A stretch of 64,000 bases of DNA from an uncultured Gammaproteobacteria bacterium (GCA_964499955.1 CAZCMI010000001.1:39485-103484), one strand, 5' to 3'. Positions 1-64,000 are shown, numbered from the stretch's first letter. The notes: generated from the sequence alone by a model not told the origin. Numbers and translations: made by a program.

Positions 1-1
1 C

Positions 2-487
2 CTGTACGACCCGCGCGTGCCCGCCCCGGCCACCTTGTTGGAATCCGGCGTCGTGCGCCTGTACGACGTTTCCATCGCCCCGTCCGCCGCCCCGTTGCCG
101 TACAACGTGCTCTATCCGGCCGGGTGGAACCCGCGCGCGCAGGACACGTCCCCGTTCGACGTCGTCTTCGCCGTCACCACGGGGGAAAGCATTTCCGTAA
201 GCGTCCTGCCGAAAGCCGCGCCGGACCAGTCCCTGGGGGATTGGGTGGCGGGGCAGGGGCTCACCGCGCGCGTCCTGCCGTTTACCACGCGCAGCGGCCT
301 GCCGGGCATTTCCACGGAAGACCAGTTAACGGCGTACGTGGATGCTGGCGATCAGGTCATCGTCCTGCGGTATGACACGGGTATCAAGGGAACCGTGGAC
401 TATCTGCAGACCTTCAAGATGATGCAGAACAGCCTGCGTCTGGCCGAGGTGCCGGCGCCGGCGTCAGCGTTGGCGGAGGACGAATAA
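2..487 (+). CDS. hypothetical protein, 5'-truncated at the window edge (GTG at 17 is the first in-window start; the frame is open back to base 2)
   Basis: Open frame with no upstream stop inside the window. No recognisable motif. Confidence 0.35.
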   Translation: MYDPRVPAPATLLESGVVRLYDVSIAPSAAPLPYNVLYPAGWNPRAQDTSPFDVVFAVTTGESISVSVLPKAAPDQSLGDWVAGQGLTARVLPFTTRSGLPGISTEDQLTAYVDAGDQVIVLRYDTGIKGTVDYLQTFKMMQNSLRLAEVPAPASALAEDE

Positions 488-490
488 CCT

Positions 491-952
491 ATGGCCCGCA
501 TCCTTCTCGAACTGAATCAGGCGGCGGTGCGGGGAGGGCAGCGCCTGCCGCGGGCGGAAGCGGCCCGTGCGGCGGCGGCCGTGGCGCGGGCCTTGCGCTT
601 AAAGCAGGACGCGCGCGTGTCCGTTGCCTTCGTGGGCGAGCGGGACATCCGCCGGCTCAACGCCCAGTACCGCGGCAAAGACTGCGTGACGGACGTCCTG
701 TCGTTTCCGCTGGAAGGGGAAGACGCGGAAGAGGAACCGGTCCTCGGCGAAATCCTCCTCTGCTATCCGCAGGCGCGCCGCCAGGCAGAAGAGCGGGGCC
801 ACTCCGCACGGCAGGAAACCATGTTCTTGCTCGTGCACGGCCTGCTCCACCTGTTCGGCTTCGACCACGAAACGCCCAAGGACGCCGCCCGCATGTTCCC
901 GTTGCAAACCCGCATTTTGGAAGGCCTTGGCGTGCCCGCACGCATCGAATGA
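491..952 (+). CDS. ybeY: rRNA maturation endoribonuclease YbeY
   Basis: 153 aa. Carries the conserved HGxLHLxGxDH metal-binding motif (HGLLHLFGFDHE). The stop overlaps the next start (ATGA). Confidence 0.9.
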   Translation: MARILLELNQAAVRGGQRLPRAEAARAAAAVARALRLKQDARVSVAFVGERDIRRLNAQYRGKDCVTDVLSFPLEGEDAEEEPVLGEILLCYPQARRQAEERGHSARQETMFLLVHGLLHLFGFDHETPKDAARMFPLQTRILEGLGVPARIE

Positions 953-1329
953 TCCCTATGATCCGACCCGACCAGCTGATCCGGAGTTTCCGCAACGCCC
1001 TGCGGGGCGTGGGCGTGGTGTTCACCCATGAACAAAGTTTTCGCCTGCAGGTGGCCGCCGGGGCCGCCGTGCTCCTGGCCGCCTGGGCGTTCCAGGTGTC
1101 CAAAACGGAGTGGATCGTCCTGATCCTGCTCATCGCCGCGGTGCTGACGCTGGAACTCATCAACAGCGTGTTCGAGCGCCTGGCGGACGCCTTCAAGCCG
1201 CGCCTGCACCCCGTAGTGCGGGACGTGAAGGACATGACGGCCGGCATGGTGCTGCTCGGCTCCGTGGCGGCGGCGGCCATCGGCGCGTTCATCTTCCTGC
1301 CCCGTATCCTGCCGCTGCTGGGTTGGTAG
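949..1329 (+). CDS. dgkA: diacylglycerol/undecaprenol kinase DgkA family
   Basis: ~125 aa with 3 TM segments and an ELINSVFERLAD motif resembling the DgkA E.LNSAIE signature. An alternative start at 958 sits in the CCTATG context. Confidence 0.75.
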   Translation: MIPMIRPDQLIRSFRNALRGVGVVFTHEQSFRLQVAAGAAVLLAAWAFQVSKTEWIVLILLIAAVLTLELINSVFERLADAFKPRLHPVVRDVKDMTAGMVLLGSVAAAAIGAFIFLPRILPLLGW

Positions 1330-1352
1330 GCCGGGCGCGTTGTGTCGGTTCA

Positions 1353-1361
1353 TGTTATACT
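1353..1361 (+). promoter_or_regulatory. extended -10 element TGtTATACT upstream of ftsA
   Basis: gcgTTGTGTcggttcaTGTTATACTgtcc, 21 nt before the ftsA ATG. Confidence 0.4.
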
Positions 1362-1382
1362 GTCCGTCAGTTTTCCCTTCCT

Positions 1383-2657
1383 ATGTCAGAGGAACTCTAC
1401 GCAGGCCTGGACATCGGTTCGTACGCCGTTCGCATTGCGGTCGGCAAGGTCGTTCCCTCGGCCGACGGCAAAGAACAATTGCATGTCGTCGGCGCGGTGG
1501 AAGTGCCTTCCGGCGGCGTTGCGAAAGGCGGCATTACGGACGTAGAAGAAGCAGTTTCTTCCGTTTCCAAGGCCTTGGAACAGGCGGAGCGGTTGACGGG
1601 CATGCCCATCAACGCCGCGTGGGTCGGTATTTCGGGCACCCAAATGTTGGCGCAGGAAAGCCGCGGCGTGGTGGGCGTCGCCCGGCCGGACGGCGAGATC
1701 CGGGAAGAGGACGTCGAACGCGCTATCGAGGCGGCGCGCACGGTGGCCACCCCGCCCAACTACGACATCGTCCACGTCATTCCCAAGAGTTTCATCGTCG
1801 ACGGCCAGCGCGGCATCAAGGATCCGGTGGGCATGCACGGCACGCGCTTGGAAGTGGACGCGCTGATCATTCTCGGCCTCGCGTCGCACCTCAAGAATCT
1901 CACCAAGTGCGTGTACCGCACGGGGTTGGATATCGAAGACCTCGTCTTTTCGATTTTAGCCACGGCGGAGGCCACGCTGACGTCCAAGCAAAAGGAGTTG
2001 GGCGTGTGTTTGGTCAACCTCGGTTCCACCACCACCAGCGTCGCCGTGTTTGAAGAAGGCGACATCCTGCACACGGCCGTTCTGCCCGTGGGCAGCGACC
2101 ACGTCACCCGGGATTTGGCCATGGGATTGCGCACGTCCATGGACGCGGCCGAACAGGTGAAGATCCGCTACGCCACCTGCCTGCCGGAAACGGTGGGGAA
2201 GAAAGAACACATCGACTTGGCCGAATTCGGCATCGAGGGGGCGGAGCCGGTGGACCGTGCCTTCGTGGCCGAAATCACCCAGGCCCGCATGCAGGAGATT
2301 TTCGAGAAAGTGGACGCCGAACTGCGGAAGGTGGAACGGTCCGGCCTGCTGCCCGCCGGCATCATCCTGACGGGCGGGGGCGTGCACGTGGACGGATGCG
2401 TGGAGGCCGCCAAGGACATCCTGCGCCTGCCTGCCGGCATCGGCGCGCCGCTGGGCGTCAGTTCGGTCATCGACCGGGCGCACGACCCCGCGTTGTCCAC
2501 GGCCGTCGGCTTGGTGCTGTGGGGCCGCCACATTCGCGGCACGGCGCCGGGGAAGGGCGTGGCCGGAGCCGTCTTCGGAAAGATCAAAGGGTTAAGCGGC
2601 GTGGCGGGGACGTTCGCCAAGGGGATGAAGAAAGTTTTTTCCTCGTTCAAAACATAG
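1383..2657 (+). CDS. ftsA: cell division protein FtsA
   Basis: Actin-like ATPase N-terminus (LDIGSYAVRIAVG) with FtsA-like length and features. The start lies in the CTTCCTATGTC context. Confidence 0.9.
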   Translation: MSEELYAGLDIGSYAVRIAVGKVVPSADGKEQLHVVGAVEVPSGGVAKGGITDVEEAVSSVSKALEQAERLTGMPINAAWVGISGTQMLAQESRGVVGVARPDGEIREEDVERAIEAARTVATPPNYDIVHVIPKSFIVDGQRGIKDPVGMHGTRLEVDALIILGLASHLKNLTKCVYRTGLDIEDLVFSILATAEATLTSKQKELGVCLVNLGSTTTSVAVFEEGDILHTAVLPVGSDHVTRDLAMGLRTSMDAAEQVKIRYATCLPETVGKKEHIDLAEFGIEGAEPVDRAFVAEITQARMQEIFEKVDAELRKVERSGLLPAGIILTGGGVHVDGCVEAAKDILRLPAGIGAPLGVSSVIDRAHDPALSTAVGLVLWGRHIRGTAPGKGVAGAVFGKIKGLSGVAGTFAKGMKKVFSSFKT

Positions 2658-2678
2658 GGTGTGCGCCTTGACGTTTTC

Positions 2679-2707
2679 TTGACAGCGCCCGGTGCGGCCA
2701 CTACAGT
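2679..2707 (+). promoter_or_regulatory. sigma70 promoter TTGACA-N17-TACAGT upstream of ftsZ
   Basis: cTTGACAgcgcccggtgcggccacTACAGTtg. The ~65-nt leader contains a ctgagc/gctcag inverted repeat. Confidence 0.55.
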
Positions 2708-2774
2708 TGATGAAGAAAATTTTTGCTGAGCCAAGCGGTGTTCGAATACATAAATTGCTCAGTTTCCCCTGCAT

Positions 2775-4097
2775 ATGGGTGAGGTCAAACCCGGAATCGA
2801 GACGTTTGCCAAAATCAAGGTTGTTGGTTTGGGAGGAGGCGGCGGCTCGGCGGTCAACCGGATGATCAGCGACAATATCAAGGGGGTGGATTTCATCGTC
2901 GTGAACACGGATATTCAGGCGTTGAATCAGAATTTGGCTCCCACCAAAATCGCCATCGGCAAGACGGTTACCCGCGGCCTGGGCGCCGGCATGAACCCGG
3001 AGATCGGCGCGCGCGCCGCGGAGGAAAACCAAAACGAAATCCGCAACGCACTCAACGGCGCGGACATGGTCTTCCTCACCTGCGGGTTGGGCGGAGGTAC
3101 GGGCACGGGTTCCATTCCGGAAGTGGCCAAGGTCGCCAAGGAACTGGGCGCGCTCACCGTGGCCGTGGTCACCAAGCCGTTCTCGTTCGAAGGCGCGCAG
3201 CGCCGCCGCATCGGGGACGAGGGCTTCGACAAACTCAGCCAGTACGTGGATTCGGTCATCACGATTCCGAACGACCGGGTGCTGCAGATCATCGACAAGA
3301 AAACGTCCCTGGTGGAAGCGTTCCGCATCGTGGACGACGTCCTGCGGCAGGGGGTGCAGGGCATCGCTGAAATCATCACGGTGCCGTCGCTCATCAACGT
3401 GGACTTCGCCGACGTCCGCGCCATCATGGCGAACTCCGGGTCCGCGCTGATGGGTATCGGCAAGGCCTCCGGCGAAAACCGTGCCGTGGACGCCGCCAAG
3501 CAGGCCATCGCCTCGCCGCTGCTGGAACTGTCCATCGACGGCGCCAAGGGCATTCTCTTCACCATCACCGGCGGCAGCAGCCTGGGCATGCACGAAGTGT
3601 CCGAGGCCGCCAAGATCATCACCAGTTCGGCCGACGAAGACGCCAAGGTCATCTTCGGCGCCAACATCGACGAAGACCTGAAGGACGAATTGCGCATCAC
3701 GGTGGTGGCCACGGGCTTCGACAGCCGCGACCGCCGCATGTCCGCGCCGGGCGTGGTGGAATTGCCCGCCCAGGGCACGTGGGCCCCGTCGGCGTCCTCC
3801 TCGCCGTTCCTGCGCCCGCGCGAGGACGACAACCGGCCCACCGCGCGGAAAATCCCGTACCAACCGCCGTCCACGCCGCCGCGCGTGCCGCCGGAGGATT
3901 CCTACGCGCCGCCTGCCGCGCCCACGGCCCAGCCGCGCCCCCGGCTCATGCCCGAGGTGCGTCCGGAACCGTCGCAGCCGCAGCCGCCCGCTTCCCGGCC
4001 GACGGTCATGCGCCAGGCTCCGCCGGCGCCCTCCGCGCCCGCGTCGGAAGACGACGACATCGAGATCCCGGCCTTCATCCGCAAGAAGATGATGTAG
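2775..4097 (+). CDS. ftsZ: cell division GTPase FtsZ
   Basis: Tubulin signature GGGTGTG, a long Pro-rich linker and the conserved C-terminal peptide DDDIEIPAFIRKK. Confidence 0.95.
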   Translation: MGEVKPGIETFAKIKVVGLGGGGGSAVNRMISDNIKGVDFIVVNTDIQALNQNLAPTKIAIGKTVTRGLGAGMNPEIGARAAEENQNEIRNALNGADMVFLTCGLGGGTGTGSIPEVAKVAKELGALTVAVVTKPFSFEGAQRRRIGDEGFDKLSQYVDSVITIPNDRVLQIIDKKTSLVEAFRIVDDVLRQGVQGIAEIITVPSLINVDFADVRAIMANSGSALMGIGKASGENRAVDAAKQAIASPLLELSIDGAKGILFTITGGSSLGMHEVSEAAKIITSSADEDAKVIFGANIDEDLKDELRITVVATGFDSRDRRMSAPGVVELPAQGTWAPSASSSPFLRPREDDNRPTARKIPYQPPSTPPRVPPEDSYAPPAAPTAQPRPRLMPEVRPEPSQPQPPASRPTVMRQAPPAPSAPASEDDDIEIPAFIRKKMM

Positions 4098-4122
4098 CGG
4101 GGTGGATACGACATGCAGACGC

Positions 4123-4162
4123 CGCGCCCTCACGGGCGCGGTTTTGTTTTTTGCGATATACT
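4123..4162 (+). terminator. rho-independent terminator after ftsZ, fused to the TATACT -10 of htrA
   Basis: cgcgcccTCACgggcgcgGTTTTGTTTTTTgcgaTATACT. Confidence 0.65.
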
Positions 4163-4184
4163 GCACGGGAAAATCGCGCGACCT

Positions 4185-5357
4185 ATGCCCACGTCTCCCT
4201 CTCCCGTTCCTCCGAAGAAACCCATGAACGCGGAAACGGTCTTGGTGGCAGCCATGGCGTTTTCCGCCTTGATCGGCGCCACGGCCGGCACCGTCGCTTC
4301 CGCCCTGGTGCTTGGCGCCTCGTCCGCCGGCGACCGGTTCGTCGCGGGCATTTCGTCTTCCGGCCGCGCCTTTTTGACGGCAGGTTCCGTGACGGCCGAA
4401 GAAGAAGCCACCTTGGCGGCGGTGGACGCCGTGCAGCGCGCCGTCGTGAGCATTTCGGTCAAGCGCCCGCGCCGCGACGCGCCGGACCAGTTCGTGGACG
4501 TCGGTGGCGGCACCGGCTTCTTCGTCACGCCGCGCGGCCACATCGTCACCAACCGGCACGTCATTTCCGATCCGCTCGCCGTCTACACCGTCCTGACCGA
4601 CGACGGCGCGGAACTGCCGGTGGAGATCCTCGCCACCGATCCGTTCCTGGATATCGCCATCCTGCAGGTGGAAGGGGACGGGTACCCGACGGCCGTCCTG
4701 GGCGATTCCGAAGGCGTACGTATCGGCCAAACCGTACTGGCCGTGGGGAACACCCTTTCTTCGTTCCACAATACCGTCACGAAAGGCATTGTTTCTGGCC
4801 TGGACCGCCGCGTAACGGGCAGCCGGCTGGCAGGCGACATCATCGAACAGGCCATCCAAACGGACGCGGCCATCAACCCCGGTAATTCCGGCGGGCCGTT
4901 GGTGAACCTGCTGGGAGAAGTGATCGGCGTGAACACGGCCATCAGTTTCGACGGACAGTCCGTGGGCTTCGCCATTCCCATCAACGAGATCAAGCGCGCC
5001 GTTACCGACGTGGAGCAATACGGCCGCATCGTGCGCCCGTGGATGGGCGTGCGCTACGTCATGCTGGATCCCGAGCTGGCCCGCGCCGAGGGGCTTTCCG
5101 TCACGCACGGGGCGCTAGTCGGCACCACGCAACCGGGCGCGCCGTCGGCCGTTACGCCCGATAGTCCGGCGGCCGCGGCCGGGTTGCGCGACGGGGACAT
5201 CATCACGGCGGTGAACGGGCAGACGCTCGGGGACGGCCGGTCCTTGGGCCGCGCCATTTCCGTGTTCGCCCCCGGCGACGTTGTGACGCTTTCCGTGGCG
5301 CGCGGGGAAGAGGAGATAGAATTGCACGTCACGCTCGGTGAGTTTCCCGCGGAATAA
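4185..5357 (+). CDS. htrA: HtrA/DegP-family periplasmic serine protease with PDZ domain
   Basis: N-terminal TM/signal, TNRHV catalytic His, GNSGGPLVN catalytic Ser and a C-terminal PDZ domain. The ORF-track start at 4113 is probably too far upstream. Confidence 0.85.
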   Translation: MPTSPSPVPPKKPMNAETVLVAAMAFSALIGATAGTVASALVLGASSAGDRFVAGISSSGRAFLTAGSVTAEEEATLAAVDAVQRAVVSISVKRPRRDAPDQFVDVGGGTGFFVTPRGHIVTNRHVISDPLAVYTVLTDDGAELPVEILATDPFLDIAILQVEGDGYPTAVLGDSEGVRIGQTVLAVGNTLSSFHNTVTKGIVSGLDRRVTGSRLAGDIIEQAIQTDAAINPGNSGGPLVNLLGEVIGVNTAISFDGQSVGFAIPINEIKRAVTDVEQYGRIVRPWMGVRYVMLDPELARAEGLSVTHGALVGTTQPGAPSAVTPDSPAAAAGLRDGDIITAVNGQTLGDGRSLGRAISVFAPGDVVTLSVARGEEEIELHVTLGEFPAE

Positions 5358-5376
5358 TTGAGCGGCTTCTTTCCCT

Positions 5377-6792
5377 ATGTCCTCCGCCAAGCGCACGAAA
5401 ATCGTCTGCACCATCGGCCCGGCCAGCCGCAAGCCCGACGTGTTGTTCGCCTTGGTGCGCGCGGGCATGAACGTGGCGCGGTTGAATTTCTCGCACGGCA
5501 CGCGCGCGGACCACGCGTTGTTGTACCGGGGCGTTCGTGCCGCGGCGCGCCGGGCGGGGGAACCCGTGGCCGTGCTGGCGGATTTGCAGGGGCCGAAAAT
5601 CCGTCTGGGCGAATTGCCGGACACGGGCGTGGGGGTCAAAACGGGGGAAACAGTCACGTTCACCACGGCGCCGGGCGCGTTCCACAACGGCGCCATTCCG
5701 GTCGCGTACGCAAACCTGCACAAGGACGTAAAGCCCGGACACCGCATGTTGATTGAAGACGGGTTGTACGAGGCCGAGGTGCTGGCGGTGAAGGGAAGGC
5801 AGATCCGCGCGAAGATGAAAAACGGCGGACGGCTGCTTTCCCACAAGGGCCTGAACTTTCCGGACTCGACCTTGCGCGTGCCCGCGCTGACGGCCAAGGA
5901 CCGCGTGGACGCCGCCTTCGCCGCCAAGATGGGCGCGGACTGGGTGGCGCTGTCCTTCGTGACGTCGGCCGCGGACGTGCGGGCGCTCAAGCGCGTGTTG
6001 GCCAAGGCCGTGCCGCGCGGCACGCACGCTCCGCGCGTGATGGTCAAAATCGAAAAGCACGAGGCCGTGGACCGGTTCGAGGAAATTTTGGAAGCCGCCG
6101 ACGGGGTGATGGTGGCCCGCGGCGACTTGGGCGTGGAGATTCCGCCCGAGGACGTGCCGATCCGCCAGAAAGCCATGATCGAATTGTGCCGACTGGCCGG
6201 CAAGCCGGTGGTGGTCGCCACGCAGATGTTGGATTCGATGATCCGCAACCCGCGCCCCACCCGCGCGGAAGTGTCCGACGTGGCCAACGCGGTCTTCGAC
6301 CATGCGGACGCCACCATGCTGTCCGGGGAAACCGCCACGGGTGCGTATCCCGTGGAAGCCGTTTCCATCATGGCGCGCATCATCCGCGAGGCCGAGGCTT
6401 CGCCCTACGACGACCTGCCCGCGCCCCCGCCCGCGTTGCCGGACGAACGGGCGGAGGTGGGCGCGGCGCGCGCCTTGCGCCAAATGGCCGCCGACGGGCA
6501 CATCGACGGCGTGTTGGCCACCCTGGCCCTGGCACCCTGGTCCGAGACCCTGCACCGCTTCCATCCGGAGGTGCCGTTGTTCCTGGCCGCGCCGGATGCC
6601 GCCGTCGTGCGGCAGAACAACGTGCGCTGGGGCGTGTCGCCGTTCCTGTTGAAAACCGCCGATCCCAAAACCTTCGTCCGCCGGGCCGTGGCCGCGTTGC
6701 GCAAGGCGGGGAAGGTGAAGGCCGGTATGCGCCTGGCCGCCGTGCTCGGCGCGGAACATGGCAAAGGGTTCGACTTGGTGGAGGTGAAATAA
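5377..6792 (+). CDS. pyk: pyruvate kinase
   Basis: 471 aa with the N-terminus [10 protein letters not shown]....[10 protein letters not shown] typical of pyruvate kinase. No C-terminal allosteric extension. Confidence 0.9.
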
Positions 6793-6810
6793 TCCGGCCG
6801 CGCATAAAGA

Positions 6811-6838
6811 AAATCCCCGATTGAGGTCGGGGATTTTC
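6811..6838. terminator. bidirectional rho-independent terminator between pyk (+) and tRNA-Asp (-)
   Basis: aaaatccccgaTTGAGGtcggggatttt: a perfect 8-bp stem flanked by an A-tract and a T-tract. Confidence 0.7.
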
Positions 6839-6918
6839 TGGCGGACCGGACGGGATTCGAACCCGCGATCTTCTCCGTGACAGGGAGACGTGTTAACCGG
6901 GCTACACCACCGGTCCGC
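6839..6918 (-). tRNA. tRNA-Asp (anticodon GTC), CCA encoded
   Basis: The reverse complement reads GCGGACCGGTGGTGTAGCCCGGTTAACACGTCTCCCTGTCACGGAGAAGATCGCGGGTTCGAATCCCGTCCGGTCCGCCA. It has a GTGTAGC D-arm, a GGTTCGAATCC T-loop, a CTGTCAC anticodon loop and a 7-bp acceptor stem. Confidence 0.85.
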
Positions 6919-6979
6919 GATGAATTGGTGGGCAGATAGTAGCATGGGCCGCCGCGGCTGACAAGGGTGCGGGTGGGGA

Positions 6980-7012
6980 CAAAAATCCCGCCCTTGCGGG
7001 GCGGGATTTCCG
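6980..7012. terminator. rho-independent terminator downstream of rplT (minus strand)
   Basis: aaatcccgcccTTGCggggcgggattt hairpin. On the minus strand it is followed by TTTTTGT. Confidence 0.65.
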
Positions 7013-7363
7013 TTACTTGGAAGCGACCTTGGAGAGGACGGCTTCGAAGACGGCGGGGTGGTCCTTCGCGAGGAAGGAGAGCACTTTGCGGTCCAGCGCG
7101 ACGTTCTTTTCCTTCAGGGCCGCGATGAAGCGGCTGTAGGAAATGCCGGCGGGGCGGACGGCCGCGTTGATGCGGACGGTCCACAGCTGGCGCATGGTGC
7201 GCTTTTTGCGGCGGCGGTCGATGTAGGCGTTCTTGCCGGCCTTCAGGGCGGCGGTGCGGGCAAGTTTGATCTTGGACTTGCGGCCCCACATCATCCCCTT
7301 GGTTTTCTTCAGCAGGTTGCGGCGGCGCTTGACGTGCTGTGTGCCGCGTTTCACGCGAGGCAT
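7013..7363 (-). CDS. rplT: 50S ribosomal protein L20
   Basis: 116 aa; MPRVKRG...KRRRNLLK...INAA is a full-length L20 signature. Confidence 0.95.
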   Translation of the reverse strand: MPRVKRGTQHVKRRRNLLKKTKGMMWGRKSKIKLARTAALKAGKNAYIDRRRKKRTMRQLWTVRINAAVRPAGISYSRFIAALKEKNVALDRKVLSFLAKDHPAVFEAVLSKVASK

Positions 7364-7390
7364 AGAGGAGGTTCGGAAACGGGGGATGAA

Positions 7391-7582
7391 TTAGACGGGG
7401 AGCAGCGTATCCACGGCCTTTTGGTAGGCGGCGGAGAGGCCCTGGTCCCGGCGCTTCTTGCGGGTGATCTTGCCGGCGGCGCGGGAGTTGAAATGGGCCT
7501 GGCCGGCGCGGCGCTTCATGACCTTGCCGGTTTTCGTCACGCGTACGCGCTTGGAAAAGGCCTTGTGGGTCTTCAATTTCAT
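7391..7582 (-). CDS. rpmI: 50S ribosomal protein L35
   Basis: 63 aa; MKLKTHKAFSKRVRVTKTGKV is a typical L35 sequence. Confidence 0.9.
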   Translation of the reverse strand: MKLKTHKAFSKRVRVTKTGKVMKRRAGQAHFNSRAAGKITRKKRRDQGLSAAYQKAVDTLLPV

Positions 7583-7663
7583 ACGGGTTCTTTAGGAAGG
7601 AATGCCGGGAGTGTATCGGAGCCGCCCCGGGCTGTCAAGGGAAAACCGTGTGGCCGGCGGGGC

Positions 7664-8215
7664 TTATTCCCGGGCCAAAATCGCCGTCATCCGGCCGTTT
7701 TGGTAGGTCACGGCCTGTTCGATACGCAGGGGATAATCCGCCCGCAGGGTTTCGATGAAGGTGTTGATGACCTCCTTGGCGCCGTCGCGGAAGGCCTTTT
7801 CCCGCCCGCGCAGGGGAAGTTCCAGCTTGACCTTGTCTCCGCGTTCGAAGAACTTCTTGGCCTGCTGATGGCGGGTTTCCAAGTCCCCCTGGCCGATGCG
7901 CAGGGAAAGGCGGATGCCCTTGATTTCCACTTCCGCCGACTGGGCCTTTTGTTTGCGGACCTCTTTTTCCTTTTGGTACTTGAACTGGCCGAAGTCCAGG
8001 ATCCGGCACACGGGCGGGTCGGCCTTGGGGTTTACTTCCACCAGGTCCAGGCCCTTTTCCCGGGCGATCTCGATGGCCTTCGACGTGGGGAGCACGCCGA
8101 GCATTTCGTCCTTGTCGTCGATGACGCGGACTTCCGGAACGGTGATTTTCTCGTTCGCGTTAAAGACGGGAACGTCGAGCTTGGGTTTTTGATAGCGGTG
8201 GCGGTGAATGCGCAT
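7664..8215 (-). CDS. infC: translation initiation factor IF-3
   Basis: Reads MRIHRHRYQKPKLDVPVFNANEKITVPEVRVIDDKDEMLGV with IF3 N- and C-terminal domains. Gene order is infC-rpmI-rplT. The ATG at 8213-8215 sits in the TCCCTATG context; the longer track ORF reaching 8737 is an over-extension. Confidence 0.9.
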   Translation of the reverse strand: MRIHRHRYQKPKLDVPVFNANEKITVPEVRVIDDKDEMLGVLPTSKAIEIAREKGLDLVEVNPKADPPVCRILDFGQFKYQKEKEVRKQKAQSAEVEIKGIRLSLRIGQGDLETRHQQAKKFFERGDKVKLELPLRGREKAFRDGAKEVINTFIETLRADYPLRIEQAVTYQNGRMTAILARE

Positions 8216-8225
8216 AGGGAAAACT

Positions 8226-8260
8226 GTGGGGAGGATAGCGGAAAACCGGGCGGAAGGCAA
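8226..8260 (-). promoter_or_regulatory. candidate sigma70-like promoter for infC (TTGCCT-17-TATCCT), giving a very short leader
   Basis: Read on the minus strand: cccTTGCCTtccgcccggttttccgcTATCCTccccacagttttcccTATG. Confidence 0.3.
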
Positions 8261-8303
8261 GGGAGTGGCACGGGTGAACGTTTCCGCGTACACTTCATCG
8301 CAT

Positions 8304-8612
8304 ATGCATCCCGAATCGGCATCGAAGGGCGTTCCCGCGTTGGAAGAAGAATACCGGCAGGCGCGGCGGCAGGCGCTGCGGTATCTGCGCAACGGCCTGT
8401 TGTTCCTGACCGTGTGTTTCGCCATTGGCGAGGCGCTGCAGTACGTGGAGGTTCCCTTTAAGCGGTTGTTGGTGGAAGGGGCGTCCATTGCGGGTTGGGT
8501 CGCGCTGTGGCGGCCGATGGAAATGTTCCTGTACGACCTGCCGGACCTGCGCAAGCGCAAGCGCGCGGCCCGCCGCGACGCGCAGGCGGTTGCGGAACCA
8601 GGTGCCGCGTAG
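8304..8612 (+). CDS. small hypothetical membrane protein (possible 2TM-type), divergent from infC
   Basis: ~100 aa. A basic stretch precedes a hydrophobic core (RRQALRYLRNGLLFLTVCFAIGEAL) and the tail is basic. It ends at a bidirectional terminator. The coding call is weak. Confidence 0.35.
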   Translation: MHPESASKGVPALEEEYRQARRQALRYLRNGLLFLTVCFAIGEALQYVEVPFKRLLVEGASIAGWVALWRPMEMFLYDLPDLRKRKRAARRDAQAVAEPGAA

Positions 8613-8616
8613 AACG

Positions 8617-8676
8617 AAAAATCCCCCGCGCATCCGACCCAGCCGTGAGGCAGGGGCGCATGCCAGGGGATTTTTT
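8617..8676. terminator. imperfect hairpin with A-tract and T-tract flanks between the 8304 gene (+) and ssrA (-)
   Basis: aaaaatcccc...ggggatttttt arms with internal gcgcatcc/ggcgcatgc pairing. Confidence 0.45.
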
Positions 8677-8678
8677 CT

Positions 8679-9117
8679 TGGTGGAGCTGGGGGGAGTTGA
8701 ACCCCCGTCCGACGGCCCTTCCCAAACGGTTCTCCAAGCTCAGTCCCGCCTGATACCTGACGTCGGTGAAGACGGGACCAAACCCGCCGCCAGGTGTTGA
8801 CCGCCAAGGTCGTTCCGCGCGATCAACGGTTCGCGGAACCTAGCCGGAAATATATGGCGCCCGACCCTCCCGTATCCGGCGGCGGGAGGCGGACGGGTGG
8901 TCCTGCGATGAGGACACCGAACCGGCGATGCCGGACGGTCCGCCCTTAGGCGGCGACCAATGCGAGGTTGGAAACGCGCGGCGCCGAAGCGATCGCGTTC
9001 TTGACCTTCGAGAAGACGTTGGCAGTTGGGTTCTCTGCGCCAAGGATTTGCGAGGACTGGCGCGCCCTCGGCTTGCTGCGTTGGGTTGAAACCGGCGTCA
9101 AAGCCAGGGACAGCCCC
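8679..9117 (-). ncRNA. ssrA: tmRNA (SsrA)
   Basis: The minus-strand 5' end is GGGGCUGUCCCUGGCUUUGACGCCGG. The 3' end is GGACGGGGGUUCAACUCCCCCCAGCUCCACCA: a tRNA-like T-arm, an acceptor stem with a G3-U wobble (the Ala identity element) and CCA. An internal tag ORF ends ...SNLALVAA-TAA. At ~439 nt it is long for a tmRNA. Confidence 0.8.
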
Positions 9118-9558
9118 TTATGTGTGTTCCCGGTCTTCCCGGGCGGCCTGGCGGCGCTTGATCGTTTCGCGCTTTTCGTACGCCCGTTTGCCGCGGGCCA
9201 GCGCGAAGGACAGCTTCACCAAACCGCGCTGAACATACAACGAAATCGGCACCAATGTCAATCCGGTACCGTGCGTTTTTCCCAGCAGCCGGTCGAGTTC
9301 CCGGCGCGTCACCAGCACCTTGCGGAGGCGCTGCGGCTGGTAGTCGGGCTGCGGACCCGCCGGGGCGTAGCGGGCGATCTGCGCGTTGTTCAACCACAGC
9401 TCCCCGCCGCGCACGAACAGGAACGCCCCGTTGAGCTGCGCGCGTCCCGCCTTGGCCGCCTTCACCTCGGGGCCGGTCAGCACCAACCCGCCTTCGAATT
9501 TCTCGAGGAATTCGTAGTCGTGGCGGGCGCGGCGGTTTTCGGCGAGGGGTTTTCCCAT
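9118..9558 (-). CDS. smpB: SsrA-binding protein SmpB
   Basis: The N-terminus MGKPLAENRRARHDYEFLEKFEGGLVLTGPEVK is the SmpB signature. The TAA stop (9118-9120) directly abuts the tmRNA 5' G (9117). Confidence 0.9.
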   Translation of the reverse strand: MGKPLAENRRARHDYEFLEKFEGGLVLTGPEVKAAKAGRAQLNGAFLFVRGGELWLNNAQIARYAPAGPQPDYQPQRLRKVLVTRRELDRLLGKTHGTGLTLVPISLYVQRGLVKLSFALARGKRAYEKRETIKRRQAAREDREHT

Positions 9559-9677
9559 GCCGCCGAGTATACGGGCGCCGGGCAGCGGACGCAACGCGCC
9601 GGCAACAGACGCGCGGCGTGCGCCAGCGGGGAAGAACGCGCAGCGAAATATGGTATGATGAACGAAACATCCCGCCT

Positions 9678-10721
9678 ATGTCCTTGCCGTTCCCGGACGA
9701 CCGTCCGCGCGTTATCTCGATTTCCACGTCCACCTTCGCCAAAGGCGTGCTTATCGCCCTCGGATTGTGGTTCTTGTGGTTCGTGCGTGACATCGTCGCC
9801 ATCGTGTTCGTGGCCGTGCTGCTGGCGGCCCTCATCGATCCGTTCGCCGATTTCTTCGCCCGCCACCGCCTGCCGCGTTCCGTGGCCGTGTTGCTCGTGT
9901 ATTTGCTGCTGGCGGGGTTGCTGGCCGCCGTCATCTTCTTGCTCGTGCCGATTGTCACGGTGGAACTCGCCCAATTGGTCACGGCTATTCCCAACAGTCC
10001 GTTGCTGGATTATTTCGGCCAGTTCCAGGCGTTCACCACGGAATACGGATTGGAAGAAAACGTCCGCGCCGCCCTGCAGTCGCTGCAGGCGGGAATTACG
10101 AATTCATTCACGTCCATTTTCTCCACCATCGGGGGCGTGTTGGCCGCGGTGGCCGCCGCCCTCGTCATGCTCGTGCTCACCTTCTACATGGTGGTGGAAG
10201 AAGAAGCCGCCAAGCGCGTGTTCAAACACCTGGCGCCCGAGGAATACCAGCCGTTTCTGTCCCGCCTGTTGAGCCGCATGCAAAAGAAGGTCGGGTCGTG
10301 GCTGCGCGGCCAAATGCTGTTGGGGCTGGTGGTGGGCATGGTCGCCTATCTCGGCCTGCTCCTGTTGGACGTGCGGTACGCGCTCATCCTCGCCTTGATC
10401 GCCGGCTTGTTCGAAATGCTGCCGTACATCGGTCCCGTGCTGTCCGTGATGCCGGCCGTGCTGGTGGCCTTCGGGCAGTCGCCGGGCAAGGCCCTGGCGG
10501 TGGTTGCCCTGTACGTCGTCATTCAGCAACTGGAGAACAGCGTGCTGACGCCCAAGATCATGCAGAAGACCACGGGGTTGAATCCGGTGGTGTCCATCGT
10601 CGTGCTGTTGATCGGCGTGAAGGTCGGCGGGTTCATCGGGGCGTTGTTGGCCATTCCAGTGGCCACCATGATTTCCGTCGTTTTGAGCGAACTTCTTAAC
10701 CGCGAGCCGCTTGAGGCCTAG
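9678..10721 (+). CDS. AI-2E family transporter (PerM/UPF0118)
   Basis: ~8 TM segments; the hydrophobic-segment pattern is typical of this family. The start lies in the GCCTATGTCC context. Confidence 0.75.
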   Translation: MSLPFPDDRPRVISISTSTFAKGVLIALGLWFLWFVRDIVAIVFVAVLLAALIDPFADFFARHRLPRSVAVLLVYLLLAGLLAAVIFLLVPIVTVELAQLVTAIPNSPLLDYFGQFQAFTTEYGLEENVRAALQSLQAGITNSFTSIFSTIGGVLAAVAAALVMLVLTFYMVVEEEAAKRVFKHLAPEEYQPFLSRLLSRMQKKVGSWLRGQMLLGLVVGMVAYLGLLLLDVRYALILALIAGLFEMLPYIGPVLSVMPAVLVAFGQSPGKALAVVALYVVIQQLENSVLTPKIMQKTTGLNPVVSIVVLLIGVKVGGFIGALLAIPVATMISVVLSELLNREPLEA

Positions 10722-10735
10722 CGCTTATTTTTCCT

Positions 10736-11125
10736 ATGTCCTTCCACCGGCACCCCTCGTTTTTCCCCGTCGTGCTCGTCTTGCTCACCGTGTTGCTCGG
10801 CGGGTTCATGGTTTACACGTTCCGCGGCCGTTCCGCGCCGCCGCCGGAAGAGCCGGTGGTGAGCCAAGAGGATTATCGCGCCGACGTCCGCGCGGCCTTG
10901 GCGCCGGTCATCGTGCCGGACGGGTCGGACCGCGCCGGGAACGTGAACCGTGCCATTGCGGATTTGCTCGCCCTGCGCGTGCCGGGGGCCGATACGGACG
11001 CCCATTTGGAATTCGTCAGCAGCTTGTACCGCATGCGCGAGGGGCTGGACGGCGACCCGGACGCCCTGCGCGAGGGGCAGGTCCGGTTTGACGCGGCAGT
11101 GGACGCCCATCCGTGGGTGCGGTAA
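10736..11125 (+). CDS. hypothetical membrane-anchored protein
   Basis: N-terminal TM segment (FFPVVLVLLTVLLGGFMVY). The start lies in the TTCCTATGTCC context. Confidence 0.4.
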   Translation: MSFHRHPSFFPVVLVLLTVLLGGFMVYTFRGRSAPPPEEPVVSQEDYRADVRAALAPVIVPDGSDRAGNVNRAIADLLALRVPGADTDAHLEFVSSLYRMREGLDGDPDALREGQVRFDAAVDAHPWVR

Positions 11126-11136
11126 ACAGGTCGCGT

Positions 11137-12057
11137 ATGGCTCGTATGGACAAGAACGAAGGACAGATGCCGCCCCCGCCTCCGCCCCCGGCGGCGACAG
11201 CCACGGCCACGTCCGCCGCCCCCGTGTCTTCCGTCGTTCCGTCCGCGGCACCCGCTCCGGTTCCCGCCATCCCCCGTTCTCGCGTGGGGTGTTGCGTGGC
11301 CGGGTGCGTGGGCGTGCCGTTGCTGCTCACTCTCATCGCCGTGGGTGCAGGTGCGTGGGTTGCGGCGAAGGCCGGCGTGGCGCGCGTGCCCGTTTTGTCC
11401 CGTTTCGCCTATGAGGCGCACGCGCCCGTGCGCATGGTGCCGGACGCGCCGGAGAACGGCGCGGGCTTGTTTTCGACCGACGCCCTCGCGGCCTTCCAAA
11501 ACGATGCGCTCACGCAGGAAGAAGCGCTCGAACGGTTTTTGACGGAAGAAAATCTTTCCGCGTTCTTCGGCAACCTTGAACGCCTGGGGCAGGCGGGAGC
11601 GGGCGGGCGGCTCAACGTCGCCCTGACGGACGCCATGCTGACGGCGTCCGTGCGGCAAACCGCCGCGCGTCAGGACGCTGCCAACCAAGCCCCCGCCGCA
11701 GACCAAGACCACCCGCAAAAACAAAACGGCCCCTTCGACATGGCCCGCGCCCAGCTGGCCGTGTCCCGCCAGCGCGGCATCGAACTCTTCCTGCCGCTGC
11801 GCGACAACGTCCAGGGGTCGTCCGTGCGTATGTATCTGCGCCCCGCCGTGGAAGATGGAGCTTTGGTGCTGCACGTGGCGGAAGCGTGGGTGGGCAACCT
11901 GCGCGTGCCGGCCTCCTTGGTGGCAACTTTCAGCGATGCTGTCGTGGCAGGGCCGCTGCGCGCCGCCGCGGACGACATGCGGGCGCGTCTTGTGTGGACG
12001 CACGTAGAAGTGGAAGATGGCGCCGTTCGTCTGGAAGGGATTCCCGCCGGTTTATGA
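11137..12057 (+). CDS. hypothetical Pro/Ala-rich membrane protein
   Basis: polyP/AT-rich N-terminus, one TM segment (GCCVAGCVGVPLLLTLIAVGAGAWV) and a soluble C-terminal domain. The start is ambiguous (11113 or 11137). Confidence 0.4.
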   Translation: MARMDKNEGQMPPPPPPPAATATATSAAPVSSVVPSAAPAPVPAIPRSRVGCCVAGCVGVPLLLTLIAVGAGAWVAAKAGVARVPVLSRFAYEAHAPVRMVPDAPENGAGLFSTDALAAFQNDALTQEEALERFLTEENLSAFFGNLERLGQAGAGGRLNVALTDAMLTASVRQTAARQDAANQAPAADQDHPQKQNGPFDMARAQLAVSRQRGIELFLPLRDNVQGSSVRMYLRPAVEDGALVLHVAEAWVGNLRVPASLVATFSDAVVAGPLRAAADDMRARLVWTHVEVEDGAVRLEGIPAGL

Positions 12058-12821
12058 TCCTTCTGCACCGCATCACGCCGTTCGCCTTGTTCCTCGTCTG
12101 CGGGGCAGCCTTCGGCTTGGCCATGGCCTTGCCCGCACGGTCGGGGTTCGCCGCGTTGTGCGCGGGATTGGTTCTCGCCCTGTTGTTGCTCGTTCGGTTG
12201 GTGGGCTGGCATCCGCGCACCGGGGCGTTTTGGAACCTGACCTTCGCTCCGTGGCTGCTGTTCGCCTCGGGCGCGGGGTTGTTCCTGCTGTTGGAGCATC
12301 CCGCCCAACGGGTGTTGATCGCCGCGGTGGTGGCCATCCTTCTGTTCTTTTTCGCCGAGCAGGTATTCGCGTACGTCCATGCGCCGGCCGTGTACCGGGC
12401 GTATGCCATCCAACATCTGTCCCTGGGCATGAACGTGCTGACGTTGTTTTTCCTCGGCGCGTTCGGGTTCGGGGTGCGGATGTTCCTGCAGACGCCGTTG
12501 TACGTGCTTACGCCCGTGGTCTTTGCCGCGGCGGCCTACGCCATGTACCAGACCTTGTGGGTGAGCAAGATGGAACACCGCCGCGCGCTGACGTACGGGG
12601 CGGCGGGCGGGCTCGTGCTGGCCGAACTGTTCGTGGCGCTCACCTATTTGCCCACGGGCTTTGCGGTGAACGCGGTGGTGCTCGCCCTGGCCGGGTATTT
12701 GTTCCTCGGCTTGTCCCGCGCGTGGTTCCTGGAGCAGGCCGAACGGCCGCTGGTGCTCCGGTACGTGGCGGCGTGCGTCCTGCTTTCCCTCGCCGTCCTC
12801 GCCACGGCGCAATGGCGGTAA
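12054..12821 (+). CDS. hypothetical polytopic membrane protein
   Basis: ~7 hydrophobic segments. The ATG overlaps the previous stop (ATGA). Confidence 0.4.
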   Translation: MILLHRITPFALFLVCGAAFGLAMALPARSGFAALCAGLVLALLLLVRLVGWHPRTGAFWNLTFAPWLLFASGAGLFLLLEHPAQRVLIAAVVAILLFFFAEQVFAYVHAPAVYRAYAIQHLSLGMNVLTLFFLGAFGFGVRMFLQTPLYVLTPVVFAAAAYAMYQTLWVSKMEHRRALTYGAAGGLVLAELFVALTYLPTGFAVNAVVLALAGYLFLGLSRAWFLEQAERPLVLRYVAACVLLSLAVLATAQWR

Positions 12822-12834
12822 CCTCTTCTTTCCT

Positions 12835-13857
12835 ATGTCTTCTTGGCCCCATCTGTTCCGCGTGACCATCCTCGCTGTCGCCCTTGGGGCGGGCAGCGGC
12901 GTGGTTGCTTCCGCCCTGACGTCCGCGTATTTGGTGGACTACGCCTCCCAGCTGGGCGAGTTGTCCTCGCCGTTGCGGTTTGGGGAGCGCGTCCCGCGTC
13001 CGGCCGGATTGACCGACGCCGTGCTGGTGTCCCTGCGGGAGCGCGTGTTGCCGTCCACGGCGTTGTTCTATGCTGCCGCGCCCGGTGCGGACGGCTTCGA
13101 TTTGGCCGCGCCGGAACGGGTGGGCGTAGTGCTCACGTCCGACGGGTGGATGCTGACTTCGGCGGAATCCGGCCGCCCGGCACCCACGCACGTGGTGGTG
13201 GGCCGCGAAGCGTACGCCGTGGAACGGACGGCGGCGGATCCGGTGTCCGGAACGTTGTTCGTGAAGGTGGCCGCCCGCAACCTGCCCACGGTGGCCTTCG
13301 GCGGGTCCGAAGCCTTGGCGCCGGCCGATTTGCTCTTCGTTGCCGATGGCGCGCGCGCCCTTTCGTCCGTGCGTCTGCGGGCCAACGTGCGTCCGGCCGC
13401 CGCGTCTTCCGACCGCGCCGCGCGCCGCCTGCACGTGGACGTAGCCCTCCCCGGTTCCCCCGTTTACGACGCCGACGGCGAACTGGTGGGCTTGGCTGTA
13501 GACGAAGACGGCGCCGTGCCGGTGGAGACCTTCCTGCCCGCATTCCGCGCCTTGCTGCGCGACGGCGCCCCCACGCGCGGCACCCTCGGCCTGACGTATC
13601 GCGACCTGTCCCTCTCCGTGGGGTTGCAGGTGTCCCTGCCGACGACGGGCTTACTGGTCACGTCCGTGGGGCGGGGAAGCGCCGCCGAAGTGGGCGGCGT
13701 GCGCGCGGGAGACGTGCTGGTTTCCCTGGACGGCCGTTCGTTGGACGGCGCCCGTTCGTTGGACGAAGAGTTGGGAGGCGCGGCCGCGGATCAGACCGTT
13801 ACCTTCGTCGTGGATCGCAACGGGGAACGGCGCGACGTGCGCGTAACGCTGCGTTAA
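12835..13857 (+). CDS. HtrA-like trypsin-fold + PDZ protein, likely catalytically inactive
   Basis: N-terminal TM segment. The protease-like core has TSAES where the His motif (TNxHV) should be and PGSPVY in place of GNSGGPL. The C-terminal PDZ reads LLVTSVGRGSAAEVGGVRAGDVLVSLDGRS. Confidence 0.55.
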   Translation: MSSWPHLFRVTILAVALGAGSGVVASALTSAYLVDYASQLGELSSPLRFGERVPRPAGLTDAVLVSLRERVLPSTALFYAAAPGADGFDLAAPERVGVVLTSDGWMLTSAESGRPAPTHVVVGREAYAVERTAADPVSGTLFVKVAARNLPTVAFGGSEALAPADLLFVADGARALSSVRLRANVRPAAASSDRAARRLHVDVALPGSPVYDADGELVGLAVDEDGAVPVETFLPAFRALLRDGAPTRGTLGLTYRDLSLSVGLQVSLPTTGLLVTSVGRGSAAEVGGVRAGDVLVSLDGRSLDGARSLDEELGGAAADQTVTFVVDRNGERRDVRVTLR

Positions 13858-13907
13858 CGCCCGCGACGCTGCGCGAACGCCCGCGCTCTGCTATCATAGG
13901 AGGAGAT

Positions 13908-14552
13908 ATGCCCCGGCCAAGCTACGCTTCAACTCTGCTGCGCGGATGGGAATACGTCGCCTTGTTCGCCCTGGCGGGATTGATTTTGTCCGTCGGCGTT
14001 TCCTTCGTGGAGCCGATGAAGTATTCGTCCACCGTGCGCCTGTTGGTGATGCAGGACGTCGGCGCGTCCGTGGACGCCTTCACCGCCAGCCGCTCCGAAG
14101 AACGCATCGCGGAAAACCTGGCGACCATCGTCTACACCACCACGTTCTTCGACCGTGTGTTAGACGCCGGCTTCGCCATCGACGCGCGGTATTTCCCCAC
14201 GCAGGACAACCGCCGCCGCCGGGCGTGGACGCGGACCGTTACGCCCACCGTTTCGCGCGGGTCCGGCATCCTTACGGTGACGGCCTTCCATCCGGACGTG
14301 CGCCAGGCGGAATTGATCGCCCAGGCCGTGGGGTTCGTGCTGCGGGAACGGGTGGGGGAATACACCTCGGGCGGCAACGTGCAGGTGCGCCTCATCGACG
14401 CCCCGTTGAACTCCCGCTGGCCGGTCCGGCCCAATTTCGTGGCTAACGGCCTGTCCGGGTTCTTCCTGGGCGGGTTCGTCGGGGCGGGGTACGTGCTGCT
14501 GCGCGCGGAACGCGTGCGCCGCCGGCACCAATTGTTGCATGAGGATGATTAA
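13908..14552 (+). CDS. Wzz/CpsC-like polysaccharide chain-length determinant family protein
   Basis: Two terminal TM segments flank a soluble domain; the size and topology fit PF02706. A canonical SD (AGGAGG) precedes it, which is rare in this window. Confidence 0.5.
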   Translation: MPRPSYASTLLRGWEYVALFALAGLILSVGVSFVEPMKYSSTVRLLVMQDVGASVDAFTASRSEERIAENLATIVYTTTFFDRVLDAGFAIDARYFPTQDNRRRRAWTRTVTPTVSRGSGILTVTAFHPDVRQAELIAQAVGFVLRERVGEYTSGGNVQVRLIDAPLNSRWPVRPNFVANGLSGFFLGGFVGAGYVLLRAERVRRRHQLLHEDD

Positions 14553-14627
14553 AGAACGGCGTGAAGGGGAGGAACGGCCAAAACGGCCGTTTTTGCTTAT
14601 TTTTCGAAGGTTTTGAAGCGAAGGGGC

Positions 14628-14656
14628 TTGACAGGAACGTGAAAAGACGCTATAGT
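14628..14656 (+). promoter_or_regulatory. consensus sigma70 promoter TTGACA-N17-TATAGT
   Basis: cTTGACAggaacgtgaaaagacgcTATAGTcacc. Confidence 0.6.
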
Positions 14657-14929
14657 CACCTCTTCAAAAAAGACGAAAACCGCCTTTTCTGGCGGCCTGG
14701 TATCCACCCGCCGTACCTCCTCCTTACGGCGCGGGACGATGCCAGGCCACTTGAGCAGGCGGCCGGGCCAAGGAACACGGAATCCCCGCGTTTCATGGCC
14801 CGAACGCATGCTCGAACGAACCTTTACAACCGGTTCAGAACATGGTCGGGCGCCTCCCATCGGGTGGCGTGCGTGGCGGATGGTCCGTCACGGCAAAACC
14901 CGTCGCCTACAGAGGCGAAGGGAGGAAAC

Positions 14930-16381
14930 ATGCGTTCCAACCCCACCCCCGCCGCGCGCTGCGTGGCAAAGGAGCTTCAGATGTCGAAGTCCATGCAGGT
15001 CGCCTTCGCGGCGGCCGTCGTGTTCGTTCTCTCCACCCCCGCGTTCGCGCAGGGGTGGAGCCGCTCCGTTCCCGGTCAGGGGACGGTCGTGTTCACCCCC
15101 GCCTCCGTCGCGGGCTCCGCCAAGAAGGCGGAGAGCCCGGCCGACGTGGCCAAGCGGGCGGCGGCCTGTCTGGCCGCCGGCGACATCTTCGGGAAGGACG
15201 GCGTCTGCCGTGCCGACCCGAAGAAGGAAAAGGCCGCCTGCGAGGCGGGCGGCGGCACGTGGGACGCCTCCAAGCCCACCCCGTCCTGGCAGGGTGCGAA
15301 GGACGCCCGCTGCGACCTGTCGGCCGTGAACAAGGACGACACGGAGGATCACCTCAGGGTCGAGTTCTGCAACGATCCCACCAGCCCTTCGAGGCTGCGG
15401 AGCGTCTACAAGGAGCACAAGTGCACTCTGTGGCGACTGCAGCGCCTTCAGCGTGGCGAGAAGGCCACGCGTGAGGCTGAGAGTCGGCGGACCTCCGAGA
15501 GTCTCGAGGCCCTGAAGAAGGACCTCGAGGCCAAGATCGCGGAGGCCAAGGCCCTCGCGGACGAGGGGAATAGGACTGCCGCAGAGGCGGTCCGTCTCCT
15601 CGAGAAGCTCGGTACGGACGTCCGTGGGTCCGAGGAGGCCTGTGAAAAGGCCCAGCCGACCCGCGAGGATCGCCTGGCCTGCGCGGGTCTCCGGGGACGT
15701 GTCGCCACCCTGGAGCTGACGCTCTACGGCGCCCCTGAATGCGCGACCGATCCGCAAGGGGAGGCGTGCAAGAAGGCCCCCGGCATCGTCAGGGTTCTCC
15801 ACGGCATCAATGGTCGCGTGGGCGACCTCGAGGATAGCGCCGGTCGGCTGCAGCTCGGCGTGGGCCTGCGTTTCGGCGCAGGCACCCAACCGGCCGTCAG
15901 GGCCGACGTGGGGGGGGCGACGTACACGTTCCGTGGCTCGGATAATCTGGCCTTCGGGCTGGACGTTCGTTTGCACGTCCCTTCCGCCGCGGTCGGTGGG
16001 ATCGGTGTCTTCTCTCTCGGGTGGTCCTACCACCGGGAAGACACCCACAACGTCGCTGGTAAGTCCGTCGGCGTTGGGGGCCACGGCCTCTTGGTCCGCG
16101 CCCAGCATCTCTGGGGTGTGAGCCAGGAGTGGAAGCTCGGCGCAGGCGCCACCTTTGCGGGTCATTGGACCGCGCAGGCTCATCCGAACGCGTTGGGCAA
16201 GGTCTCGGCGGCAACGCCCGACCTGCACTTCGCGGCGCTCTGGCAGCCCATCCCCCACTTCGTCGTCACCGGCGATCTGGGGGTGGGGTACGACTGGGCC
16301 TCGGTCGTCGTCAATGGTGCCGAGCGCACGGGCAACGGGCTCGCGCTCGCTGTCCGGCTCGGTGCCGGCTGGATGTTCTAA
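14930..16381 (+). CDS. secreted coiled-coil protein with C-terminal beta-barrel-like domain ending in aromatic Phe (OMP/autotransporter-like)
   Basis: A strong SD (GGGAGG) lies 6 nt upstream. There is a signal peptide (...VFVLSTPAFAQG) and a ~250-aa E/K/A-rich coiled coil. The ~190-aa C-terminus has amphipathic beta-strand periodicity and ends in GAGWMF. Confidence 0.5.
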   Translation: MRSNPTPAARCVAKELQMSKSMQVAFAAAVVFVLSTPAFAQGWSRSVPGQGTVVFTPASVAGSAKKAESPADVAKRAAACLAAGDIFGKDGVCRADPKKEKAACEAGGGTWDASKPTPSWQGAKDARCDLSAVNKDDTEDHLRVEFCNDPTSPSRLRSVYKEHKCTLWRLQRLQRGEKATREAESRRTSESLEALKKDLEAKIAEAKALADEGNRTAAEAVRLLEKLGTDVRGSEEACEKAQPTREDRLACAGLRGRVATLELTLYGAPECATDPQGEACKKAPGIVRVLHGINGRVGDLEDSAGRLQLGVGLRFGAGTQPAVRADVGGATYTFRGSDNLAFGLDVRLHVPSAAVGGIGVFSLGWSYHREDTHNVAGKSVGVGGHGLLVRAQHLWGVSQEWKLGAGATFAGHWTAQAHPNALGKVSAATPDLHFAALWQPIPHFVVTGDLGVGYDWASVVVNGAERTGNGLALAVRLGAGWMF

Positions 16382-16461
16382 CCGTTCTACCGTTCTCTTG
16401 GCCCTCGTGCATTCGCTTGAAAAAGCGAGTGTGCGGGGGCCTCTTTCTTTTCCTCCGACCC

Positions 16462-16490
16462 TTGACAAAAGGCAGGTTTTCCGGTATAGT
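16462..16490 (+). promoter_or_regulatory. consensus sigma70 promoter TTGACA-N17-TATAGT
   Basis: cTTGACAaaaggcaggttttccggTATAGTgc. Confidence 0.6.
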
Positions 16491-16564
16491 GCTTTCTTCC
16501 CGCATGACAATCATCGGGATTGCGGCTGGGCATGTTGCCTAGTCGAAGGCCTGAGGAGGCCACC

Positions 16565-17224
16565 ATGAAGACGATCTTTTTCCCGGCGGCCGCCGCGGCC
16601 GCCATCGCGTTCACCCTCCTCCCCGCCTGTGGCGGGTTGGAGGACATCGACTTCGGGCAGGAGTTCTCCTGCCCGTCGGGGTTCGTTCCCGGGGTGGTGG
16701 ACGGCATGTCCGTCTGCCTGACGGACGGCCAGCCCGACGGCGGAGGCGGGGGCATCAACTGCCCCCAGGGGTTCGAACCCGCCACGGTCGGCGGCCAGGA
16801 GGTCTGTGTCCAGCAGACCGACGGCAACCCTGACGGTGGGGATCCCAATCCTCAGGGAGGGACCCTGCGGATGCGGTGCACGGCACCGCAGGGGCGCACC
16901 CTGCAGTCGCTGCGCGTCGATCCGATCGAAGCGCACGAGGGGAAGGAAGGACCCTATTGGACGTGCGAAAAGAATGTGAGCGGCCAAATGGCCGATATCA
17001 CGTGCAACCGGCGCGGGACGAAGAAGTTCTTCGTCAACGGCACTGCCACCGGCGGCGATTCGCCGGGCAAGTTCCTCAGCTACGGCTGGACCGGAGACGG
17101 TTCCGCACGAAGCGACTGGGACTGCGACTACTGGCTCGACGGTCATTCCGTCGAGCCGAAGGTCAGCGAGCCGTGGAGCCCCGGCGGCAGGAGCCTCGGC
17201 TCCGCACTCTATCTGGAGTTCTAA
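16565..17224 (+). CDS. putative Cys-containing secreted lipoprotein
   Basis: Signal peptide with the lipobox-like LLPAC|GG. Gly/Pro-rich with scattered Cys. Confidence 0.45.
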   Translation: MKTIFFPAAAAAAIAFTLLPACGGLEDIDFGQEFSCPSGFVPGVVDGMSVCLTDGQPDGGGGGINCPQGFEPATVGGQEVCVQQTDGNPDGGDPNPQGGTLRMRCTAPQGRTLQSLRVDPIEAHEGKEGPYWTCEKNVSGQMADITCNRRGTKKFFVNGTATGGDSPGKFLSYGWTGDGSARSDWDCDYWLDGHSVEPKVSEPWSPGGRSLGSALYLEF

Positions 17225-17272
17225 CTCCAGGTTCGCCACCCGCCCCCTCCCCAAAAAAGAAGCCGCACTTCT

Positions 17273-17323
17273 GCCCCCGTATCCGATTCGCGCAAGCGAT
17301 CGGTGCGGGGGCTCTTCTTTTTG
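17273..17323 (+). terminator. rho-independent terminator
   Basis: gcccccgtatccgat...atcggtgcgggggc stem followed by tcttctttttg. Confidence 0.55.
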
Positions 17324-17477
17324 TAAAAACAGGTGAATTCCTTGACGTTTGGCGCAAAGGGTGCTAGAAAACCGGGTCCTCTCCGAATGGTTCGGGGTGG
17401 GCGTGAACGACCATTTCTTTCACAATCGGCGAGAAATATCGCCATGCGTTGCCCGGCGCACCGGGCGGAGGTTCATC

Positions 17478-20666
<3,189 letters not shown>

Positions 20667-20701
20667 CGGCTAGCGGCTGACGAAGCCGTGTGAAACTCTC
20701 G

Positions 20702-20749
20702 CGGCGGTGGAACCATCCCTTTGGGGACGGGTTCCACCGCCGTTTTTTC
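20702..20749 (+). terminator. rho-independent terminator
   Basis: cggcggtggaac-loop-gttccaccgccg followed by tttttt. Confidence 0.7.
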
Positions 20750-20769
20750 GTTGTCCGTGCTAAAATGAC

Positions 20770-22314
20770 ATGCGTATGGAGGAACTGGAGGGAAAGGGGC
20801 GCGTGCCGTTCAAGACGGGCGTCGCGGCATTGGCCGTGGCGGCTTTGTGCGTTCTCGTCGGTCTGCAGGCATTCGTTTCGCCCTTGGCCTTGGTGGCCGT
20901 CATCGTAGGCGCGGCGGCTGCGGTGGCCGCCCTTGCCCGGCCGCGCGCGGCCCTGGCCGCCCTCGCCGTCTATCTCCCGTTCGAACCGTTCCTGCTGAAA
21001 TTCGTCCCGGACGAGATGTACGTCTTCGCCCGCTATCTTCCCGAAGGATTGATTTATGTCCTGGCGGCCGTGGCGCTGTGGCACGCCTTCGCCGGAGGGA
21101 AGAACGGCGGGAAGGGGTTGCGGCAAACCGCCCTGTCCCTCCCGTTCGGCCTGTTCATCACCGCCCTGGTTGCGTCCGCCCTCATCAACGCCGTGCCGCC
21201 GGACATCGCCGTCTTGGGCGCCCGGCAAATCCTCCGGTTCATCCTGGTCTTCTTCATTGCGTTGAACCTGGCGCCGTCGGAAGCGTACGTGCGTCGCCTC
21301 ACGGGCGCGTTGCTCGGCGTGGCGGCGTTCCAGGCCATCCTTGCCATCATCCAGCGGCTCACCGGCGGGGCATTGGACGCCTTCTTGCTGCCGTCGGACG
21401 CGCGCGCGTTGGGAGATATCACGCTCACGGCAGGCACGTCGCAGTTCTGGGATCCGGGTTCGCGCGCCTTCGCCACCATGGGCCGCTACGACCGGCTGGG
21501 AAACTTCTTGGCGTTTTTCCTCGTGCCCGCGGCGGCGTTCTTATATGAATTCCGCACGAAAGGACGATATCGGGAATGGACGTGGCTGCTGCTGGCGTTG
21601 GGGATTCCGGCGCTGATCTTCACGTATTCCCGCGCATCGTGGTTCGCGTTCCTGCTCGGCTTTCTATTCGTGGCCGTTTGGTTGTACCGGGACAAGCGTG
21701 TGTTGGCGGCCTTCGCGACGGTCGCCGTCGTGGTCTTCGCCTACGTGGGCGTGTCGGGGTTGAACGTGCGGTTCATCACCGAGGCGCCGGGCCAAACCTT
21801 GGTGGAACGGTTTTACGAGGCCTTCAGCGCCGCCCGCTGGCGCGGGGAATACTATGGCTTGGGCCGCGTGTATTGGATGGTGCAGGTGCCGCGCGTGGTG
21901 GTGCCCGCCTCGCCGCTGTTCGGTTTCGGGCCGGGGCAGTTCGGCGGGGGAGCGGCCGCCGCCTTGGGCAACACGGTCGTGTATGAACGCCTGGGCCTGC
22001 CCTATGGCGTCTTCGGCACGGACGGCTATATCGACAACAGCTGGTTCGCCCTGTGGGGGGAAACCGGCACGCTCGGTCTGGCGTTTTTCCTGTGGATGTA
22101 CGTCCTGCTGTTCCGCGTCGGCACGCGCGCATTCCGCCGGGGGAAGACGCCGTTCGTCCGGGCGCTCGGGGCCGGGTATGCGGGGGCCGTCTTGGGCGCC
22201 GCGCTCATCTCCTTCTTGTCGACGGCGTTGGAAATCCGCGCCTTCGCCTTTTACCTGTGGTTGTACGGCGGACTCTTGGCCGCCTTGGTGCCGGAGGAAC
22301 GGGAACATGTATGA
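20770..22314 (+). CDS. O-antigen ligase/polymerase family (Wzy_C-like) membrane protein
   Basis: ~12 TM segments with a central periplasmic loop preceded by IFTYSRASWFAFLLG, typical of the WaaL/Wzy family. Confidence 0.55.
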   Translation: MRMEELEGKGRVPFKTGVAALAVAALCVLVGLQAFVSPLALVAVIVGAAAAVAALARPRAALAALAVYLPFEPFLLKFVPDEMYVFARYLPEGLIYVLAAVALWHAFAGGKNGGKGLRQTALSLPFGLFITALVASALINAVPPDIAVLGARQILRFILVFFIALNLAPSEAYVRRLTGALLGVAAFQAILAIIQRLTGGALDAFLLPSDARALGDITLTAGTSQFWDPGSRAFATMGRYDRLGNFLAFFLVPAAAFLYEFRTKGRYREWTWLLLALGIPALIFTYSRASWFAFLLGFLFVAVWLYRDKRVLAAFATVAVVVFAYVGVSGLNVRFITEAPGQTLVERFYEAFSAARWRGEYYGLGRVYWMVQVPRVVVPASPLFGFGPGQFGGGAAAALGNTVVYERLGLPYGVFGTDGYIDNSWFALWGETGTLGLAFFLWMYVLLFRVGTRAFRRGKTPFVRALGAGYAGAVLGAALISFLSTALEIRAFAFYLWLYGGLLAALVPEEREHV

Positions 22315-22805
22315 CGGAACGACCGTGTATCGCGTATCTCGATGGGGCGAATGTCTACAAAGGCGTCGCGTCTGCCGCGTGGAAAATTGATTATCGCAGG
22401 TTTCGTTCCTGGCTGCGGCAAAAATACGGCGTATCGACTGCCCATCTTTTCATCGGCCTCATTCCAAAGCACGCGCAGATGTATACGTCCTTGCAATCCG
22501 CGGGGTATGCCATGGTTTTCAAGGAAGTCGTCTATGATGGTATGGGGAAGGCGAAAGGAAATTGCGACGCGGATCTCGTCTTGCAGGCCGTGAGGGACGT
22601 CTACGAACGAACGCCATCGTCCGTCGTACTCGTTTCAAGCGATGGAGATTACGCGCCGCTTGTCCGATTTTGGCAGGAGAAAGGCATTCCGTGCACGGTG
22701 ATCTCTCCCGCGCCCATGGCGAAGTGTTCCATTCTTCTGAAGAGAACGGAGGTGCGGATCGTTTGTCTTGAGGACGTAAAGAACAAGGTGTCGTATCGGA
22801 GGTAA
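22311..22805 (+). CDS. NYN-domain (LabA/PIN-like) protein
   Basis: CIAYLDGANVY...DADLVL...VVLVSSDGDY matches the NYN nuclease fold signature. The ATG overlaps the ligase stop (ATGA). Confidence 0.6.
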   Translation: MTERPCIAYLDGANVYKGVASAAWKIDYRRFRSWLRQKYGVSTAHLFIGLIPKHAQMYTSLQSAGYAMVFKEVVYDGMGKAKGNCDADLVLQAVRDVYERTPSSVVLVSSDGDYAPLVRFWQEKGIPCTVISPAPMAKCSILLKRTEVRIVCLEDVKNKVSYRR

Positions 22806-22896
22806 AATGAAAAAGCCCCCGGCGAGGACGTATCCGCGCAAGGGTCTCTTCCGTGGTGATGCGAACATCGTAGGGGAGAAATTGAGCGGCGTCAAT

Positions 22897-24117
22897 ATGA
22901 CCATCATCCAAGCCAACAAATTCTATTTCCCCCGGGGAGGCGCGGAGCGCTACGTCCTCGACCTTTCGGCGTGGCTGGAAGGGCAGGGGCACCGCGTGGC
23001 GCCGTTCGCCATGGCGCATCCGGACAACCTGCCTACGCCGTACGCGCGGTTTTTCCCCAGCCGGGTTCTCACGGAGGAAGTACGGATGAACGCGCAGGGG
23101 CTGCATACCGTGGGCCGCATGCTGTATTCGCTGGAAGCCCGGCGCAAGATGGCGTCCCTGGTGGCGGAAACCAAGCCGGCGCTCTGCCACATCCATAACA
23201 TCTACACCCAGTTGTCGCCGTCCGTGTTGGATACGTTGCGCGTCATGCGCGTTCCCGTGGCGATGACCGTGCACGACCATCATCTCGTGTCGCCGCAATA
23301 CAACGTGTGGGCGCCGGGGTGCGGGAAAAATGCGGATCCAAATGCGGGCGTCCTGCGCCTGGCGTTTTCGCGGTTCCACAAGGATTCCTTTGCCGCCAGT
23401 TTGTTGCAGGCCGCGGCCTTCCGGTTCCACCGCCGGTTGGACATTTGGCGGCGCGGCGTGGACCTGTTCATCTGCCCGTCGCGCTATATGGCCGGGCGGT
23501 TGGTGGCGGCCGGGTTCCCCAAGGAGCGCATCCGGGTGAACCCGTACGGCATCGACCCGTCCGCGTTCCGGCCCACATACGCCCACGAAGGATACGTACT
23601 GTTCGTCGGCCGGCTGGTGCCGGAGAAGGGCGTCGAAACGCTGATCGAAGCCGCCAAGCTCTTGCCGGACGTGCCGTTCCGCATCGTCGGCACGGGGCCG
23701 GACGAAGCGCGGCTGCGCGGCCTGGCCCACGGGACGCGCAACATGCGGTTTCTGGGCCACCTGGGCGGGGAAGCTCTGGAGGCGGCCTATCGCGGCGCCT
23801 TGGCCGTGGCCGTCCCGTCCCGCGTGGAGGAAACCTTCCCGTTGGTCACATTGGAAGCGATGGCCCACGGCAAGCCGGTGGTGGCCAGCGCGGTGGGCGG
23901 CATTCCCGAGCAAATCGACGACCGGCACACGGGTTGGCTGCTCCCGCCCCTGGATGCCGCCGCCTGGGCCGAGGCTTTCCGGCGGCTGGCGGAGGATGAA
24001 CGGTTCCGCCTGGGCTTGGCCCGCGCCGCCCGGGCCGAAATAACCGGCCGTTTCCACCTGCGGCACCATCACGAACGGCTGTTGGAAACGTACGTGGAAC
24101 TGACGGCCTGTGGATAA
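22897..24117 (+). CDS. GT4 (group 1) glycosyltransferase
   Basis: N-terminus MTIIQANKFYFPRGGAERYV and a C-terminal EAMAHGKPVVASAVGGIPE motif. An alternative upstream start is at 22807. Confidence 0.8.
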   Translation: MTIIQANKFYFPRGGAERYVLDLSAWLEGQGHRVAPFAMAHPDNLPTPYARFFPSRVLTEEVRMNAQGLHTVGRMLYSLEARRKMASLVAETKPALCHIHNIYTQLSPSVLDTLRVMRVPVAMTVHDHHLVSPQYNVWAPGCGKNADPNAGVLRLAFSRFHKDSFAASLLQAAAFRFHRRLDIWRRGVDLFICPSRYMAGRLVAAGFPKERIRVNPYGIDPSAFRPTYAHEGYVLFVGRLVPEKGVETLIEAAKLLPDVPFRIVGTGPDEARLRGLAHGTRNMRFLGHLGGEALEAAYRGALAVAVPSRVEETFPLVTLEAMAHGKPVVASAVGGIPEQIDDRHTGWLLPPLDAAAWAEAFRRLAEDERFRLGLARAARAEITGRFHLRHHHERLLETYVELTACG

Positions 24118-24250
24118 TTGACGTGTCGGTCGGAACGAAGAAAGAAGGGAGAAACCTTCGGGAAAATGAAAAACGGAGCCAACGGCGCCCGCCGAATCCC
24201 CGCCGCGGGGCGTCTTCGGAAGGCCTGTCAACGCCGAACAAAGCACGAAC

Positions 24251-24281
24251 AAAAACACCCCGCGTTTGCGGGGGTGTTTTT
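24251..24281. terminator. bidirectional terminator between convergent GT4 genes
   Basis: aaaaacaccccgcGTTTgcgggggtgttttt. Confidence 0.65.
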
Positions 24282-25434
24282 AGGCGCTCTGCATCTTCAA
24301 ATTCGGGATGAAATCCAGCGCTTCGTACAGATACATGGTCTGCTCGCCGATATCTTCCCAGTCGTAGTGCTTGGCCACGTAGGCGCGGGCTTCGGCGCCC
24401 ACGGCTTCCACCAACTCGGGATGTTCGAGCAGCATCGCCAGTTTCTGGACGAGGTCTTCGACCTGTCCGACGCGGAAGGACATGCCGTGCTGCTGGGTCA
24501 GTTCCAGGTTTTCCGGAATGTCCGAGGACAGCACGCACTTTCCATACGACATGGCTTCCAGCACGGCGATGGGCAGACCCTCCGATTCGGACGGGTGTAC
24601 GGCCGCGTAGGCGCCGGCAAACAGCGCGTGCAGCGCCTCGCCGGTTTGCGCGCCGGTGAACACCACGGACGGGTCGCCTTCCGCCTGCTTCCGCAGGTCC
24701 GCCACATAGGCGTCCGTAAACGCGGAGCCACCCACGATGGCGAGCTTGCGGCCTGCCGTCAGATCCGGCCGTTCCGCCTGCAGGCGCTTCCACGCGTCGA
24801 TCAGCAGGTGGGCGCCCTTGTGGCGCACAAGACGGGCACAGAACAACAGGTACTTCCCGGGTTCCAGGCCGAAGTCCGCGAGGTGCTTCAGCTCCGGCCG
24901 CTCCGTGTGGAAGCGGGTGCCGTTCGGGATGTACACGGCGTCCACGCCGTACTGCATGCGCACGTACGTCTGCAGCGACTTGGACACCACGATGGTGGCG
25001 CCCGGCGAGCGCAGGGCCGTCCATTCGCCCAGGCGCAGCATCAGGCGGGCGAAGCCGCCCCACTTGCCGTGCGAACGGTCGATGCAGTGGAAGGTCACGA
25101 CCACGCGGGCGGACGGACGCAACAGGCGCGGCAGCCACGCCAACAGGGCGGGGCCGACGCCGTGGATGTGAAAGACGTCCACGCCTTCCCACGCCGCCCG
25201 CACGATGGCCGTGAAGGTGTGGGTGATGGCGTCCAGGTGCTTGGTGCGGATGGACGGGGTGGCAATACAACGCACGGCACGGTGCGTACGCACCGGCCAG
25301 GTATACCAGCGGCGGCAGAACACGAGTACCTCGTGGCCGCGCCGCGCGAGTTCGGCCGAGAGTTCCTCCACATGGCGCTCAATGCCGCCCGCCTGTGCAG
25401 GAATCCCCTTTTGACCGATCATGGCGATCTTCAT
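24280..25434 (-). CDS. GT4 (group 1) glycosyltransferase
   Basis: N-terminus MKIAMIGQKGIPAQAGGIERHVEELS and a C-terminal EAMSYGKCVLSSDIPEN motif. Confidence 0.85.
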   Translation of the reverse strand: MKIAMIGQKGIPAQAGGIERHVEELSAELARRGHEVLVFCRRWYTWPVRTHRAVRCIATPSIRTKHLDAITHTFTAIVRAAWEGVDVFHIHGVGPALLAWLPRLLRPSARVVVTFHCIDRSHGKWGGFARLMLRLGEWTALRSPGATIVVSKSLQTYVRMQYGVDAVYIPNGTRFHTERPELKHLADFGLEPGKYLLFCARLVRHKGAHLLIDAWKRLQAERPDLTAGRKLAIVGGSAFTDAYVADLRKQAEGDPSVVFTGAQTGEALHALFAGAYAAVHPSESEGLPIAVLEAMSYGKCVLSSDIPENLELTQQHGMSFRVGQVEDLVQKLAMLLEHPELVEAVGAEARAYVAKHYDWEDIGEQTMYLYEALDFIPNLKMQSA

Positions 25435-25477
25435 AGAGGTTCGTTTTGCCGCCTGGTTGAGGCGAGAATTAAGGAAG

Positions 25478-25506
25478 GATCATAGCAGGAAAACAGGATC
25501 CTGTCA
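25478..25506 (-). promoter_or_regulatory. consensus sigma70 promoter (TTGACA-N17-TATGAT) for the minus-strand GT4
   Basis: Read on the minus strand: cattgacaggatcctgttttcctgctatgatcc. Confidence 0.55.
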
Positions 25507-25559
25507 ATGGATTATGGCGAGTTTTTGGCTAAAATAACGGAAAAACCCGCAGGGCGGGC

Positions 25560-25877
25560 TTAGGGGAGGGGCGGGGAATCGGGCGGTTTCGACCCCTCTG
25601 GTTCATTCAGGACTTGGGGATTCGGGGAATACAGCCGATTGCGGATTTTCCACCGGTCCACGTATTGGCCGATGCCCGTCTTGTCCCGCTTGTTCCGTAC
25701 CGTGGTGGTGGCCTGGGACCAGCGCAAGACGGACTCGAAATTAAGCTTGTACCGCCCCTGGACCACGACGTAGGTGATCTCCTGGTTGGCGATGGCGCGC
25801 CGCACGGTGCGCTGGGAAACGCCGAACAAACGGGCGGCCTCGGCGACGGTAACGCGGATGACATTCTGGAGGGACAT
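25560..25877 (-). CDS. small HTH DNA-binding protein (excisionase/MerR-like HTH_17 type)
   Basis: MSLQNVIRVTVAEAARLFGVSQRTVRRAIANQEITYV. The start lies in the CCTATGTCC context and a palindrome sits immediately upstream. Confidence 0.55.
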   Translation of the reverse strand: MSLQNVIRVTVAEAARLFGVSQRTVRRAIANQEITYVVVQGRYKLNFESVLRWSQATTTVRNKRDKTGIGQYVDRWKIRNRLYSPNPQVLNEPEGSKPPDSPPLP

Positions 25878-25897
25878 AGGCCACTTATCCACTTACG

Positions 25898-25921
25898 TTT
25901 GGCTACACCAGCGTAGCCAAA
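25898..25921. promoter_or_regulatory. perfect 9-bp inverted repeat (candidate operator): TTTGGCTAC-N6-GTAGCCAAA
   Basis: tttggctacACCAGCgtagccaaa lies 20 bp upstream of the HTH gene start. A nearby direct repeat reads CCACTTAtCCACTTA. Confidence 0.5.
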
Positions 25922-25971
25922 CACGAACATTTTGTCAATTATACACAGGGTCATTTTGGGCGGGAGGGAAG

Positions 25972-25999
25972 GGAACGGACGTGGGAATGCTGGGTCAAA
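25972..25999 (+). promoter_or_regulatory. candidate ECF/sigmaE-type promoter (GGAAC-N18-TCAAA) upstream of the ECF sigma gene
   Basis: gGGAACggacgtgggaatgctgggTCAAAa. The -35 to -10 spacing matches a sigmaE-like consensus. Confidence 0.4.
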
Positions 26000-26087
26000 A
26001 CATTGAAGAAAAAGGCTTTTTCCGCTAGGGTGCTTGCTAATTCGTCGGCCGCGTAAGTTTTTCCCTTAACGCGACGACTACACCTTT

Positions 26088-26630
26088 GTGAGCAGGCACC
26101 TCGAACAATTTCTGCTCTTCCGCGTTCGCGTGCATCGGGACGAACGGGCCTATGCCCGCCTCTACCAACTGTACGTGGATCGGATCTACCGGTTTCTTGC
26201 CGCCAAGCTGCCTACGGCTGCAGACGCGCACGACGCCGCCGCCACGGTCTTCCTCCGGGCGTGGAACTACTGCACGTCCACCCAGGTGGACCATCTCTCC
26301 GGCTTGCTGCATACCGTTGCCCGGGGAGTCATCGCCGAGTTCTACCGCCAACGCCGGGAGACGGTTTCGCTGGACGAGGATTCCTCTTGGAAGGACACCT
26401 TGTCCGACGGTTCGGCGGGTGCGCAGCAGGTGCAGCGGGACGTAGACGTTTCGCTGGTGCGTCGGGCGCTCAACGCCCTGCCGCCGGACCAAGCCCGCGC
26501 CCTGTCCCTGCGGTACCTGTCGGACCTGCCCATTTCCGCCGTCGCGGCAGACCTCAAGAGATCCGTGAACGCCACCAACGTCCTTCTGTACCGCGCCGTC
26601 CGTTCCCTCCGTAAGTTGATGGAACCCTAG
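26088..26630 (+). CDS. RNA polymerase sigma factor, ECF subfamily
   Basis: sigma70 region 2 (YVDRIYRFLAAKL...DAHDAAATVFLRAW) and region 4 (LPPDQARALSLRYLSDLPISAVAADL). GTG start. Confidence 0.75.
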   Translation: MSRHLEQFLLFRVRVHRDERAYARLYQLYVDRIYRFLAAKLPTAADAHDAAATVFLRAWNYCTSTQVDHLSGLLHTVARGVIAEFYRQRRETVSLDEDSSWKDTLSDGSAGAQQVQRDVDVSLVRRALNALPPDQARALSLRYLSDLPISAVAADLKRSVNATNVLLYRAVRSLRKLMEP

Positions 26631-26640
26631 CCTCCTTCCT

Positions 26641-27778
26641 TGTGACCGACCACGACGTCAAAAACCTCTTGCGCTCCTTGCGCGACGAACCGGCCCTCGG
26701 CGGTTCGTTTGGCGATCGTGCGCAAAAAGACGTTTGGGCGTCGGTGGCGCAACAGGCCGGACTCTCGGCCTCCGTAAAAGATGCGGCCGGCACGTCCGCC
26801 TACACGCTGGCCGACTATCTGGACTACGCGGCGCACGAAACCCGGGCCTTCCTGCGTCCCATGGCCGCCGCGGCGGGTGCCGCCGGGCTGGTGCTCTCCG
26901 GCTGGGTCACCACGGTGTCCGCGGGCAACAGTTTGCCGGGCGACGTCCTGTACCCCATGAAGCTGGCGGGCGAACGGGTGCAGATCCGCCTCGCCGGCAC
27001 GCCAAAGGACCGTGTGCGCCTGCACGCCGCCTTCGCGGAACGGCGCATGCAAGAAGCCGTGGAAATCACCGCCAAGGACGTCCCGTACCGCACAGACCGC
27101 ATGCGCACCGCGGTGGCCAGCATGAAAGGGGAACTCGATTCGGCCCACGGAGAATTGGCCGCCCTGCAGGTTTCCGCGCCGGAACTGGTCGCCGAAGCCG
27201 CCGCCGTTCTCGCGCGGAAGACGGAAGCGCTGAACGTCCTGTTGGAACAAGCGCCCGTTTCCGACGCCTCCGAAGCCGTTTTGCAAGAAGTCGCCGTCGC
27301 GCGGGAAACCGTCAAGCAGGCGGAAACGCAAACGGTCAGCACCTTGGTGGAAACCCACGAGCAATACGAACAGGCGGTTACCAGCGAGGAATTGCAGCGC
27401 AACTTCCGCCGGGAATACCAACGCACCGCCGTCCGGTTTACCACCGCACGCTCCCGTGCGGCCGTCCTAAGGGAAGCCGTGGCTGCCCTGCCCGCGGAAG
27501 AAGCCGGCTCCTATCTTGCCGCCGCCAACCAGGCCGTTACGGAGTTGCTCCCGTTGGACAAACTGCTGGCCGACGCCATGAACGTCATGGCCGCCGGCGG
27601 CTACCGCCGCGCGTTCGACCTGCTCGCCCAGGCCGGAAACATCCTCAACGGCGTGGAAGGGGAACTGGCCGCGCAGGAAATCCAATACACCGCCGGACGC
27701 ATGGTGGAACCCGAACGGCCCGTTGAAGCGCCGCCAGAAGAACCCACGGACGTACCGGAAACCACGGAAGCGCCCTAA
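26641..27778 (+). CDS. putative anti-sigma factor / coiled-coil membrane protein (DUF5667-like)
   Basis: It sits immediately downstream of the ECF sigma. There is a single TM segment (AAAAGAAGLVLSGWVTTV) and an Ala/Glu-rich helical C-terminal domain. Confidence 0.4.
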
Positions 27779-27944
27779 AACGGGTCAGCCCCCAAGCCGG
27801 CGGCGTCGTGCCACCCGCACGTTCCTCCCGCTTGGAGGCGGATCCGTCTCCAAGGCTCGTCGATACGAAACGCCTAAAAGGTCGAGGCCGAAAGGCTGCG
27901 TTTCGCCCTTAATACCAAAAAAGGTTCTGACGTTTTTCAATGCT

Positions 27945-30900
27945 ATGCAAAGCTCCCTCAAGACGGGGAAGCGCGCGCTGACGTCGGCGGTGGCCGCGGC
28001 GACCATGCTCTGGTCCGTCGGGTTCTCCTCCCTCGTTGCGCCGCTCACGGCTCGCGCCGCTGCGCCCGGAGACCTCGTCCGCGGCACCACGCTGTCCACG
28101 CTGTACTACTACGGCCAGGACGGCAAGCGCTACGCCTTCCCCAACGAAAAGACCTACTTCACCTGGTACGCGGATTTCTCCGGCGTCCAGACCATTTCCG
28201 ACAGCGAGCTGGCGGCCATTCCGCTCGGCGGGAACGTCTCGTATCGCCCCGGCTCCCGCTGGATCAAGATCGAGAGCGACCCCAAGACCTACGCGGTCTC
28301 CCCGAACGGCGTGCTCCGCTGGATTGAGACGGAAGAAGTCGCCACCGGCCTCGCCGGCAGCGACTGGAACCAATTCATCGACGACGTGGCCGACGTGTTC
28401 TTCGTCGACTACACGGTTGGTCCGTCCCTGACGTCCGCCGCCAACGCCTACAACGGCGCCTTGGTGCGCGACACGGATGGCTCCTACTACGTCATCCAGA
28501 ACAACACGAAGCGCCTCGTGACGTCGGACGGCTTCACGGCCAACCGCCTTCAGACGCGCAACGCGTTGGACGGCAGCGGCATCAACCTGTCCGCCATCAA
28601 CACGGGCGCCAACCTGGCGTCCCGCGAAGCCGCCTACTCCAACCCGGCCCAGCTCCCTGAGCAGGTCCAGGGTGGCCTGACGGTTTCCCTCGCCTCCGAC
28701 TCCCCGGCCTCCACGACCATCGCGGCTCGTGCCCAGGGCGTCGTCCTGGCGAAGTTCAACCTGTCTTCCACCAACGGTGCGACGACGGTGAACTCCCTTA
28801 CCATCAAGCAGGGCGGTCTCGGTTCCACCAACAACGTGGAATCCGTGTACCTCTACGAAGGTAACACCCGCCTGACCAGTGGCCGCACGGTCAACTCCGC
28901 TTCCCGCGAAGTGACCTTCGGCACGCTGAACCTGGCCTTGGCCAGCGGTCAGACCCGCACCATCTCGGTGGTGGCTGACATTGCTGACTCCGAAACGGTG
29001 AACAGCGGTGACACGCTTTTCTTCGAGATCGAATCCGCGAACAAGGTCGTGAGCGGCTCCACTGTGGGCGGCAACTTCCCGGTGCGCGGCGCCTCGGTGT
29101 CCCTTTCCGCTACGGAAGTTGGCACCCTGACGCTCTCCAAGGGCGGCACGATCACCAACCCGACTCTCGGCCAGAAGCAGGCCGTGATCGGTGAATTCCA
29201 CCTGGCGTCCAGCTCTGAAGAGAGCGTGCGCCTGCAGCGCCTCCGCCTGACGGTGGACGCCGCTTCCAACCACGACAACTTCAACCTCTTCCAGAACGAC
29301 GTTCTGGTGGCGGTCGGTACGCGCTCGGGTTCGGACACGGTGGACTTCATCTTCACCAACCAGTTCGAAATTGCCCAGGGCAACAACCGCATCTTCCAGC
29401 TCAAGGCCGACATCGGCGGCAAGAGCGGGGATGAAATCAAGGTGTCCGTGGACGAATCTTCGGACATCTACGCCATTGGCACGAAGTACGGTTTCGGCGT
29501 CGCCGTCGTTGACGGTTCGCCCGCCTACCGCGCCACGGGCAGCTCCTGTGCCAACACGGGCAGCTCCTGCTCGTTCTCCCAGATCCAGGGCGGCAAGCTG
29601 ACCTTCGCCTTCAACGGGCCGACGGCTTCCCGCTTCAACCTGGACCAGAACGGCCTTGTCCTGATGGACCTGACTGTCACCAGCGAGAACGAAGCCACGA
29701 TCCGCCACCTGGCGTTCAGCGTTACCGGTGCCGACTTGATCGGTGAAGGCACCAACCGGAACTACCAGAACTTCCGCTTGGTCGACAAGGCCACGGGCGC
29801 GACGGTTTCCGGCCCGGTGGAAATGAGCGGTAACGACACAGAGGCTTCCGTCGCCTTCCCGGATGACTGGGCCATGCGCGCCGGTGAGTCCATCGACTTG
29901 CAGCTGCTCGTGGACGCCAAGGGTGGCAACGCCCCGTACACTGTTTCCAACGGGGAAACCATCCGCGCAACCTTCGTTGCTGGTTCCACCCAGGCCCGCG
30001 ACATCAACAACCGCGACCTGAACCTCGGCACGGATATCGTTCCGAACGCGAACCTGACCGGTCACCTGATGACCGCCCAGGCCGCCTCGTTGACGGTTGC
30101 CGCGTCCCAGCCGCCGTCGAGTTCCACGTACGTGCGCGGTGCGCAGAACGTGGACATGCTCGGTGTGAGCTTCCAGACCGGTACGGCTTCCGCCGTCCGC
30201 GTTACGGCCGCCGCCTTCGGCTTCGGCACGGACACGGAAGAAGAAGCCTCCTCGCACATCACGTCCTGCTCCATCCATGATGCCGCTTCCGGCGCCTTGG
30301 TGGACGGTCCGCGTTCGTTTAGCGGTGCGAAGGTGAACTTCAACGGTTTCAACTGGACCATTCCCGCCGGCACCACCGGCAAGTTGATTGCCCGCTGTAA
30401 CTTCGCCAACCTGCCGGCTGATGGTGACCAGTGGTGGTTGACGCTCGCCAAGGCCGACATCACCGCCTTGGACGCCGACGGCAACACGCTTACGTCCATC
30501 ACGGACGCTGAAGTTGTTAACGGTGGGGAAGACCCCGCAATTTACCAGACTCTGAACGAAAGCGGTCAGCTGACCGTCGCGTTGGACGGTTCTTCGCCCC
30601 AGGCGAACATCATCCTTGGTGCTTCGACCGGCGTGACCACTTCCGTCTTCCGCTTCTCGACGAACAACGAACCGTACATTGTTAAGAGCCTGACGCTTGA
30701 GACCTGCGAAGCGGGTTACGGCTGCAACGAAGCGGTTGCGAACGCCATCCGCTTGTCCTACACGGACAAGTCCGGCGCCGCCCGCACGGCCACCAGCTCC
30801 TTCTCGGGCGGCAAGGTGCACTTCGGTGACTTGGATCTCTACGTTCCGACCACCACGCACGCGCTCGCGACGGTGTCGATCGATACCAACACGGTGTCCT

Positions 30901-31607
30901 CCACGGGCGCCCAGTCCGGGAACCGGATTTCCTTGAGCCTCATCGATGAGGACTTCGAGGCCCTGGGCGAATCGTCCGGGAACACGATCACGACGGTGAC
31001 CCCCGTGGCCGGCCGTGAACAGGTTCTGCGCAAGACCAAGCCCACCGTCTCGCTCGCGTCCGGTTCGCCGGCCGGGTTCCAGATCCCGGGCTTCAACGAA
31101 GTCTTGCTCTTCAACGTGACGGCGGACTCCCGCGGTTACGTGGATCTGAAGGAAGTGACCTTCCGCGTGACGTCTTCCAACAACGCGGAGGCCGGTACCT
31201 GGAACGAATGCGACGTGCTCGGTGACGCCGCCAAGTGGCAGATCTACAACAAGGCCGAGCCGTCCAACATCTTGGGCGACTGGGACTTCTACGATGTGGA
31301 CGGTGGCGAGTGCGATGGCGCGGCTCCGTTGGCCTACGCCAAGGTGACCTTCGCCGACGGTGCCTTCGGCACCGAAGAAATCGGTGCGGGTCAGACCAAG
31401 ACCTACGCTGTCCGCTTGGACACCACCGGTGCTTCCGCCGCCATGGACGACTCCATCCGCTTGGACATTCCGGCGGAAAACCAGCTGCCGGCTGGCGAAG
31501 TCGACCTGGACGGATCCCTCCTCTGGGGTGACGACAACACGGGTGTTGATGCCGACGGTGCGTACATCCGGAACCTCCCGGTTCTCGGTGGCACGATCGG
31601 CTACTAA
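27945..31607 (+). CDS. large secreted surface protein (~1220 aa) with N-terminal copy of the shared ~115-aa module
   Basis: Signal peptide (...APLTARAAAP), then YYYGQDGKRYAFPNEKTYFTWYADF...PLGGNVSYRPGSRWIKIESDPKTYAV, then >1000 aa of S/T/G/N-rich beta-type domains. Confidence 0.6.
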   Translation: MQSSLKTGKRALTSAVAAATMLWSVGFSSLVAPLTARAAAPGDLVRGTTLSTLYYYGQDGKRYAFPNEKTYFTWYADFSGVQTISDSELAAIPLGGNVSYRPGSRWIKIESDPKTYAVSPNGVLRWIETEEVATGLAGSDWNQFIDDVADVFFVDYTVGPSLTSAANAYNGALVRDTDGSYYVIQNNTKRLVTSDGFTANRLQTRNALDGSGINLSAINTGANLASREAAYSNPAQLPEQVQGGLTVSLASDSPASTTIAARAQGVVLAKFNLSSTNGATTVNSLTIKQGGLGSTNNVESVYLYEGNTRLTSGRTVNSASREVTFGTLNLALASGQTRTISVVADIADSETVNSGDTLFFEIESANKVVSGSTVGGNFPVRGASVSLSATEVGTLTLSKGGTITNPTLGQKQAVIGEFHLASSSEESVRLQRLRLTVDAASNHDNFNLFQNDVLVAVGTRSGSDTVDFIFTNQFEIAQGNNRIFQLKADIGGKSGDEIKVSVDESSDIYAIGTKYGFGVAVVDGSPAYRATGSSCANTGSSCSFSQIQGGKLTFAFNGPTASRFNLDQNGLVLMDLTVTSENEATIRHLAFSVTGADLIGEGTNRNYQNFRLVDKATGATVSGPVEMSGNDTEASVAFPDDWAMRAGESIDLQLLVDAKGGNAPYTVSNGETIRATFVAGSTQARDINNRDLNLGTDIVPNANLTGHLMTAQAASLTVAASQPPSSSTYVRGAQNVDMLGVSFQTGTASAVRVTAAAFGFGTDTEEEASSHITSCSIHDAASGALVDGPRSFSGAKVNFNGFNWTIPAGTTGKLIARCNFANLPADGDQWWLTLAKADITALDADGNTLTSITDAEVVNGGEDPAIYQTLNESGQLTVALDGSSPQANIILGASTGVTTSVFRFSTNNEPYIVKSLTLETCEAGYGCNEAVANAIRLSYTDKSGAARTATSSFSGGKVHFGDLDLYVPTTTHALATVSIDTNTVSSTGAQSGNRISLSLIDEDFEALGESSGNTITTVTPVAGREQVLRKTKPTVSLASGSPAGFQIPGFNEVLLFNVTADSRGYVDLKEVTFRVTSSNNAEAGTWNECDVLGDAAKWQIYNKAEPSNILGDWDFYDVDGGECDGAAPLAYAKVTFADGAFGTEEIGAGQTKTYAVRLDTTGASAAMDDSIRLDIPAENQLPAGEVDLDGSLLWGDDNTGVDADGAYIRNLPVLGGTIGY

Positions 31608-31668
31608 TCGCTTGGCGCAAGCCAATCGTTCGTAGCAACCGTTCGCTCACGTTCTCGTGAGAAACGCA

Positions 31669-31701
31669 AGCCCCGCCCTGTAAAGGGTGGGGCTTTGTGT
31701 T
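31669..31701 (+). terminator. rho-independent terminator (fused to the extended -10 of the next gene)
   Basis: agccccgcccTGTAAAgggtggggct followed by ttgtgtTATGCT. Confidence 0.6.
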
Positions 31702-31714
31702 ATGCTGAGGCGGT

Positions 31715-32416
31715 ATGAACCGTTCGACCTCCCGTTTTTCGCCGTTGATCGTCGTGCTCGCCCTGCTTGTCATTTTGGCAACGGCCGCCTATGCGTGGCG
31801 GCGCGCGCAGCCGTCCGTGCCCATTCTGCCGGTGCAGGAAGTCGTGGACCGCGGCATGACGGACGAAGACCGCGCCCGTTTTGAGGCCCGTTTGGCAGAC
31901 GCCGTGGCCCAGGCGGACGCCGCCGAAGAACGGGACGTCTTCCTGCTGTTGCAGGTGGGAAACGCGTATTACACCCTCGGGCGGTTGGGAGAAGCCGTCG
32001 CTGTGTACCAAGATATTCTCTCCATGAATCCCAACGACGCCCCAGCCTTGGAAAACATGGGCCAAACCCTGTTGGAAATGGGGAATTATCCGGCCGCGTT
32101 TGAGGCCTGGCAGCGCGCCGCCGCTGTTTCGCCCGATGAAACCACGTATATCCGCATGGCGGATTTGGTGCGGGACTACATGCCCGAATCCCGCGACGCC
32201 ATCCGGCTGTTGTTGGAAGCGGCCGTGGCGAACGTGGGCCAGACCTACGCCCTCATGGTCCGCCTGGGCGATTGGTACGCGGGGGAAGGGCAGTACGACC
32301 GCGCCGTCTCGCATTACGAAGTGGCTCTGCAGCTCCAGGACGACCCGCAGGCGCGCGCACGGATGGAAACGTACCGGCAGCGCATGTGGGAATCCGGAAC
32401 GGAAGCCGGGGAGTAG
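31715..32416 (+). CDS. TPR-repeat protein with N-terminal membrane anchor
   Basis: TM segment (PLIVVLALLVILATAAYAW), then a TPR-like AxxxYxxLG periodicity. Confidence 0.55.
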   Translation: MNRSTSRFSPLIVVLALLVILATAAYAWRRAQPSVPILPVQEVVDRGMTDEDRARFEARLADAVAQADAAEERDVFLLLQVGNAYYTLGRLGEAVAVYQDILSMNPNDAPALENMGQTLLEMGNYPAAFEAWQRAAAVSPDETTYIRMADLVRDYMPESRDAIRLLLEAAVANVGQTYALMVRLGDWYAGEGQYDRAVSHYEVALQLQDDPQARARMETYRQRMWESGTEAGE

Positions 32417-32476
32417 CGCGCAGGCATTCCAACTTATGGATAACGCAAAACGGATCGGACTTGCCGGTCCGTTTTG

Positions 32477-32485
32477 TGATATACT
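32477..32485 (+). promoter_or_regulatory. extended -10 promoter element TGaTATACT preceded by TTTTGT and a GC hairpin
   Basis: aacggatcggacttgccggtccgTTTTGTGATATACTgg. Confidence 0.45.
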
Positions 32486-32551
32486 GGCAACCGTACTAAA
32501 TCTTTTCGTCGTTTTGTTTCCGGCGGAGCGCTTCCGTCGTCCTTCCCCTGT

Positions 32552-35500
32552 ATGCATGTTTCCACCCGTTCCCCACGGGGCCGCAAGGTTCCCGTACGTG
32601 CCGCGTTCCTGGGTTTGGTTCTTGCGTTCGGCGCGCTCGTCGCCCCGCTCGCTCCTGCCCAGGCAGCTATCACGACACAAGAGGCCGTTTCATTGATTTC
32701 CGTCGATACCGGCATCGTGGAGAACAGCACGCCGGTGGCGGTGTTGGCGTTGAATCTTGCCGCATCCGCTGGGGAAACGCTTCGGGAGTTGACGCTTCAC
32801 GTCAATCATCCGAGTTGGTACGACGGCACCGTGGACGGCGGCCTGTTCGAATCACTCAACACGAGCGCGACATCCGGTTTGCATGTGTACGCGGACAACC
32901 AGTCCGTCGGTGTGAACGGGCGCTTCGACGCCGCCGATACCCTCGTTGCGGTGGACGGCATCATAGAAGATGGCTGGGGCGGATTCGGGTACGGGTATGG
33001 ATATGGGTACAGCACGGTCACCATCTCCTTTACGGCCGGCGTGCAAATTCCGCAGCACGACGGGCCCACGGCGGACCACCAATTCCGCGGGGCGGACTTT
33101 TTCGTGGTGATTCGCACCAACGACTTGTTTGACGGAGGGGATGCCATTCCGTTTACCGTTGAAATCCCCGCGTCAAACGCCATTGTGTATACGGGCGACG
33201 GTATCGACGGTGGAGACGCGGTACCGGGAAATATCAACCCTGTTGAAACGGGTGCCTTGTGGGGCGTTGATATCAGCCCGGGCGACACGTTCCAAACGGT
33301 TGAAACGGTCGACCGCGACGACAACGGTTTGCTTGATGCTATCCGTGTGACCTGGGGTGCCGGATTTGAGGAAGAATCCTGGGGATATGGTTATGGGTTC
33401 GGGTTGAACGACAATTTCTCGAGCATGACCGGTTCGGTGTCGGTCGTGGATGAAAGCGGCGAGGAAGACTACGCATACAACGTTTCCAGTATCAGGACCT
33501 GCTTGCCGGACGAAGACAACGCGTGCAGCCAGGGAAGCTATTACGACAACGTGTTCTACCTGTTGCTTGATGAGCGGGAGATTGCCACGCCAGACGTGTG
33601 GAATGCGCCGGATTCAGACCATCTTTGGTGGGGCGACACGGGCGTCACGCCGGTCGTAACGATGACGAATAATTCGACCCTGCGTGATGCGTCCATTGGG
33701 TTCCGCCAACCCGGCCCGCCGTATCCCGGCAACCCGGACATTACCTATGTTGCCAACCCGAACGATGAGGAAGAGCATGATTGGCGGGATGTCACCACCT
33801 ACAATCTTCCGGGCGGCGCGCTCGTGAGTTTGGATGGATTGGACGGAGAAGGAGCGGAAACGGACGATGACGCCCCGCCGGTGATGGTGCGGGCGGAAAC
33901 GGAAGACAACAACGGGAACGGCCACGTCGACACGCTCTTGGTCTACTTCAGCGAACCCGTGTATGTCACGGACGGGGAGAACTCGCCGAGCGGGTTCCCG
34001 GCCTTCATCAACGTGCAATCCGTCCCCGGCGGAACGCCGTACGTGATCCCGTCCGGCAACTACACGGCAACGGGCGTAGGGAATAGTGGCGTGTGGGAGG
34101 CGTCGTTCGATCTCACGGAGTCGGATGTGTTCGACACATCCGTCGTGCTTTCGTTCGAATACGACGACAGCCGCGTCAGCACCCACATTCGGGACGCCGC
34201 GGATCTCGATGTGCTTGAGCACACCATCCAGACCGTGGACCGCGCCGCGCCCGTCTTGGTGCACGCCACCACGCGCGACGGCAACGCGAACGGCTACCTG
34301 GACGGCGTCTACGTGGAATTTTCGGAGGAAATCTTCGTGGGGACCGTCGAAGGTGAGGACCTCTACGTTTATCACACCTACGAGCAGTTCTGCGTGGATG
34401 GGTACGAAGTGACCGGCATTACGGCCGCCTTCGGTGAAGGCATCGGGTTCGGGTACGGTTCGAAGCGGTATTTGCTGGACCTGGCGCCGGGCAACACGTG
34501 GGACACGGGCGTGACGCCGGATATCGATGTGGGCTGCGAGGAAGAAGCGTATGGCGTGTTCGACCTGCAGCATGAGGCAGATGTAACTGCGCACCTCGAT
34601 GATGAAGATTATGACGAACTGGAAGAGATCTTCGGGTTCTGGCGGAACGTGAACGACATGCAGTTTTTCGACGAAACCCTGGACCGCGCCAAGCCCATTC
34701 TGATGGAGGCGTCCACGTACGACATCGATGAAAACGGCTTCATCGACCGCCTGTGGTTGCGCTTCTCGGAACCCATTGGCGACGGCGACACGTGCGAAGC
34801 GGTTCCGGAGAATTTCTCCGTCGTGGACGGTGAATACACTTACGCGTCGGACGACGGCGATTGCGGTTGGGTGGACGATGAAGCGTGGGGATACGGCTAC
34901 GGCGATTATCTCCTGGAATTGGCGGAGCGGGATACGCCGGACACGGATGCCACGCCGTCCGTGACCATCGTGCTCGACGGGGAAGAGCTGGGCGTGTTCG
35001 ACCTGGTGGGCAATGAAAACGACGGCCAGTCCTTCGGCGCCGCCGAGGACCGCGCCGCCCCGCGCGTCTATCGCATCGATTATTTGGACGAAGTGGGAAC
35101 CGCGAACGGCCGCATCGATGCCATCGACCTGCATTTCTCGGAAACCGTCGTCGGCGGCTCGTCCGTCCTGCGGCGCCATCACGTGCGGTTGGCAGACGTC
35201 GGTGATTTTACCGGCGCCGTGGCGCATGGCAGCGACGCGGAGGACTTCTCCAACCTGTTCTCCGTCGGTTCGTATACGTCGCTGCAGGTGGATTTCAAGA
35301 CGGAAGCCACCGTGGTGGATACGCACGATGACAGCGGGGACTTCGAGGTCGCGTTCCGCTTCAACGTCGATGCGTTGGTGGGATATGGGTACGGCTACGG
35401 CTGGAACCTGCAGGACGGCGAAGGCAACGGCACGGGCGAGCGCTGTGACAGCTGGCCGTACGACTGCGGCCCGCTGTTCACGGAAGAAACGGAAGGCCAG

Positions 35501-38500
35501 GTAGAGGAAAACCTGGGCCACGCGGACGTGCAGGACCACGCCGCGCCGGTCGTCTTCTCGTCGGAAACCTTGGACGATGACGGCGACGGCTTCGTGGACA
35601 CCATGGTCGTGGTTTGGTCCGAAGTGTTGGATGAAACCGAAACCAACCTCAAGTTGGCGGGATCGTTCGACCTGGAAGACGAACAGTACCCCGACTTCAC
35701 CCTGGTGAGCGTCGTGCGGGCAGATGACAATGCCTACGTCATTGAAGAAGGGGAACCGGACGTGACGGATCCCCGCACGGTCACGACCTTCACCATCGAA
35801 GCGTCCGAAATCGACGCATCGAACGAATACGGCGACACGGACGCCGAGATCGAAATTTCCTTGAAGAGCGACCAAAACGTCAACGACCCGGACGACAACA
35901 CGCACACGAGCGGGACGTTCCCGGCGTTTACGTCCGCGGACCGCGCCTTGCCCACGTTGTGCACGTCCGACCGGGAAGGGACGAAGTGCGATGAAAACCG
36001 CCAGTTCTTGGACAACGACGAAAACGGCAACGTGGACCAGGTGGCCCTGATATTCTCCGAGCCCATCCGGGCCCTCGGCGACAGCGGCGGCGTGGTTGCC
36101 GGTTCGTTCGCCGTCTCCATGGACGACGACGGCCCGCTTTACACGGCGGTCACGGGTGTGTCGCATGGAGGCGGCACGCGGGACGTGACGCTGACCTTGG
36201 AAGAATTCGGCGACTTCTTGACGAACCCGTTGGAAGGCGACACGGGGAAAGAGTACGACGTGTCCTTCGGCTACGGGTACGGCAGCCCCGTCACCCCGTT
36301 GACCCTCTTCGAAGACATGGCCGGCAACGAGCAGGACGAAGAAGGCCTCCTGTTCGACCTGCAGGACTACGCCGCGCCCGCCATGGGCTACGGCTTCACC
36401 CGCGACGCCGACTGGAACGGCAAGATCGACGGCGTATGCGTGCCGTTCTCCGAACTGCTGGATCCGGACACGGTGTATTTCGAAGAAGATCCGGAATACG
36501 GTTTCGACTTCGAGGTGGACGGGTATGCGGTTGCCAGCGTGTCGGCACCGAACGTGGAAGGTGCCTGTCAGAGCGCGGTGCATTATCTGATCGACCTGAC
36601 GGAAGGCAGCACGCCTGATACGGACGCCACGCCGGACGTGTCCATTCAGGAAGATTACGAGTTCTTGGATGACGCCGGAAACGTGTTTGACGCGGATTCG
36701 TTCACGGCCGGTCCGTTGGCCGCCGCGGACGGCGCGGCCCCGGCCATCGTCTCCTTCACCTACCTGGACACGGACGTTCCGCGCGACGGCCGCATCGACA
36801 CGATGCGCGTGACGTTCTCGGAACCGGCGGTCGCGGCGTCCGTGCTGCGCGCGGCGGACCTCTCCTTCGACGACGTGGGCGACTTCACCGGCGCCGCGTT
36901 CGGCGGAAGCACCGCGGACCTCGTCGCGGAAACGGTTTCCTCCGTGGACGTGCCGCTCGGCACCGAAGCCACGGTGGTCGACACGCATGAGGATTCCGGC
37001 GACATCGCCGTCGACACGCTGTCCGGCTCCTTCGTCCTGCAGGACGCGGCCGGCAACACCACGACCCAGACGGCGGACGTCTTCGGCAGCGAGGTCGTGT
37101 TCGGCACGGTGAGCCACGCCACGTTCTTGGACGGCGCGGCCCCGGTCATCAAGTCCTTCACCTACCTGGACGAGGATGCCGACGGCAAGATCGACGCGTT
37201 CACCGTGGTCTTCTCGGAAGAAGTGACGGACGAATCCGTCCTGCGCCGCAACGACCTGGACTTCGCCTACGGCTACGGGTACGGCGACTTCGCCGGTGCC
37301 GCGTTCGGCGCCGGAGACAACGTGATTACCACGGCGTCGGCGACCGTGAAGGTGACGCTCGGCACGGAAGCCACGGCGGTGGACACGCACGACGACAGCG
37401 GCGACCTGTCCATCGAAACCCAGGGCGACTTCTCCCTGAAGGACGCGGCCGGCAATGAAAACGACGGCCATTACGTCCAAAACCAGGCCGATTACCTGGA
37501 CGGCGCGGCCCCGGCCATCTTCTCCTTCACCTACCGCGACGTGAACGTGGACGGCCGCATCGACGCCATCCGCGTGACGTTCACGGAAGAGGTCGTCGCC
37601 GGCTCGTCGCTGGCCGCCGCGGACCTCTCGCTCACCAACGTGGGCGCCTTCACCGGCGCGTCCTTCGGCTACGGATACGGCTACGGCTCCACGGCGAACC
37701 TGCTGGCGGACCTCGTCGATCCCGCCGCCAACGTCTCCGTGCCGCTCGGCACGCACGCGACGGTGGTCGACACGCACGATGATTCCGGCGACCTTGCCAT
37801 TTCGACCGTTTCCAACGGCGCCTTCCTCCTGAAGGACGCGGACGGGAACGAGACGGACGACGGACTCGTGTTCCGCGCCCAGACGCAAGCCGTCTTCGTG
37901 GACGGCGCGGCCCCGGTCATCAAAGCCTTCACCTACCTGGATGAAGACGGCGACGGCCGCATCGACGCCTTCGGCGTGGACTTCTCCGAAACGGTCGTCC
38001 AGCACGCCCAGTCCGTCCTGTGCCCGAACGACCTGCAACTGACCAGCGTCGGCGCCTTCACCGGCGCGGACTTCGGGGATTGCGACGGCAACACGATCAC
38101 GGAAGACACGGCGAACGTGGTCGTGGATCTCGGCACGCCCGCCACGGTCATCACCACCTACACGGCGCCGGATTCCCTCGCCATCTCCACGAAGGAAGCG
38201 TTCTCCCTGCGCGACGACGCCGGAAACGTGAACAGCACGCTCGGCGCCCAGGCGCAGGCGACGTTCGCGGACGGCGCCCGCCCGATCTTCGTCTCCGCCA
38301 CCACCAAGGACCTGAACAAGGACGGCACGGTGGACGCCGTGCACCTGGTCTTCTCGGAGTCGGTGGACGTTACGAACGGCGGGGAAGCGACGAACGTCCC
38401 GACCATGACCCTGTCCGCTTCCACGGGTACGGCGGCGTTCAACAACGTGGAAGACGCGTCCTTTGAGGGCGTTGCGGAACTTACCCTGGGTGTGACCGTC

Positions 38501-39739
38501 AGTTCGACGGCCAACACGGCCTTGATTCTCAGCCCGGTCTACGTCCTGGCTGGCGACGGCAGCATCAAAGACGCCGCCGACAACGAAATGCTCGATGAGA
38601 AAACCGTCACGGGCATCGACGGCGCCCGCCCGGTGATCGTGTTCCGCGATCCTACCTCGAACACCACGGGTACGACCTTGGACAAGTCGCTGGTCATCAC
38701 GTTCTCGGAACCGATGAACAAGACGGACGTGCAGAACGACTTCTCGCTGAACCCCGGCGCCGGCACGCTCTCCTTCAACTGGTCGGAGGAAGACCGGACG
38801 GTGACCATTTCCCACCAGCTGTTGTTCCAGCGCGGCACCAACTACCACATCGCGTTCAACGATGAACCGGCCTCGGCCGCGAACGGTTCCAACGGCGTGG
38901 TGGACGACACGTTGGAAGACATTACCTGGTCGTTCGTCTCCCTGCCGCAAGACCACCATCAGAACGTCAGCAGTGGCGGTGGCGGCGGCGGAGGAGGAGG
39001 AGGTTTCGTCGCGGCCGCGTCCTGCACCCTTGTTTCCCCGACGGGCGGCATGGCGGTGATGCAGGGCCAGACCCTGTCTGTCGCTTGGCAGTCCAGCGGC
39101 AGTGGCATCTCGAACGTGCAGATCGCCTACTCCACGGACGGCGGCGTGAGCTGGCAGCCGGTCGCCAGCAACGCGCCGAACACGGGCTCCCACGCCTGGA
39201 CGGTAAACGCGCCGGTGTCCGCGAACGTCCTCGTGCGCGTGGACTGCCGCGACGCCAACGGCGGCAACCTGGCCACGGCCACGTCGTCCCCGTTCTCGGT
39301 GACGGAGGGTCAAGCGGGCCTGATTACGCCCAACTCGCCGTTCTACGCGACGCCGGCCCACCCCGTTGGGTCGCTCGTCAAGGCCGTGGGCATGCCGGCC
39401 GTCTACTACGTGGACGCCGACGCCACCCGCCGGCCGTTCTGGAACGAGCAGATCTTCCTCACGTGGTTCGAGAACTTCGACACCGTGATCGAACTGCCGC
39501 TGGAAGAGATTTCGAAGTACAAGATGGGCAAGCCGATGCTGCCGCAGCCCGGCACGCTGCTCATCAAGATCCAGACGGACCCGAAGACGTACTGGATCGA
39601 CCCGGCCACGGGCATGGCCCGCTGGCTGACGTCGGAGGACGCCGCGCTGCGCGTGGTGGGACCTGATTGGAACACGCGGGTCATCGACATCGACCCGACC
39701 ATGTGGGCCTCCATCGCCTTCGGCCCGGACGTTGAGTAA
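32552..39739 (+). CDS. giant secreted surface protein (2395 aa): tandem Ca-binding-like repeats, GY-repeat linkers, poly-Gly hinge, Ig-like domain, shared C-terminal module
   Basis: Signal peptide (...LVAPLAPAQAA). At least 14 tandem ~130-aa modules carry DxDxNGxIDxxxVxFSExV. There are nine (GY)n inserts and a G11 run before an Ig-like domain (LSVAWQSSGSGISNVQIAYSTDGGVSWQPV). The C-terminus reads PAVYYVDADATRRPFWNEQIFLTWFENF...LLIKIQTDPKTYWI. Confidence 0.7.
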   Translation: MHVSTRSPRGRKVPVRAAFLGLVLAFGALVAPLAPAQAAITTQEAVSLISVDTGIVENSTPVAVLALNLAASAGETLRELTLHVNHPSWYDGTVDGGLFESLNTSATSGLHVYADNQSVGVNGRFDAADTLVAVDGIIEDGWGGFGYGYGYGYSTVTISFTAGVQIPQHDGPTADHQFRGADFFVVIRTNDLFDGGDAIPFTVEIPASNAIVYTGDGIDGGDAVPGNINPVETGALWGVDISPGDTFQTVETVDRDDNGLLDAIRVTWGAGFEEESWGYGYGFGLNDNFSSMTGSVSVVDESGEEDYAYNVSSIRTCLPDEDNACSQGSYYDNVFYLLLDEREIATPDVWNAPDSDHLWWGDTGVTPVVTMTNNSTLRDASIGFRQPGPPYPGNPDITYVANPNDEEEHDWRDVTTYNLPGGALVSLDGLDGEGAETDDDAPPVMVRAETEDNNGNGHVDTLLVYFSEPVYVTDGENSPSGFPAFINVQSVPGGTPYVIPSGNYTATGVGNSGVWEASFDLTESDVFDTSVVLSFEYDDSRVSTHIRDAADLDVLEHTIQTVDRAAPVLVHATTRDGNANGYLDGVYVEFSEEIFVGTVEGEDLYVYHTYEQFCVDGYEVTGITAAFGEGIGFGYGSKRYLLDLAPGNTWDTGVTPDIDVGCEEEAYGVFDLQHEADVTAHLDDEDYDELEEIFGFWRNVNDMQFFDETLDRAKPILMEASTYDIDENGFIDRLWLRFSEPIGDGDTCEAVPENFSVVDGEYTYASDDGDCGWVDDEAWGYGYGDYLLELAERDTPDTDATPSVTIVLDGEELGVFDLVGNENDGQSFGAAEDRAAPRVYRIDYLDEVGTANGRIDAIDLHFSETVVGGSSVLRRHHVRLADVGDFTGAVAHGSDAEDFSNLFSVGSYTSLQVDFKTEATVVDTHDDSGDFEVAFRFNVDALVGYGYGYGWNLQDGEGNGTGERCDSWPYDCGPLFTEETEGQVEENLGHADVQDHAAPVVFSSETLDDDGDGFVDTMVVVWSEVLDETETNLKLAGSFDLEDEQYPDFTLVSVVRADDNAYVIEEGEPDVTDPRTVTTFTIEASEIDASNEYGDTDAEIEISLKSDQNVNDPDDNTHTSGTFPAFTSADRALPTLCTSDREGTKCDENRQFLDNDENGNVDQVALIFSEPIRALGDSGGVVAGSFAVSMDDDGPLYTAVTGVSHGGGTRDVTLTLEEFGDFLTNPLEGDTGKEYDVSFGYGYGSPVTPLTLFEDMAGNEQDEEGLLFDLQDYAAPAMGYGFTRDADWNGKIDGVCVPFSELLDPDTVYFEEDPEYGFDFEVDGYAVASVSAPNVEGACQSAVHYLIDLTEGSTPDTDATPDVSIQEDYEFLDDAGNVFDADSFTAGPLAAADGAAPAIVSFTYLDTDVPRDGRIDTMRVTFSEPAVAASVLRAADLSFDDVGDFTGAAFGGSTADLVAETVSSVDVPLGTEATVVDTHEDSGDIAVDTLSGSFVLQDAAGNTTTQTADVFGSEVVFGTVSHATFLDGAAPVIKSFTYLDEDADGKIDAFTVVFSEEVTDESVLRRNDLDFAYGYGYGDFAGAAFGAGDNVITTASATVKVTLGTEATAVDTHDDSGDLSIETQGDFSLKDAAGNENDGHYVQNQADYLDGAAPAIFSFTYRDVNVDGRIDAIRVTFTEEVVAGSSLAAADLSLTNVGAFTGASFGYGYGYGSTANLLADLVDPAANVSVPLGTHATVVDTHDDSGDLAISTVSNGAFLLKDADGNETDDGLVFRAQTQAVFVDGAAPVIKAFTYLDEDGDGRIDAFGVDFSETVVQHAQSVLCPNDLQLTSVGAFTGADFGDCDGNTITEDTANVVVDLGTPATVITTYTAPDSLAISTKEAFSLRDDAGNVNSTLGAQAQATFADGARPIFVSATTKDLNKDGTVDAVHLVFSESVDVTNGGEATNVPTMTLSASTGTAAFNNVEDASFEGVAELTLGVTVSSTANTALILSPVYVLAGDGSIKDAADNEMLDEKTVTGIDGARPVIVFRDPTSNTTGTTLDKSLVITFSEPMNKTDVQNDFSLNPGAGTLSFNWSEEDRTVTISHQLLFQRGTNYHIAFNDEPASAANGSNGVVDDTLEDITWSFVSLPQDHHQNVSSGGGGGGGGGGFVAAASCTLVSPTGGMAVMQGQTLSVAWQSSGSGISNVQIAYSTDGGVSWQPVASNAPNTGSHAWTVNAPVSANVLVRVDCRDANGGNLATATSSPFSVTEGQAGLITPNSPFYATPAHPVGSLVKAVGMPAVYYVDADATRRPFWNEQIFLTWFENFDTVIELPLEEISKYKMGKPMLPQPGTLLIKIQTDPKTYWIDPATGMARWLTSEDAALRVVGPDWNTRVIDIDPTMWASIAFGPDVE
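33300..38700 (+). repeat. intragenic tandem repeat array (period ~390-450 nt) with near-identical DNA copies in the 3' part
   Basis: Example: ggacggcgcggccccggtcatcaa(g/a)(t/g)ccttcacctacctgga at ~37128 and ~37898. The modules begin DGAAPxIxSFTYLDxDxDGRID. Confidence 0.6.
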
Positions 39740-39768
39740 CGGACGAGCCGCAAAAGACGGACGCGCGG

Positions 39769-39805
39769 AACCCCCTGCCTCCCCCGGCGGGGGTTTCGTT
39801 TTCCC
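39769..39805 (+). terminator. rho-independent terminator after the giant gene
   Basis: aaccccctgcctcccccggcgggggtttcgtttt. Confidence 0.55.
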
Positions 39806-39831
39806 CGCGGTCGTGGCACGATATGGGGCAT

Positions 39832-40368
39832 ATGCGCATGCCCCTTCTCGTTTTTACCGCCGTGTTGTCGCTTGTATTCGCCGGGTTTGGCTGCCGGCGC
39901 GCGCCGGAGCCGTTGCCGCCCGTTACCGAACCGGTGGTGCGGGACGGCGCGTTGCAGGCGCCGGTTTTCACCGTGGCGTTGCCGCGCGGCGTGGAAGGAT
40001 GGATCGAAGAGCGAGGGCAGGAGGAAGGGGACGGCGGCATCACCGTCGCCCGGCTGCAGAATTTCCCCCGTCAGGACGGCATGGAACGGGGGCGGTGGTT
40101 CGCCATCGTGCGTGTGGGCGGCCAGACGGAGCAAGCCGCGTTCCGTGCCGCCTACGCCACGGCGCGCGCGGGCATGTTGGGCGGTTCCTCGGCCGTGGTG
40201 GGGGAGGGCGTCCTGCCCGATGACGAAGCCGCCGCGGGCGCGGGCGCCGCGCGGGGATACCTCGTTTCCCGTGCCGACGGCGCGGTGACGGACGTCCGTA
40301 TGTACGCCTTCAACGACGCCGCCTTGGCGGAAGCCGACGCCGTGGTGCAGAGCATTGTGTGGCGCTAA
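39832..40368 (+). CDS. hypothetical lipoprotein
   Basis: Signal peptide with FAGFGC, a lipobox-like motif. No recognised domain. The start is ambiguous (39823, 39832 or 39838). Confidence 0.35.
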   Translation: MRMPLLVFTAVLSLVFAGFGCRRAPEPLPPVTEPVVRDGALQAPVFTVALPRGVEGWIEERGQEEGDGGITVARLQNFPRQDGMERGRWFAIVRVGGQTEQAAFRAAYATARAGMLGGSSAVVGEGVLPDDEAAAGAGAARGYLVSRADGAVTDVRMYAFNDAALAEADAVVQSIVWR

Positions 40369-40441
40369 GGCGCAGGGCCGGTTCGTTGCCCGCCGGTCCT
40401 GTTTCGTGATAGAAAAGCGTATCGAATGGCCTGCGTTTCCT

Positions 40442-41404
40442 ATGTCCGAACAGCGCAATCTCCTGTCCATCGTCGTGCCTGTCTTTAACGAGGAGGGGAA
40501 TCTTCCGGCCCTCGTTGAGGCCTTGCGCGCGGCGGTGGCGGAAACCGGCATGGACGCGCAGTTCCTCTTCGTGGACGATGGGTCCACGGACGGCGGCCCC
40601 GCCTGGCTGGCGGAAGCGGCCCGCCGGGACGAACGCGTGGCGGTCATCGCCCTGTCGCGCAATTTCGGCAAGGAAATCGCCTTGAGCGCCGGGCTGCACC
40701 ACGCGACCGGCGACGCCTGCCTCATGCTGGACGCCGACTTGCAGCATCCGCCGGAACGCATCCCCGCGTTCGTGGCCGCGTGGCGGGCAGGGAACGACGT
40801 CGTCATCGGCGTGCGCCATGACGAAGCGGACGCCTCCTGGGTGCGCCGCGCGTGCTCGGCGGCCTTCGCGCGGTTCATGTCCCGCGCGTCCGACACGCCC
40901 TTCGTGCCCGGAGCCACGGACTTCCGCCTGCTGGACCGGACGGTCGTGGACGCCTTCAACCGCTTTACGGAACACCGCCGCATGACCCGCGCGTTGGTGG
41001 ATTGGCTCGGGTTCCGCCGCGCCTGCATCCCGTTTTCGGCCCGGGCGCGCGCCAACGGCACGTCCCACTACGGCTTCGGCCGCCTGCTGCGCCTGGCGGT
41101 GGCGGGCGTGGTGTCGCACAGTTTCTTCCCGTTGAAATGGGCCGGCATCTTCGGCATTGCCATTACGGTGGCGTCCGGGGCCTTCGGCCTGTTCCTGCTG
41201 GTGGAAAAATATCTCTTGGGCGACCCGTTCGGTTGGAACGTCTCCGGTGCCGCGTCCCTGGCCGTGCTGAACGTCTTTTTGACCGGCGTGATGTTGAGCT
41301 GTATGGGCCTGCTTTCTCTGTACGTTTCGCACATTCACGCGGAAGCCGCCAACCGGCCGTTGTACGCGGTGCGCGCCCGGCTGAACGTGCCGCCGCGGGT
41401 ATGA
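40442..41404 (+). CDS. GT2 polyprenyl-phosphate glycosyltransferase (Dpm1/GtrB/ArnC-like) with C-terminal TM helices
   Basis: LSIVVPVFNEEGNL...FVDDGSTDG...DADLQHPPE plus two C-terminal TM segments. The start lies in the TTCCTATGTCC context. Confidence 0.8.
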   Translation: MSEQRNLLSIVVPVFNEEGNLPALVEALRAAVAETGMDAQFLFVDDGSTDGGPAWLAEAARRDERVAVIALSRNFGKEIALSAGLHHATGDACLMLDADLQHPPERIPAFVAAWRAGNDVVIGVRHDEADASWVRRACSAAFARFMSRASDTPFVPGATDFRLLDRTVVDAFNRFTEHRRMTRALVDWLGFRRACIPFSARARANGTSHYGFGRLLRLAVAGVVSHSFFPLKWAGIFGIAITVASGAFGLFLLVEKYLLGDPFGWNVSGAASLAVLNVFLTGVMLSCMGLLSLYVSHIHAEAANRPLYAVRARLNVPPRV

Positions 41405-43518
41405 CGCCCGACGTCAGCATCATCGTACCGACGAAGAACTCCGCCCGCACGTTGGAGACCTGCCTGCGTTCCTGTCGGGCGCAGGAGGGTGTTTCCGTGG
41501 AGGTCGTCGTGGCGGACAATTTTTCCACGGACGGCACGGCGGAGATCGCCCGGACCCACGCGGACCGGGTGTTTGCGTGCGGTCCCGAACGTTCGGCGCA
41601 GCGGAACGAGGGCGCGCGCCAGGCGCGTGGAAACGTCCTCCTGTTCATCGACAGCGACCTGCGTTTGGAACCGGACGCCGCCCGGGCGTGCCTGAAGGCG
41701 CTGCAGGAGCCGGGCGTTCGCGGCGCGGTCCTGCCGGACGAATCCTTCGGCGAGGGATTTTGGTCGGCGTGCAAGACGGCGGAACGCAAATGCTACGAAG
41801 GGGAAGGGTGGATCGAGACGCCGCGCGCGTTTCCGCGGGACGTGTTTTGGGCCGCGGGCGGGTATGACGAAACGATGGTCAGCGGCGAGGACTGGGACCT
41901 GGCGCAGCGCGTGGGCGGGCCGTTCGTTTGCGCGCGGACGCGCATGTATCACGACGAAGGCCGCCTGCCGTTTTGGGGCGCCGCGCGGAAGAAATGGTAT
42001 TACGGGCGCCGGTTCGTTCCGTACGCGGACAAGGCGGAACACGCGGACCTGCGCCGCGCGCAGCTGAGCGCGCGCAAGCGGTTCGCTCTTTTGTGGCGCA
42101 AGACGGGCGAACGCGGGGAGCCGTTGGCGGTGCGGGTTGGCGTCTTGTGGGTGAAGGCCTGCGAAGGCGTCGCGTTCTTCGGCGGGATGGCTTGGACGCG
42201 CGTATTCGGCGCGCCGCGCGGCATGATGCCGTCCGGCGGGCAGAGCGCCCCCCCCCGCGACATTCCCGCTCGCGGCGCTCTTGACGCCGCGTTCGTGTTA
42301 ACCCCCTGTTTTCCACCGGCCGTGGGCGGGACGGAAGCTGCCTCCTCGCGGCTCGCGCGGTTCTTGGCGACGCGCGTGGGCCGCGTGGAAGTGATTTGTC
42401 CGGCGGATGCCGATCCCGGGGCCGCCCGTGCGTTCGACGCGTCTTTTGAAACGCCCGTGCGCCGGTTCGGTTCCCGGTTGTCCCGTGCGGCGGAGGCAAC
42501 TATCGTCCGTTCGAACCGGGGGACGGACCGCATGTACGGCGGGTCCGCGCCGCCTTCGTTGCGCGCGGGCGTGGAGGCCGCGTTCTTCGGGTGCGCCATG
42601 ACGTGGGGTTTCGCGTGGACCTTGTTCCGCCGAGCGCGGGCCGCGGTGGGCGCGAACGTCGCCGTCTCCTGCCATTCGTTGGCGGCCGTTTTTGCCGCGG
42701 GTCTCGTCCGGCGAGCGGTTCCGTCCAAGAAGATGCGGATCGCGTTCGTCAATGGTTTCGTCATCCAGCGGACGGGACAGACGGTGAAGAACTGGCTGAT
42801 TTCCCTGTGTGTGCGGAGGGCGGACGTCTGCGTGTGCGTCTCGGAGGCCGTGGCCCGGCCCTTGCGGGAGGATTTCGGCGCGCGGAAGACGGTCGTATAC
42901 CACTCCTGGCTGGCGTCGTGGGAGGGCGTGGATCGGGCGTGTGCGGCATCTGACGGCGGGCGCGCGTACGAGGCCGGCGTCCTGCACGTGTTGTTCGTCG
43001 GTCGGATCAGCCGGGAGAAGGGAATCGGGGAATTACTCGCGTGGATCCGGCATCTGCGTGAAACGGGTGACCATCGGTATGCCGTAACGATTGTCGGTAC
43101 GGGGGACCCCGCCTTGGAGCGGGCCGTGCGGGAAGAAGCGGGACGCACGCCGTTCCTGCGCATGTTGGGCCGCGTGGACAAACCGGCCCTGTGGGACGTG
43201 TACGCGTCCCACGACGTTTTCCTCATGCCGTCCGTCTGGCAGGAGGGCGCCGGGAATGTCATTATTGAGGCGGCCGCGTGCGGAGTGCCCGTCTTGGGCG
43301 CGCCCGTCGGCGGGATTCCGGAATTGTCCGGCCTCGTGCCGTTTTCGGCTTTATTGGAAGGGAAGGCGCCGGCGGATTTCACACGGGCGTTGGATGCCAT
43401 GGCCGCGCGCATGCGCGCGGCCGGGCGTCCGGCCGTCGTCCAGGCCTGCCGCGCCGCCGCCCGAACGCATTTTTCGGCTGCCAACGCCGAGGTTATTTGG
43501 AACGCATTCGGTTTATGA
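41401..43518 (+). CDS. bifunctional GT2-GT4 fusion glycosyltransferase (~705 aa)
   Basis: The N-terminal half is GT2 (VSIIVPTKNSARTLETCL...ADNFSTDG...DSDL...GEDWDL). The C-terminal half is GT4 (...VLHVLFVGRISREKGIGELL...EAAACGVPVLGAPVGGIPE). It is a single uninterrupted frame with ATGA overlaps at both ends. Confidence 0.65.
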   Translation: MTPDVSIIVPTKNSARTLETCLRSCRAQEGVSVEVVVADNFSTDGTAEIARTHADRVFACGPERSAQRNEGARQARGNVLLFIDSDLRLEPDAARACLKALQEPGVRGAVLPDESFGEGFWSACKTAERKCYEGEGWIETPRAFPRDVFWAAGGYDETMVSGEDWDLAQRVGGPFVCARTRMYHDEGRLPFWGAARKKWYYGRRFVPYADKAEHADLRRAQLSARKRFALLWRKTGERGEPLAVRVGVLWVKACEGVAFFGGMAWTRVFGAPRGMMPSGGQSAPPRDIPARGALDAAFVLTPCFPPAVGGTEAASSRLARFLATRVGRVEVICPADADPGAARAFDASFETPVRRFGSRLSRAAEATIVRSNRGTDRMYGGSAPPSLRAGVEAAFFGCAMTWGFAWTLFRRARAAVGANVAVSCHSLAAVFAAGLVRRAVPSKKMRIAFVNGFVIQRTGQTVKNWLISLCVRRADVCVCVSEAVARPLREDFGARKTVVYHSWLASWEGVDRACAASDGGRAYEAGVLHVLFVGRISREKGIGELLAWIRHLRETGDHRYAVTIVGTGDPALERAVREEAGRTPFLRMLGRVDKPALWDVYASHDVFLMPSVWQEGAGNVIIEAAACGVPVLGAPVGGIPELSGLVPFSALLEGKAPADFTRALDAMAARMRAAGRPAVVQACRAAARTHFSAANAEVIWNAFGL

Positions 43519-44525
43519 TTGTCGCCAGCGTCGCCGTTCCCGCGCGGAACGCGGAGAAAACCATGGGAGCGTGCCTGCGCGCGCTTGCGCGGCAGACCTT
43601 CCCGCCGGACCAGTTTGAGGTCGTCGTGTGCGACGACGGTTCGACGGACGCAACTCGCGCCATCGTCGAGCGCTTCGCCCAAACCGCCCCCTTCCGCCTG
43701 CGCTTATTGCGGCGCCGTCCCGATGACGTGCACGGCCCCGGCTTTGCGCGCGGGGACGCCTGGCGTGCGTGCGAGGGAGACGTCCTGCTGGCGACGGACG
43801 CGGATTGCGTGCCGGATCCCGCCTGGATCGCCGAAGCCGTCGCGGCCGTGCGGGAACGCGGGGAAGCCGTCGTCTTCGGCGCGACGGTCGCGGAAGACCT
43901 GTTGTTATTTCCACATCGGGCCGCTGCGATCGGCTGGGGCGTCACCGGCAATTGCGCCGCGCGGCGGGACGTTTTCCAGACCCATGCGTTCGACCCCTCG
44001 TTCGTCGGGCTGTACGGCGAAGACGCGGATTATTTCCTGCGGATCGAACGGGCCGGCGTCCGCATCGCCCGCGTTCCCGGCATGCGGGTTCTGCATCCGG
44101 TAAAGGTGTATGGCGCGAAGACGCTCGCGTACCGCGCTTTCAGCAGGAAGAACGAAGCGTTATTGCATAAAAAGCACGGCGGGCGCGCGGCGCCGTTCTT
44201 CCATCCGTTTTTTCGCGCCTTCGGTCGAACGGGCGTTTCCCCGATGTTCCTCGCCGTCGTCGGGTTTTTTCTCGCGGCGGTCTTGCTCATCGCCACCGTG
44301 CCTCTCCGCCTCGTTCTTGTCCTGTTTGCCGCAAGCGCCGTGATGGGCGGCATCTGGTTCCTGTGTTGGGGCTACAAGACGTGTATCATATTCCTGCCGC
44401 CGGACGCGCCGCCCGTGTCGGTGCGGGAACGGGTACGGACGCTCGCTTCGCTTGTCTTGTACATGCCGTGCCTCCTCGCCGCCCGCGTATACGGGTCGGT
44501 CCGATATCATACGTGGTTCGTTTGA
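43515..44525 (+). CDS. GT2 glycosyltransferase with C-terminal TM segments
   Basis: VAVPARNAEKT...VCDDGSTD...ATDADCVPDP. The C-terminus is hydrophobic. Confidence 0.7.
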   Translation: MIVASVAVPARNAEKTMGACLRALARQTFPPDQFEVVVCDDGSTDATRAIVERFAQTAPFRLRLLRRRPDDVHGPGFARGDAWRACEGDVLLATDADCVPDPAWIAEAVAAVRERGEAVVFGATVAEDLLLFPHRAAAIGWGVTGNCAARRDVFQTHAFDPSFVGLYGEDADYFLRIERAGVRIARVPGMRVLHPVKVYGAKTLAYRAFSRKNEALLHKKHGGRAAPFFHPFFRAFGRTGVSPMFLAVVGFFLAAVLLIATVPLRLVLVLFAASAVMGGIWFLCWGYKTCIIFLPPDAPPVSVRERVRTLASLVLYMPCLLAARVYGSVRYHTWFV

Positions 44526-44538
44526 CCTTCTCCCGTCT

Positions 44539-46206
44539 ATGACCTTCGCCTCCCTCCGAACCCACGCCGCCGCCTGGTTGAAGCGTTGGGTGCATCTGTG
44601 GCCGTTTCCCCTGGCCGTGCTGGCCGTCACCGGTCCGTGGTTGGCGCCCGGGTACCTGTTTTTCACGGACTTCGCCGTCGGCCCGTATTCCCGCTTTTCC
44701 TGGCCGACGATTGGGGCGCCGGGAAAGGCGCTCATGCACGTCGTCGGCGCGGTGACCTCGAACGACGTCGGGCAGACGGTCTTTTTGGTGGCGCTGTGCG
44801 CCGCCTTGCTCGCCGGCGGGTACCGCCTGGCCCGCGCGTTTACGGACGACAAAACCGTCGCCGTGGTGGCGGGGTTATTCTTCCTGTTCAATCCGTTCGT
44901 GTACGACCGCTTCGGCTACGGGCAGGTGTGGGTGATCGCCAGCGTGGCCTGCATGGCCCTGGCCTTCGCCTCCGCCTGCGATTGGACGCGCGACCCGGCG
45001 GGGAAGCGCTGGGCCATCTTCCGCGCCTTGGCGTGGGCGGGGTTGTCCGTGCACTTCACGCCGCACGCGGCGTATTTGTTGGCGCCGCTCGCCCTGGCCT
45101 GGCTCGTTTGGTCCGTGCGGGAAACGGTGGCGGCGGGGACGGCGAAGGACATCTGGCGCGCGGCCATCGTGCCCGTGCTGCTCGGTCTCGCGGCCGCGGC
45201 CGTGATGAACCTCAACTGGGTCTGGCCCAGCGGCGGTGGCGGCGGGGGCGGCCTGTGGATTTCCACGGAGGAAATTACGTGGCACCACTTCCAGGTGTTC
45301 CGCACGGCGGGGGAGACGGCCTTCGACGCTTCGGCCCGCGTGGCGGCCTTGGCGGGCTTTTGGGGCGCCGCCCAGCACCGCTACCAGGATTTCACCGCCG
45401 AACCCGGCTGGATGAGCGCGTTCCTGCTGTCCGTGCCGTTGTTGGCCGCGGGCTGGTGGCAGGGCATGCGCGACCCGCGCCGGCGGTGGCTGGCCTGGGG
45501 GACGCTCGCCGCGGCGTTTGTTTCCTTCCTGCTGGCCTTGGGGTTGGCGTCCGCGCCCACGGAGGCGCTCACCCGCTTCCTCTTTGCCCACGCGCCCGGC
45601 TACTCCGGCATGCGCGAAACGCAAAAATGGGCGGCGGTGATGCTGGTGTGCTACGTCGTGTGGCTCACGTGGGGCCTGGCCTGGCTCCGCACGCGCACAT
45701 GGGTGCGCGGCTGGCGCGCGGCGCTCACCGCGTTCGTGGCGGCCGTCATGATCGCCCAGGCGCCGCTGTTGGCCTGGGGGCTGCACGGCGCGTTCACCCC
45801 GCGCCCCTACCCGGACGATTGGCAGGAACTGGCCGTTTGGTTGGAAGAACGCGGCTGCGACGGCACCATCGTCTTCCTGCCGTGGCACATGTACATGGCC
45901 TTCCGGTGGATCGGCCCCGCGCCGGTGATCCGGCCGACCGCCGCTTTCCCGTGCCGCATGCTCGGCACGTCGGACATGGAATGGGGCGGGGTGGAGGTGA
46001 TTGAGCGGGGAGCGCAGGGAGAGGTGGCCGCCTGGGTGAAAGCCCAGGGCAAAACCGACGTCCTGGCCGACCCGGACATCGACATCCGCCTGATCGTCCT
46101 GGCCAAGGAAGCGGACTGGCAGCGGTATGCGTGGCTTGCGAACGTTCCCGAGCTGCGCGGCGTATTCGACACGCCCACGCTGCGCGTGTACGAGGTCGTG
46201 CGGTAA
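44539..46206 (+). CDS. polytopic membrane protein, putative GT-C-fold glycosyltransferase (unassigned family)
   Basis: ~11 TM segments, an internal G9 run and a ~150-aa C-terminal extracytoplasmic domain. Confidence 0.4.
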   Translation: MTFASLRTHAAAWLKRWVHLWPFPLAVLAVTGPWLAPGYLFFTDFAVGPYSRFSWPTIGAPGKALMHVVGAVTSNDVGQTVFLVALCAALLAGGYRLARAFTDDKTVAVVAGLFFLFNPFVYDRFGYGQVWVIASVACMALAFASACDWTRDPAGKRWAIFRALAWAGLSVHFTPHAAYLLAPLALAWLVWSVRETVAAGTAKDIWRAAIVPVLLGLAAAAVMNLNWVWPSGGGGGGGLWISTEEITWHHFQVFRTAGETAFDASARVAALAGFWGAAQHRYQDFTAEPGWMSAFLLSVPLLAAGWWQGMRDPRRRWLAWGTLAAAFVSFLLALGLASAPTEALTRFLFAHAPGYSGMRETQKWAAVMLVCYVVWLTWGLAWLRTRTWVRGWRAALTAFVAAVMIAQAPLLAWGLHGAFTPRPYPDDWQELAVWLEERGCDGTIVFLPWHMYMAFRWIGPAPVIRPTAAFPCRMLGTSDMEWGGVEVIERGAQGEVAAWVKAQGKTDVLADPDIDIRLIVLAKEADWQRYAWLANVPELRGVFDTPTLRVYEVVR

Positions 46207-46225
46207 GTGATGAAGAGGGAACAAC

Positions 46226-46263
46226 GTCCGCCTCACGGCGGGCGTTTCGTTTTGTGGTATACT
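46226..46263 (+). promoter_or_regulatory. terminator hairpin (ccgccTCACggcgg) fused to TTTTGT + extended -10 TGgTATACT
   Basis: gtccgcctcacggcgggcgtttcgTTTTGTGGTATACTcc. The ATG at 46279 lies only 15 nt after the -10 element. Confidence 0.5.
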
Positions 46264-46278
46264 CCTCCCGATTAATCC

Positions 46279-48861
46279 ATGCTTGTTTTCTTTTCCAACG
46301 GTATGTCCCTTGAGAGCGTCCAGACGTGTGCGCGGCAGACGGCCGCGCGCTGGTTGCCCGCGGCGTTGATCGCCGTGGCCGCCTGTTTCCTGTTCGCGCC
46401 GCGCGTGCACGCGCATTTTCTCCGTGTAGACGGCCCGGTCGGTTGGGGCTACGGCTACGGGTACGGCTTTACGGCCGGCTACGGCTGGGACGAAGGAACG
46501 CAGGCGGGCGTGCGCCTGTCCGGTGAACCGGGTCCGGTGGGGGTAGATACGTCCATCTCATCCACCACGTGGCACTTCACCTATAACGAAATCACGGGTG
46601 ATTACGCCTACGAAGTGGTCGGCAACCAGGAATTCGACGACGGAAATGTGCCTCTTGAGGAATTGGACAGCGTCGACGACGGCATGTCCGACGGCGTGTA
46701 CCTGGGCTTCGATTTCCCGTTCTACGGGGAAACGTACGGCTACGGCTACGCGTCCACGAACGGGTTCCTCACGTTCAACCCGGACTCCTACGACGGCTGC
46801 TGCAACGGGCTCGCAATGCCGGATCCGGATCTGGCGGAGGAAGAGGATCTTCATTCCCTTATCGCCGGGTTTTGGACGGACTTGTCCAATAGTTTCGAGG
46901 GGGCGCGCATGTTCTACCGGTTGGTCGCCGGGGAACCCGGCGAGTCCCTCGCTATTTTCCACTGGGAAGATGTCCAGGTCCGGTATAGCGGCGGATCAAC
47001 GGCCACCGTCTCGTTCAGGATCGTCTTGGAGGAATCGGGCGATTTCTACGTGGAGTTGATTGCCTTGAATAACCAGCCGGAGGATAACTACCATCTCACC
47101 ATCGGCAGCTTGAACCAGGACGCCACCCGCGCCACCACGGTGTACAACGCGTTCCACGTGGGTGGTCGGCAGAGCCTCGGTTTGTACGGATACGGCTATG
47201 GCTACGGCCTGCCGTTGTGGAACAATGCCAACGTGCTCGCGTATGACGCGCAGACCAACACGTACGACATCCCCGCGTCCGCGTTCCCATTTGTCGTGCA
47301 ATCCGGCCTCATCGACATCCCCGGCTTCTCCGGCGATCTGGACGACATCGATTACGATGAAAACGAAGACCAATGGATGTCGAGTTTCGTGATGAATCTC
47401 CGCGTTCGCGTCGGCGAGCACACCGTCTATTTCCCGCAGGGCACGATCTTGGACACGGGAGATTTGTCCAACTGGTCGGCGTCGGCCAGCGTGGACACGA
47501 CGGGTGTTGAAGGCACGGTTCGCGCCGCCCTGTCGATCAAGGTGAACTCCTGGGATCTGACCGACATCGACGAAGAAGACCCGGTCTACACCTTCAAGGT
47601 GAACAGCGGGTTGAACGGGCAGAGCTTGGCCGTTTGGTCCTTTGAGGAAGGCGGCTGGTGGTTGACGGAGGACAGCTGCACGGTTTCGGGCGGCTTCTGC
47701 GTCGTCGACTCGTTCGACAACGTCGGTGCCATCGCGCTCTCCGGCGGCACCATTTCCTCCGGCGGCGGGGGTGGCGGCGGCGGTTCTTCCTTCGGCGCCC
47801 CGCAGACGACGTCCCTCACCATCGCCCAACCCACCTCCGGTACCCAGCTCGCCCACGGCAGCTCCACCTCCATCGTGTGGTACGCCCAGGGAGGCATCGC
47901 GCAGGTCCGCGTGTCCCTCTCGTATGACGGCGGTACCACGTGGAGCGTCGTGCTCGGCACCACGCCCAACAGCTTCCTGCCGTGGACGGTTCCCAATGCG
48001 GCCACGCAACAGGCCCGCATCCGCTTGGAAGGATTGTCCTCGAGCGGATCCGTGCTTGCCACAGCCGTTTCCCAGCCCTTCACCATCACCGGCACGACGG
48101 AAGCGCCCGTCACGGTTGTCCCGCCCACGGAAGGAACCATCGGCTTCAACGAAGACCGCCTGGGCGTCTCCTTCCCGCAGCGCGTCACCCGGGAAGAAGC
48201 CAACGCCGCGCTTCCCGCCGGCATCGTCGTGGACGACCTCATCAAAGTTCCCGATGACGGCAATCCCGTCACCCAGTCCGACACCACCGTGTACTATGTG
48301 GGCATGGACGCCCGCCGCCATCCGTTCCCGAGCGCCGCGTCCTTCCTGTCCTGGTACCCGGACTTTGGCGACGTGAAGGACGTCACTTTGGAACAGCTTT
48401 CCGCCATTCCCTTGGGTTCCCCCATCATGCCGCGGCCCGGCACGCACTGGGTGAAGATCCAGAGCGACCCCAAGACCTACTTCGTTTCTCCCGGCTACGT
48501 GCTGCACCACGTTGCCGACGAAGCGACCGCCGCCCTGCTCGGCGGACCCGACTGGAACCGGAACGTCGTGGACATCGAACCCACGTTCTTCCCCCGGTAT
48601 CTCCAGGGCCAGTCCATCACCCTCCAGAACCTCCAGATTTCCTGGCCGTCCGGCGCCCTGCTGCAAACCGTTGAGAACCCGGGCCAAACGTACCTGATGA
48701 CCTCCGAAGGCCTCCGGTTGTTCGCCGACGATTCCTTCGCGCAAAACCGCTACCAAGAACGCTTCATTCTCAAGACGTCCGCTTCCTCCCCCTGGAACGC
48801 TCTCCAGCGCGGGAACCCCATCGCCTCGCAGGAAGACCGGCTGTGGAGTTTGATGCATTAG
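46279..48861 (+). CDS. secreted surface protein (860 aa): GY-repeat N-terminal region, poly-Gly hinge, Ig-like domain, shared C-terminal module
   Basis: GWGYGYGYGFTAGYG, ...SSGGGGGGGSSFG, SIVWYAQGGIAQVRVSLSYDGGTTWSVV and TVYYVGMDARRHPFPSAASFLSWYPDF...HWVKIQSDPKTYFV. An alternative start is at 46303. Confidence 0.6.
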   Translation: MLVFFSNGMSLESVQTCARQTAARWLPAALIAVAACFLFAPRVHAHFLRVDGPVGWGYGYGYGFTAGYGWDEGTQAGVRLSGEPGPVGVDTSISSTTWHFTYNEITGDYAYEVVGNQEFDDGNVPLEELDSVDDGMSDGVYLGFDFPFYGETYGYGYASTNGFLTFNPDSYDGCCNGLAMPDPDLAEEEDLHSLIAGFWTDLSNSFEGARMFYRLVAGEPGESLAIFHWEDVQVRYSGGSTATVSFRIVLEESGDFYVELIALNNQPEDNYHLTIGSLNQDATRATTVYNAFHVGGRQSLGLYGYGYGYGLPLWNNANVLAYDAQTNTYDIPASAFPFVVQSGLIDIPGFSGDLDDIDYDENEDQWMSSFVMNLRVRVGEHTVYFPQGTILDTGDLSNWSASASVDTTGVEGTVRAALSIKVNSWDLTDIDEEDPVYTFKVNSGLNGQSLAVWSFEEGGWWLTEDSCTVSGGFCVVDSFDNVGAIALSGGTISSGGGGGGGGSSFGAPQTTSLTIAQPTSGTQLAHGSSTSIVWYAQGGIAQVRVSLSYDGGTTWSVVLGTTPNSFLPWTVPNAATQQARIRLEGLSSSGSVLATAVSQPFTITGTTEAPVTVVPPTEGTIGFNEDRLGVSFPQRVTREEANAALPAGIVVDDLIKVPDDGNPVTQSDTTVYYVGMDARRHPFPSAASFLSWYPDFGDVKDVTLEQLSAIPLGSPIMPRPGTHWVKIQSDPKTYFVSPGYVLHHVADEATAALLGGPDWNRNVVDIEPTFFPRYLQGQSITLQNLQISWPSGALLQTVENPGQTYLMTSEGLRLFADDSFAQNRYQERFILKTSASSPWNALQRGNPIASQEDRLWSLMH

Positions 48862-48876
48862 AGAACGGCTGACGCG

Positions 48877-48914
48877 AAAACCCCCGTCATATGGCGGGGG
48901 TTTTGTGTTACCAT
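48877..48914 (+). promoter_or_regulatory. terminator hairpin fused to TTTTGTG + -10-like TTACCAT, 9 nt before the subtilisin ATG
   Basis: aaaacccccgTCATATGGcgggggTTTTGTGTTACCATgggcgcgttATG. Confidence 0.45.
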
Positions 48915-48923
48915 GGGCGCGTT

Positions 48924-50492
48924 ATGCGTTTTCGTTCCCGCCTGCTCGCCGCCGCCCTCTGCTTGGTGTTGGGGGCGCCCGCGGCCGCCTTTGCCCGTCT
49001 GCCCGACGACCCGCTCTTGCCGGAGCAGTGGCACTTGGCCCGCGTGGATGCGCCGGGCGCGTGGGACGTGACGACGGGCACGCCCGCGGTGATCGTGGCG
49101 GTGTTGGACACGGGCGTGGACGTGGACCATCCCGATTTGCGGGAGAACATTTGGACGAATCCGGGCGAGATTGCCGGCGACGGGTTGGACAACGACGGCA
49201 ACGGCTTTGCGGACGACGTGCACGGGTGGAATTTCGCGGACGGGAACAACCGGCCGGTGCCGGATCCGGCGGGGCCGCAGACGCGCGCGGCCATGACGCA
49301 CGGAACGGTGGTCGCCGGGGTGATCGCGGCGGTGGGGAACAACGGCGAGGGCGTGGCAGGGATGGCCTGGCGCGCGCGCATCATGCCCGTGCGGATTTTG
49401 GACAACGAGGGGTCCGGCTTCGCGCACCATGCGGCCGTCGCGCTGCGCTACGCGGTGCGCAATGGCGCGCGCGTGGTCAATTTGAGTTTCACCGGCCCCG
49501 ACATGCCGTCGGATTTGGCCGCAGCCGTGCGGGAAGCGGCGGACGCGGGCGTGGTGATCGTGGCGGCGCTCGGCAACGCGTCCAACGGCGGCGACGACGT
49601 GGACGCCGCTCCCACCTACCCGGCGTGCTACAAACTCCTCGACGGGCGGGACCCGATCATCGGCGTGGCGGCCACGGACCGGCAGGATGCCAAGGCGCCG
49701 TTTTCCAATTTCGGGGCGGGGTGCGCGGACGTCGCGGCGCCCGGCGCGGATATCTTCAGCACCGTCCTGCACGACCCAGAGCAAGAGGCGTTCGGCGGCT
49801 GGTACGGCGGGGGCTGGTCCGGCACGTCGCTGGCGGCGCCCGTGGTGTCCGGCATCGTCGCGTTGTTGCTGTCCGCCTATCCGTCGCTGACGCCCCCGCA
49901 GGTGCTGGACATCCTGCGGTTGTCCGCCGACCCGTTGGCAGACGGCACCGGGGCCGCGGCGGCGGGGCAGGCGGGCGTGGGCCGGGTGAATGCCGCACGC
50001 GCCCTGCAAATCGCGCCGTCGTTCGTTGTCGCCGCGGAAACGCCGGAGCCGGGCGCGGCGGGGGAGGGCGGGCGGTTGGTGCGTTCAAACGAACTTCCGG
50101 CCGTGTATTACGTGGACGGCGAGGGCCGGCGCCGCCCGTTCCCGAACGAGCTGACCTTCTTCACGTGGTTCGAAGATTTTTCCACGGTGGAAACCGTGTC
50201 GGCGGCGGAACTTGCCGCGTGGCCGCTGGGCGCCCCCATGTTGCCGCGGCCCGGCACGCGCTGGGTGAAGATCCAAAGCGACCCGAAAACGTACCTGGTG
50301 GCGCCGCCGGAAGGGACGGACCCGCGTCCGGTGCTGCGCTGGATCCGGGACGAGGAAACGGCCCGCGCGCTGGGCGGGGATCGGTGGGCGGAACGGGTAA
50401 TGGACGTCGAGCCGACGTATTTCCCCCGGTTCGCGTTCGGCCCGGACATCGTCGGTCCCGAACCCGGCCTATTGGTCGGCCAGACACGTTAG
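48924..50492 (+). CDS. subtilisin-family (S8) serine peptidase with the shared C-terminal module
   Basis: Signal peptide. Catalytic motifs VAVLDTGVDVDHPDL (Asp), HGTVVAGVIAA (His) and GTSLAAPVVSGIVALL (Ser). C-terminus PAVYYVDGEGRRRPFPNELTFFTWFEDF...RWVKIQSDPKTYLV. Confidence 0.85.
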   Translation: MRFRSRLLAAALCLVLGAPAAAFARLPDDPLLPEQWHLARVDAPGAWDVTTGTPAVIVAVLDTGVDVDHPDLRENIWTNPGEIAGDGLDNDGNGFADDVHGWNFADGNNRPVPDPAGPQTRAAMTHGTVVAGVIAAVGNNGEGVAGMAWRARIMPVRILDNEGSGFAHHAAVALRYAVRNGARVVNLSFTGPDMPSDLAAAVREAADAGVVIVAALGNASNGGDDVDAAPTYPACYKLLDGRDPIIGVAATDRQDAKAPFSNFGAGCADVAAPGADIFSTVLHDPEQEAFGGWYGGGWSGTSLAAPVVSGIVALLLSAYPSLTPPQVLDILRLSADPLADGTGAAAAGQAGVGRVNAARALQIAPSFVVAAETPEPGAAGEGGRLVRSNELPAVYYVDGEGRRRPFPNELTFFTWFEDFSTVETVSAAELAAWPLGAPMLPRPGTRWVKIQSDPKTYLVAPPEGTDPRPVLRWIRDEETARALGGDRWAERVMDVEPTYFPRFAFGPDIVGPEPGLLVGQTR

Positions 50493-50560
50493 CGTCGTTC
50501 TGCCGCCCCGTCGCGCGAACCCGCGAAATCCCGTACACTTGCCGCATACCATATTCCCTT

Positions 50561-51598
50561 ATGCCCGACGTCGTCTTTGAGAAGAAAAACGTCCTGGTGA
50601 CCGGCGGGGCCGGATTCATCGGCTCGCATTTGTGCGAGCATTTGCTGCGTGACGGCCACCGCGTGGCCTGCGTGGATAATTTTTCCACGGGGCACGTCCG
50701 CAACATCGAAAACCTGCTGTCGTATCCGGACTTCCAGTTCATCCGCGCGGACATCAACCAGCCGCTCGACTTGGAAACATTCACGGAGCTGGCCGCGTTC
50801 AAGCTGCCGTTCCAGGGCTTCCAGCAGGTCTACCACCTGGCCTGCCCCATGTCGATCGCCAACTTCGACCAGTTCAAGATGCAAACCTTGCTGGCGAATT
50901 CCGTCGGCACGTACCACGTTCTTGAGATCGCCCGCAAATACCGTGCGCGCGTGTTGCTCGCGTCCAGTTCCGTTGTGTACGGCCCGCGCAACGACGCCCA
51001 GCCGTTCATGGAGGAAACAGACGCCGGCCGGGCGCTCAACCACCTCTCGCCGCGCGGCTGCTACGACGAAGGCAAGCGGTTCGTGGAAACCATGGGCGCC
51101 ACGTACCGCCAGGTGCACGGCTTGGACGTCCGCACGGCGCGCATCTTCCGCACCTACGGCCCGCGCATGCCGCTGTTCGACGGCCAGCTCATTCCCGACT
51201 TCGTGCTGAACGCCTTGGATGGCAAGGACCTGGTCGTGTATGCGCAGGGCAAGCTGCGGACCTCCATGATGTACGTCGCCGACGCCGTGGACGGGCTGTT
51301 GCGGCACATGAACGCCGCCGAGGCGCCGGACGTGGTGAATTTCGGCAGCGACGTGGAAATGGATATCAACGACGTGGCCAAGCGCGTGGTGGAAATGACG
51401 GGATCCTCGTCGAAGATCACCACGAGGGAGGACCTGCTGTTCCTGATGGAATTGCCCCTGCCGCGCACCGGCCGCGCACGCGAACTGGGCTGGCTGCCGC
51501 TGGTGCGTTTGGAAGACGGCCTGCGCCGCACCATTGACTACATCCGGGCGAATAAGCTGTTATTGACGGCAGGAGAGGGGGAAGACCGGGCTGCGTAA
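50561..51598 (+). CDS. UDP-glucuronate decarboxylase (UDP-xylose synthase)-like SDR
   Basis: VLVTGGAGFIGSHLCEHLLRDGHRVACVDNFSTGHVRNI matches a UXS/ArnA-type extended SDR N-terminus. Confidence 0.75.
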   Translation: MPDVVFEKKNVLVTGGAGFIGSHLCEHLLRDGHRVACVDNFSTGHVRNIENLLSYPDFQFIRADINQPLDLETFTELAAFKLPFQGFQQVYHLACPMSIANFDQFKMQTLLANSVGTYHVLEIARKYRARVLLASSSVVYGPRNDAQPFMEETDAGRALNHLSPRGCYDEGKRFVETMGATYRQVHGLDVRTARIFRTYGPRMPLFDGQLIPDFVLNALDGKDLVVYAQGKLRTSMMYVADAVDGLLRHMNAAEAPDVVNFGSDVEMDINDVAKRVVEMTGSSSKITTREDLLFLMELPLPRTGRARELGWLPLVRLEDGLRRTIDYIRANKLLLTAGEGEDRAA

Positions 51599-51627
51599 CG
51601 CCGACCGGGCCGATTTGAGACAACCGT

Positions 51628-52296
51628 ATGCGTATTATCGCCATCATTCCCGCGTACAACGAGGCCTCCCACGTGGGGGTCGTGGTTGCGCGTACGCGCC
51701 CGTTCGCGGACGTAGTGTTGGTGGTGGATGATGGCTCGACGGACGGCACGGCCGAAGCGGCCCGCGCGGCGGGTGCCCGGGTGGTGCGCCATGCCTTGAA
51801 CCGCGGGCTCGGTGCGGCGCTCGGCACGGGGTTTGAAGCCGCCCGGCGGTTGGGCGCCGATGTCGCCGTCACCCTGGATGCCGACGGCCAGCACGACCCG
51901 TCGGAAATTCCCAAGTTCACGGAGGCTGTGCGCGGCGGCGCCGATTTCGTCATCGGCTCGCGGCTCATCGCTCCCGAGGGCGGCATGCCCTGGTACCGCG
52001 TGGCCGCCAACCTGTTGGGCAACCTCGCCACCTTCGTGCTGTTCGGCGCCTGGGTGACGGACAGCCAGTCCGGCTTCCGCGCGCTGAACCGCCGCGCCTT
52101 GGCAACCATGCAGGTGCGTTCCAACCGCATGGAAGTGTCCTCCGAGTTGGTCGCCGAGGCCCGGCGCAACGACCTGTGCCTGGCGGAAGTGCCCATCCGC
52201 GCGATCTACACCGAATACTCCCTGTCGAAGGGCCAGAGTTTCTTCGTCGGGATCAAGACCTTGTTCAAGCTCGTCTTCCGCCGCCTCACGGGGTAG
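51628..52296 (+). CDS. GT2 polyprenyl-phosphate glycosyltransferase (Dpm1/GtrB-like), soluble type
   Basis: IIAIIPAYNEASHV...VVDDGSTDGT...DADGQHDP. Confidence 0.8.
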   Translation: MRIIAIIPAYNEASHVGVVVARTRPFADVVLVVDDGSTDGTAEAARAAGARVVRHALNRGLGAALGTGFEAARRLGADVAVTLDADGQHDPSEIPKFTEAVRGGADFVIGSRLIAPEGGMPWYRVAANLLGNLATFVLFGAWVTDSQSGFRALNRRALATMQVRSNRMEVSSELVAEARRNDLCLAEVPIRAIYTEYSLSKGQSFFVGIKTLFKLVFRRLTG

Positions 52297-52310
52297 CGCG
52301 CCGCACCGGT

Positions 52311-52661
52311 ATGTCCATCCTTCCCGTGCAATTCCTCATCGTCGCCTTCGCCGTCTTCGCCGCCGCGCGCGCCGTGGCGCAGTTCCGTGCGGGCCGCCTG
52401 CGCCTGGCGGGGCTTGGCGCGTGGCTGGTGTTATGGTGCGCGCTCGTCGTCATCGGCCTGCTCCCGCATACGGCCACGGCCGTGGCGCAGTTCCTCGGCG
52501 TGGGCCGCGGCGTGGACGTGGTGATCTACGCCTCGCTTGGCGCGCTGTTCTATTTGGTCTTCCGCCTGTTCGTCCGACTAGAAGAAACGGACCGGGAAAT
52601 CACCCGCTTGGTGCGGATGCAGGCGTTGGAGGGGTTGAACGAGAAAGAAACGGACCTATGA
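52311..52661 (+). CDS. small membrane protein (DUF2304/GtrA-like partner of GT2)
   Basis: ~116 aa with 3 TM segments, placed after a Dpm1-like GT2. Confidence 0.45.
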   Translation: MSILPVQFLIVAFAVFAAARAVAQFRAGRLRLAGLGAWLVLWCALVVIGLLPHTATAVAQFLGVGRGVDVVIYASLGALFYLVFRLFVRLEETDREITRLVRMQALEGLNEKETDL

Positions 52662-53809
52662 AGATCGCCCACGTCGTGTCCACCTACCCGCCGTATCGGG
52701 GCGGGATGGGCCACATCGCCTCGGAATACACGGAGCGTTTGCGGGCGCGCGGGCACAACGTCCACGTGTTCACGCCGCGCTTCGGCCGGCCGGTGGAAGG
52801 TGATCCGGATTACGTCCACCGCGTGCCGTCGCCGCTGCACGTGGGGAACGCGGGCGTTACGCCGTCGCTGTTCCGCCGCCTTTCGGGTTTCGACGTCGTG
52901 CACTTGCACTATCCGTTTTTCGGTGGCGCGGAGCCGACCATCGTCCGCAAGGCGCTACGGTCCGACCAGGCGCTGGTGGTCACCTACCACATGGACACCC
53001 AGGCCGACGGGCTCAAGGGCATGGTCTTCGAAATGCACCGCCGGGCGCTGCTCCCGTGGCTGATGTCGCGCGCGGACCGCATCCTGGTGAGTTCCATGGA
53101 TTATTACGCCTCGTCGTCCTTGGCGAAGTTGGGGCTGCAGGAGCGCGTGCGGGAATTGCCGTTCGGCGTGGATTTGGAACGGTTTGCGCCGGGTGCCTCG
53201 CCGGAGCTGCGCGCGCGGTTGGGCGTGGGGGAAGAGGAGGCTTGCGTGCTGTTCGTGGGCGGTATGGACGCTCCGCATGCGTTCAAGGGCGTGCCGGTGT
53301 TGCTGGCGGCCATGGAGAAGTTGAAGGACGAGCCGGTGCGCGCCGTGCTGGTGGGCGACGGCGATTTGCGGCCGGAGTTCGAACGGCAGGCCGCGCATTT
53401 CGGCGTGGCCGAACGGGTGCGGTTCGCCGGGAACGTCCCGCCCGAAGAGTTGCCCGCCTATTACCGCGCCGCGGACATCCACACGCTGCCGTCCACCACG
53501 CGCGGGGAGGCCTTCGGGCTGGTGGCGTTGGAGGCGGCTGCGAGCGGCATCCCGAGCGTGGTGTCGGATTTGCCGGGGGTGCGCACGGTGGTGTTAGATG
53601 GCGAAACCGGCCTGCGCGTGCTCCCCGGGGACGCCGAGGCCCTGGCCGCGGCCCTGCGCCGCCTGGCCGTGGAACCCGGCCCCCGCCGCGCCTTGGGCGC
53701 CGCTGCCCGCGCCCGCGCGGAGGCGGCCTATGCCTGGGACCCGCTGATGGACCGGCTGGAGCAGGTGTATGCGGAAGTGAAGCAGGTACCCGAAGAGGCA
53801 AACCCATGA
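52658..53809 (+). CDS. GT4 glycosyltransferase
   Basis: MKIAHVVSTYPPYRGGMGHIA...EAAASGIPSVVSDLPG. ATGA overlap. Confidence 0.8.
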   Translation: MKIAHVVSTYPPYRGGMGHIASEYTERLRARGHNVHVFTPRFGRPVEGDPDYVHRVPSPLHVGNAGVTPSLFRRLSGFDVVHLHYPFFGGAEPTIVRKALRSDQALVVTYHMDTQADGLKGMVFEMHRRALLPWLMSRADRILVSSMDYYASSSLAKLGLQERVRELPFGVDLERFAPGASPELRARLGVGEEEACVLFVGGMDAPHAFKGVPVLLAAMEKLKDEPVRAVLVGDGDLRPEFERQAAHFGVAERVRFAGNVPPEELPAYYRAADIHTLPSTTRGEAFGLVALEAAASGIPSVVSDLPGVRTVVLDGETGLRVLPGDAEALAAALRRLAVEPGPRRALGAAARARAEAAYAWDPLMDRLEQVYAEVKQVPEEANP

Positions 53810-55032
53810 ACATCGGCATCGTTTCCAATCTCTATCCACCCCATGCCCGCGGCGGCGCCGAGCACATCGCTTGGCGCACGGCCCATGCGCTGTACGCCCG
53901 CGGCCACAAGGTCTTCGTCCTGTCCACCATGCCCTATGGCGGGCCGTCTTCGGCATTCCACCTCGAAGCCGAGCCGCAGCTCGAAACGGTCTACCGTTTC
54001 TTCCCGCCCAACTTCTACCACCCGCTTTCCAGCGCGTCCTATCCCATGCCCGTGCGTGCGCTCTGGCACCTCGTGGACATGTGGGGTCCGGTTCCGGGGC
54101 GCATGTTCGCCCGTGCCGCCCGCGAGGAGCGCCCGGACGTGGTCGTTACGCACAACCTGAAGGGCATCGGCCTGCAGGTGGTGCCGGCCATCCGTCGGCT
54201 GGGCATCCCGCACGCGCACGTCCTGCACGACGTCCAGTTGTCCGTGCCGAGCGGCCTGCTCATGTATGGCAAGGAGGCGGCGTTCGTGAACAGCGGCTTC
54301 CCGCGCCGCTGGTACGAAGGGGCCGTCCGCCGGATCGTCGGCTCGCCGGACACGGTGATTTCGCCCTCCCGGTTCCTGGCCGACTTCTACCGACAGCGCG
54401 GCTTTTTCCCGGACAGCCGGGTGGAAATCCTGCCGAATCCCGCGCCGGAAACCCGCGTGCCCGCCTTGGGTCCCCGCCCGCCGGGGCCGGTGCGCCTGCT
54501 CTTCGCCGGGCAGCTGGAAGAACACAAGGGCGTCCGCTTCCTGCGCAAGGCCCTCGATGCCCTCGACGTCCCGTTCTCCCTGCACATCGCCGGGGACGGT
54601 TCGCTGGCCAAGGAAGTGGCCGCCTGGGCGGAGCGCGACGAGCGCGTGGTCTACCACGGCTTCGTTTCGCTGGACAACCTGATGCGCCTCTTGGGCATCT
54701 GCGACGCCGTGCTGGTGCCGTCGCTGTGCTACGAGAACTCCCCGACGGTGATCTACGAAAGCTTACTGGCCGGCGTGCCGGTCATTGCCTCGCACATCGG
54801 CGGGGTCGGCGAACTGGTGCGCGACGGGGAGAACGGCTTCCTGGTCACCCCCGGCCGCCAGGACGAACTGCTCGCCGCCGTGCGCCGCATGTCCGCCGAG
54901 GCCGAGCAATTCCGCGCGCGGGCGGAGGGCATCCGCGCCAGCGTGGAGCCGTACCGCATGGCGAAGTACATGGAACGGCTGGAACGGCTGTTGGAAGAGA
55001 CGATCGCGCAGCACGGAAAAACCGCCTGTTGA
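53806..55032 (+). CDS. GT4 glycosyltransferase
   Basis: MNIGIVSNLYPPHARGGAEHIA...ESLLAGVPVIASHIGGVGE. ATGA overlap. Confidence 0.8.
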   Translation: MNIGIVSNLYPPHARGGAEHIAWRTAHALYARGHKVFVLSTMPYGGPSSAFHLEAEPQLETVYRFFPPNFYHPLSSASYPMPVRALWHLVDMWGPVPGRMFARAAREERPDVVVTHNLKGIGLQVVPAIRRLGIPHAHVLHDVQLSVPSGLLMYGKEAAFVNSGFPRRWYEGAVRRIVGSPDTVISPSRFLADFYRQRGFFPDSRVEILPNPAPETRVPALGPRPPGPVRLLFAGQLEEHKGVRFLRKALDALDVPFSLHIAGDGSLAKEVAAWAERDERVVYHGFVSLDNLMRLLGICDAVLVPSLCYENSPTVIYESLLAGVPVIASHIGGVGELVRDGENGFLVTPGRQDELLAAVRRMSAEAEQFRARAEGIRASVEPYRMAKYMERLERLLEETIAQHGKTAC

Positions 55033-55072
55033 GGGCGGTTTTTCTTTCGCGGAAGGCGAGGGTGCGCCGCGG

Positions 55073-57202
55073 CTAGAACGCGTAGCGGAACACGTGCGCA
55101 CGGCCGTCCCGGACGGCGAACCATTCGTCCGCCGTTTCCTTCGCCCGCGCCACGATGGCGGGGGCGTCCCACCAGTAGTCGTCCACCACGTAGTAGACCT
55201 CGCGGATGCGGCCGTATTCGCACCAGTCGCCGCAGCGTTCCTCCGCCCAGGCGGCGGCGGCCCATGCCGTTTCCCGCGACGGGTCGGCGTTCATGTCCAG
55301 GAACAGCGCGTACATGTGCCCGCCGGTGGGAATGGGATAGAAGAACTGGTCGCCGTAGTAGCGGAAGCCCACGCCGGTGAGGGCGGCGGCGGACACGCTT
55401 TGGTGGGCCAGCGCCACGTACGGCCCCTCCGCCCGCTGTTCGATGAGCCGCACCGCTTCGACATTGGCCGCGGAGACGTTGTATCCGTGGCCTTTTTGAT
55501 AGGCGTCGTCGCGCGGATAGGCGGCGTACCACAGGGCGGGCAGGGCGGCGGCCGCGACGGCCAGCGTCAGGATGCGCACGGCGGCGGGGGCGTGGGTGAG
55601 CCGCGCGGAGAACCGCACCAGCCCGGCGACGGCCAAGGGAGCCAGGCCGAACAGGGCGAGCGGCAGCAGGCGATCCGCGTAGTTCAGGCGTTCGTAATCA
55701 ATGAGGAAGGAAAAGTCCGTTACGGCGGCGAGCAGCACGCCGTTCACGAGCATCATGCCCGCGAAGGCCAGGGACGCCAGGCGCAGGGGGCGTCCCGACG
55801 TGCGCCACCCGTAGGCGGAGAGGGCCAGCCACGCGGCGCCGGCGAGCCACCCCGCCCACACGGCGAAATCCAGGAACGGGCGGAAGGGGAAGCCTACGAC
55901 GGGCGGCCGGGGTACCAGAGCGGCCAAACGGGCGAGCGCCCCGTCCGGTTGGAAGGCCGGTTGGCCGGTTTGCCAGGCAAGCACGGCGAAGGCCAGCGGC
56001 AACAACACGGCCCCCACGCCCACGATAACGCCGCGCGGCACGGCGGCCCACGCGGCTTTCAACCGAGGGACGCGCCGCGGATCGGCGGCGAGATAGGCGG
56101 CGAACAACAGGGCGGGCAGCCCGGCCACCGGGTGGATGGCGAGCGCCGCCAAGGCCGGGAGGAACAGGGCGAGCGGCCCCGGACGTTCGTCACGGGCCAG
56201 GGCGGGGACGGCCGCCGGCACCAACAGCAAAATCCACAGGTTCGCCAGGCCTTGGGGGGTGGTAATGGCGAATCCCGCTAGTGGCAGCAGGAACAGGCCA
56301 AACAGGGCGAAGGCCGCGTGCCGCCGGTCCTTGGCGACGTGCAAAGCAGCGCCCATCCAGGCGAAGGGAAGCAGCAGGGCCGCGAGTAGCGGCAGCAGGA
56401 ACCGGTCCGCGGCTTCCACGGGCAGGGCGAAGGCGTGGTGCAGGAACGCCACCAGCACGTATTGACCCACGTAATACGGCTGTTTCGGTTCGATGGCGCC
56501 GTGTTCCACCACCAGCCGTTCCGCCGCTTGATGGATGAACGGGTCGAAGCCCGTCCCGAGCGGAAAGACCGTCCACGGCACGCTCACGAAGGTGAACACA
56601 GCCGCCGACGCTAGAACAACGGACAGCAGGCGTTCGCGCCCACGGCTCCACAATGCGGCGAGGAACGCCCCGGCGGCGGCCATCGCGGCGAAGGCGGCGG
56701 GAGCAACTGCGCGCCAGGGGGAGGCCACCGCTTCCACCGTGGCCGAGTCGACCAGCACGCGGAAGGCGATGGCGAGTGCCAGCAACGCACCCGAGGCGCA
56801 GGCCAGCACGGCGGGCGGAATCCGGTGCGGGGCGTCCGACCAGGCGTCGTGCGCCAGCAGGGACGGCCGGGACCGCTTCATGGCCAAAAACGCGACGGGC
56901 GGAATGAGCAACGCCAGCGTCCACGCCAGCCAGTCGGGAAAGGAATGGAGATAATACGCCGCTGCCCCCACCAGCATAAGTGCGGAAAGCAGCATCCACG
57001 CACCCTGCCACCAGCGCAGCACGGGATGTTCGTCGGGGGCCACGGCGCGGCCGACCTGCGCCCCAAAGACGAACACGAACGCGGCGGCCAGAATCAGCCC
57101 GAATCCGGGCGACCGCCACGCGGCGGCATTCACGAGAAAACCGGCTAGAAGGAGCAGGCCCGGCATGCTAGAGTACAGGCCGAAAGAGGAAGGCATAGGC
57201 AA
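55073..57202 (-). CDS. large polytopic membrane protein (~14 TM) with C-terminal soluble domain; putative GT-C glycosyltransferase or polymerase
   Basis: 709 aa and very hydrophobic. The C-terminal ~130 aa is hydrophilic and Trp/Tyr-rich. Confidence 0.4.
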   Translation of the reverse strand: MPMPSSFGLYSSMPGLLLLAGFLVNAAAWRSPGFGLILAAAFVFVFGAQVGRAVAPDEHPVLRWWQGAWMLLSALMLVGAAAYYLHSFPDWLAWTLALLIPPVAFLAMKRSRPSLLAHDAWSDAPHRIPPAVLACASGALLALAIAFRVLVDSATVEAVASPWRAVAPAAFAAMAAAGAFLAALWSRGRERLLSVVLASAAVFTFVSVPWTVFPLGTGFDPFIHQAAERLVVEHGAIEPKQPYYVGQYVLVAFLHHAFALPVEAADRFLLPLLAALLLPFAWMGAALHVAKDRRHAAFALFGLFLLPLAGFAITTPQGLANLWILLLVPAAVPALARDERPGPLALFLPALAALAIHPVAGLPALLFAAYLAADPRRVPRLKAAWAAVPRGVIVGVGAVLLPLAFAVLAWQTGQPAFQPDGALARLAALVPRPPVVGFPFRPFLDFAVWAGWLAGAAWLALSAYGWRTSGRPLRLASLAFAGMMLVNGVLLAAVTDFSFLIDYERLNYADRLLPLALFGLAPLAVAGLVRFSARLTHAPAAVRILTLAVAAAALPALWYAAYPRDDAYQKGHGYNVSAANVEAVRLIEQRAEGPYVALAHQSVSAAALTGVGFRYYGDQFFYPIPTGGHMYALFLDMNADPSRETAWAAAAWAEERCGDWCEYGRIREVYYVVDDYWWDAPAIVARAKETADEWFAVRDGRAHVFRYAF

Positions 57203-57241
57203 AAATCATTTGCCCTAAGTATACAGGAAAGACGTCGTGGT

Positions 57242-57823
57242 ATGGCCTTCGCACGCGACCCGCACAAACTTTTCCCGCATGACAAGCTGTTCGCCGCCAC
57301 CATCCTGCGGCTGGTGCCGGATTTCGTTTCGCCGAACATGGTCACCATCCTGCGGTTCGTACTGACGCCGTTCGTGCTGTTCTTGATGATCATGGAAGAT
57401 TGGAACGTCGCCGTGCCGTTGTTCCTGCTCGTCGCGTTCACGGACGCCTTGGACGGTTCGCTGGCCCGCGTGCGCCGCAAGGTTACCGCCTGGGGCACGT
57501 TTTACGATCCCGTCGCGGACAAACTGCTGATCGGTTCGGTGGTGCTGATCATCGTGGCGAAGTACGTCAATCCGTGGTTCGCCCTGCTGATCTTGCTGAT
57601 GGAAGTGCTGATCATCGCGGGCGGGCTGTGGCGCAAGCGCCAGGGCGTGGTGATGTCGGCCAACGTCTTCGGCAAAACCAAGATGTTCCTGCAGGTGGCG
57701 GGCGTGAGTTTCCTGTTGTTCGCCGTGTGGTCCGGCGTGAGTTTGTTCGTGCCGTTGTCCGTGGGGACGCTGTCCGTGGCCATCGTCTTCGCTGTCATCA
57801 GTTTGTTCACCTACGGGTTATGA
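57242..57823 (+). CDS. CDP-alcohol phosphatidyltransferase family protein (PgsA-like)
   Basis: DALDGSLAR...G..YDPVADK fits the D-G-x2-A-R...G-x3-D-x3-D motif. 5-6 TM segments. Confidence 0.7.
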   Translation: MAFARDPHKLFPHDKLFAATILRLVPDFVSPNMVTILRFVLTPFVLFLMIMEDWNVAVPLFLLVAFTDALDGSLARVRRKVTAWGTFYDPVADKLLIGSVVLIIVAKYVNPWFALLILLMEVLIIAGGLWRKRQGVVMSANVFGKTKMFLQVAGVSFLLFAVWSGVSLFVPLSVGTLSVAIVFAVISLFTYGL

Positions 57824-59589
57824 GGCGTCCCGGCACCGTCGCGTTGTGGCTGGCCGCCGCCGCGTTGTGTTGCGCGTCGTTCGTTTTGTGGCGGCACGGG
57901 TTTACGTTCCTGTCGCCGGACGAATCGGCCAACGCGTTCTTTGCGCGCACGTTTGCGGAGACGGGGCGGCTGTTCGTGGAAGAACCGTTGAACGCCGAGC
58001 TGGGGGACGCGCTGTATCCGCGCAGCGTCATTTCCCTGGGCGCGCGGGTGGTGCCGGTGGGATTTTTCGGGGTGCCGTTGGTGTTCGGTGCCGTGGCGGC
58101 CGCGTTCGGCCCCTGGGCGATGGCAGCCGTGACGCCGCTGTTGGCCGCGTTGACCGTGCTGGCGTGGGCGGCTGTCTGCGGGCGGTTGTTCGGCGAGCGG
58201 ATCGGGTGGCTTTCCGGCATGCTCTTCGCCGTGCATCCGGCGCTGTGGTACTACGCCTCGCGTTCGTTCATGCCGAATGTGCCGTTCCTGGCGTTTTTGA
58301 CGTTCGCGGCGTTTTTCCTGGTGGCGCGGCCGTTTGCGGACGGTCGGGCGGGGAGGTGGATGGAGAAGGTCGTTGGGGCGCGGAAGGAACTTCTGCCTTT
58401 GTTGGATGCCGCGTGCGCCGGGCTGTGCTTTGGCGCGGCGTTGTTGATTCGCCCGGCGGAAGGACTGTGGGCTGGCGCGGCGATGGCGGCCGTGCTGTGG
58501 TGGACGCGCGCCAAGGGCCGGGCGATGTGGCGCATGCCAGCCGCGTTCGCCGTGGCGTGTTTGGTGGCGTTGGCGCCTTGGCCGTTGTTGAACCGGGACT
58601 TGTACGGCGGCGCGCTCAACACGGGGTATACGCCGACCGCCACGGTATCCTCTGATGACAATGGGAGGGCGGGCTACGCGGCTCCCGACGACAGAGATCC
58701 GACGACCATGAGGGAGGCCGACGTGAAGGAGGCCGAACCGGGTTGGCAGGAGATGTCGGGACGGGAGGCGACTGAAGCGGCGTCGTTGCGCGACCGGATC
58801 GAAACCGCGCTGGAACCTGTGCTGCCGTTCGGCGTCCATCCGCGCCTGGCGTGGGGGGAATTCCAGATGTACGGCTGGGGCATGTTCTGGTGGATGTTCT
58901 TGCTCGCCGCCGTTGGCGTCCCCGCGTTCTTCCGTTCGCAACAAGGGCGGGCGGGCGCGCGTTGGCGGTATGCCGCGCTGGCCGCGGGCGTGTCGGGCTG
59001 GTTGTGGATCATGTACGGCAGCTGGAGTTTCCACGACAATCCCGACCCGACCCAAATCACCATCGGCAATTCGCACGTGCGGTATTGGCTGCCGATCTTC
59101 CTGCTGATGACGCCGCTTGCTGCCGCCGGCGTGGATTGGGCGCTCGGGCATCTGCGTTCCGCGCGGGCACGTGCCGTTCTGCTCGGCGGGTTGTTTGCCG
59201 TCCTCCTGGCGTTGTGCGTGCGCACGGCGTGGTTCATGCCACAGGACGGCCTGCGCGACGCCTTGGCCGCCCTGGAACAATCCGCCATCGCGCGGGAACG
59301 CGTGCTGGCCCGCACGGAGCCGGACGCCGTGGTCATCGTGGACCGGGCGGACAAGATCCTCTTCCCGCACCGTCGCGTGCTCTATCCCCTGCGGGAGGAG
59401 CGCACCTACGCGCTCATGCCCCTCATCGCCGCGCGCGCGCCGTTGTATTATTACGGCATCACCTTCCCGCCGCGAGACGTCGCCTGGCTGAACGCGGAAA
59501 AACTGCCGCCGCTCGGCCTGCAGATCGAAGCGGTGGAGACCGTCGGGGAGGAGACGCTGTATCGGATTTGGGAGGCGGCGAGTGAGTAG
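57820..59589 (+). CDS. GT-C glycosyltransferase, PMT/ArnT-like (GT39/GT83 family)
   Basis: A DE motif in the first extracytoplasmic loop (LSPDESANAFF), ~11 TM segments and a C-terminal soluble domain. ATGA overlap with the PgsA-like gene. Confidence 0.55.
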   Translation: MRRPGTVALWLAAAALCCASFVLWRHGFTFLSPDESANAFFARTFAETGRLFVEEPLNAELGDALYPRSVISLGARVVPVGFFGVPLVFGAVAAAFGPWAMAAVTPLLAALTVLAWAAVCGRLFGERIGWLSGMLFAVHPALWYYASRSFMPNVPFLAFLTFAAFFLVARPFADGRAGRWMEKVVGARKELLPLLDAACAGLCFGAALLIRPAEGLWAGAAMAAVLWWTRAKGRAMWRMPAAFAVACLVALAPWPLLNRDLYGGALNTGYTPTATVSSDDNGRAGYAAPDDRDPTTMREADVKEAEPGWQEMSGREATEAASLRDRIETALEPVLPFGVHPRLAWGEFQMYGWGMFWWMFLLAAVGVPAFFRSQQGRAGARWRYAALAAGVSGWLWIMYGSWSFHDNPDPTQITIGNSHVRYWLPIFLLMTPLAAAGVDWALGHLRSARARAVLLGGLFAVLLALCVRTAWFMPQDGLRDALAALEQSAIARERVLARTEPDAVVIVDRADKILFPHRRVLYPLREERTYALMPLIAARAPLYYYGITFPPRDVAWLNAEKLPPLGLQIEAVETVGEETLYRIWEAASE

Positions 59590-59628
59590 GTATGTCGATG
59601 CCATGGTGCCGAATCGGCGCACGACCAT

Positions 59629-60435
59629 ATGAAAAAACATCTCCCCATTATCACCGCTGCCGTTCTCGCCGCCGCCCCCGCGGTGTTGTTCGGCTGGTTG
59701 GCGTGGCAGGAATTAGTGCCGGGCGGCACGTTTCGTGCGGCCTGGGAGCCGGGGGAGCGGTCGTCGTTCATCGACCCGATCCGGCCGGACCAGCGCGTGC
59801 TGCCGCCGTCGCGCGCGGGCGGGGAGCGCCAGCAGGCCGTGGTAGGCGATCCCGTCTACACCTTCCTGCATCCGCACCGGCATTTCGACGCCGTGTCCTT
59901 GGAAATCCGCTTCCGCAACGAAGGCGTGCCGATCATTGAAGCGGGCGGGTTGGTGCAGGCCGGGCCGGACGAAATCTACGACCTGCATCCGGTGGACAAC
60001 CTGCTCATCGACGGGTCGGCGTGGCCGCGCTTGGAAGAAGACGGCTATGCGTTGTTGCAACGTCAGCCGACATATGCGAGCGTCGACGCATTTTTCCAAC
60101 AGCCGCCCCCGCCGGAGCGCATGGCGACGTATCGCTGCGACCGCTGCACGTGGGAAGGGTCTCCGCGCCTGCTGCCGGAGCTTGATCTCGATGCGGCGGG
60201 CGTGGACTTCGTCATTGCCCGGTATGAAACGCCGCGCCAGGAAGGAAGTTGGAAGGTGGCGACGGTCGATTTGGACCCGTCCAAGATGCTGGCCCAGCGT
60301 GGAGCGTGGAAGGTCGTTCTGTCCGCACCCGGTGCGGGGAAGGACGGCCGCGCCGTGGTGGTGAACCGTCTGGAAGCGACCTTCCGCCGTGACACGCTGC
60401 GGGAAGAACTGCGCAAACGCATGCCCTGGCTATGA
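59629..60435 (+). CDS. hypothetical secreted/anchored protein
   Basis: N-terminal signal/anchor; no known motif. Confidence 0.35.
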   Translation: MKKHLPIITAAVLAAAPAVLFGWLAWQELVPGGTFRAAWEPGERSSFIDPIRPDQRVLPPSRAGGERQQAVVGDPVYTFLHPHRHFDAVSLEIRFRNEGVPIIEAGGLVQAGPDEIYDLHPVDNLLIDGSAWPRLEEDGYALLQRQPTYASVDAFFQQPPPPERMATYRCDRCTWEGSPRLLPELDLDAAGVDFVIARYETPRQEGSWKVATVDLDPSKMLAQRGAWKVVLSAPGAGKDGRAVVVNRLEATFRRDTLREELRKRMPWL

Positions 60436-60806
60436 AAAACCCCCTGCATCGGAGCAACCCATGGGAGTCGGCGGCGCGCATCGTGCTGGCGGCGTCCTTG
60501 GCGTGGTACGCCGCGTTCTGGCTGGCCGACGCGCTGCGGCCGGGTTTCGTTTCCCGATATCTGTCCGTGCATTGGTTCCTGCTGGTAGCCCTGGCTTGCG
60601 CCGGCTGGCTGCTCGTTCTTGGGGTCACATCCGCCAAATGGACGAAGATACCACGCGCATGGCTGCTGCTTGCGCTGCCCGCCGGACTCTTGGCAGGATG
60701 GGTGGCGTGGCGCGTCGGTGCCGGGGCGGGGGAATACCGCGTCTTGCTGGCCCTGCTCGCCTTCACCGCACCGTTTGCCTTGTCGCATGTTCGCCACTCT
60801 TCCTAA
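60432..60806 (+). CDS. small hypothetical 4-TM membrane protein
   Basis: Hydrophobic, Trp-rich. ATGA overlap. Confidence 0.35.
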   Translation: MKNPLHRSNPWESAARIVLAASLAWYAAFWLADALRPGFVSRYLSVHWFLLVALACAGWLLVLGVTSAKWTKIPRAWLLLALPAGLLAGWVAWRVGAGAGEYRVLLALLAFTAPFALSHVRHSS

Positions 60807-60818
60807 CTTCTCCTGCGT

Positions 60819-61226
60819 ATGCCCGACTGCCTCTTTTGCAACATCGCCGCGCGTGAAATCCCCGGGGAAATCGTGTACGAAGACGACCGTACGCTGGCGT
60901 TCCTCGACATCCGGCCGATCAATCCCGGCCACACGCTGATCATTCCGAAGCGGCACGCGGAAAATTTCGCCGTCACACCGCCGGAAGATATCGCCGCCGT
61001 CATGGCCGCGGCACAGAAATTGGCCCCCGCCATTTTGCGCGCCACGGGCGCCGAGGCGTTCAATTTTTCCACCAACAACGGTCGGGCCGCCGGGCAGGTC
61101 GTCTTCCACACGCATTTCCACCTGATGCCGCGCCTCCCCAAGGACGGCTACGAGCATTGGCGCGGGCCGGACGTCCCGGCGGATTTGGCGTCGGTGGGGG
61201 AGAAGATTCGCGCGGCGTTGGCATAG
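60819..61226 (+). CDS. HIT-family (histidine triad) hydrolase
   Basis: C-terminal HTHFHLMPR histidine triad. N-terminus MPDCLFCNIAAREIP. Confidence 0.85.
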   Translation: MPDCLFCNIAAREIPGEIVYEDDRTLAFLDIRPINPGHTLIIPKRHAENFAVTPPEDIAAVMAAAQKLAPAILRATGAEAFNFSTNNGRAAGQVVFHTHFHLMPRLPKDGYEHWRGPDVPADLASVGEKIRAALA

Positions 61227-61234
61227 GCCGCGCG

Positions 61235-61263
61235 TTGACGGGCCGGGCGGGTTCGCGTAGCAT
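61235..61263 (+). promoter_or_regulatory. sigma70-like promoter TTGACG-N17-TAGCAT
   Basis: cgTTGACGggccgggcgggttcgcgTAGCATgc. The downstream GTG start at 61317 is preceded by an SD-like GGAGAAAGGAAG. Confidence 0.45.
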
Positions 61264-61316
61264 GCGAACTCGCCCTTTTTCTCTCCCACCCCGGCATCGC
61301 CGGAGAAAGGAAGCAC

Positions 61317-61970
61317 GTGTTCGCCACGCAAACGTATCGCCTCGCCGCCATCGCCCGGGATATTTTCCACGGCTTGGCCGCGGGGAAGCCCGAGGTCCGT
61401 CGGCTCATCGCTCCGCTGATGGAAGAGCGCATCCGGGAATTTGTCCCGGACGACGCCGATCCGGATCCGCGGGTCGTCCTCGTCTCCTTCGTGGGTGCGG
61501 ACGGCCGGGCAGACGCGCATGAGCCGCGTGGACCCGTCTCGTTGCATGTGCACACGCGGTACAACGCGACGGTGGTGCGCGTGCCGTTCCTGGTCGTGGA
61601 TCTCCGGGTCCGCGCCGGGACGTGGTTCTTCCTCTTCCTTCTGCGGGAGCTGGAGTCCCTGCGTCTCGCACGCATCCGTGCGGCCGAGGCCGACGAGGGC
61701 GCCATGTTCTACGGTCCCCGGGCCGACCAGGACGCGGCAGCGGCGCATCGGTTCGTCGGCACCTTGCTGGAGCGCGTCGCAGGGCCGTTCTTCAACCCCC
61801 GCCTGCGCAAGGTGCGTCGGGCCGCCCCAGCGGATCGCCGTTCGGTGGCAGACACGCTCGCGGAAGATTTCTGCGAGGAAATACGCTACGTGTGGCAAAG
61901 CTGGCCCGGCATGGACGCCGCCTGCCGCGCGTTCATCGCCGACGCCCTCTTCCACGGGGCCGACGTCTGA
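61317..61970 (+). CDS. hypothetical protein
   Basis: 217 aa, GTG start with an SD; no recognised motif. Confidence 0.35.
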   Translation: MFATQTYRLAAIARDIFHGLAAGKPEVRRLIAPLMEERIREFVPDDADPDPRVVLVSFVGADGRADAHEPRGPVSLHVHTRYNATVVRVPFLVVDLRVRAGTWFFLFLLRELESLRLARIRAAEADEGAMFYGPRADQDAAAAHRFVGTLLERVAGPFFNPRLRKVRRAAPADRRSVADTLAEDFCEEIRYVWQSWPGMDAACRAFIADALFHGADV

Positions 61971-62010
61971 TCTCCTGCGGGGGGTCTTTTTTTTATCCGC
62001 CGCGGGCGTC

Positions 62011-62039
62011 TTGCCTCGCGCCAAAAAGGACGGTAACGT
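62011..62039 (+). promoter_or_regulatory. sigma70-like promoter TTGCCT-N17-TAACGT; the -10 ends 9 nt before the rfbB ATG (leaderless-type)
   Basis: cTTGCCTcgcgccaaaaaggacggTAACGTgggcgcattATG. It is preceded by GC-rich sequence and a T8 run that is a likely terminator. Confidence 0.4.
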
Positions 62040-62048
62040 GGGCGCATT

Positions 62049-63053
62049 ATGAAGATTCTCGTTACCGGCGGCTGCGGCTTCATCGGCTCGAATTTCATCC
62101 GGTCCCTGCTGGCCCGGCGCCCCGACGTTTCCCTCGTGAACCTGGACGCGCTGACGTATGCCGGCAACCCGGCCAACCTGCGCTCCGTTGAAAACGATCC
62201 GCGCTACGCCTTCGTCCGCGGCGACATTACGGACGCGGCGTTGTTGGATCGCTTGTTCACCGAGCATGCGTTCGACGCCGTCGTGAACTACGCGGCCGAA
62301 ACCCACGTGGACCGTTCCATTTTGGACCCGGACGTGTTTTTGCGAACCAACGTCATGGGCACGCACCGCCTGCTGGAAGCCGCGAAGAAATTCGGCGTGA
62401 AGAAATTCGTGCAGATTTCCACGGACGAAGTGTACGGGGAAGTGCTCGAGGGCGAGGCGAAGGAAGACCATCCGTTTGCCCCGCGCAGTCCGTATTCCGC
62501 TTCCAAGGCCGCCGCGGACCACCTCTGCCGCGCCTACGCCGAAACCTACGGCCTCCCCGTGGTCGTCACCCACGGCGCCAACATGTACGGTCCGTACCAC
62601 TATCCCGAGAAGGTCATCCCGCTGTTCATCACCAACCTGATGGAAGGAAAGAAGGTTCCGTTGTACGGCGAGGGCGCGCAAATCCGCGAGTGGATGCACA
62701 TCGAGGACCACGCGCGCGCCATCGAACTGATTTTGGAGAAGGGGAACGGCGGCGACGTGTACAATATCGGCACGGGGGAGCGTTTCAGCAACCTGGAGCT
62801 GACGCGCAAGATCCTGGCGGCGATGGAAAAGGGGGAGGAGCACATCGAACGCGTGAAGGACCGCGCCGGGCACGACGCCCGCTACGCCTTGGACGCCCGC
62901 CGCCTGCGCGCCCTGGGCTGGGCGCCGTCCATCTCCTTCAACGACGGCTTGCGGCAGACCATCGCCTGGTACCGGGAAAACGAAGCGTGGTGGAAGCCCA
63001 TCAAAAGCGGGGAATATATCGCCTATTACAAAACGCAGTACCACGACCGGTAA
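62049..63053 (+). CDS. rfbB: dTDP-glucose 4,6-dehydratase
   Basis: MKILVTGGCGFIGSNFIR...NLDALTYAGN...AAETHVDRS...YSASKAA, a full RmlB signature. Confidence 0.9.
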   Translation: MKILVTGGCGFIGSNFIRSLLARRPDVSLVNLDALTYAGNPANLRSVENDPRYAFVRGDITDAALLDRLFTEHAFDAVVNYAAETHVDRSILDPDVFLRTNVMGTHRLLEAAKKFGVKKFVQISTDEVYGEVLEGEAKEDHPFAPRSPYSASKAAADHLCRAYAETYGLPVVVTHGANMYGPYHYPEKVIPLFITNLMEGKKVPLYGEGAQIREWMHIEDHARAIELILEKGNGGDVYNIGTGERFSNLELTRKILAAMEKGEEHIERVKDRAGHDARYALDARRLRALGWAPSISFNDGLRQTIAWYRENEAWWKPIKSGEYIAYYKTQYHDR

Positions 63054-63054
63054 T

Positions 63055-63900
63055 ATGAAGATCCTCATTTTCGGCAAAGGCATGGTGGGAAGCCGCTGCG
63101 CGGAGGCGTGGCCCGACGCCGTGTTGTCCGACGTCCGCGTCGTCACGAAAGAGGACGCCTTGGCGGAAATCCGCCGCCACAACCCCGACGCCGTGTTGAA
63201 CGCCGCGGGCGTGACCGGCAAGCCGAACGTGGACTGGTGCGACCAGCCGGGCAACCAGCTGCCGACCATCCTCGGCAATACGCTCATGCCCATCGTGCTG
63301 GCCCAGGCCTGCCAGGAAGCGGGCGTGTACCTGCTGCACGTCGGTTCCGGCTGCATCTTCTACGGCGACTCCCCGCACGCGGACAAGAAATGGCGCGAGG
63401 ACGACTTCGGCAACCCGCTGCCCGCCTATTCCCGCAGCAAGTGGGCGGCCGACCTGGTGCTTTCCACCCTGCCGAACGTCGGGATCGCGCGCATCCGCAT
63501 GCCGCTGGACCACCAGCCCGGTTCGCGCAACCTCATCGACAAACTGGCAAAATACCCGAAGGTCATCGACGTGGAAAACAGCGTCACGGTGGTGGACGAC
63601 ATGGTGGACGCCTTCCGGCAGTTGCTCGAAAAGAAGGGGGAGGGGATTTTCCACGTGACTAATCCCGGCACGATCAAGCACCGCGAACTGCTGGGCTTGT
63701 ACGAAGAACTGGTCGATCCGTCCCACACGAACGAATGGATCACGGCCGAGGAATTGGTAACCACCGGGCTGGCCACGAAACTCCGCAGCAACAACTTCAT
63801 GCATTCCAGCCGGTTGGAGGCGCTTGGGATCCACATGCGTCCGGCGAAGGAGGCGTTGCGCGACACGATGGAAAAGTATGCCCGCTTGACCCGCCCGTAG
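63055..63900 (+). CDS. RmlD-like sugar-nucleotide reductase (dTDP-4-dehydrorhamnose reductase family)
   Basis: MKILIFGKGMVGS...NAAGVTGKPNVDWCD...YSRSKWAAD matches the RmlD substrate-binding family. It lies immediately after rfbB. Confidence 0.6.
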   Translation: MKILIFGKGMVGSRCAEAWPDAVLSDVRVVTKEDALAEIRRHNPDAVLNAAGVTGKPNVDWCDQPGNQLPTILGNTLMPIVLAQACQEAGVYLLHVGSGCIFYGDSPHADKKWREDDFGNPLPAYSRSKWAADLVLSTLPNVGIARIRMPLDHQPGSRNLIDKLAKYPKVIDVENSVTVVDDMVDAFRQLLEKKGEGIFHVTNPGTIKHRELLGLYEELVDPSHTNEWITAEELVTTGLATKLRSNNFMHSSRLEALGIHMRPAKEALRDTMEKYARLTRP

Positions 63901-64000
63901 CCGCGTGTTAGGTTCGTGCGTCCGCCGCATGGAGCGTGCGGACGATGCTTTCCGTGCGGAATGTGCGGGAAGAGGAGAACGAGTACATGGAACGTGAGAA

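Follow-up and report, generated by a model that had tools for sequence, protein, structure and literature searches.

A PgsA-like phosphatidyltransferase gene coupled to an orphan GT-C glycosyltransferase gene in a conserved cell-envelope cluster of Candidatus Uhrbacteria

A gene for a PgsA-like CDP-alcohol phosphatidyltransferase (gene A) and a gene for an orphan GT-C-fold membrane glycosyltransferase (gene B) are best explained as the central pair of a cell-envelope operon common to the whole lineage of Ca. Uhrbacteria (Patescibacteria), the source of the 64-kb stretch of DNA that we analyzed (the window). The analysis establishes the folds or families of the two proteins, how the operon is built, and the conservation of both the coupling and the surrounding cluster. 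Our best reading of the function, with a probability of roughly 0.4, is a pathway for a phospholipid-anchored glycolipid or lipoglycan, similar to PIM/LM or GlcN-PG; judged from the sequences, the pairing hints at an undescribed lipid-anchored surface glycan. To our knowledge, CPR/Patescibacteria represent a large share of bacterial diversity, and their envelope chemistry is almost entirely uncharted. Uhrbacteria are tiny CPR bacteria thought to scavenge lipids and to be unable to produce any themselves. Literature on phospholipid genes in Patescibacteria and on envelope glycans in Uhrbacteria yielded only general statements that complete lipid pathways are missing in CPR, and no description of the A-B pair was found.

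Gene A (57242-57823; 193 aa; all features are on the plus strand unless stated otherwise) matches PF01066 with the full catalytic motif, and gene B (57820-59589; 589 aa) was recognized from homologues, an AF2 model and Foldseek; both assignments made in the initial annotation hold. Because the stop codon of A (TGA, 57821-57823) overlaps an in-frame ATG of B at 57820 (junction sequence GGGTTATGAGGCG; B protein N-terminus MRRPGTVALW), the 4-nt ATGA overlap at 57820-57823, read directly from the sequence, is real. The proposed coupling is real, and the A/B junction is overlapping or abutting in 75 of 80 related genomes. A longer B reading frame starting with TTG at 57400 was rejected as an artefact of the A/B overlap. 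Three further ATGA junctions were read directly in the cluster (DUF2304/GT4a, GT4a/GT4b and P268/P124), and since four such junctions exist there, we downgraded the overlap as special evidence.

Conservation of the adjacency was assessed in 80 GTDB species-representative loci containing A. A B homologue lies downstream of A on the same strand in 77 of these; in 75 it is at most 31 nt away, and 54 loci show an overlap of the genes (11 nt in 42 and 4 nt in 12); seen from B, A is directly upstream at 61 of 70 assessable metagenome loci. The adjacency is not a local accident but is conserved across the Uhrbacteria sampled, and the tight coupling is kept even though the B proteins are only 29-52% identical. 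On one metagenomic contig, A and B form a single 766-aa in-frame protein (P0345) in the same synteny; a check for frameshifts found both halves in one frame with no garbled stretch, and the fusion is a singleton from one assembly. The partnership is not obligatory, because some lineages lack A between B and M709, the neighbouring membrane protein (loci L134, L144, L162 and L168), and because loci L064 and L082 have a Mur ligase gene after A in place of B; in one lineage, a methyltransferase-like gene occupies the slot of A between B and M709. Moreover, co-translation is no proof of substrate channelling between A and B, because their active sites are on opposite faces of the membrane.

These observations bear on the main competing explanation, which we regard as quite possible though not probable: A could be a housekeeping PgsA that makes bulk membrane PG and is merely co-located with B in a rarely rearranged envelope "super-operon". 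B and M709 would then use the polyprenyl-P-sugar to decorate a rhamnose-containing wall polysaccharide or a surface protein (S-layer/pilin), as do GacL, Rv3779 and PMT, and A and B would have common expression but no common substrate. The occurrence of A without B and of B without A, and the frequency of gene overlaps in the cluster, favour this explanation, whereas tight coupling across the deep divergence of B and the in-frame fusion argue against it. CPR bacteria have also been reported to be without complete lipid synthesis pathways (PMC7242380), so that a well-conserved "plain housekeeping" lipid gene in a glycan operon would need explaining.

The family relationships of A point in both directions. 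A matches PF01066 (CDP-OH_P_transf) with an E value of 2.6e-30 and 106.3 bits against a Pfam gathering threshold of 22, and its residues 68-93, DALDGSLARVRRKVTAWGTFYDPVAD, contain the complete D-x2-DG-x2-AR-x8-G-x3-D-x3-D signature on TM2-TM3 (D68-A-L-D71-G72-S-L-A75-R76-(8)-G85-(3)-D89-(3)-D93), the residues of which show no variation in 30 homologues or in about 148 of 150 representatives. Curated HMM scores and a profile-versus-PDB ranking were used as a phylogeny proxy for placing A relative to PgsA, Pis, PIPS and AEPT. The pgsA model TIGR00560 is the best family match of A, over its full length, but scores 90.3 bits, under the equivalog cut-off of 109.1; 30 close homologues gave a best E value of 4.3e-27, ten distant subfamily representatives scored 64-98 bits, and all 40 family members tested fell under the cut-off. 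Among solved structures, SaPgsA (7drj) aligns with the A family over the full length (E 2e-17), whereas PIP/PI synthases, AF2299 and CEPT1 match only over the common CDP motif (E at least 5e-4). By sequence, A is closest to PgsA and far from the inositol-type synthases. The PgsA-like subfamily that includes it is uncurated and comprises thousands of members, and JGI annotates proteins of the A family as PgsA. More distant subfamily members (32-35% identity) are found on their own in housekeeping surroundings, such as the interval between ftsH and the S1 gene, which fits a general membrane-lipid role and supports the housekeeping explanation. If that explanation is correct, a dedicated enzyme for lipid head groups has been retained in Uhrbacteria, and a large clade escapes PgsA as defined by TIGR00560.

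These comparisons leave little room for inositol chemistry, which had been suggested for the pair. We give very little credence to the idea that A is a phosphatidylinositol(-phosphate) synthase and that the cluster makes a PI-glycan as a PIM/GPI-like anchor, although the gene inventory does parallel PIM/LM and GPI (a CDP-alcohol phosphatidyltransferase, two GT4s, a DPM1/Ppm1-like GT2 with a small partner, GT-Cs and a HIT protein, joined by Nudix in a relative), and among NCBIfam models GT4a matches best to MshA, an inositol-phosphate glycosyltransferase. Against this, the PIPS and archaetidylinositol-P synthase models reach only 31-49 bits on A against cut-offs of 170-180 (NF045883, 30.9 against 170; NF040950, 49.2 against 180), with alignments confined to the N-terminal motif region (residues ~27-125) and not extending over the acceptor-binding C-terminal half; the PI/PIP synthases in the PDB match over residues 28-101 only (E at least 5e-4 against 2e-17 for PgsA). 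Pfam searches of about 45 ORFs found no inositol-1-phosphate synthase within the 64-kb window, and we found no support for either inositol or CDP-glycerol chemistry.

At the residue level, A resembles PgsA (SaPgsA 7DRJ and EcPgsA) in its length class, full-length alignment and all eight catalytic motif residues. Of the residues that bind the 3'-phosphate of glycerol-3-phosphate in SaPgsA (K83, R110, R118, K137 and Y181), K83, K137 and Y181 are kept as K94, K147 and Y191; the equivalent of K135 is likewise conserved. A nevertheless differs from PgsA in that the identity is only 29%, R110 is replaced by M120, with a hydrophobic residue at that position in 150/150 representatives, R118 is replaced by G128 (with R131 one helical turn, or three residues, later), T138 is replaced by Met, and an additional N-terminal segment of about 30 residues carries a near-universal Asp (D14). 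The R110A mutant of SaPgsA is less active than the wild type (PMC8640168), and the replacement of this arginine, like the scores under the equivalog cut-off, counts against the housekeeping explanation. Whether A falls firmly within housekeeping PgsA thus has a divided answer: PgsA is its nearest relative, but A scores 90.3 bits against 109.1 and one glycerol-3-phosphate-binding arginine is replaced subfamily-wide.

Two of these differences, the missing R110 equivalent and the additional conserved N-terminal stretch bearing D14, distinguish the subfamily from PgsA and are consistent with an opposite polarity of the reaction, in which A would move a phospho-alcohol from a soluble CDP-alcohol (CDP-glycerol, CDP-ribitol, CDP-inositol or similar) to a scavenged lipid (DAG or a lysolipid) or to a polyprenyl-linked intermediate. 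CPT/EPT and DIPPS transfer a phospho-alcohol from a CDP-alcohol in this manner. An enzyme of this kind would make CdsA dispensable for an organism that scavenges its lipids, and both the incomplete lipid pathways of CPR genomes and the distribution of CdsA agree with it: searches with E. coli CdsA and the family HMM detected no CdsA (the supplier of CDP-DAG) either in the window or in about 88 related loci (+/-10 kb per genome), nor was a second CDP-alcohol phosphatidyltransferase found in the window or within 10 kb on either side of the related loci. We consider this polarity highly improbable, however, as the acceptor-side half of A aligns with PgsA and not with CEPT1, DIPPS or AF2299, neither the operon nor the window contains a cytidylyltransferase gene, and the HIT protein of the operon is HinT-like and not a nucleotidyltransferase. 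The absence of CdsA from these searches, the housekeeping contexts of distant relatives of A and the frequency of ATGA overlaps in the cluster were all counted against the lipid-anchor reading.

Protein B matches nothing in NCBIfam or among PDB sequences, and nothing in Pfam even at E<=5; its family profile has no PDB sequence match at E<=1. The GT-C fold is assigned because homologues weakly match PF13231 PMT_2 (20 of 32, best E 3.6e-10; 4 of 32 match STT3) and because a confident AlphaFold model (pLDDT 89.3, pTM 0.90) matches ArnT and STT3; Foldseek ranked ArnT 5f15 first (E 8.6e-7), followed by STT3, ALG9, AglB, AftA and Pmt4, each with a probability of 1.00. The most fitting placement of B is in an orphan GT-C family close to the PMT_2/ArnT class, and the designation PMT/ArnT-like in the initial annotation stands through the homologues and the fold but is not readable from the sequence of B itself. 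The DE motif noted in loop 1 is present as S32-P33-D34-E35, straight after the first hydrophobic helix (TM1), and is invariant in 32 homologues; a C-terminal alpha/beta domain spans ~500-589. ArnT is a GT-C enzyme that moves a sugar from undecaprenyl-phosphate onto a lipid phosphate, and the Uhrbacteria cluster likewise encodes an ArnC-like GT2 together with an SDR sugar-nucleotide enzyme. The likeness of B to ArnT is nonetheless limited to a TM-score of only about 0.5 and an identity of 14%, scores with the ArnC and ArnA models are very low (45-48 bits), and the organism is a monoderm-type CPR bacterium with no lipid A genes in view.

A and B are located inside a syntenic envelope cluster of ~15 kb with the gene order GT2, DUF2304, GT4a, GT4b, M709, A, B, P268, P124, HIT and RmlB/D. 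The synteny of the whole cluster extends across genomes with A proteins 48-72% identical to that of the window, and since all 80 Uhrbacteria loci preserve this synteny, a horizontally acquired "glycan island" is rejected; the proposed island is core synteny common to essentially all Uhrbacteria sampled. The view of the setting as a glycan-biosynthesis cluster is supported, and GT2 and DUF2304 constitute the expected supply of a polyprenyl-phosphate sugar donor for a GT-C. The GT2 (51628-52296; PF00535, E 3.4e-23) is a PpgS/GacI-like polyprenyl-phosphate sugar synthase whose best NCBIfam match is PpgS (NF058614; 152 bits over the full length, under the cut-off of 370), and from its sequence it presumably supplies the lipid-linked donor for the GT-C enzymes. 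The DUF2304 protein (52311-52661; PF10066, E 4.2e-23) is a small membrane partner of the GacJ/Rv3632 type; GacJ stimulates GacI and Rv3632 stimulates PpgS, these pairs being experimentally characterized donor synthases that feed a GT-C (10.1101/180810). Upstream lies an SDR-type NDP-sugar dehydratase/decarboxylase/epimerase (50561-51598; PF01370, E 1.3e-40), labelled "UXS-like" for convenience, which reached no NCBIfam equivalog. GT4a (52658-53809) and GT4b (53806-55032) were identified with Pfam and NCBIfam as cytoplasmic glycosyltransferases, GT4a being of the GT-B type. GT4a is most similar to enzymes with polyol, phosphate or phosphatidylglycerol acceptors (MshA, 133 bits; BshA, 111; GlcNAc-PG synthase model GlcN_PG_synth, 94; all under their cut-offs).

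M709 (55073-57196, minus strand; ATG at 57166 or 57196) is a divergently transcribed polytopic membrane protein of 697-707 aa, found upstream of A in 80/80 loci. Sequence searches of Pfam, NCBIfam and the PDB gave no family for M709, and none of its 36 homologues has a Pfam match apart from one weak TgpA_N. Its AF2 model (pLDDT 91.0) matches STT3 and DPY19 in Foldseek (E 6.8e-4), and hhalign relates it to the B family with a probability of 76% (E 2.2e-5); on this modelling, M709 is a second, remote GT-C-like paralogue without a Pfam family. Downstream of B, P268 (59629-60435), a conserved protein of the same operon with an N-terminal hydrophobic segment and no Pfam match, follows directly in 68/80 loci. 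P124 (60432-60806), the start of which overlaps the P268 stop as ATGA, is a small, strongly hydrophobic protein with several hydrophobic stretches (judged by eye from the translation); it is present in 59/80 loci, has only a sub-threshold Pfam match to Ost5 (E 0.064) and may be a flippase or an accessory subunit. Pfam matched no Wzx or GtrA in the cluster. The HIT-family protein (60819-61226; PF01230, E 9.8e-29) is the last gene of the unit and present in 51/80 loci; it scores 103.8 bits against HinT (NF045834), under the cut-off of 130. A terminator-like hairpin at 61245-61285 (14-bp stem, 9 G-C pairs, T-rich tail) delimits a five-gene unit, A-B-P268-P124-HIT. Farther downstream are RmlB (dTDP-glucose 4,6-dehydratase; 62049-63053; TIGR01181, 460 bits, over the cut-off of 365) and an RmlD-like reductase (63055-63900; rmlD, 62 bits, under the cut-off).

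The locus holds a three-component set of the GacIJL/PpgS type, comprising GT2, DUF2304 and the GT-Cs B and M709. As in GacI/GacJ/GacL of S. pyogenes and PpgS/Rv3632/Rv3779 of M. tuberculosis, GT2 and DUF2304 would feed a GT-C acting on an extracytoplasmic acceptor, and dTDP-rhamnose genes lie in the same cluster. Those systems, however, act on polyrhamnose or arabinogalactan and do not include a phospholipid synthase; unlike their GT-Cs, B and M709 are orphans without a sequence match to solved structures, and no Wzx-type flippase was recognized in the Uhrbacteria cluster. The polysaccharide acceptor in the GacI/J/L precedent, and a rhamnose glycan indicated by RmlB/RmlD in the cluster and RmlA/RmlC in relatives, favour the housekeeping explanation. 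PG is the glycerol-phosphate donor for LtaS and GacH, and the PgsA-like A could make it for a teichoic-like decoration of the cluster's glycan on the outer face, the set of rhamnose genes, GT2-DUF2304 and GT-C resembling the streptococcal Rha-CWPS clusters, which also have GroP decoration. We think this hardly likely: Pfam detected no LtaS/GacH-type sulfatase-fold transferase in the cluster or window, including P268, P124, M709 and unannotated ORFs, no TagF-type enzyme was found, and the folds of B and M709 are those of glycosyltransferases rather than phosphotransferases. The teichoic-acid-like chemistry initially envisaged is not supported.

What stands of the initial annotation is the notion of a lipid made inside the cell and glycosylated outside, which remains the best single reading, at the probability given above, once its inositol and teichoic flavours are removed. 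On the cytoplasmic face, A would draw on a CDP-activated lipid, which is most likely CDP-diacylglycerol, and pass the phosphatidyl group to a small, probably phosphorylated polyol; its product, PGP/PG or a close analogue, would provide the anchor lipid. By analogy with PimA/PimB' on PI and GpgS on PG, the two GT4s may add the first head-group sugars inside the cell. After flipping, B and M709 would extend the glycan outside, although the order of these steps and the identities of their donors and acceptors are our inference. B, encoded on the same mRNA as A with an overlapping start, would act there as an outer-face GT-C on a polyprenyl-phosphate sugar, which the PpgS/GacI-like GT2-DUF2304 pair, encoded 5 kb upstream, presumably makes, and the product of A would have to reach it as substrate.

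Precedents for a GT4 acting on a phospholipid are GpgS, which glycosylates PG (PMC12713373), and the PgsA-PimA operon with the GT-C PimE, which builds PIM/LM (PMC3229680). The GpgS/GpgD/GpgF pathway for GlcN-PG in P. aeruginosa resembles our cluster in the glycosylation of the PG head group by a GT4 and in the family-level similarity of GT4a to the curated GlcNAc-PG synthase model, but GT4a scores 94 against a cut-off of 480 bits, no deacetylase was seen in the Uhrbacteria cluster, and GpgSDF is without GT-C enzymes and a polyprenyl-P-sugar step. The mycobacterial PIM/LM/LAM system (the PgsA1 (Rv2612c)-Rv2611c-PimA operon with Rv2613c, Rv2609c, Ppm1 and the GT-Cs PimE, MptA and MptB) also has a CDP-alcohol phosphatidyltransferase in an operon with GT4/GT-B head-group glycosyltransferases, and its later steps use a GT2-made polyprenyl-P-sugar and outer-face GT-C enzymes (PMC3229680). 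The Uhrbacteria cluster has one member per PIM/LM enzyme class, as well as a co-transcribed HIT protein. It differs in several respects: A resembles PgsA rather than the PIP synthase PgsA1, the window showed no inositol genes, a PatA-type acyltransferase is missing, and the HIT protein is of the HinT-like kind. In addition, translation of the GT-C is coupled to that of the lipid synthase, with one case of fusion, whereas mycobacterial PimE is unlinked.

A stronger form of the lipid-anchor reading, which we consider unlikely, is that Uhrbacteria build a new phospholipid-anchored lipoglycan analogous to PIM/LM or GPI, with A and B physically coupled and a head-group alcohol different from glycerol-3-phosphate. 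The inner-face A and the outer-face B would then act as one unit, as in the lineage in which they form one polypeptide, and the other alcohol is suggested because the R110 equivalent is lost subfamily-wide. If the lipid-anchor model is true, the cluster would represent both a new class of envelope glycolipid and a new arrangement of a lipid synthase with a GT-C. The five genes at 57242-61226 and the GT2/DUF2304/GT4 block form a conserved, compact and clonable set that holds two orphan GT-C families and one protein of an uncurated PgsA-like subfamily.

Gene A, the first of the two coupled genes, is a 193-aa open reading frame at 57242–57823 on the forward strand that matches the CDP-alcohol phosphatidyltransferase family PF01066 (CDP-OH_P_transf) of Pfam at an E value of 2.6e-30, and its residues 68–93 (DALDGSLARVRRKVTAWGTFYDPVAD) hold the complete D-x2-DG-x2-AR-x8-G-x3-D-x3-D signature. 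Gene B (57820–59589, forward strand) encodes 589 aa with the N-terminus MRRPGTVALW; its ATG at 57820 overlaps the TGA of A (57821–57823) in the context GGGTTATGAGGCG. A longer TTG-started reading frame from 57400 was rejected as B, being only an out-of-frame read-through of A. Behind one hydrophobic helix, B carries the residues S32-P33-D34-E35, which are invariant in 32 homologues. With signature, overlap and acidic motif in place, the initial annotation, which had described a CDP-alcohol phosphatidyltransferase motif, an ATGA stop/start overlap and a DE motif in loop 1 of a GT-C enzyme, was therefore right in all particulars of what it observed. The overlap itself is a habit of the cluster and not a mark of the A–B pair, because ATGA also occurs at three other junctions in the window (DUF2304/GT4a, GT4a/GT4b and P268/P124), making four with A/B.

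The pairing is best judged across genomes. Named homologues of A and B come from Candidatus Uhrbacteria/Patescibacteria MAGs. When a profile of A was run against one genome per GTDB species and the six-frame ORFs were searched by HMM, 80 loci were recovered, whose informative titles were nearly all Uhrbacteria/Patescibacteria MAGs, the rest bearing a placeholder label. A same-strand B homologue lay downstream of A in 77 of the 80 loci; its best-placed start was at most 31 nt from the A stop in 75 and overlapped A in 54. Most of these overlaps (42/54) were 11 nt long, the ATG lying inside the conserved C-terminal T-Y-G codons of A, and the other 12 were ATGA or GTGA. The exceptions comprised a 3.9-kb insertion separating A from B (L037), a Mur ligase behind A in two loci, and an unrelated ORF followed by the contig end in one. 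In the reciprocal survey, a metagenome scan with B gave 80 loci, 70 of which had sufficient upstream sequence to be judged, and A was directly upstream of B in 61 of these 70. A gene of about 450 aa sat between A and B in one (L131), and in L109 and L158 a similar gene of about 420–450 aa adjoined B upstream, A not being visible within the 4-kb flank; in four loci from more distant lineages (L134, L144, L162 and L168) M709, the divergently oriented membrane protein gene, abutted B without A, and in two of the 70 other genes lay upstream. In L083, which holds a distant B homologue (30% identity), a membrane-anchored methyltransferase-like gene of 180 aa occupied the slot of A and overlapped the GT-C start. 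From both counts and their exceptions, the A–B coupling is therefore very strongly conserved within the core lineage, yet it is not obligatory. The gene of about 420–450 aa occurs directly upstream of the GT-C gene in one or two copies in some genomes, L131, L109 and L158 among them, and its C-terminal part has the conserved stretch SPYF.ESG(L/M)TPEDW...ETGKPLD.

A natural fusion of the two proteins was also found. P0345, a 766-aa protein from an exhaustive representative search with A, consists of a CDP-OH phosphatidyltransferase domain (residues ~22–192) followed by a full B homologue containing the motifs SPDEAANFFF, HPRSM, YGSW, RYWLP, DRSDKFLFP and ETLYRI; its gene (L086:5914–8214, reverse strand) has the customary neighbours on a contig of 13.3 kb, and at the junction the last helix of A and the Met of B are joined without a change of frame. 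CDP-OH phosphatidyltransferases have six transmembrane helices and end in the cytoplasm, and GT-C enzymes start there; from these established topologies, the fusion should be topologically compatible. Because P0345 was met only once, in the Logan assembly SRR27370451, we count it as supportive but weak evidence.

Among curated models scored on A, pgsA (TIGR00560) ranked first with 90.3 bits over residues 31–191, ahead of ClsA (58 bits), archaetidylinositol-P synthase (49 bits) and PIP synthase (31 bits), and the inositol models aligned to the N-terminal motif half of A only. Against all solved structures, the A family profile matched S. aureus PgsA (SaPgsA) over its full length (E 2.2e-17), whereas PI/PIP synthases, AF2299, CEPT1 and DIPPS reached only E >= 5e-4, which argues that the acceptor-binding half of A is PgsA-like and neither inositol- nor choline-type. 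As to the inositol-type chemistry named as one possibility in the initial annotation, neither an inositol-1-phosphate synthase nor a cytidylyltransferase was among the Pfam matches in the 64-kb window. We regard an inositol-based anchor as a minor alternative, along with A being a CDP-alcohol enzyme of reverse polarity or PG serving as a GroP donor; for each of the three, diagnostic genes or sequence signatures are missing.

There is reason, however, to doubt that A is equivalent to PgsA. None of 30 close homologues and 10 representatives down to 32% identity reached the 109.1 bits set as the pgsA equivalog cut-off, the representatives scoring 64–98 bits. A was also compared with the published SaPgsA structure (PMC8640168) by aligning it with the S. 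aureus and E. coli enzymes in MAFFT. It retains the phosphate ligands K83, K137 and Y181 as K94, K147 and Y191; M120 takes the place of R110 in the canonical A-R-E motif (L, I, V, F or M across 150 of 150 representatives), Gly stands at the R118 position, followed three residues on by an Arg, and Met at the T138 position. An N-terminal extension of about 30 residues, carrying the near-universal Asp D14, is a further feature of the subfamily. The subfamily is large: the representative search gave 55 clusters at E<=1e-30, 1,715 at E<=1e-10 and 16,302 hits at E<=1e-3. The M709/A/B arrangement persists at 45% identity, and at 32–35% identity the A-type gene is found by itself, in one case flanked by ftsH and the gene for ribosomal protein S1. 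These features fit both a divergent clade of genuine PGP synthases missed by the curated model and a clade with a modified acceptor. The genome with the ftsH/S1-flanked relative also encodes a FadL-type outer-membrane protein. In five proteins of 340–364 aa (P0330, P0344, P0347, P0354 and P0356), A matched two separate stretches; P0330 and P0344 were read and are tandem double CDP-alcohol phosphatidyltransferases, and in P0344 the canonical PgsA A-R-E/L-R motifs are present in the second copy and absent from the first. Another protein, P0306 (403 aa), fuses an N-terminal domain of about 200 aa to a CDP-OH phosphatidyltransferase of the A subfamily; by eye, this domain is a candidate for a permuted papain/NlpC-P60-type fold.

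The sequence of B itself gave no match in Pfam (even at E<=5), NCBIfam or PDB sequences, and its family profile gave none against PDB sequences at E<=1. Twenty of 32 B homologues (29–52% identical) matched PF13231 PMT_2 (best E 3.6e-10), and four matched the STT3 family. An AlphaFold2 model built from the homologue alignment (pLDDT 89.3, pTM 0.90) found only GT-C proteins among its top Foldseek matches in the PDB, led by ArnT (5f15; E 8.6e-7, TM ~0.5) and followed by STT3 (several OST complexes), ALG9, AglB, AftA and Pmt4. The earlier label of a PMT/ArnT-like GT-C enzyme thus holds at the fold level, and B is best treated as an orphan GT-C family. M709 (55073–57166/57196, reverse strand; 697–707 aa), a polytopic membrane protein transcribed divergently from A, was present in all 80 loci and belongs to no Pfam family; its AF2 model (pLDDT 91.0) matches STT3 and the C-mannosyltransferase DPY19 (E 6.8e-4), its profile aligns weakly with that of the B family by hhalign (probability 76%, E 2.2e-5, 341 columns), and it has the invariant motifs GFDxFxH and PK..YY. 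On the strength of these models and profiles, M709 is probably a second, remote orphan GT-C paralogue.

A and B lie in a cluster of about 15 kb (48891–63900) that is syntenic across the 80 loci. On the forward strand it begins with an S8 peptidase (48891–50492), an SDR sugar-nucleotide enzyme (50561–51598), GT2 (51628–52296), DUF2304 (52311–52661), GT4a (52658–53809) and GT4b (53806–55032); M709 on the reverse strand, A and B come next, and 3' of B follow P268 (59629–60435), the small hydrophobic protein P124 (60432–60806) and HIT (60819–61226), a terminator-like hairpin (61245–61275), and RmlB with an RmlD-like gene (62049–63900). P268 and P124 are both conserved, and P268 reaches about 490 aa in relatives. 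The only match of P124 is Ost5, below threshold; P124 could be a candidate flippase or accessory subunit. Among curated models, GT2 comes closest to the polyprenyl-phospho-GalNAc synthase PpgS, with a full-length alignment of 152 bits that stays under the cut-off, and the models closest to GT4a are MshA, BshA and GlcNAc-phosphatidylglycerol synthase. The GT2 plus DUF2304 arrangement has been shown experimentally for GacI/GacJ and PpgS/Rv3632, which produce a polyprenyl-monophosphate sugar for transfer outside the membrane by the GT-C proteins GacL and Rv3779 (10.1101/180810).

The best-supported model, to which we give a probability of roughly 0.4, is that the cluster serves to build a phospholipid-anchored glycolipid or lipoglycan. 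In it, A would make an anionic phosphatidyl-polyol in the inner leaflet, GT4a and GT4b would add sugars to its head group from nucleotide-sugar donors, and, once the product had been flipped, B and M709 would lengthen the glycan using the polyprenyl-P-sugar from GT2-DUF2304. The mycobacterial PIM/LM pathway offers a precedent for every enzyme class involved; PgsA1 and PimA share one operon there, and PimE is a GT-C enzyme fed by Ppm1 (PMC3229680). The GlcN-PG pathway, in which PG is glycosylated by a GT4 enzyme (PMC12713373), is another precedent. The main rival, which we hold to be a serious possibility if a slightly more doubtful one, is that A is the PGP synthase of the cell, kept within a stable envelope super-operon, with B and M709 adding sugars to a wall polysaccharide that contains rhamnose or to a surface protein, in the manner of GacIJL. 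No second CDP-OH phosphatidyltransferase and no CdsA was seen in the 64-kb window or within ±10 kb in related genomes. CPR genomes have been described as having incomplete lipid pathways (PMC7242380; PMC9530719), in studies that do not address gene A.

Neither the folds of the proteins nor the overall logic is of a new kind. What appears to be new is the coupling, throughout the lineage, of a GT-C enzyme to a PgsA-like synthase, with an occasional fusion, together with two orphan GT-C families and an uncurated PgsA-like subfamily without the conserved substrate-binding arginine, all in organisms that are believed not to synthesize lipids themselves; in the searchable literature, we found no description of such a coupled synthase/GT-C set. 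The pair is not very surprising, but it provides a concrete, testable entry into CPR envelope chemistry.

Three very large predicted proteins are encoded on the forward strand upstream of the glycan cluster: one of 1105 aa with four MopE-type metal-binding repeats (17349–20666), one of 1294 aa with no Pfam match (27723–31607) and one of 2395 aa with a Big_5 Ig-like domain (32552–39739). Near them lie a Wzy_C O-antigen-ligase-like protein (20770–22314) and an ECF-type sigma factor (26088–26630), the latter beside a DUF5667 protein (26642–27778). Directly upstream of the S8 peptidase, two forward-strand ORFs of 584 and 860 aa (44452–46206 and 46279–48861) show strong coding-type GC3 bias and no Pfam match. 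The G+C content of the window, 65.5%, is unusually high for Patescibacteria, and the closest relatives of A (73% identity) and B (~50%) are few, so the genome lies on a sparsely sampled high-GC branch of Uhrbacteria; per the figures in MAG names, Uhrbacteria species sharing the cluster appear to range from about 36% to 63% G+C. Many GenBank TPA MAG records that carry the Uhrbacteria cluster (e.g., L004, L007 and L009) are titled 'uncultured Gammaproteobacteria bacterium', which looks like a placeholder or a wrong taxonomic label.
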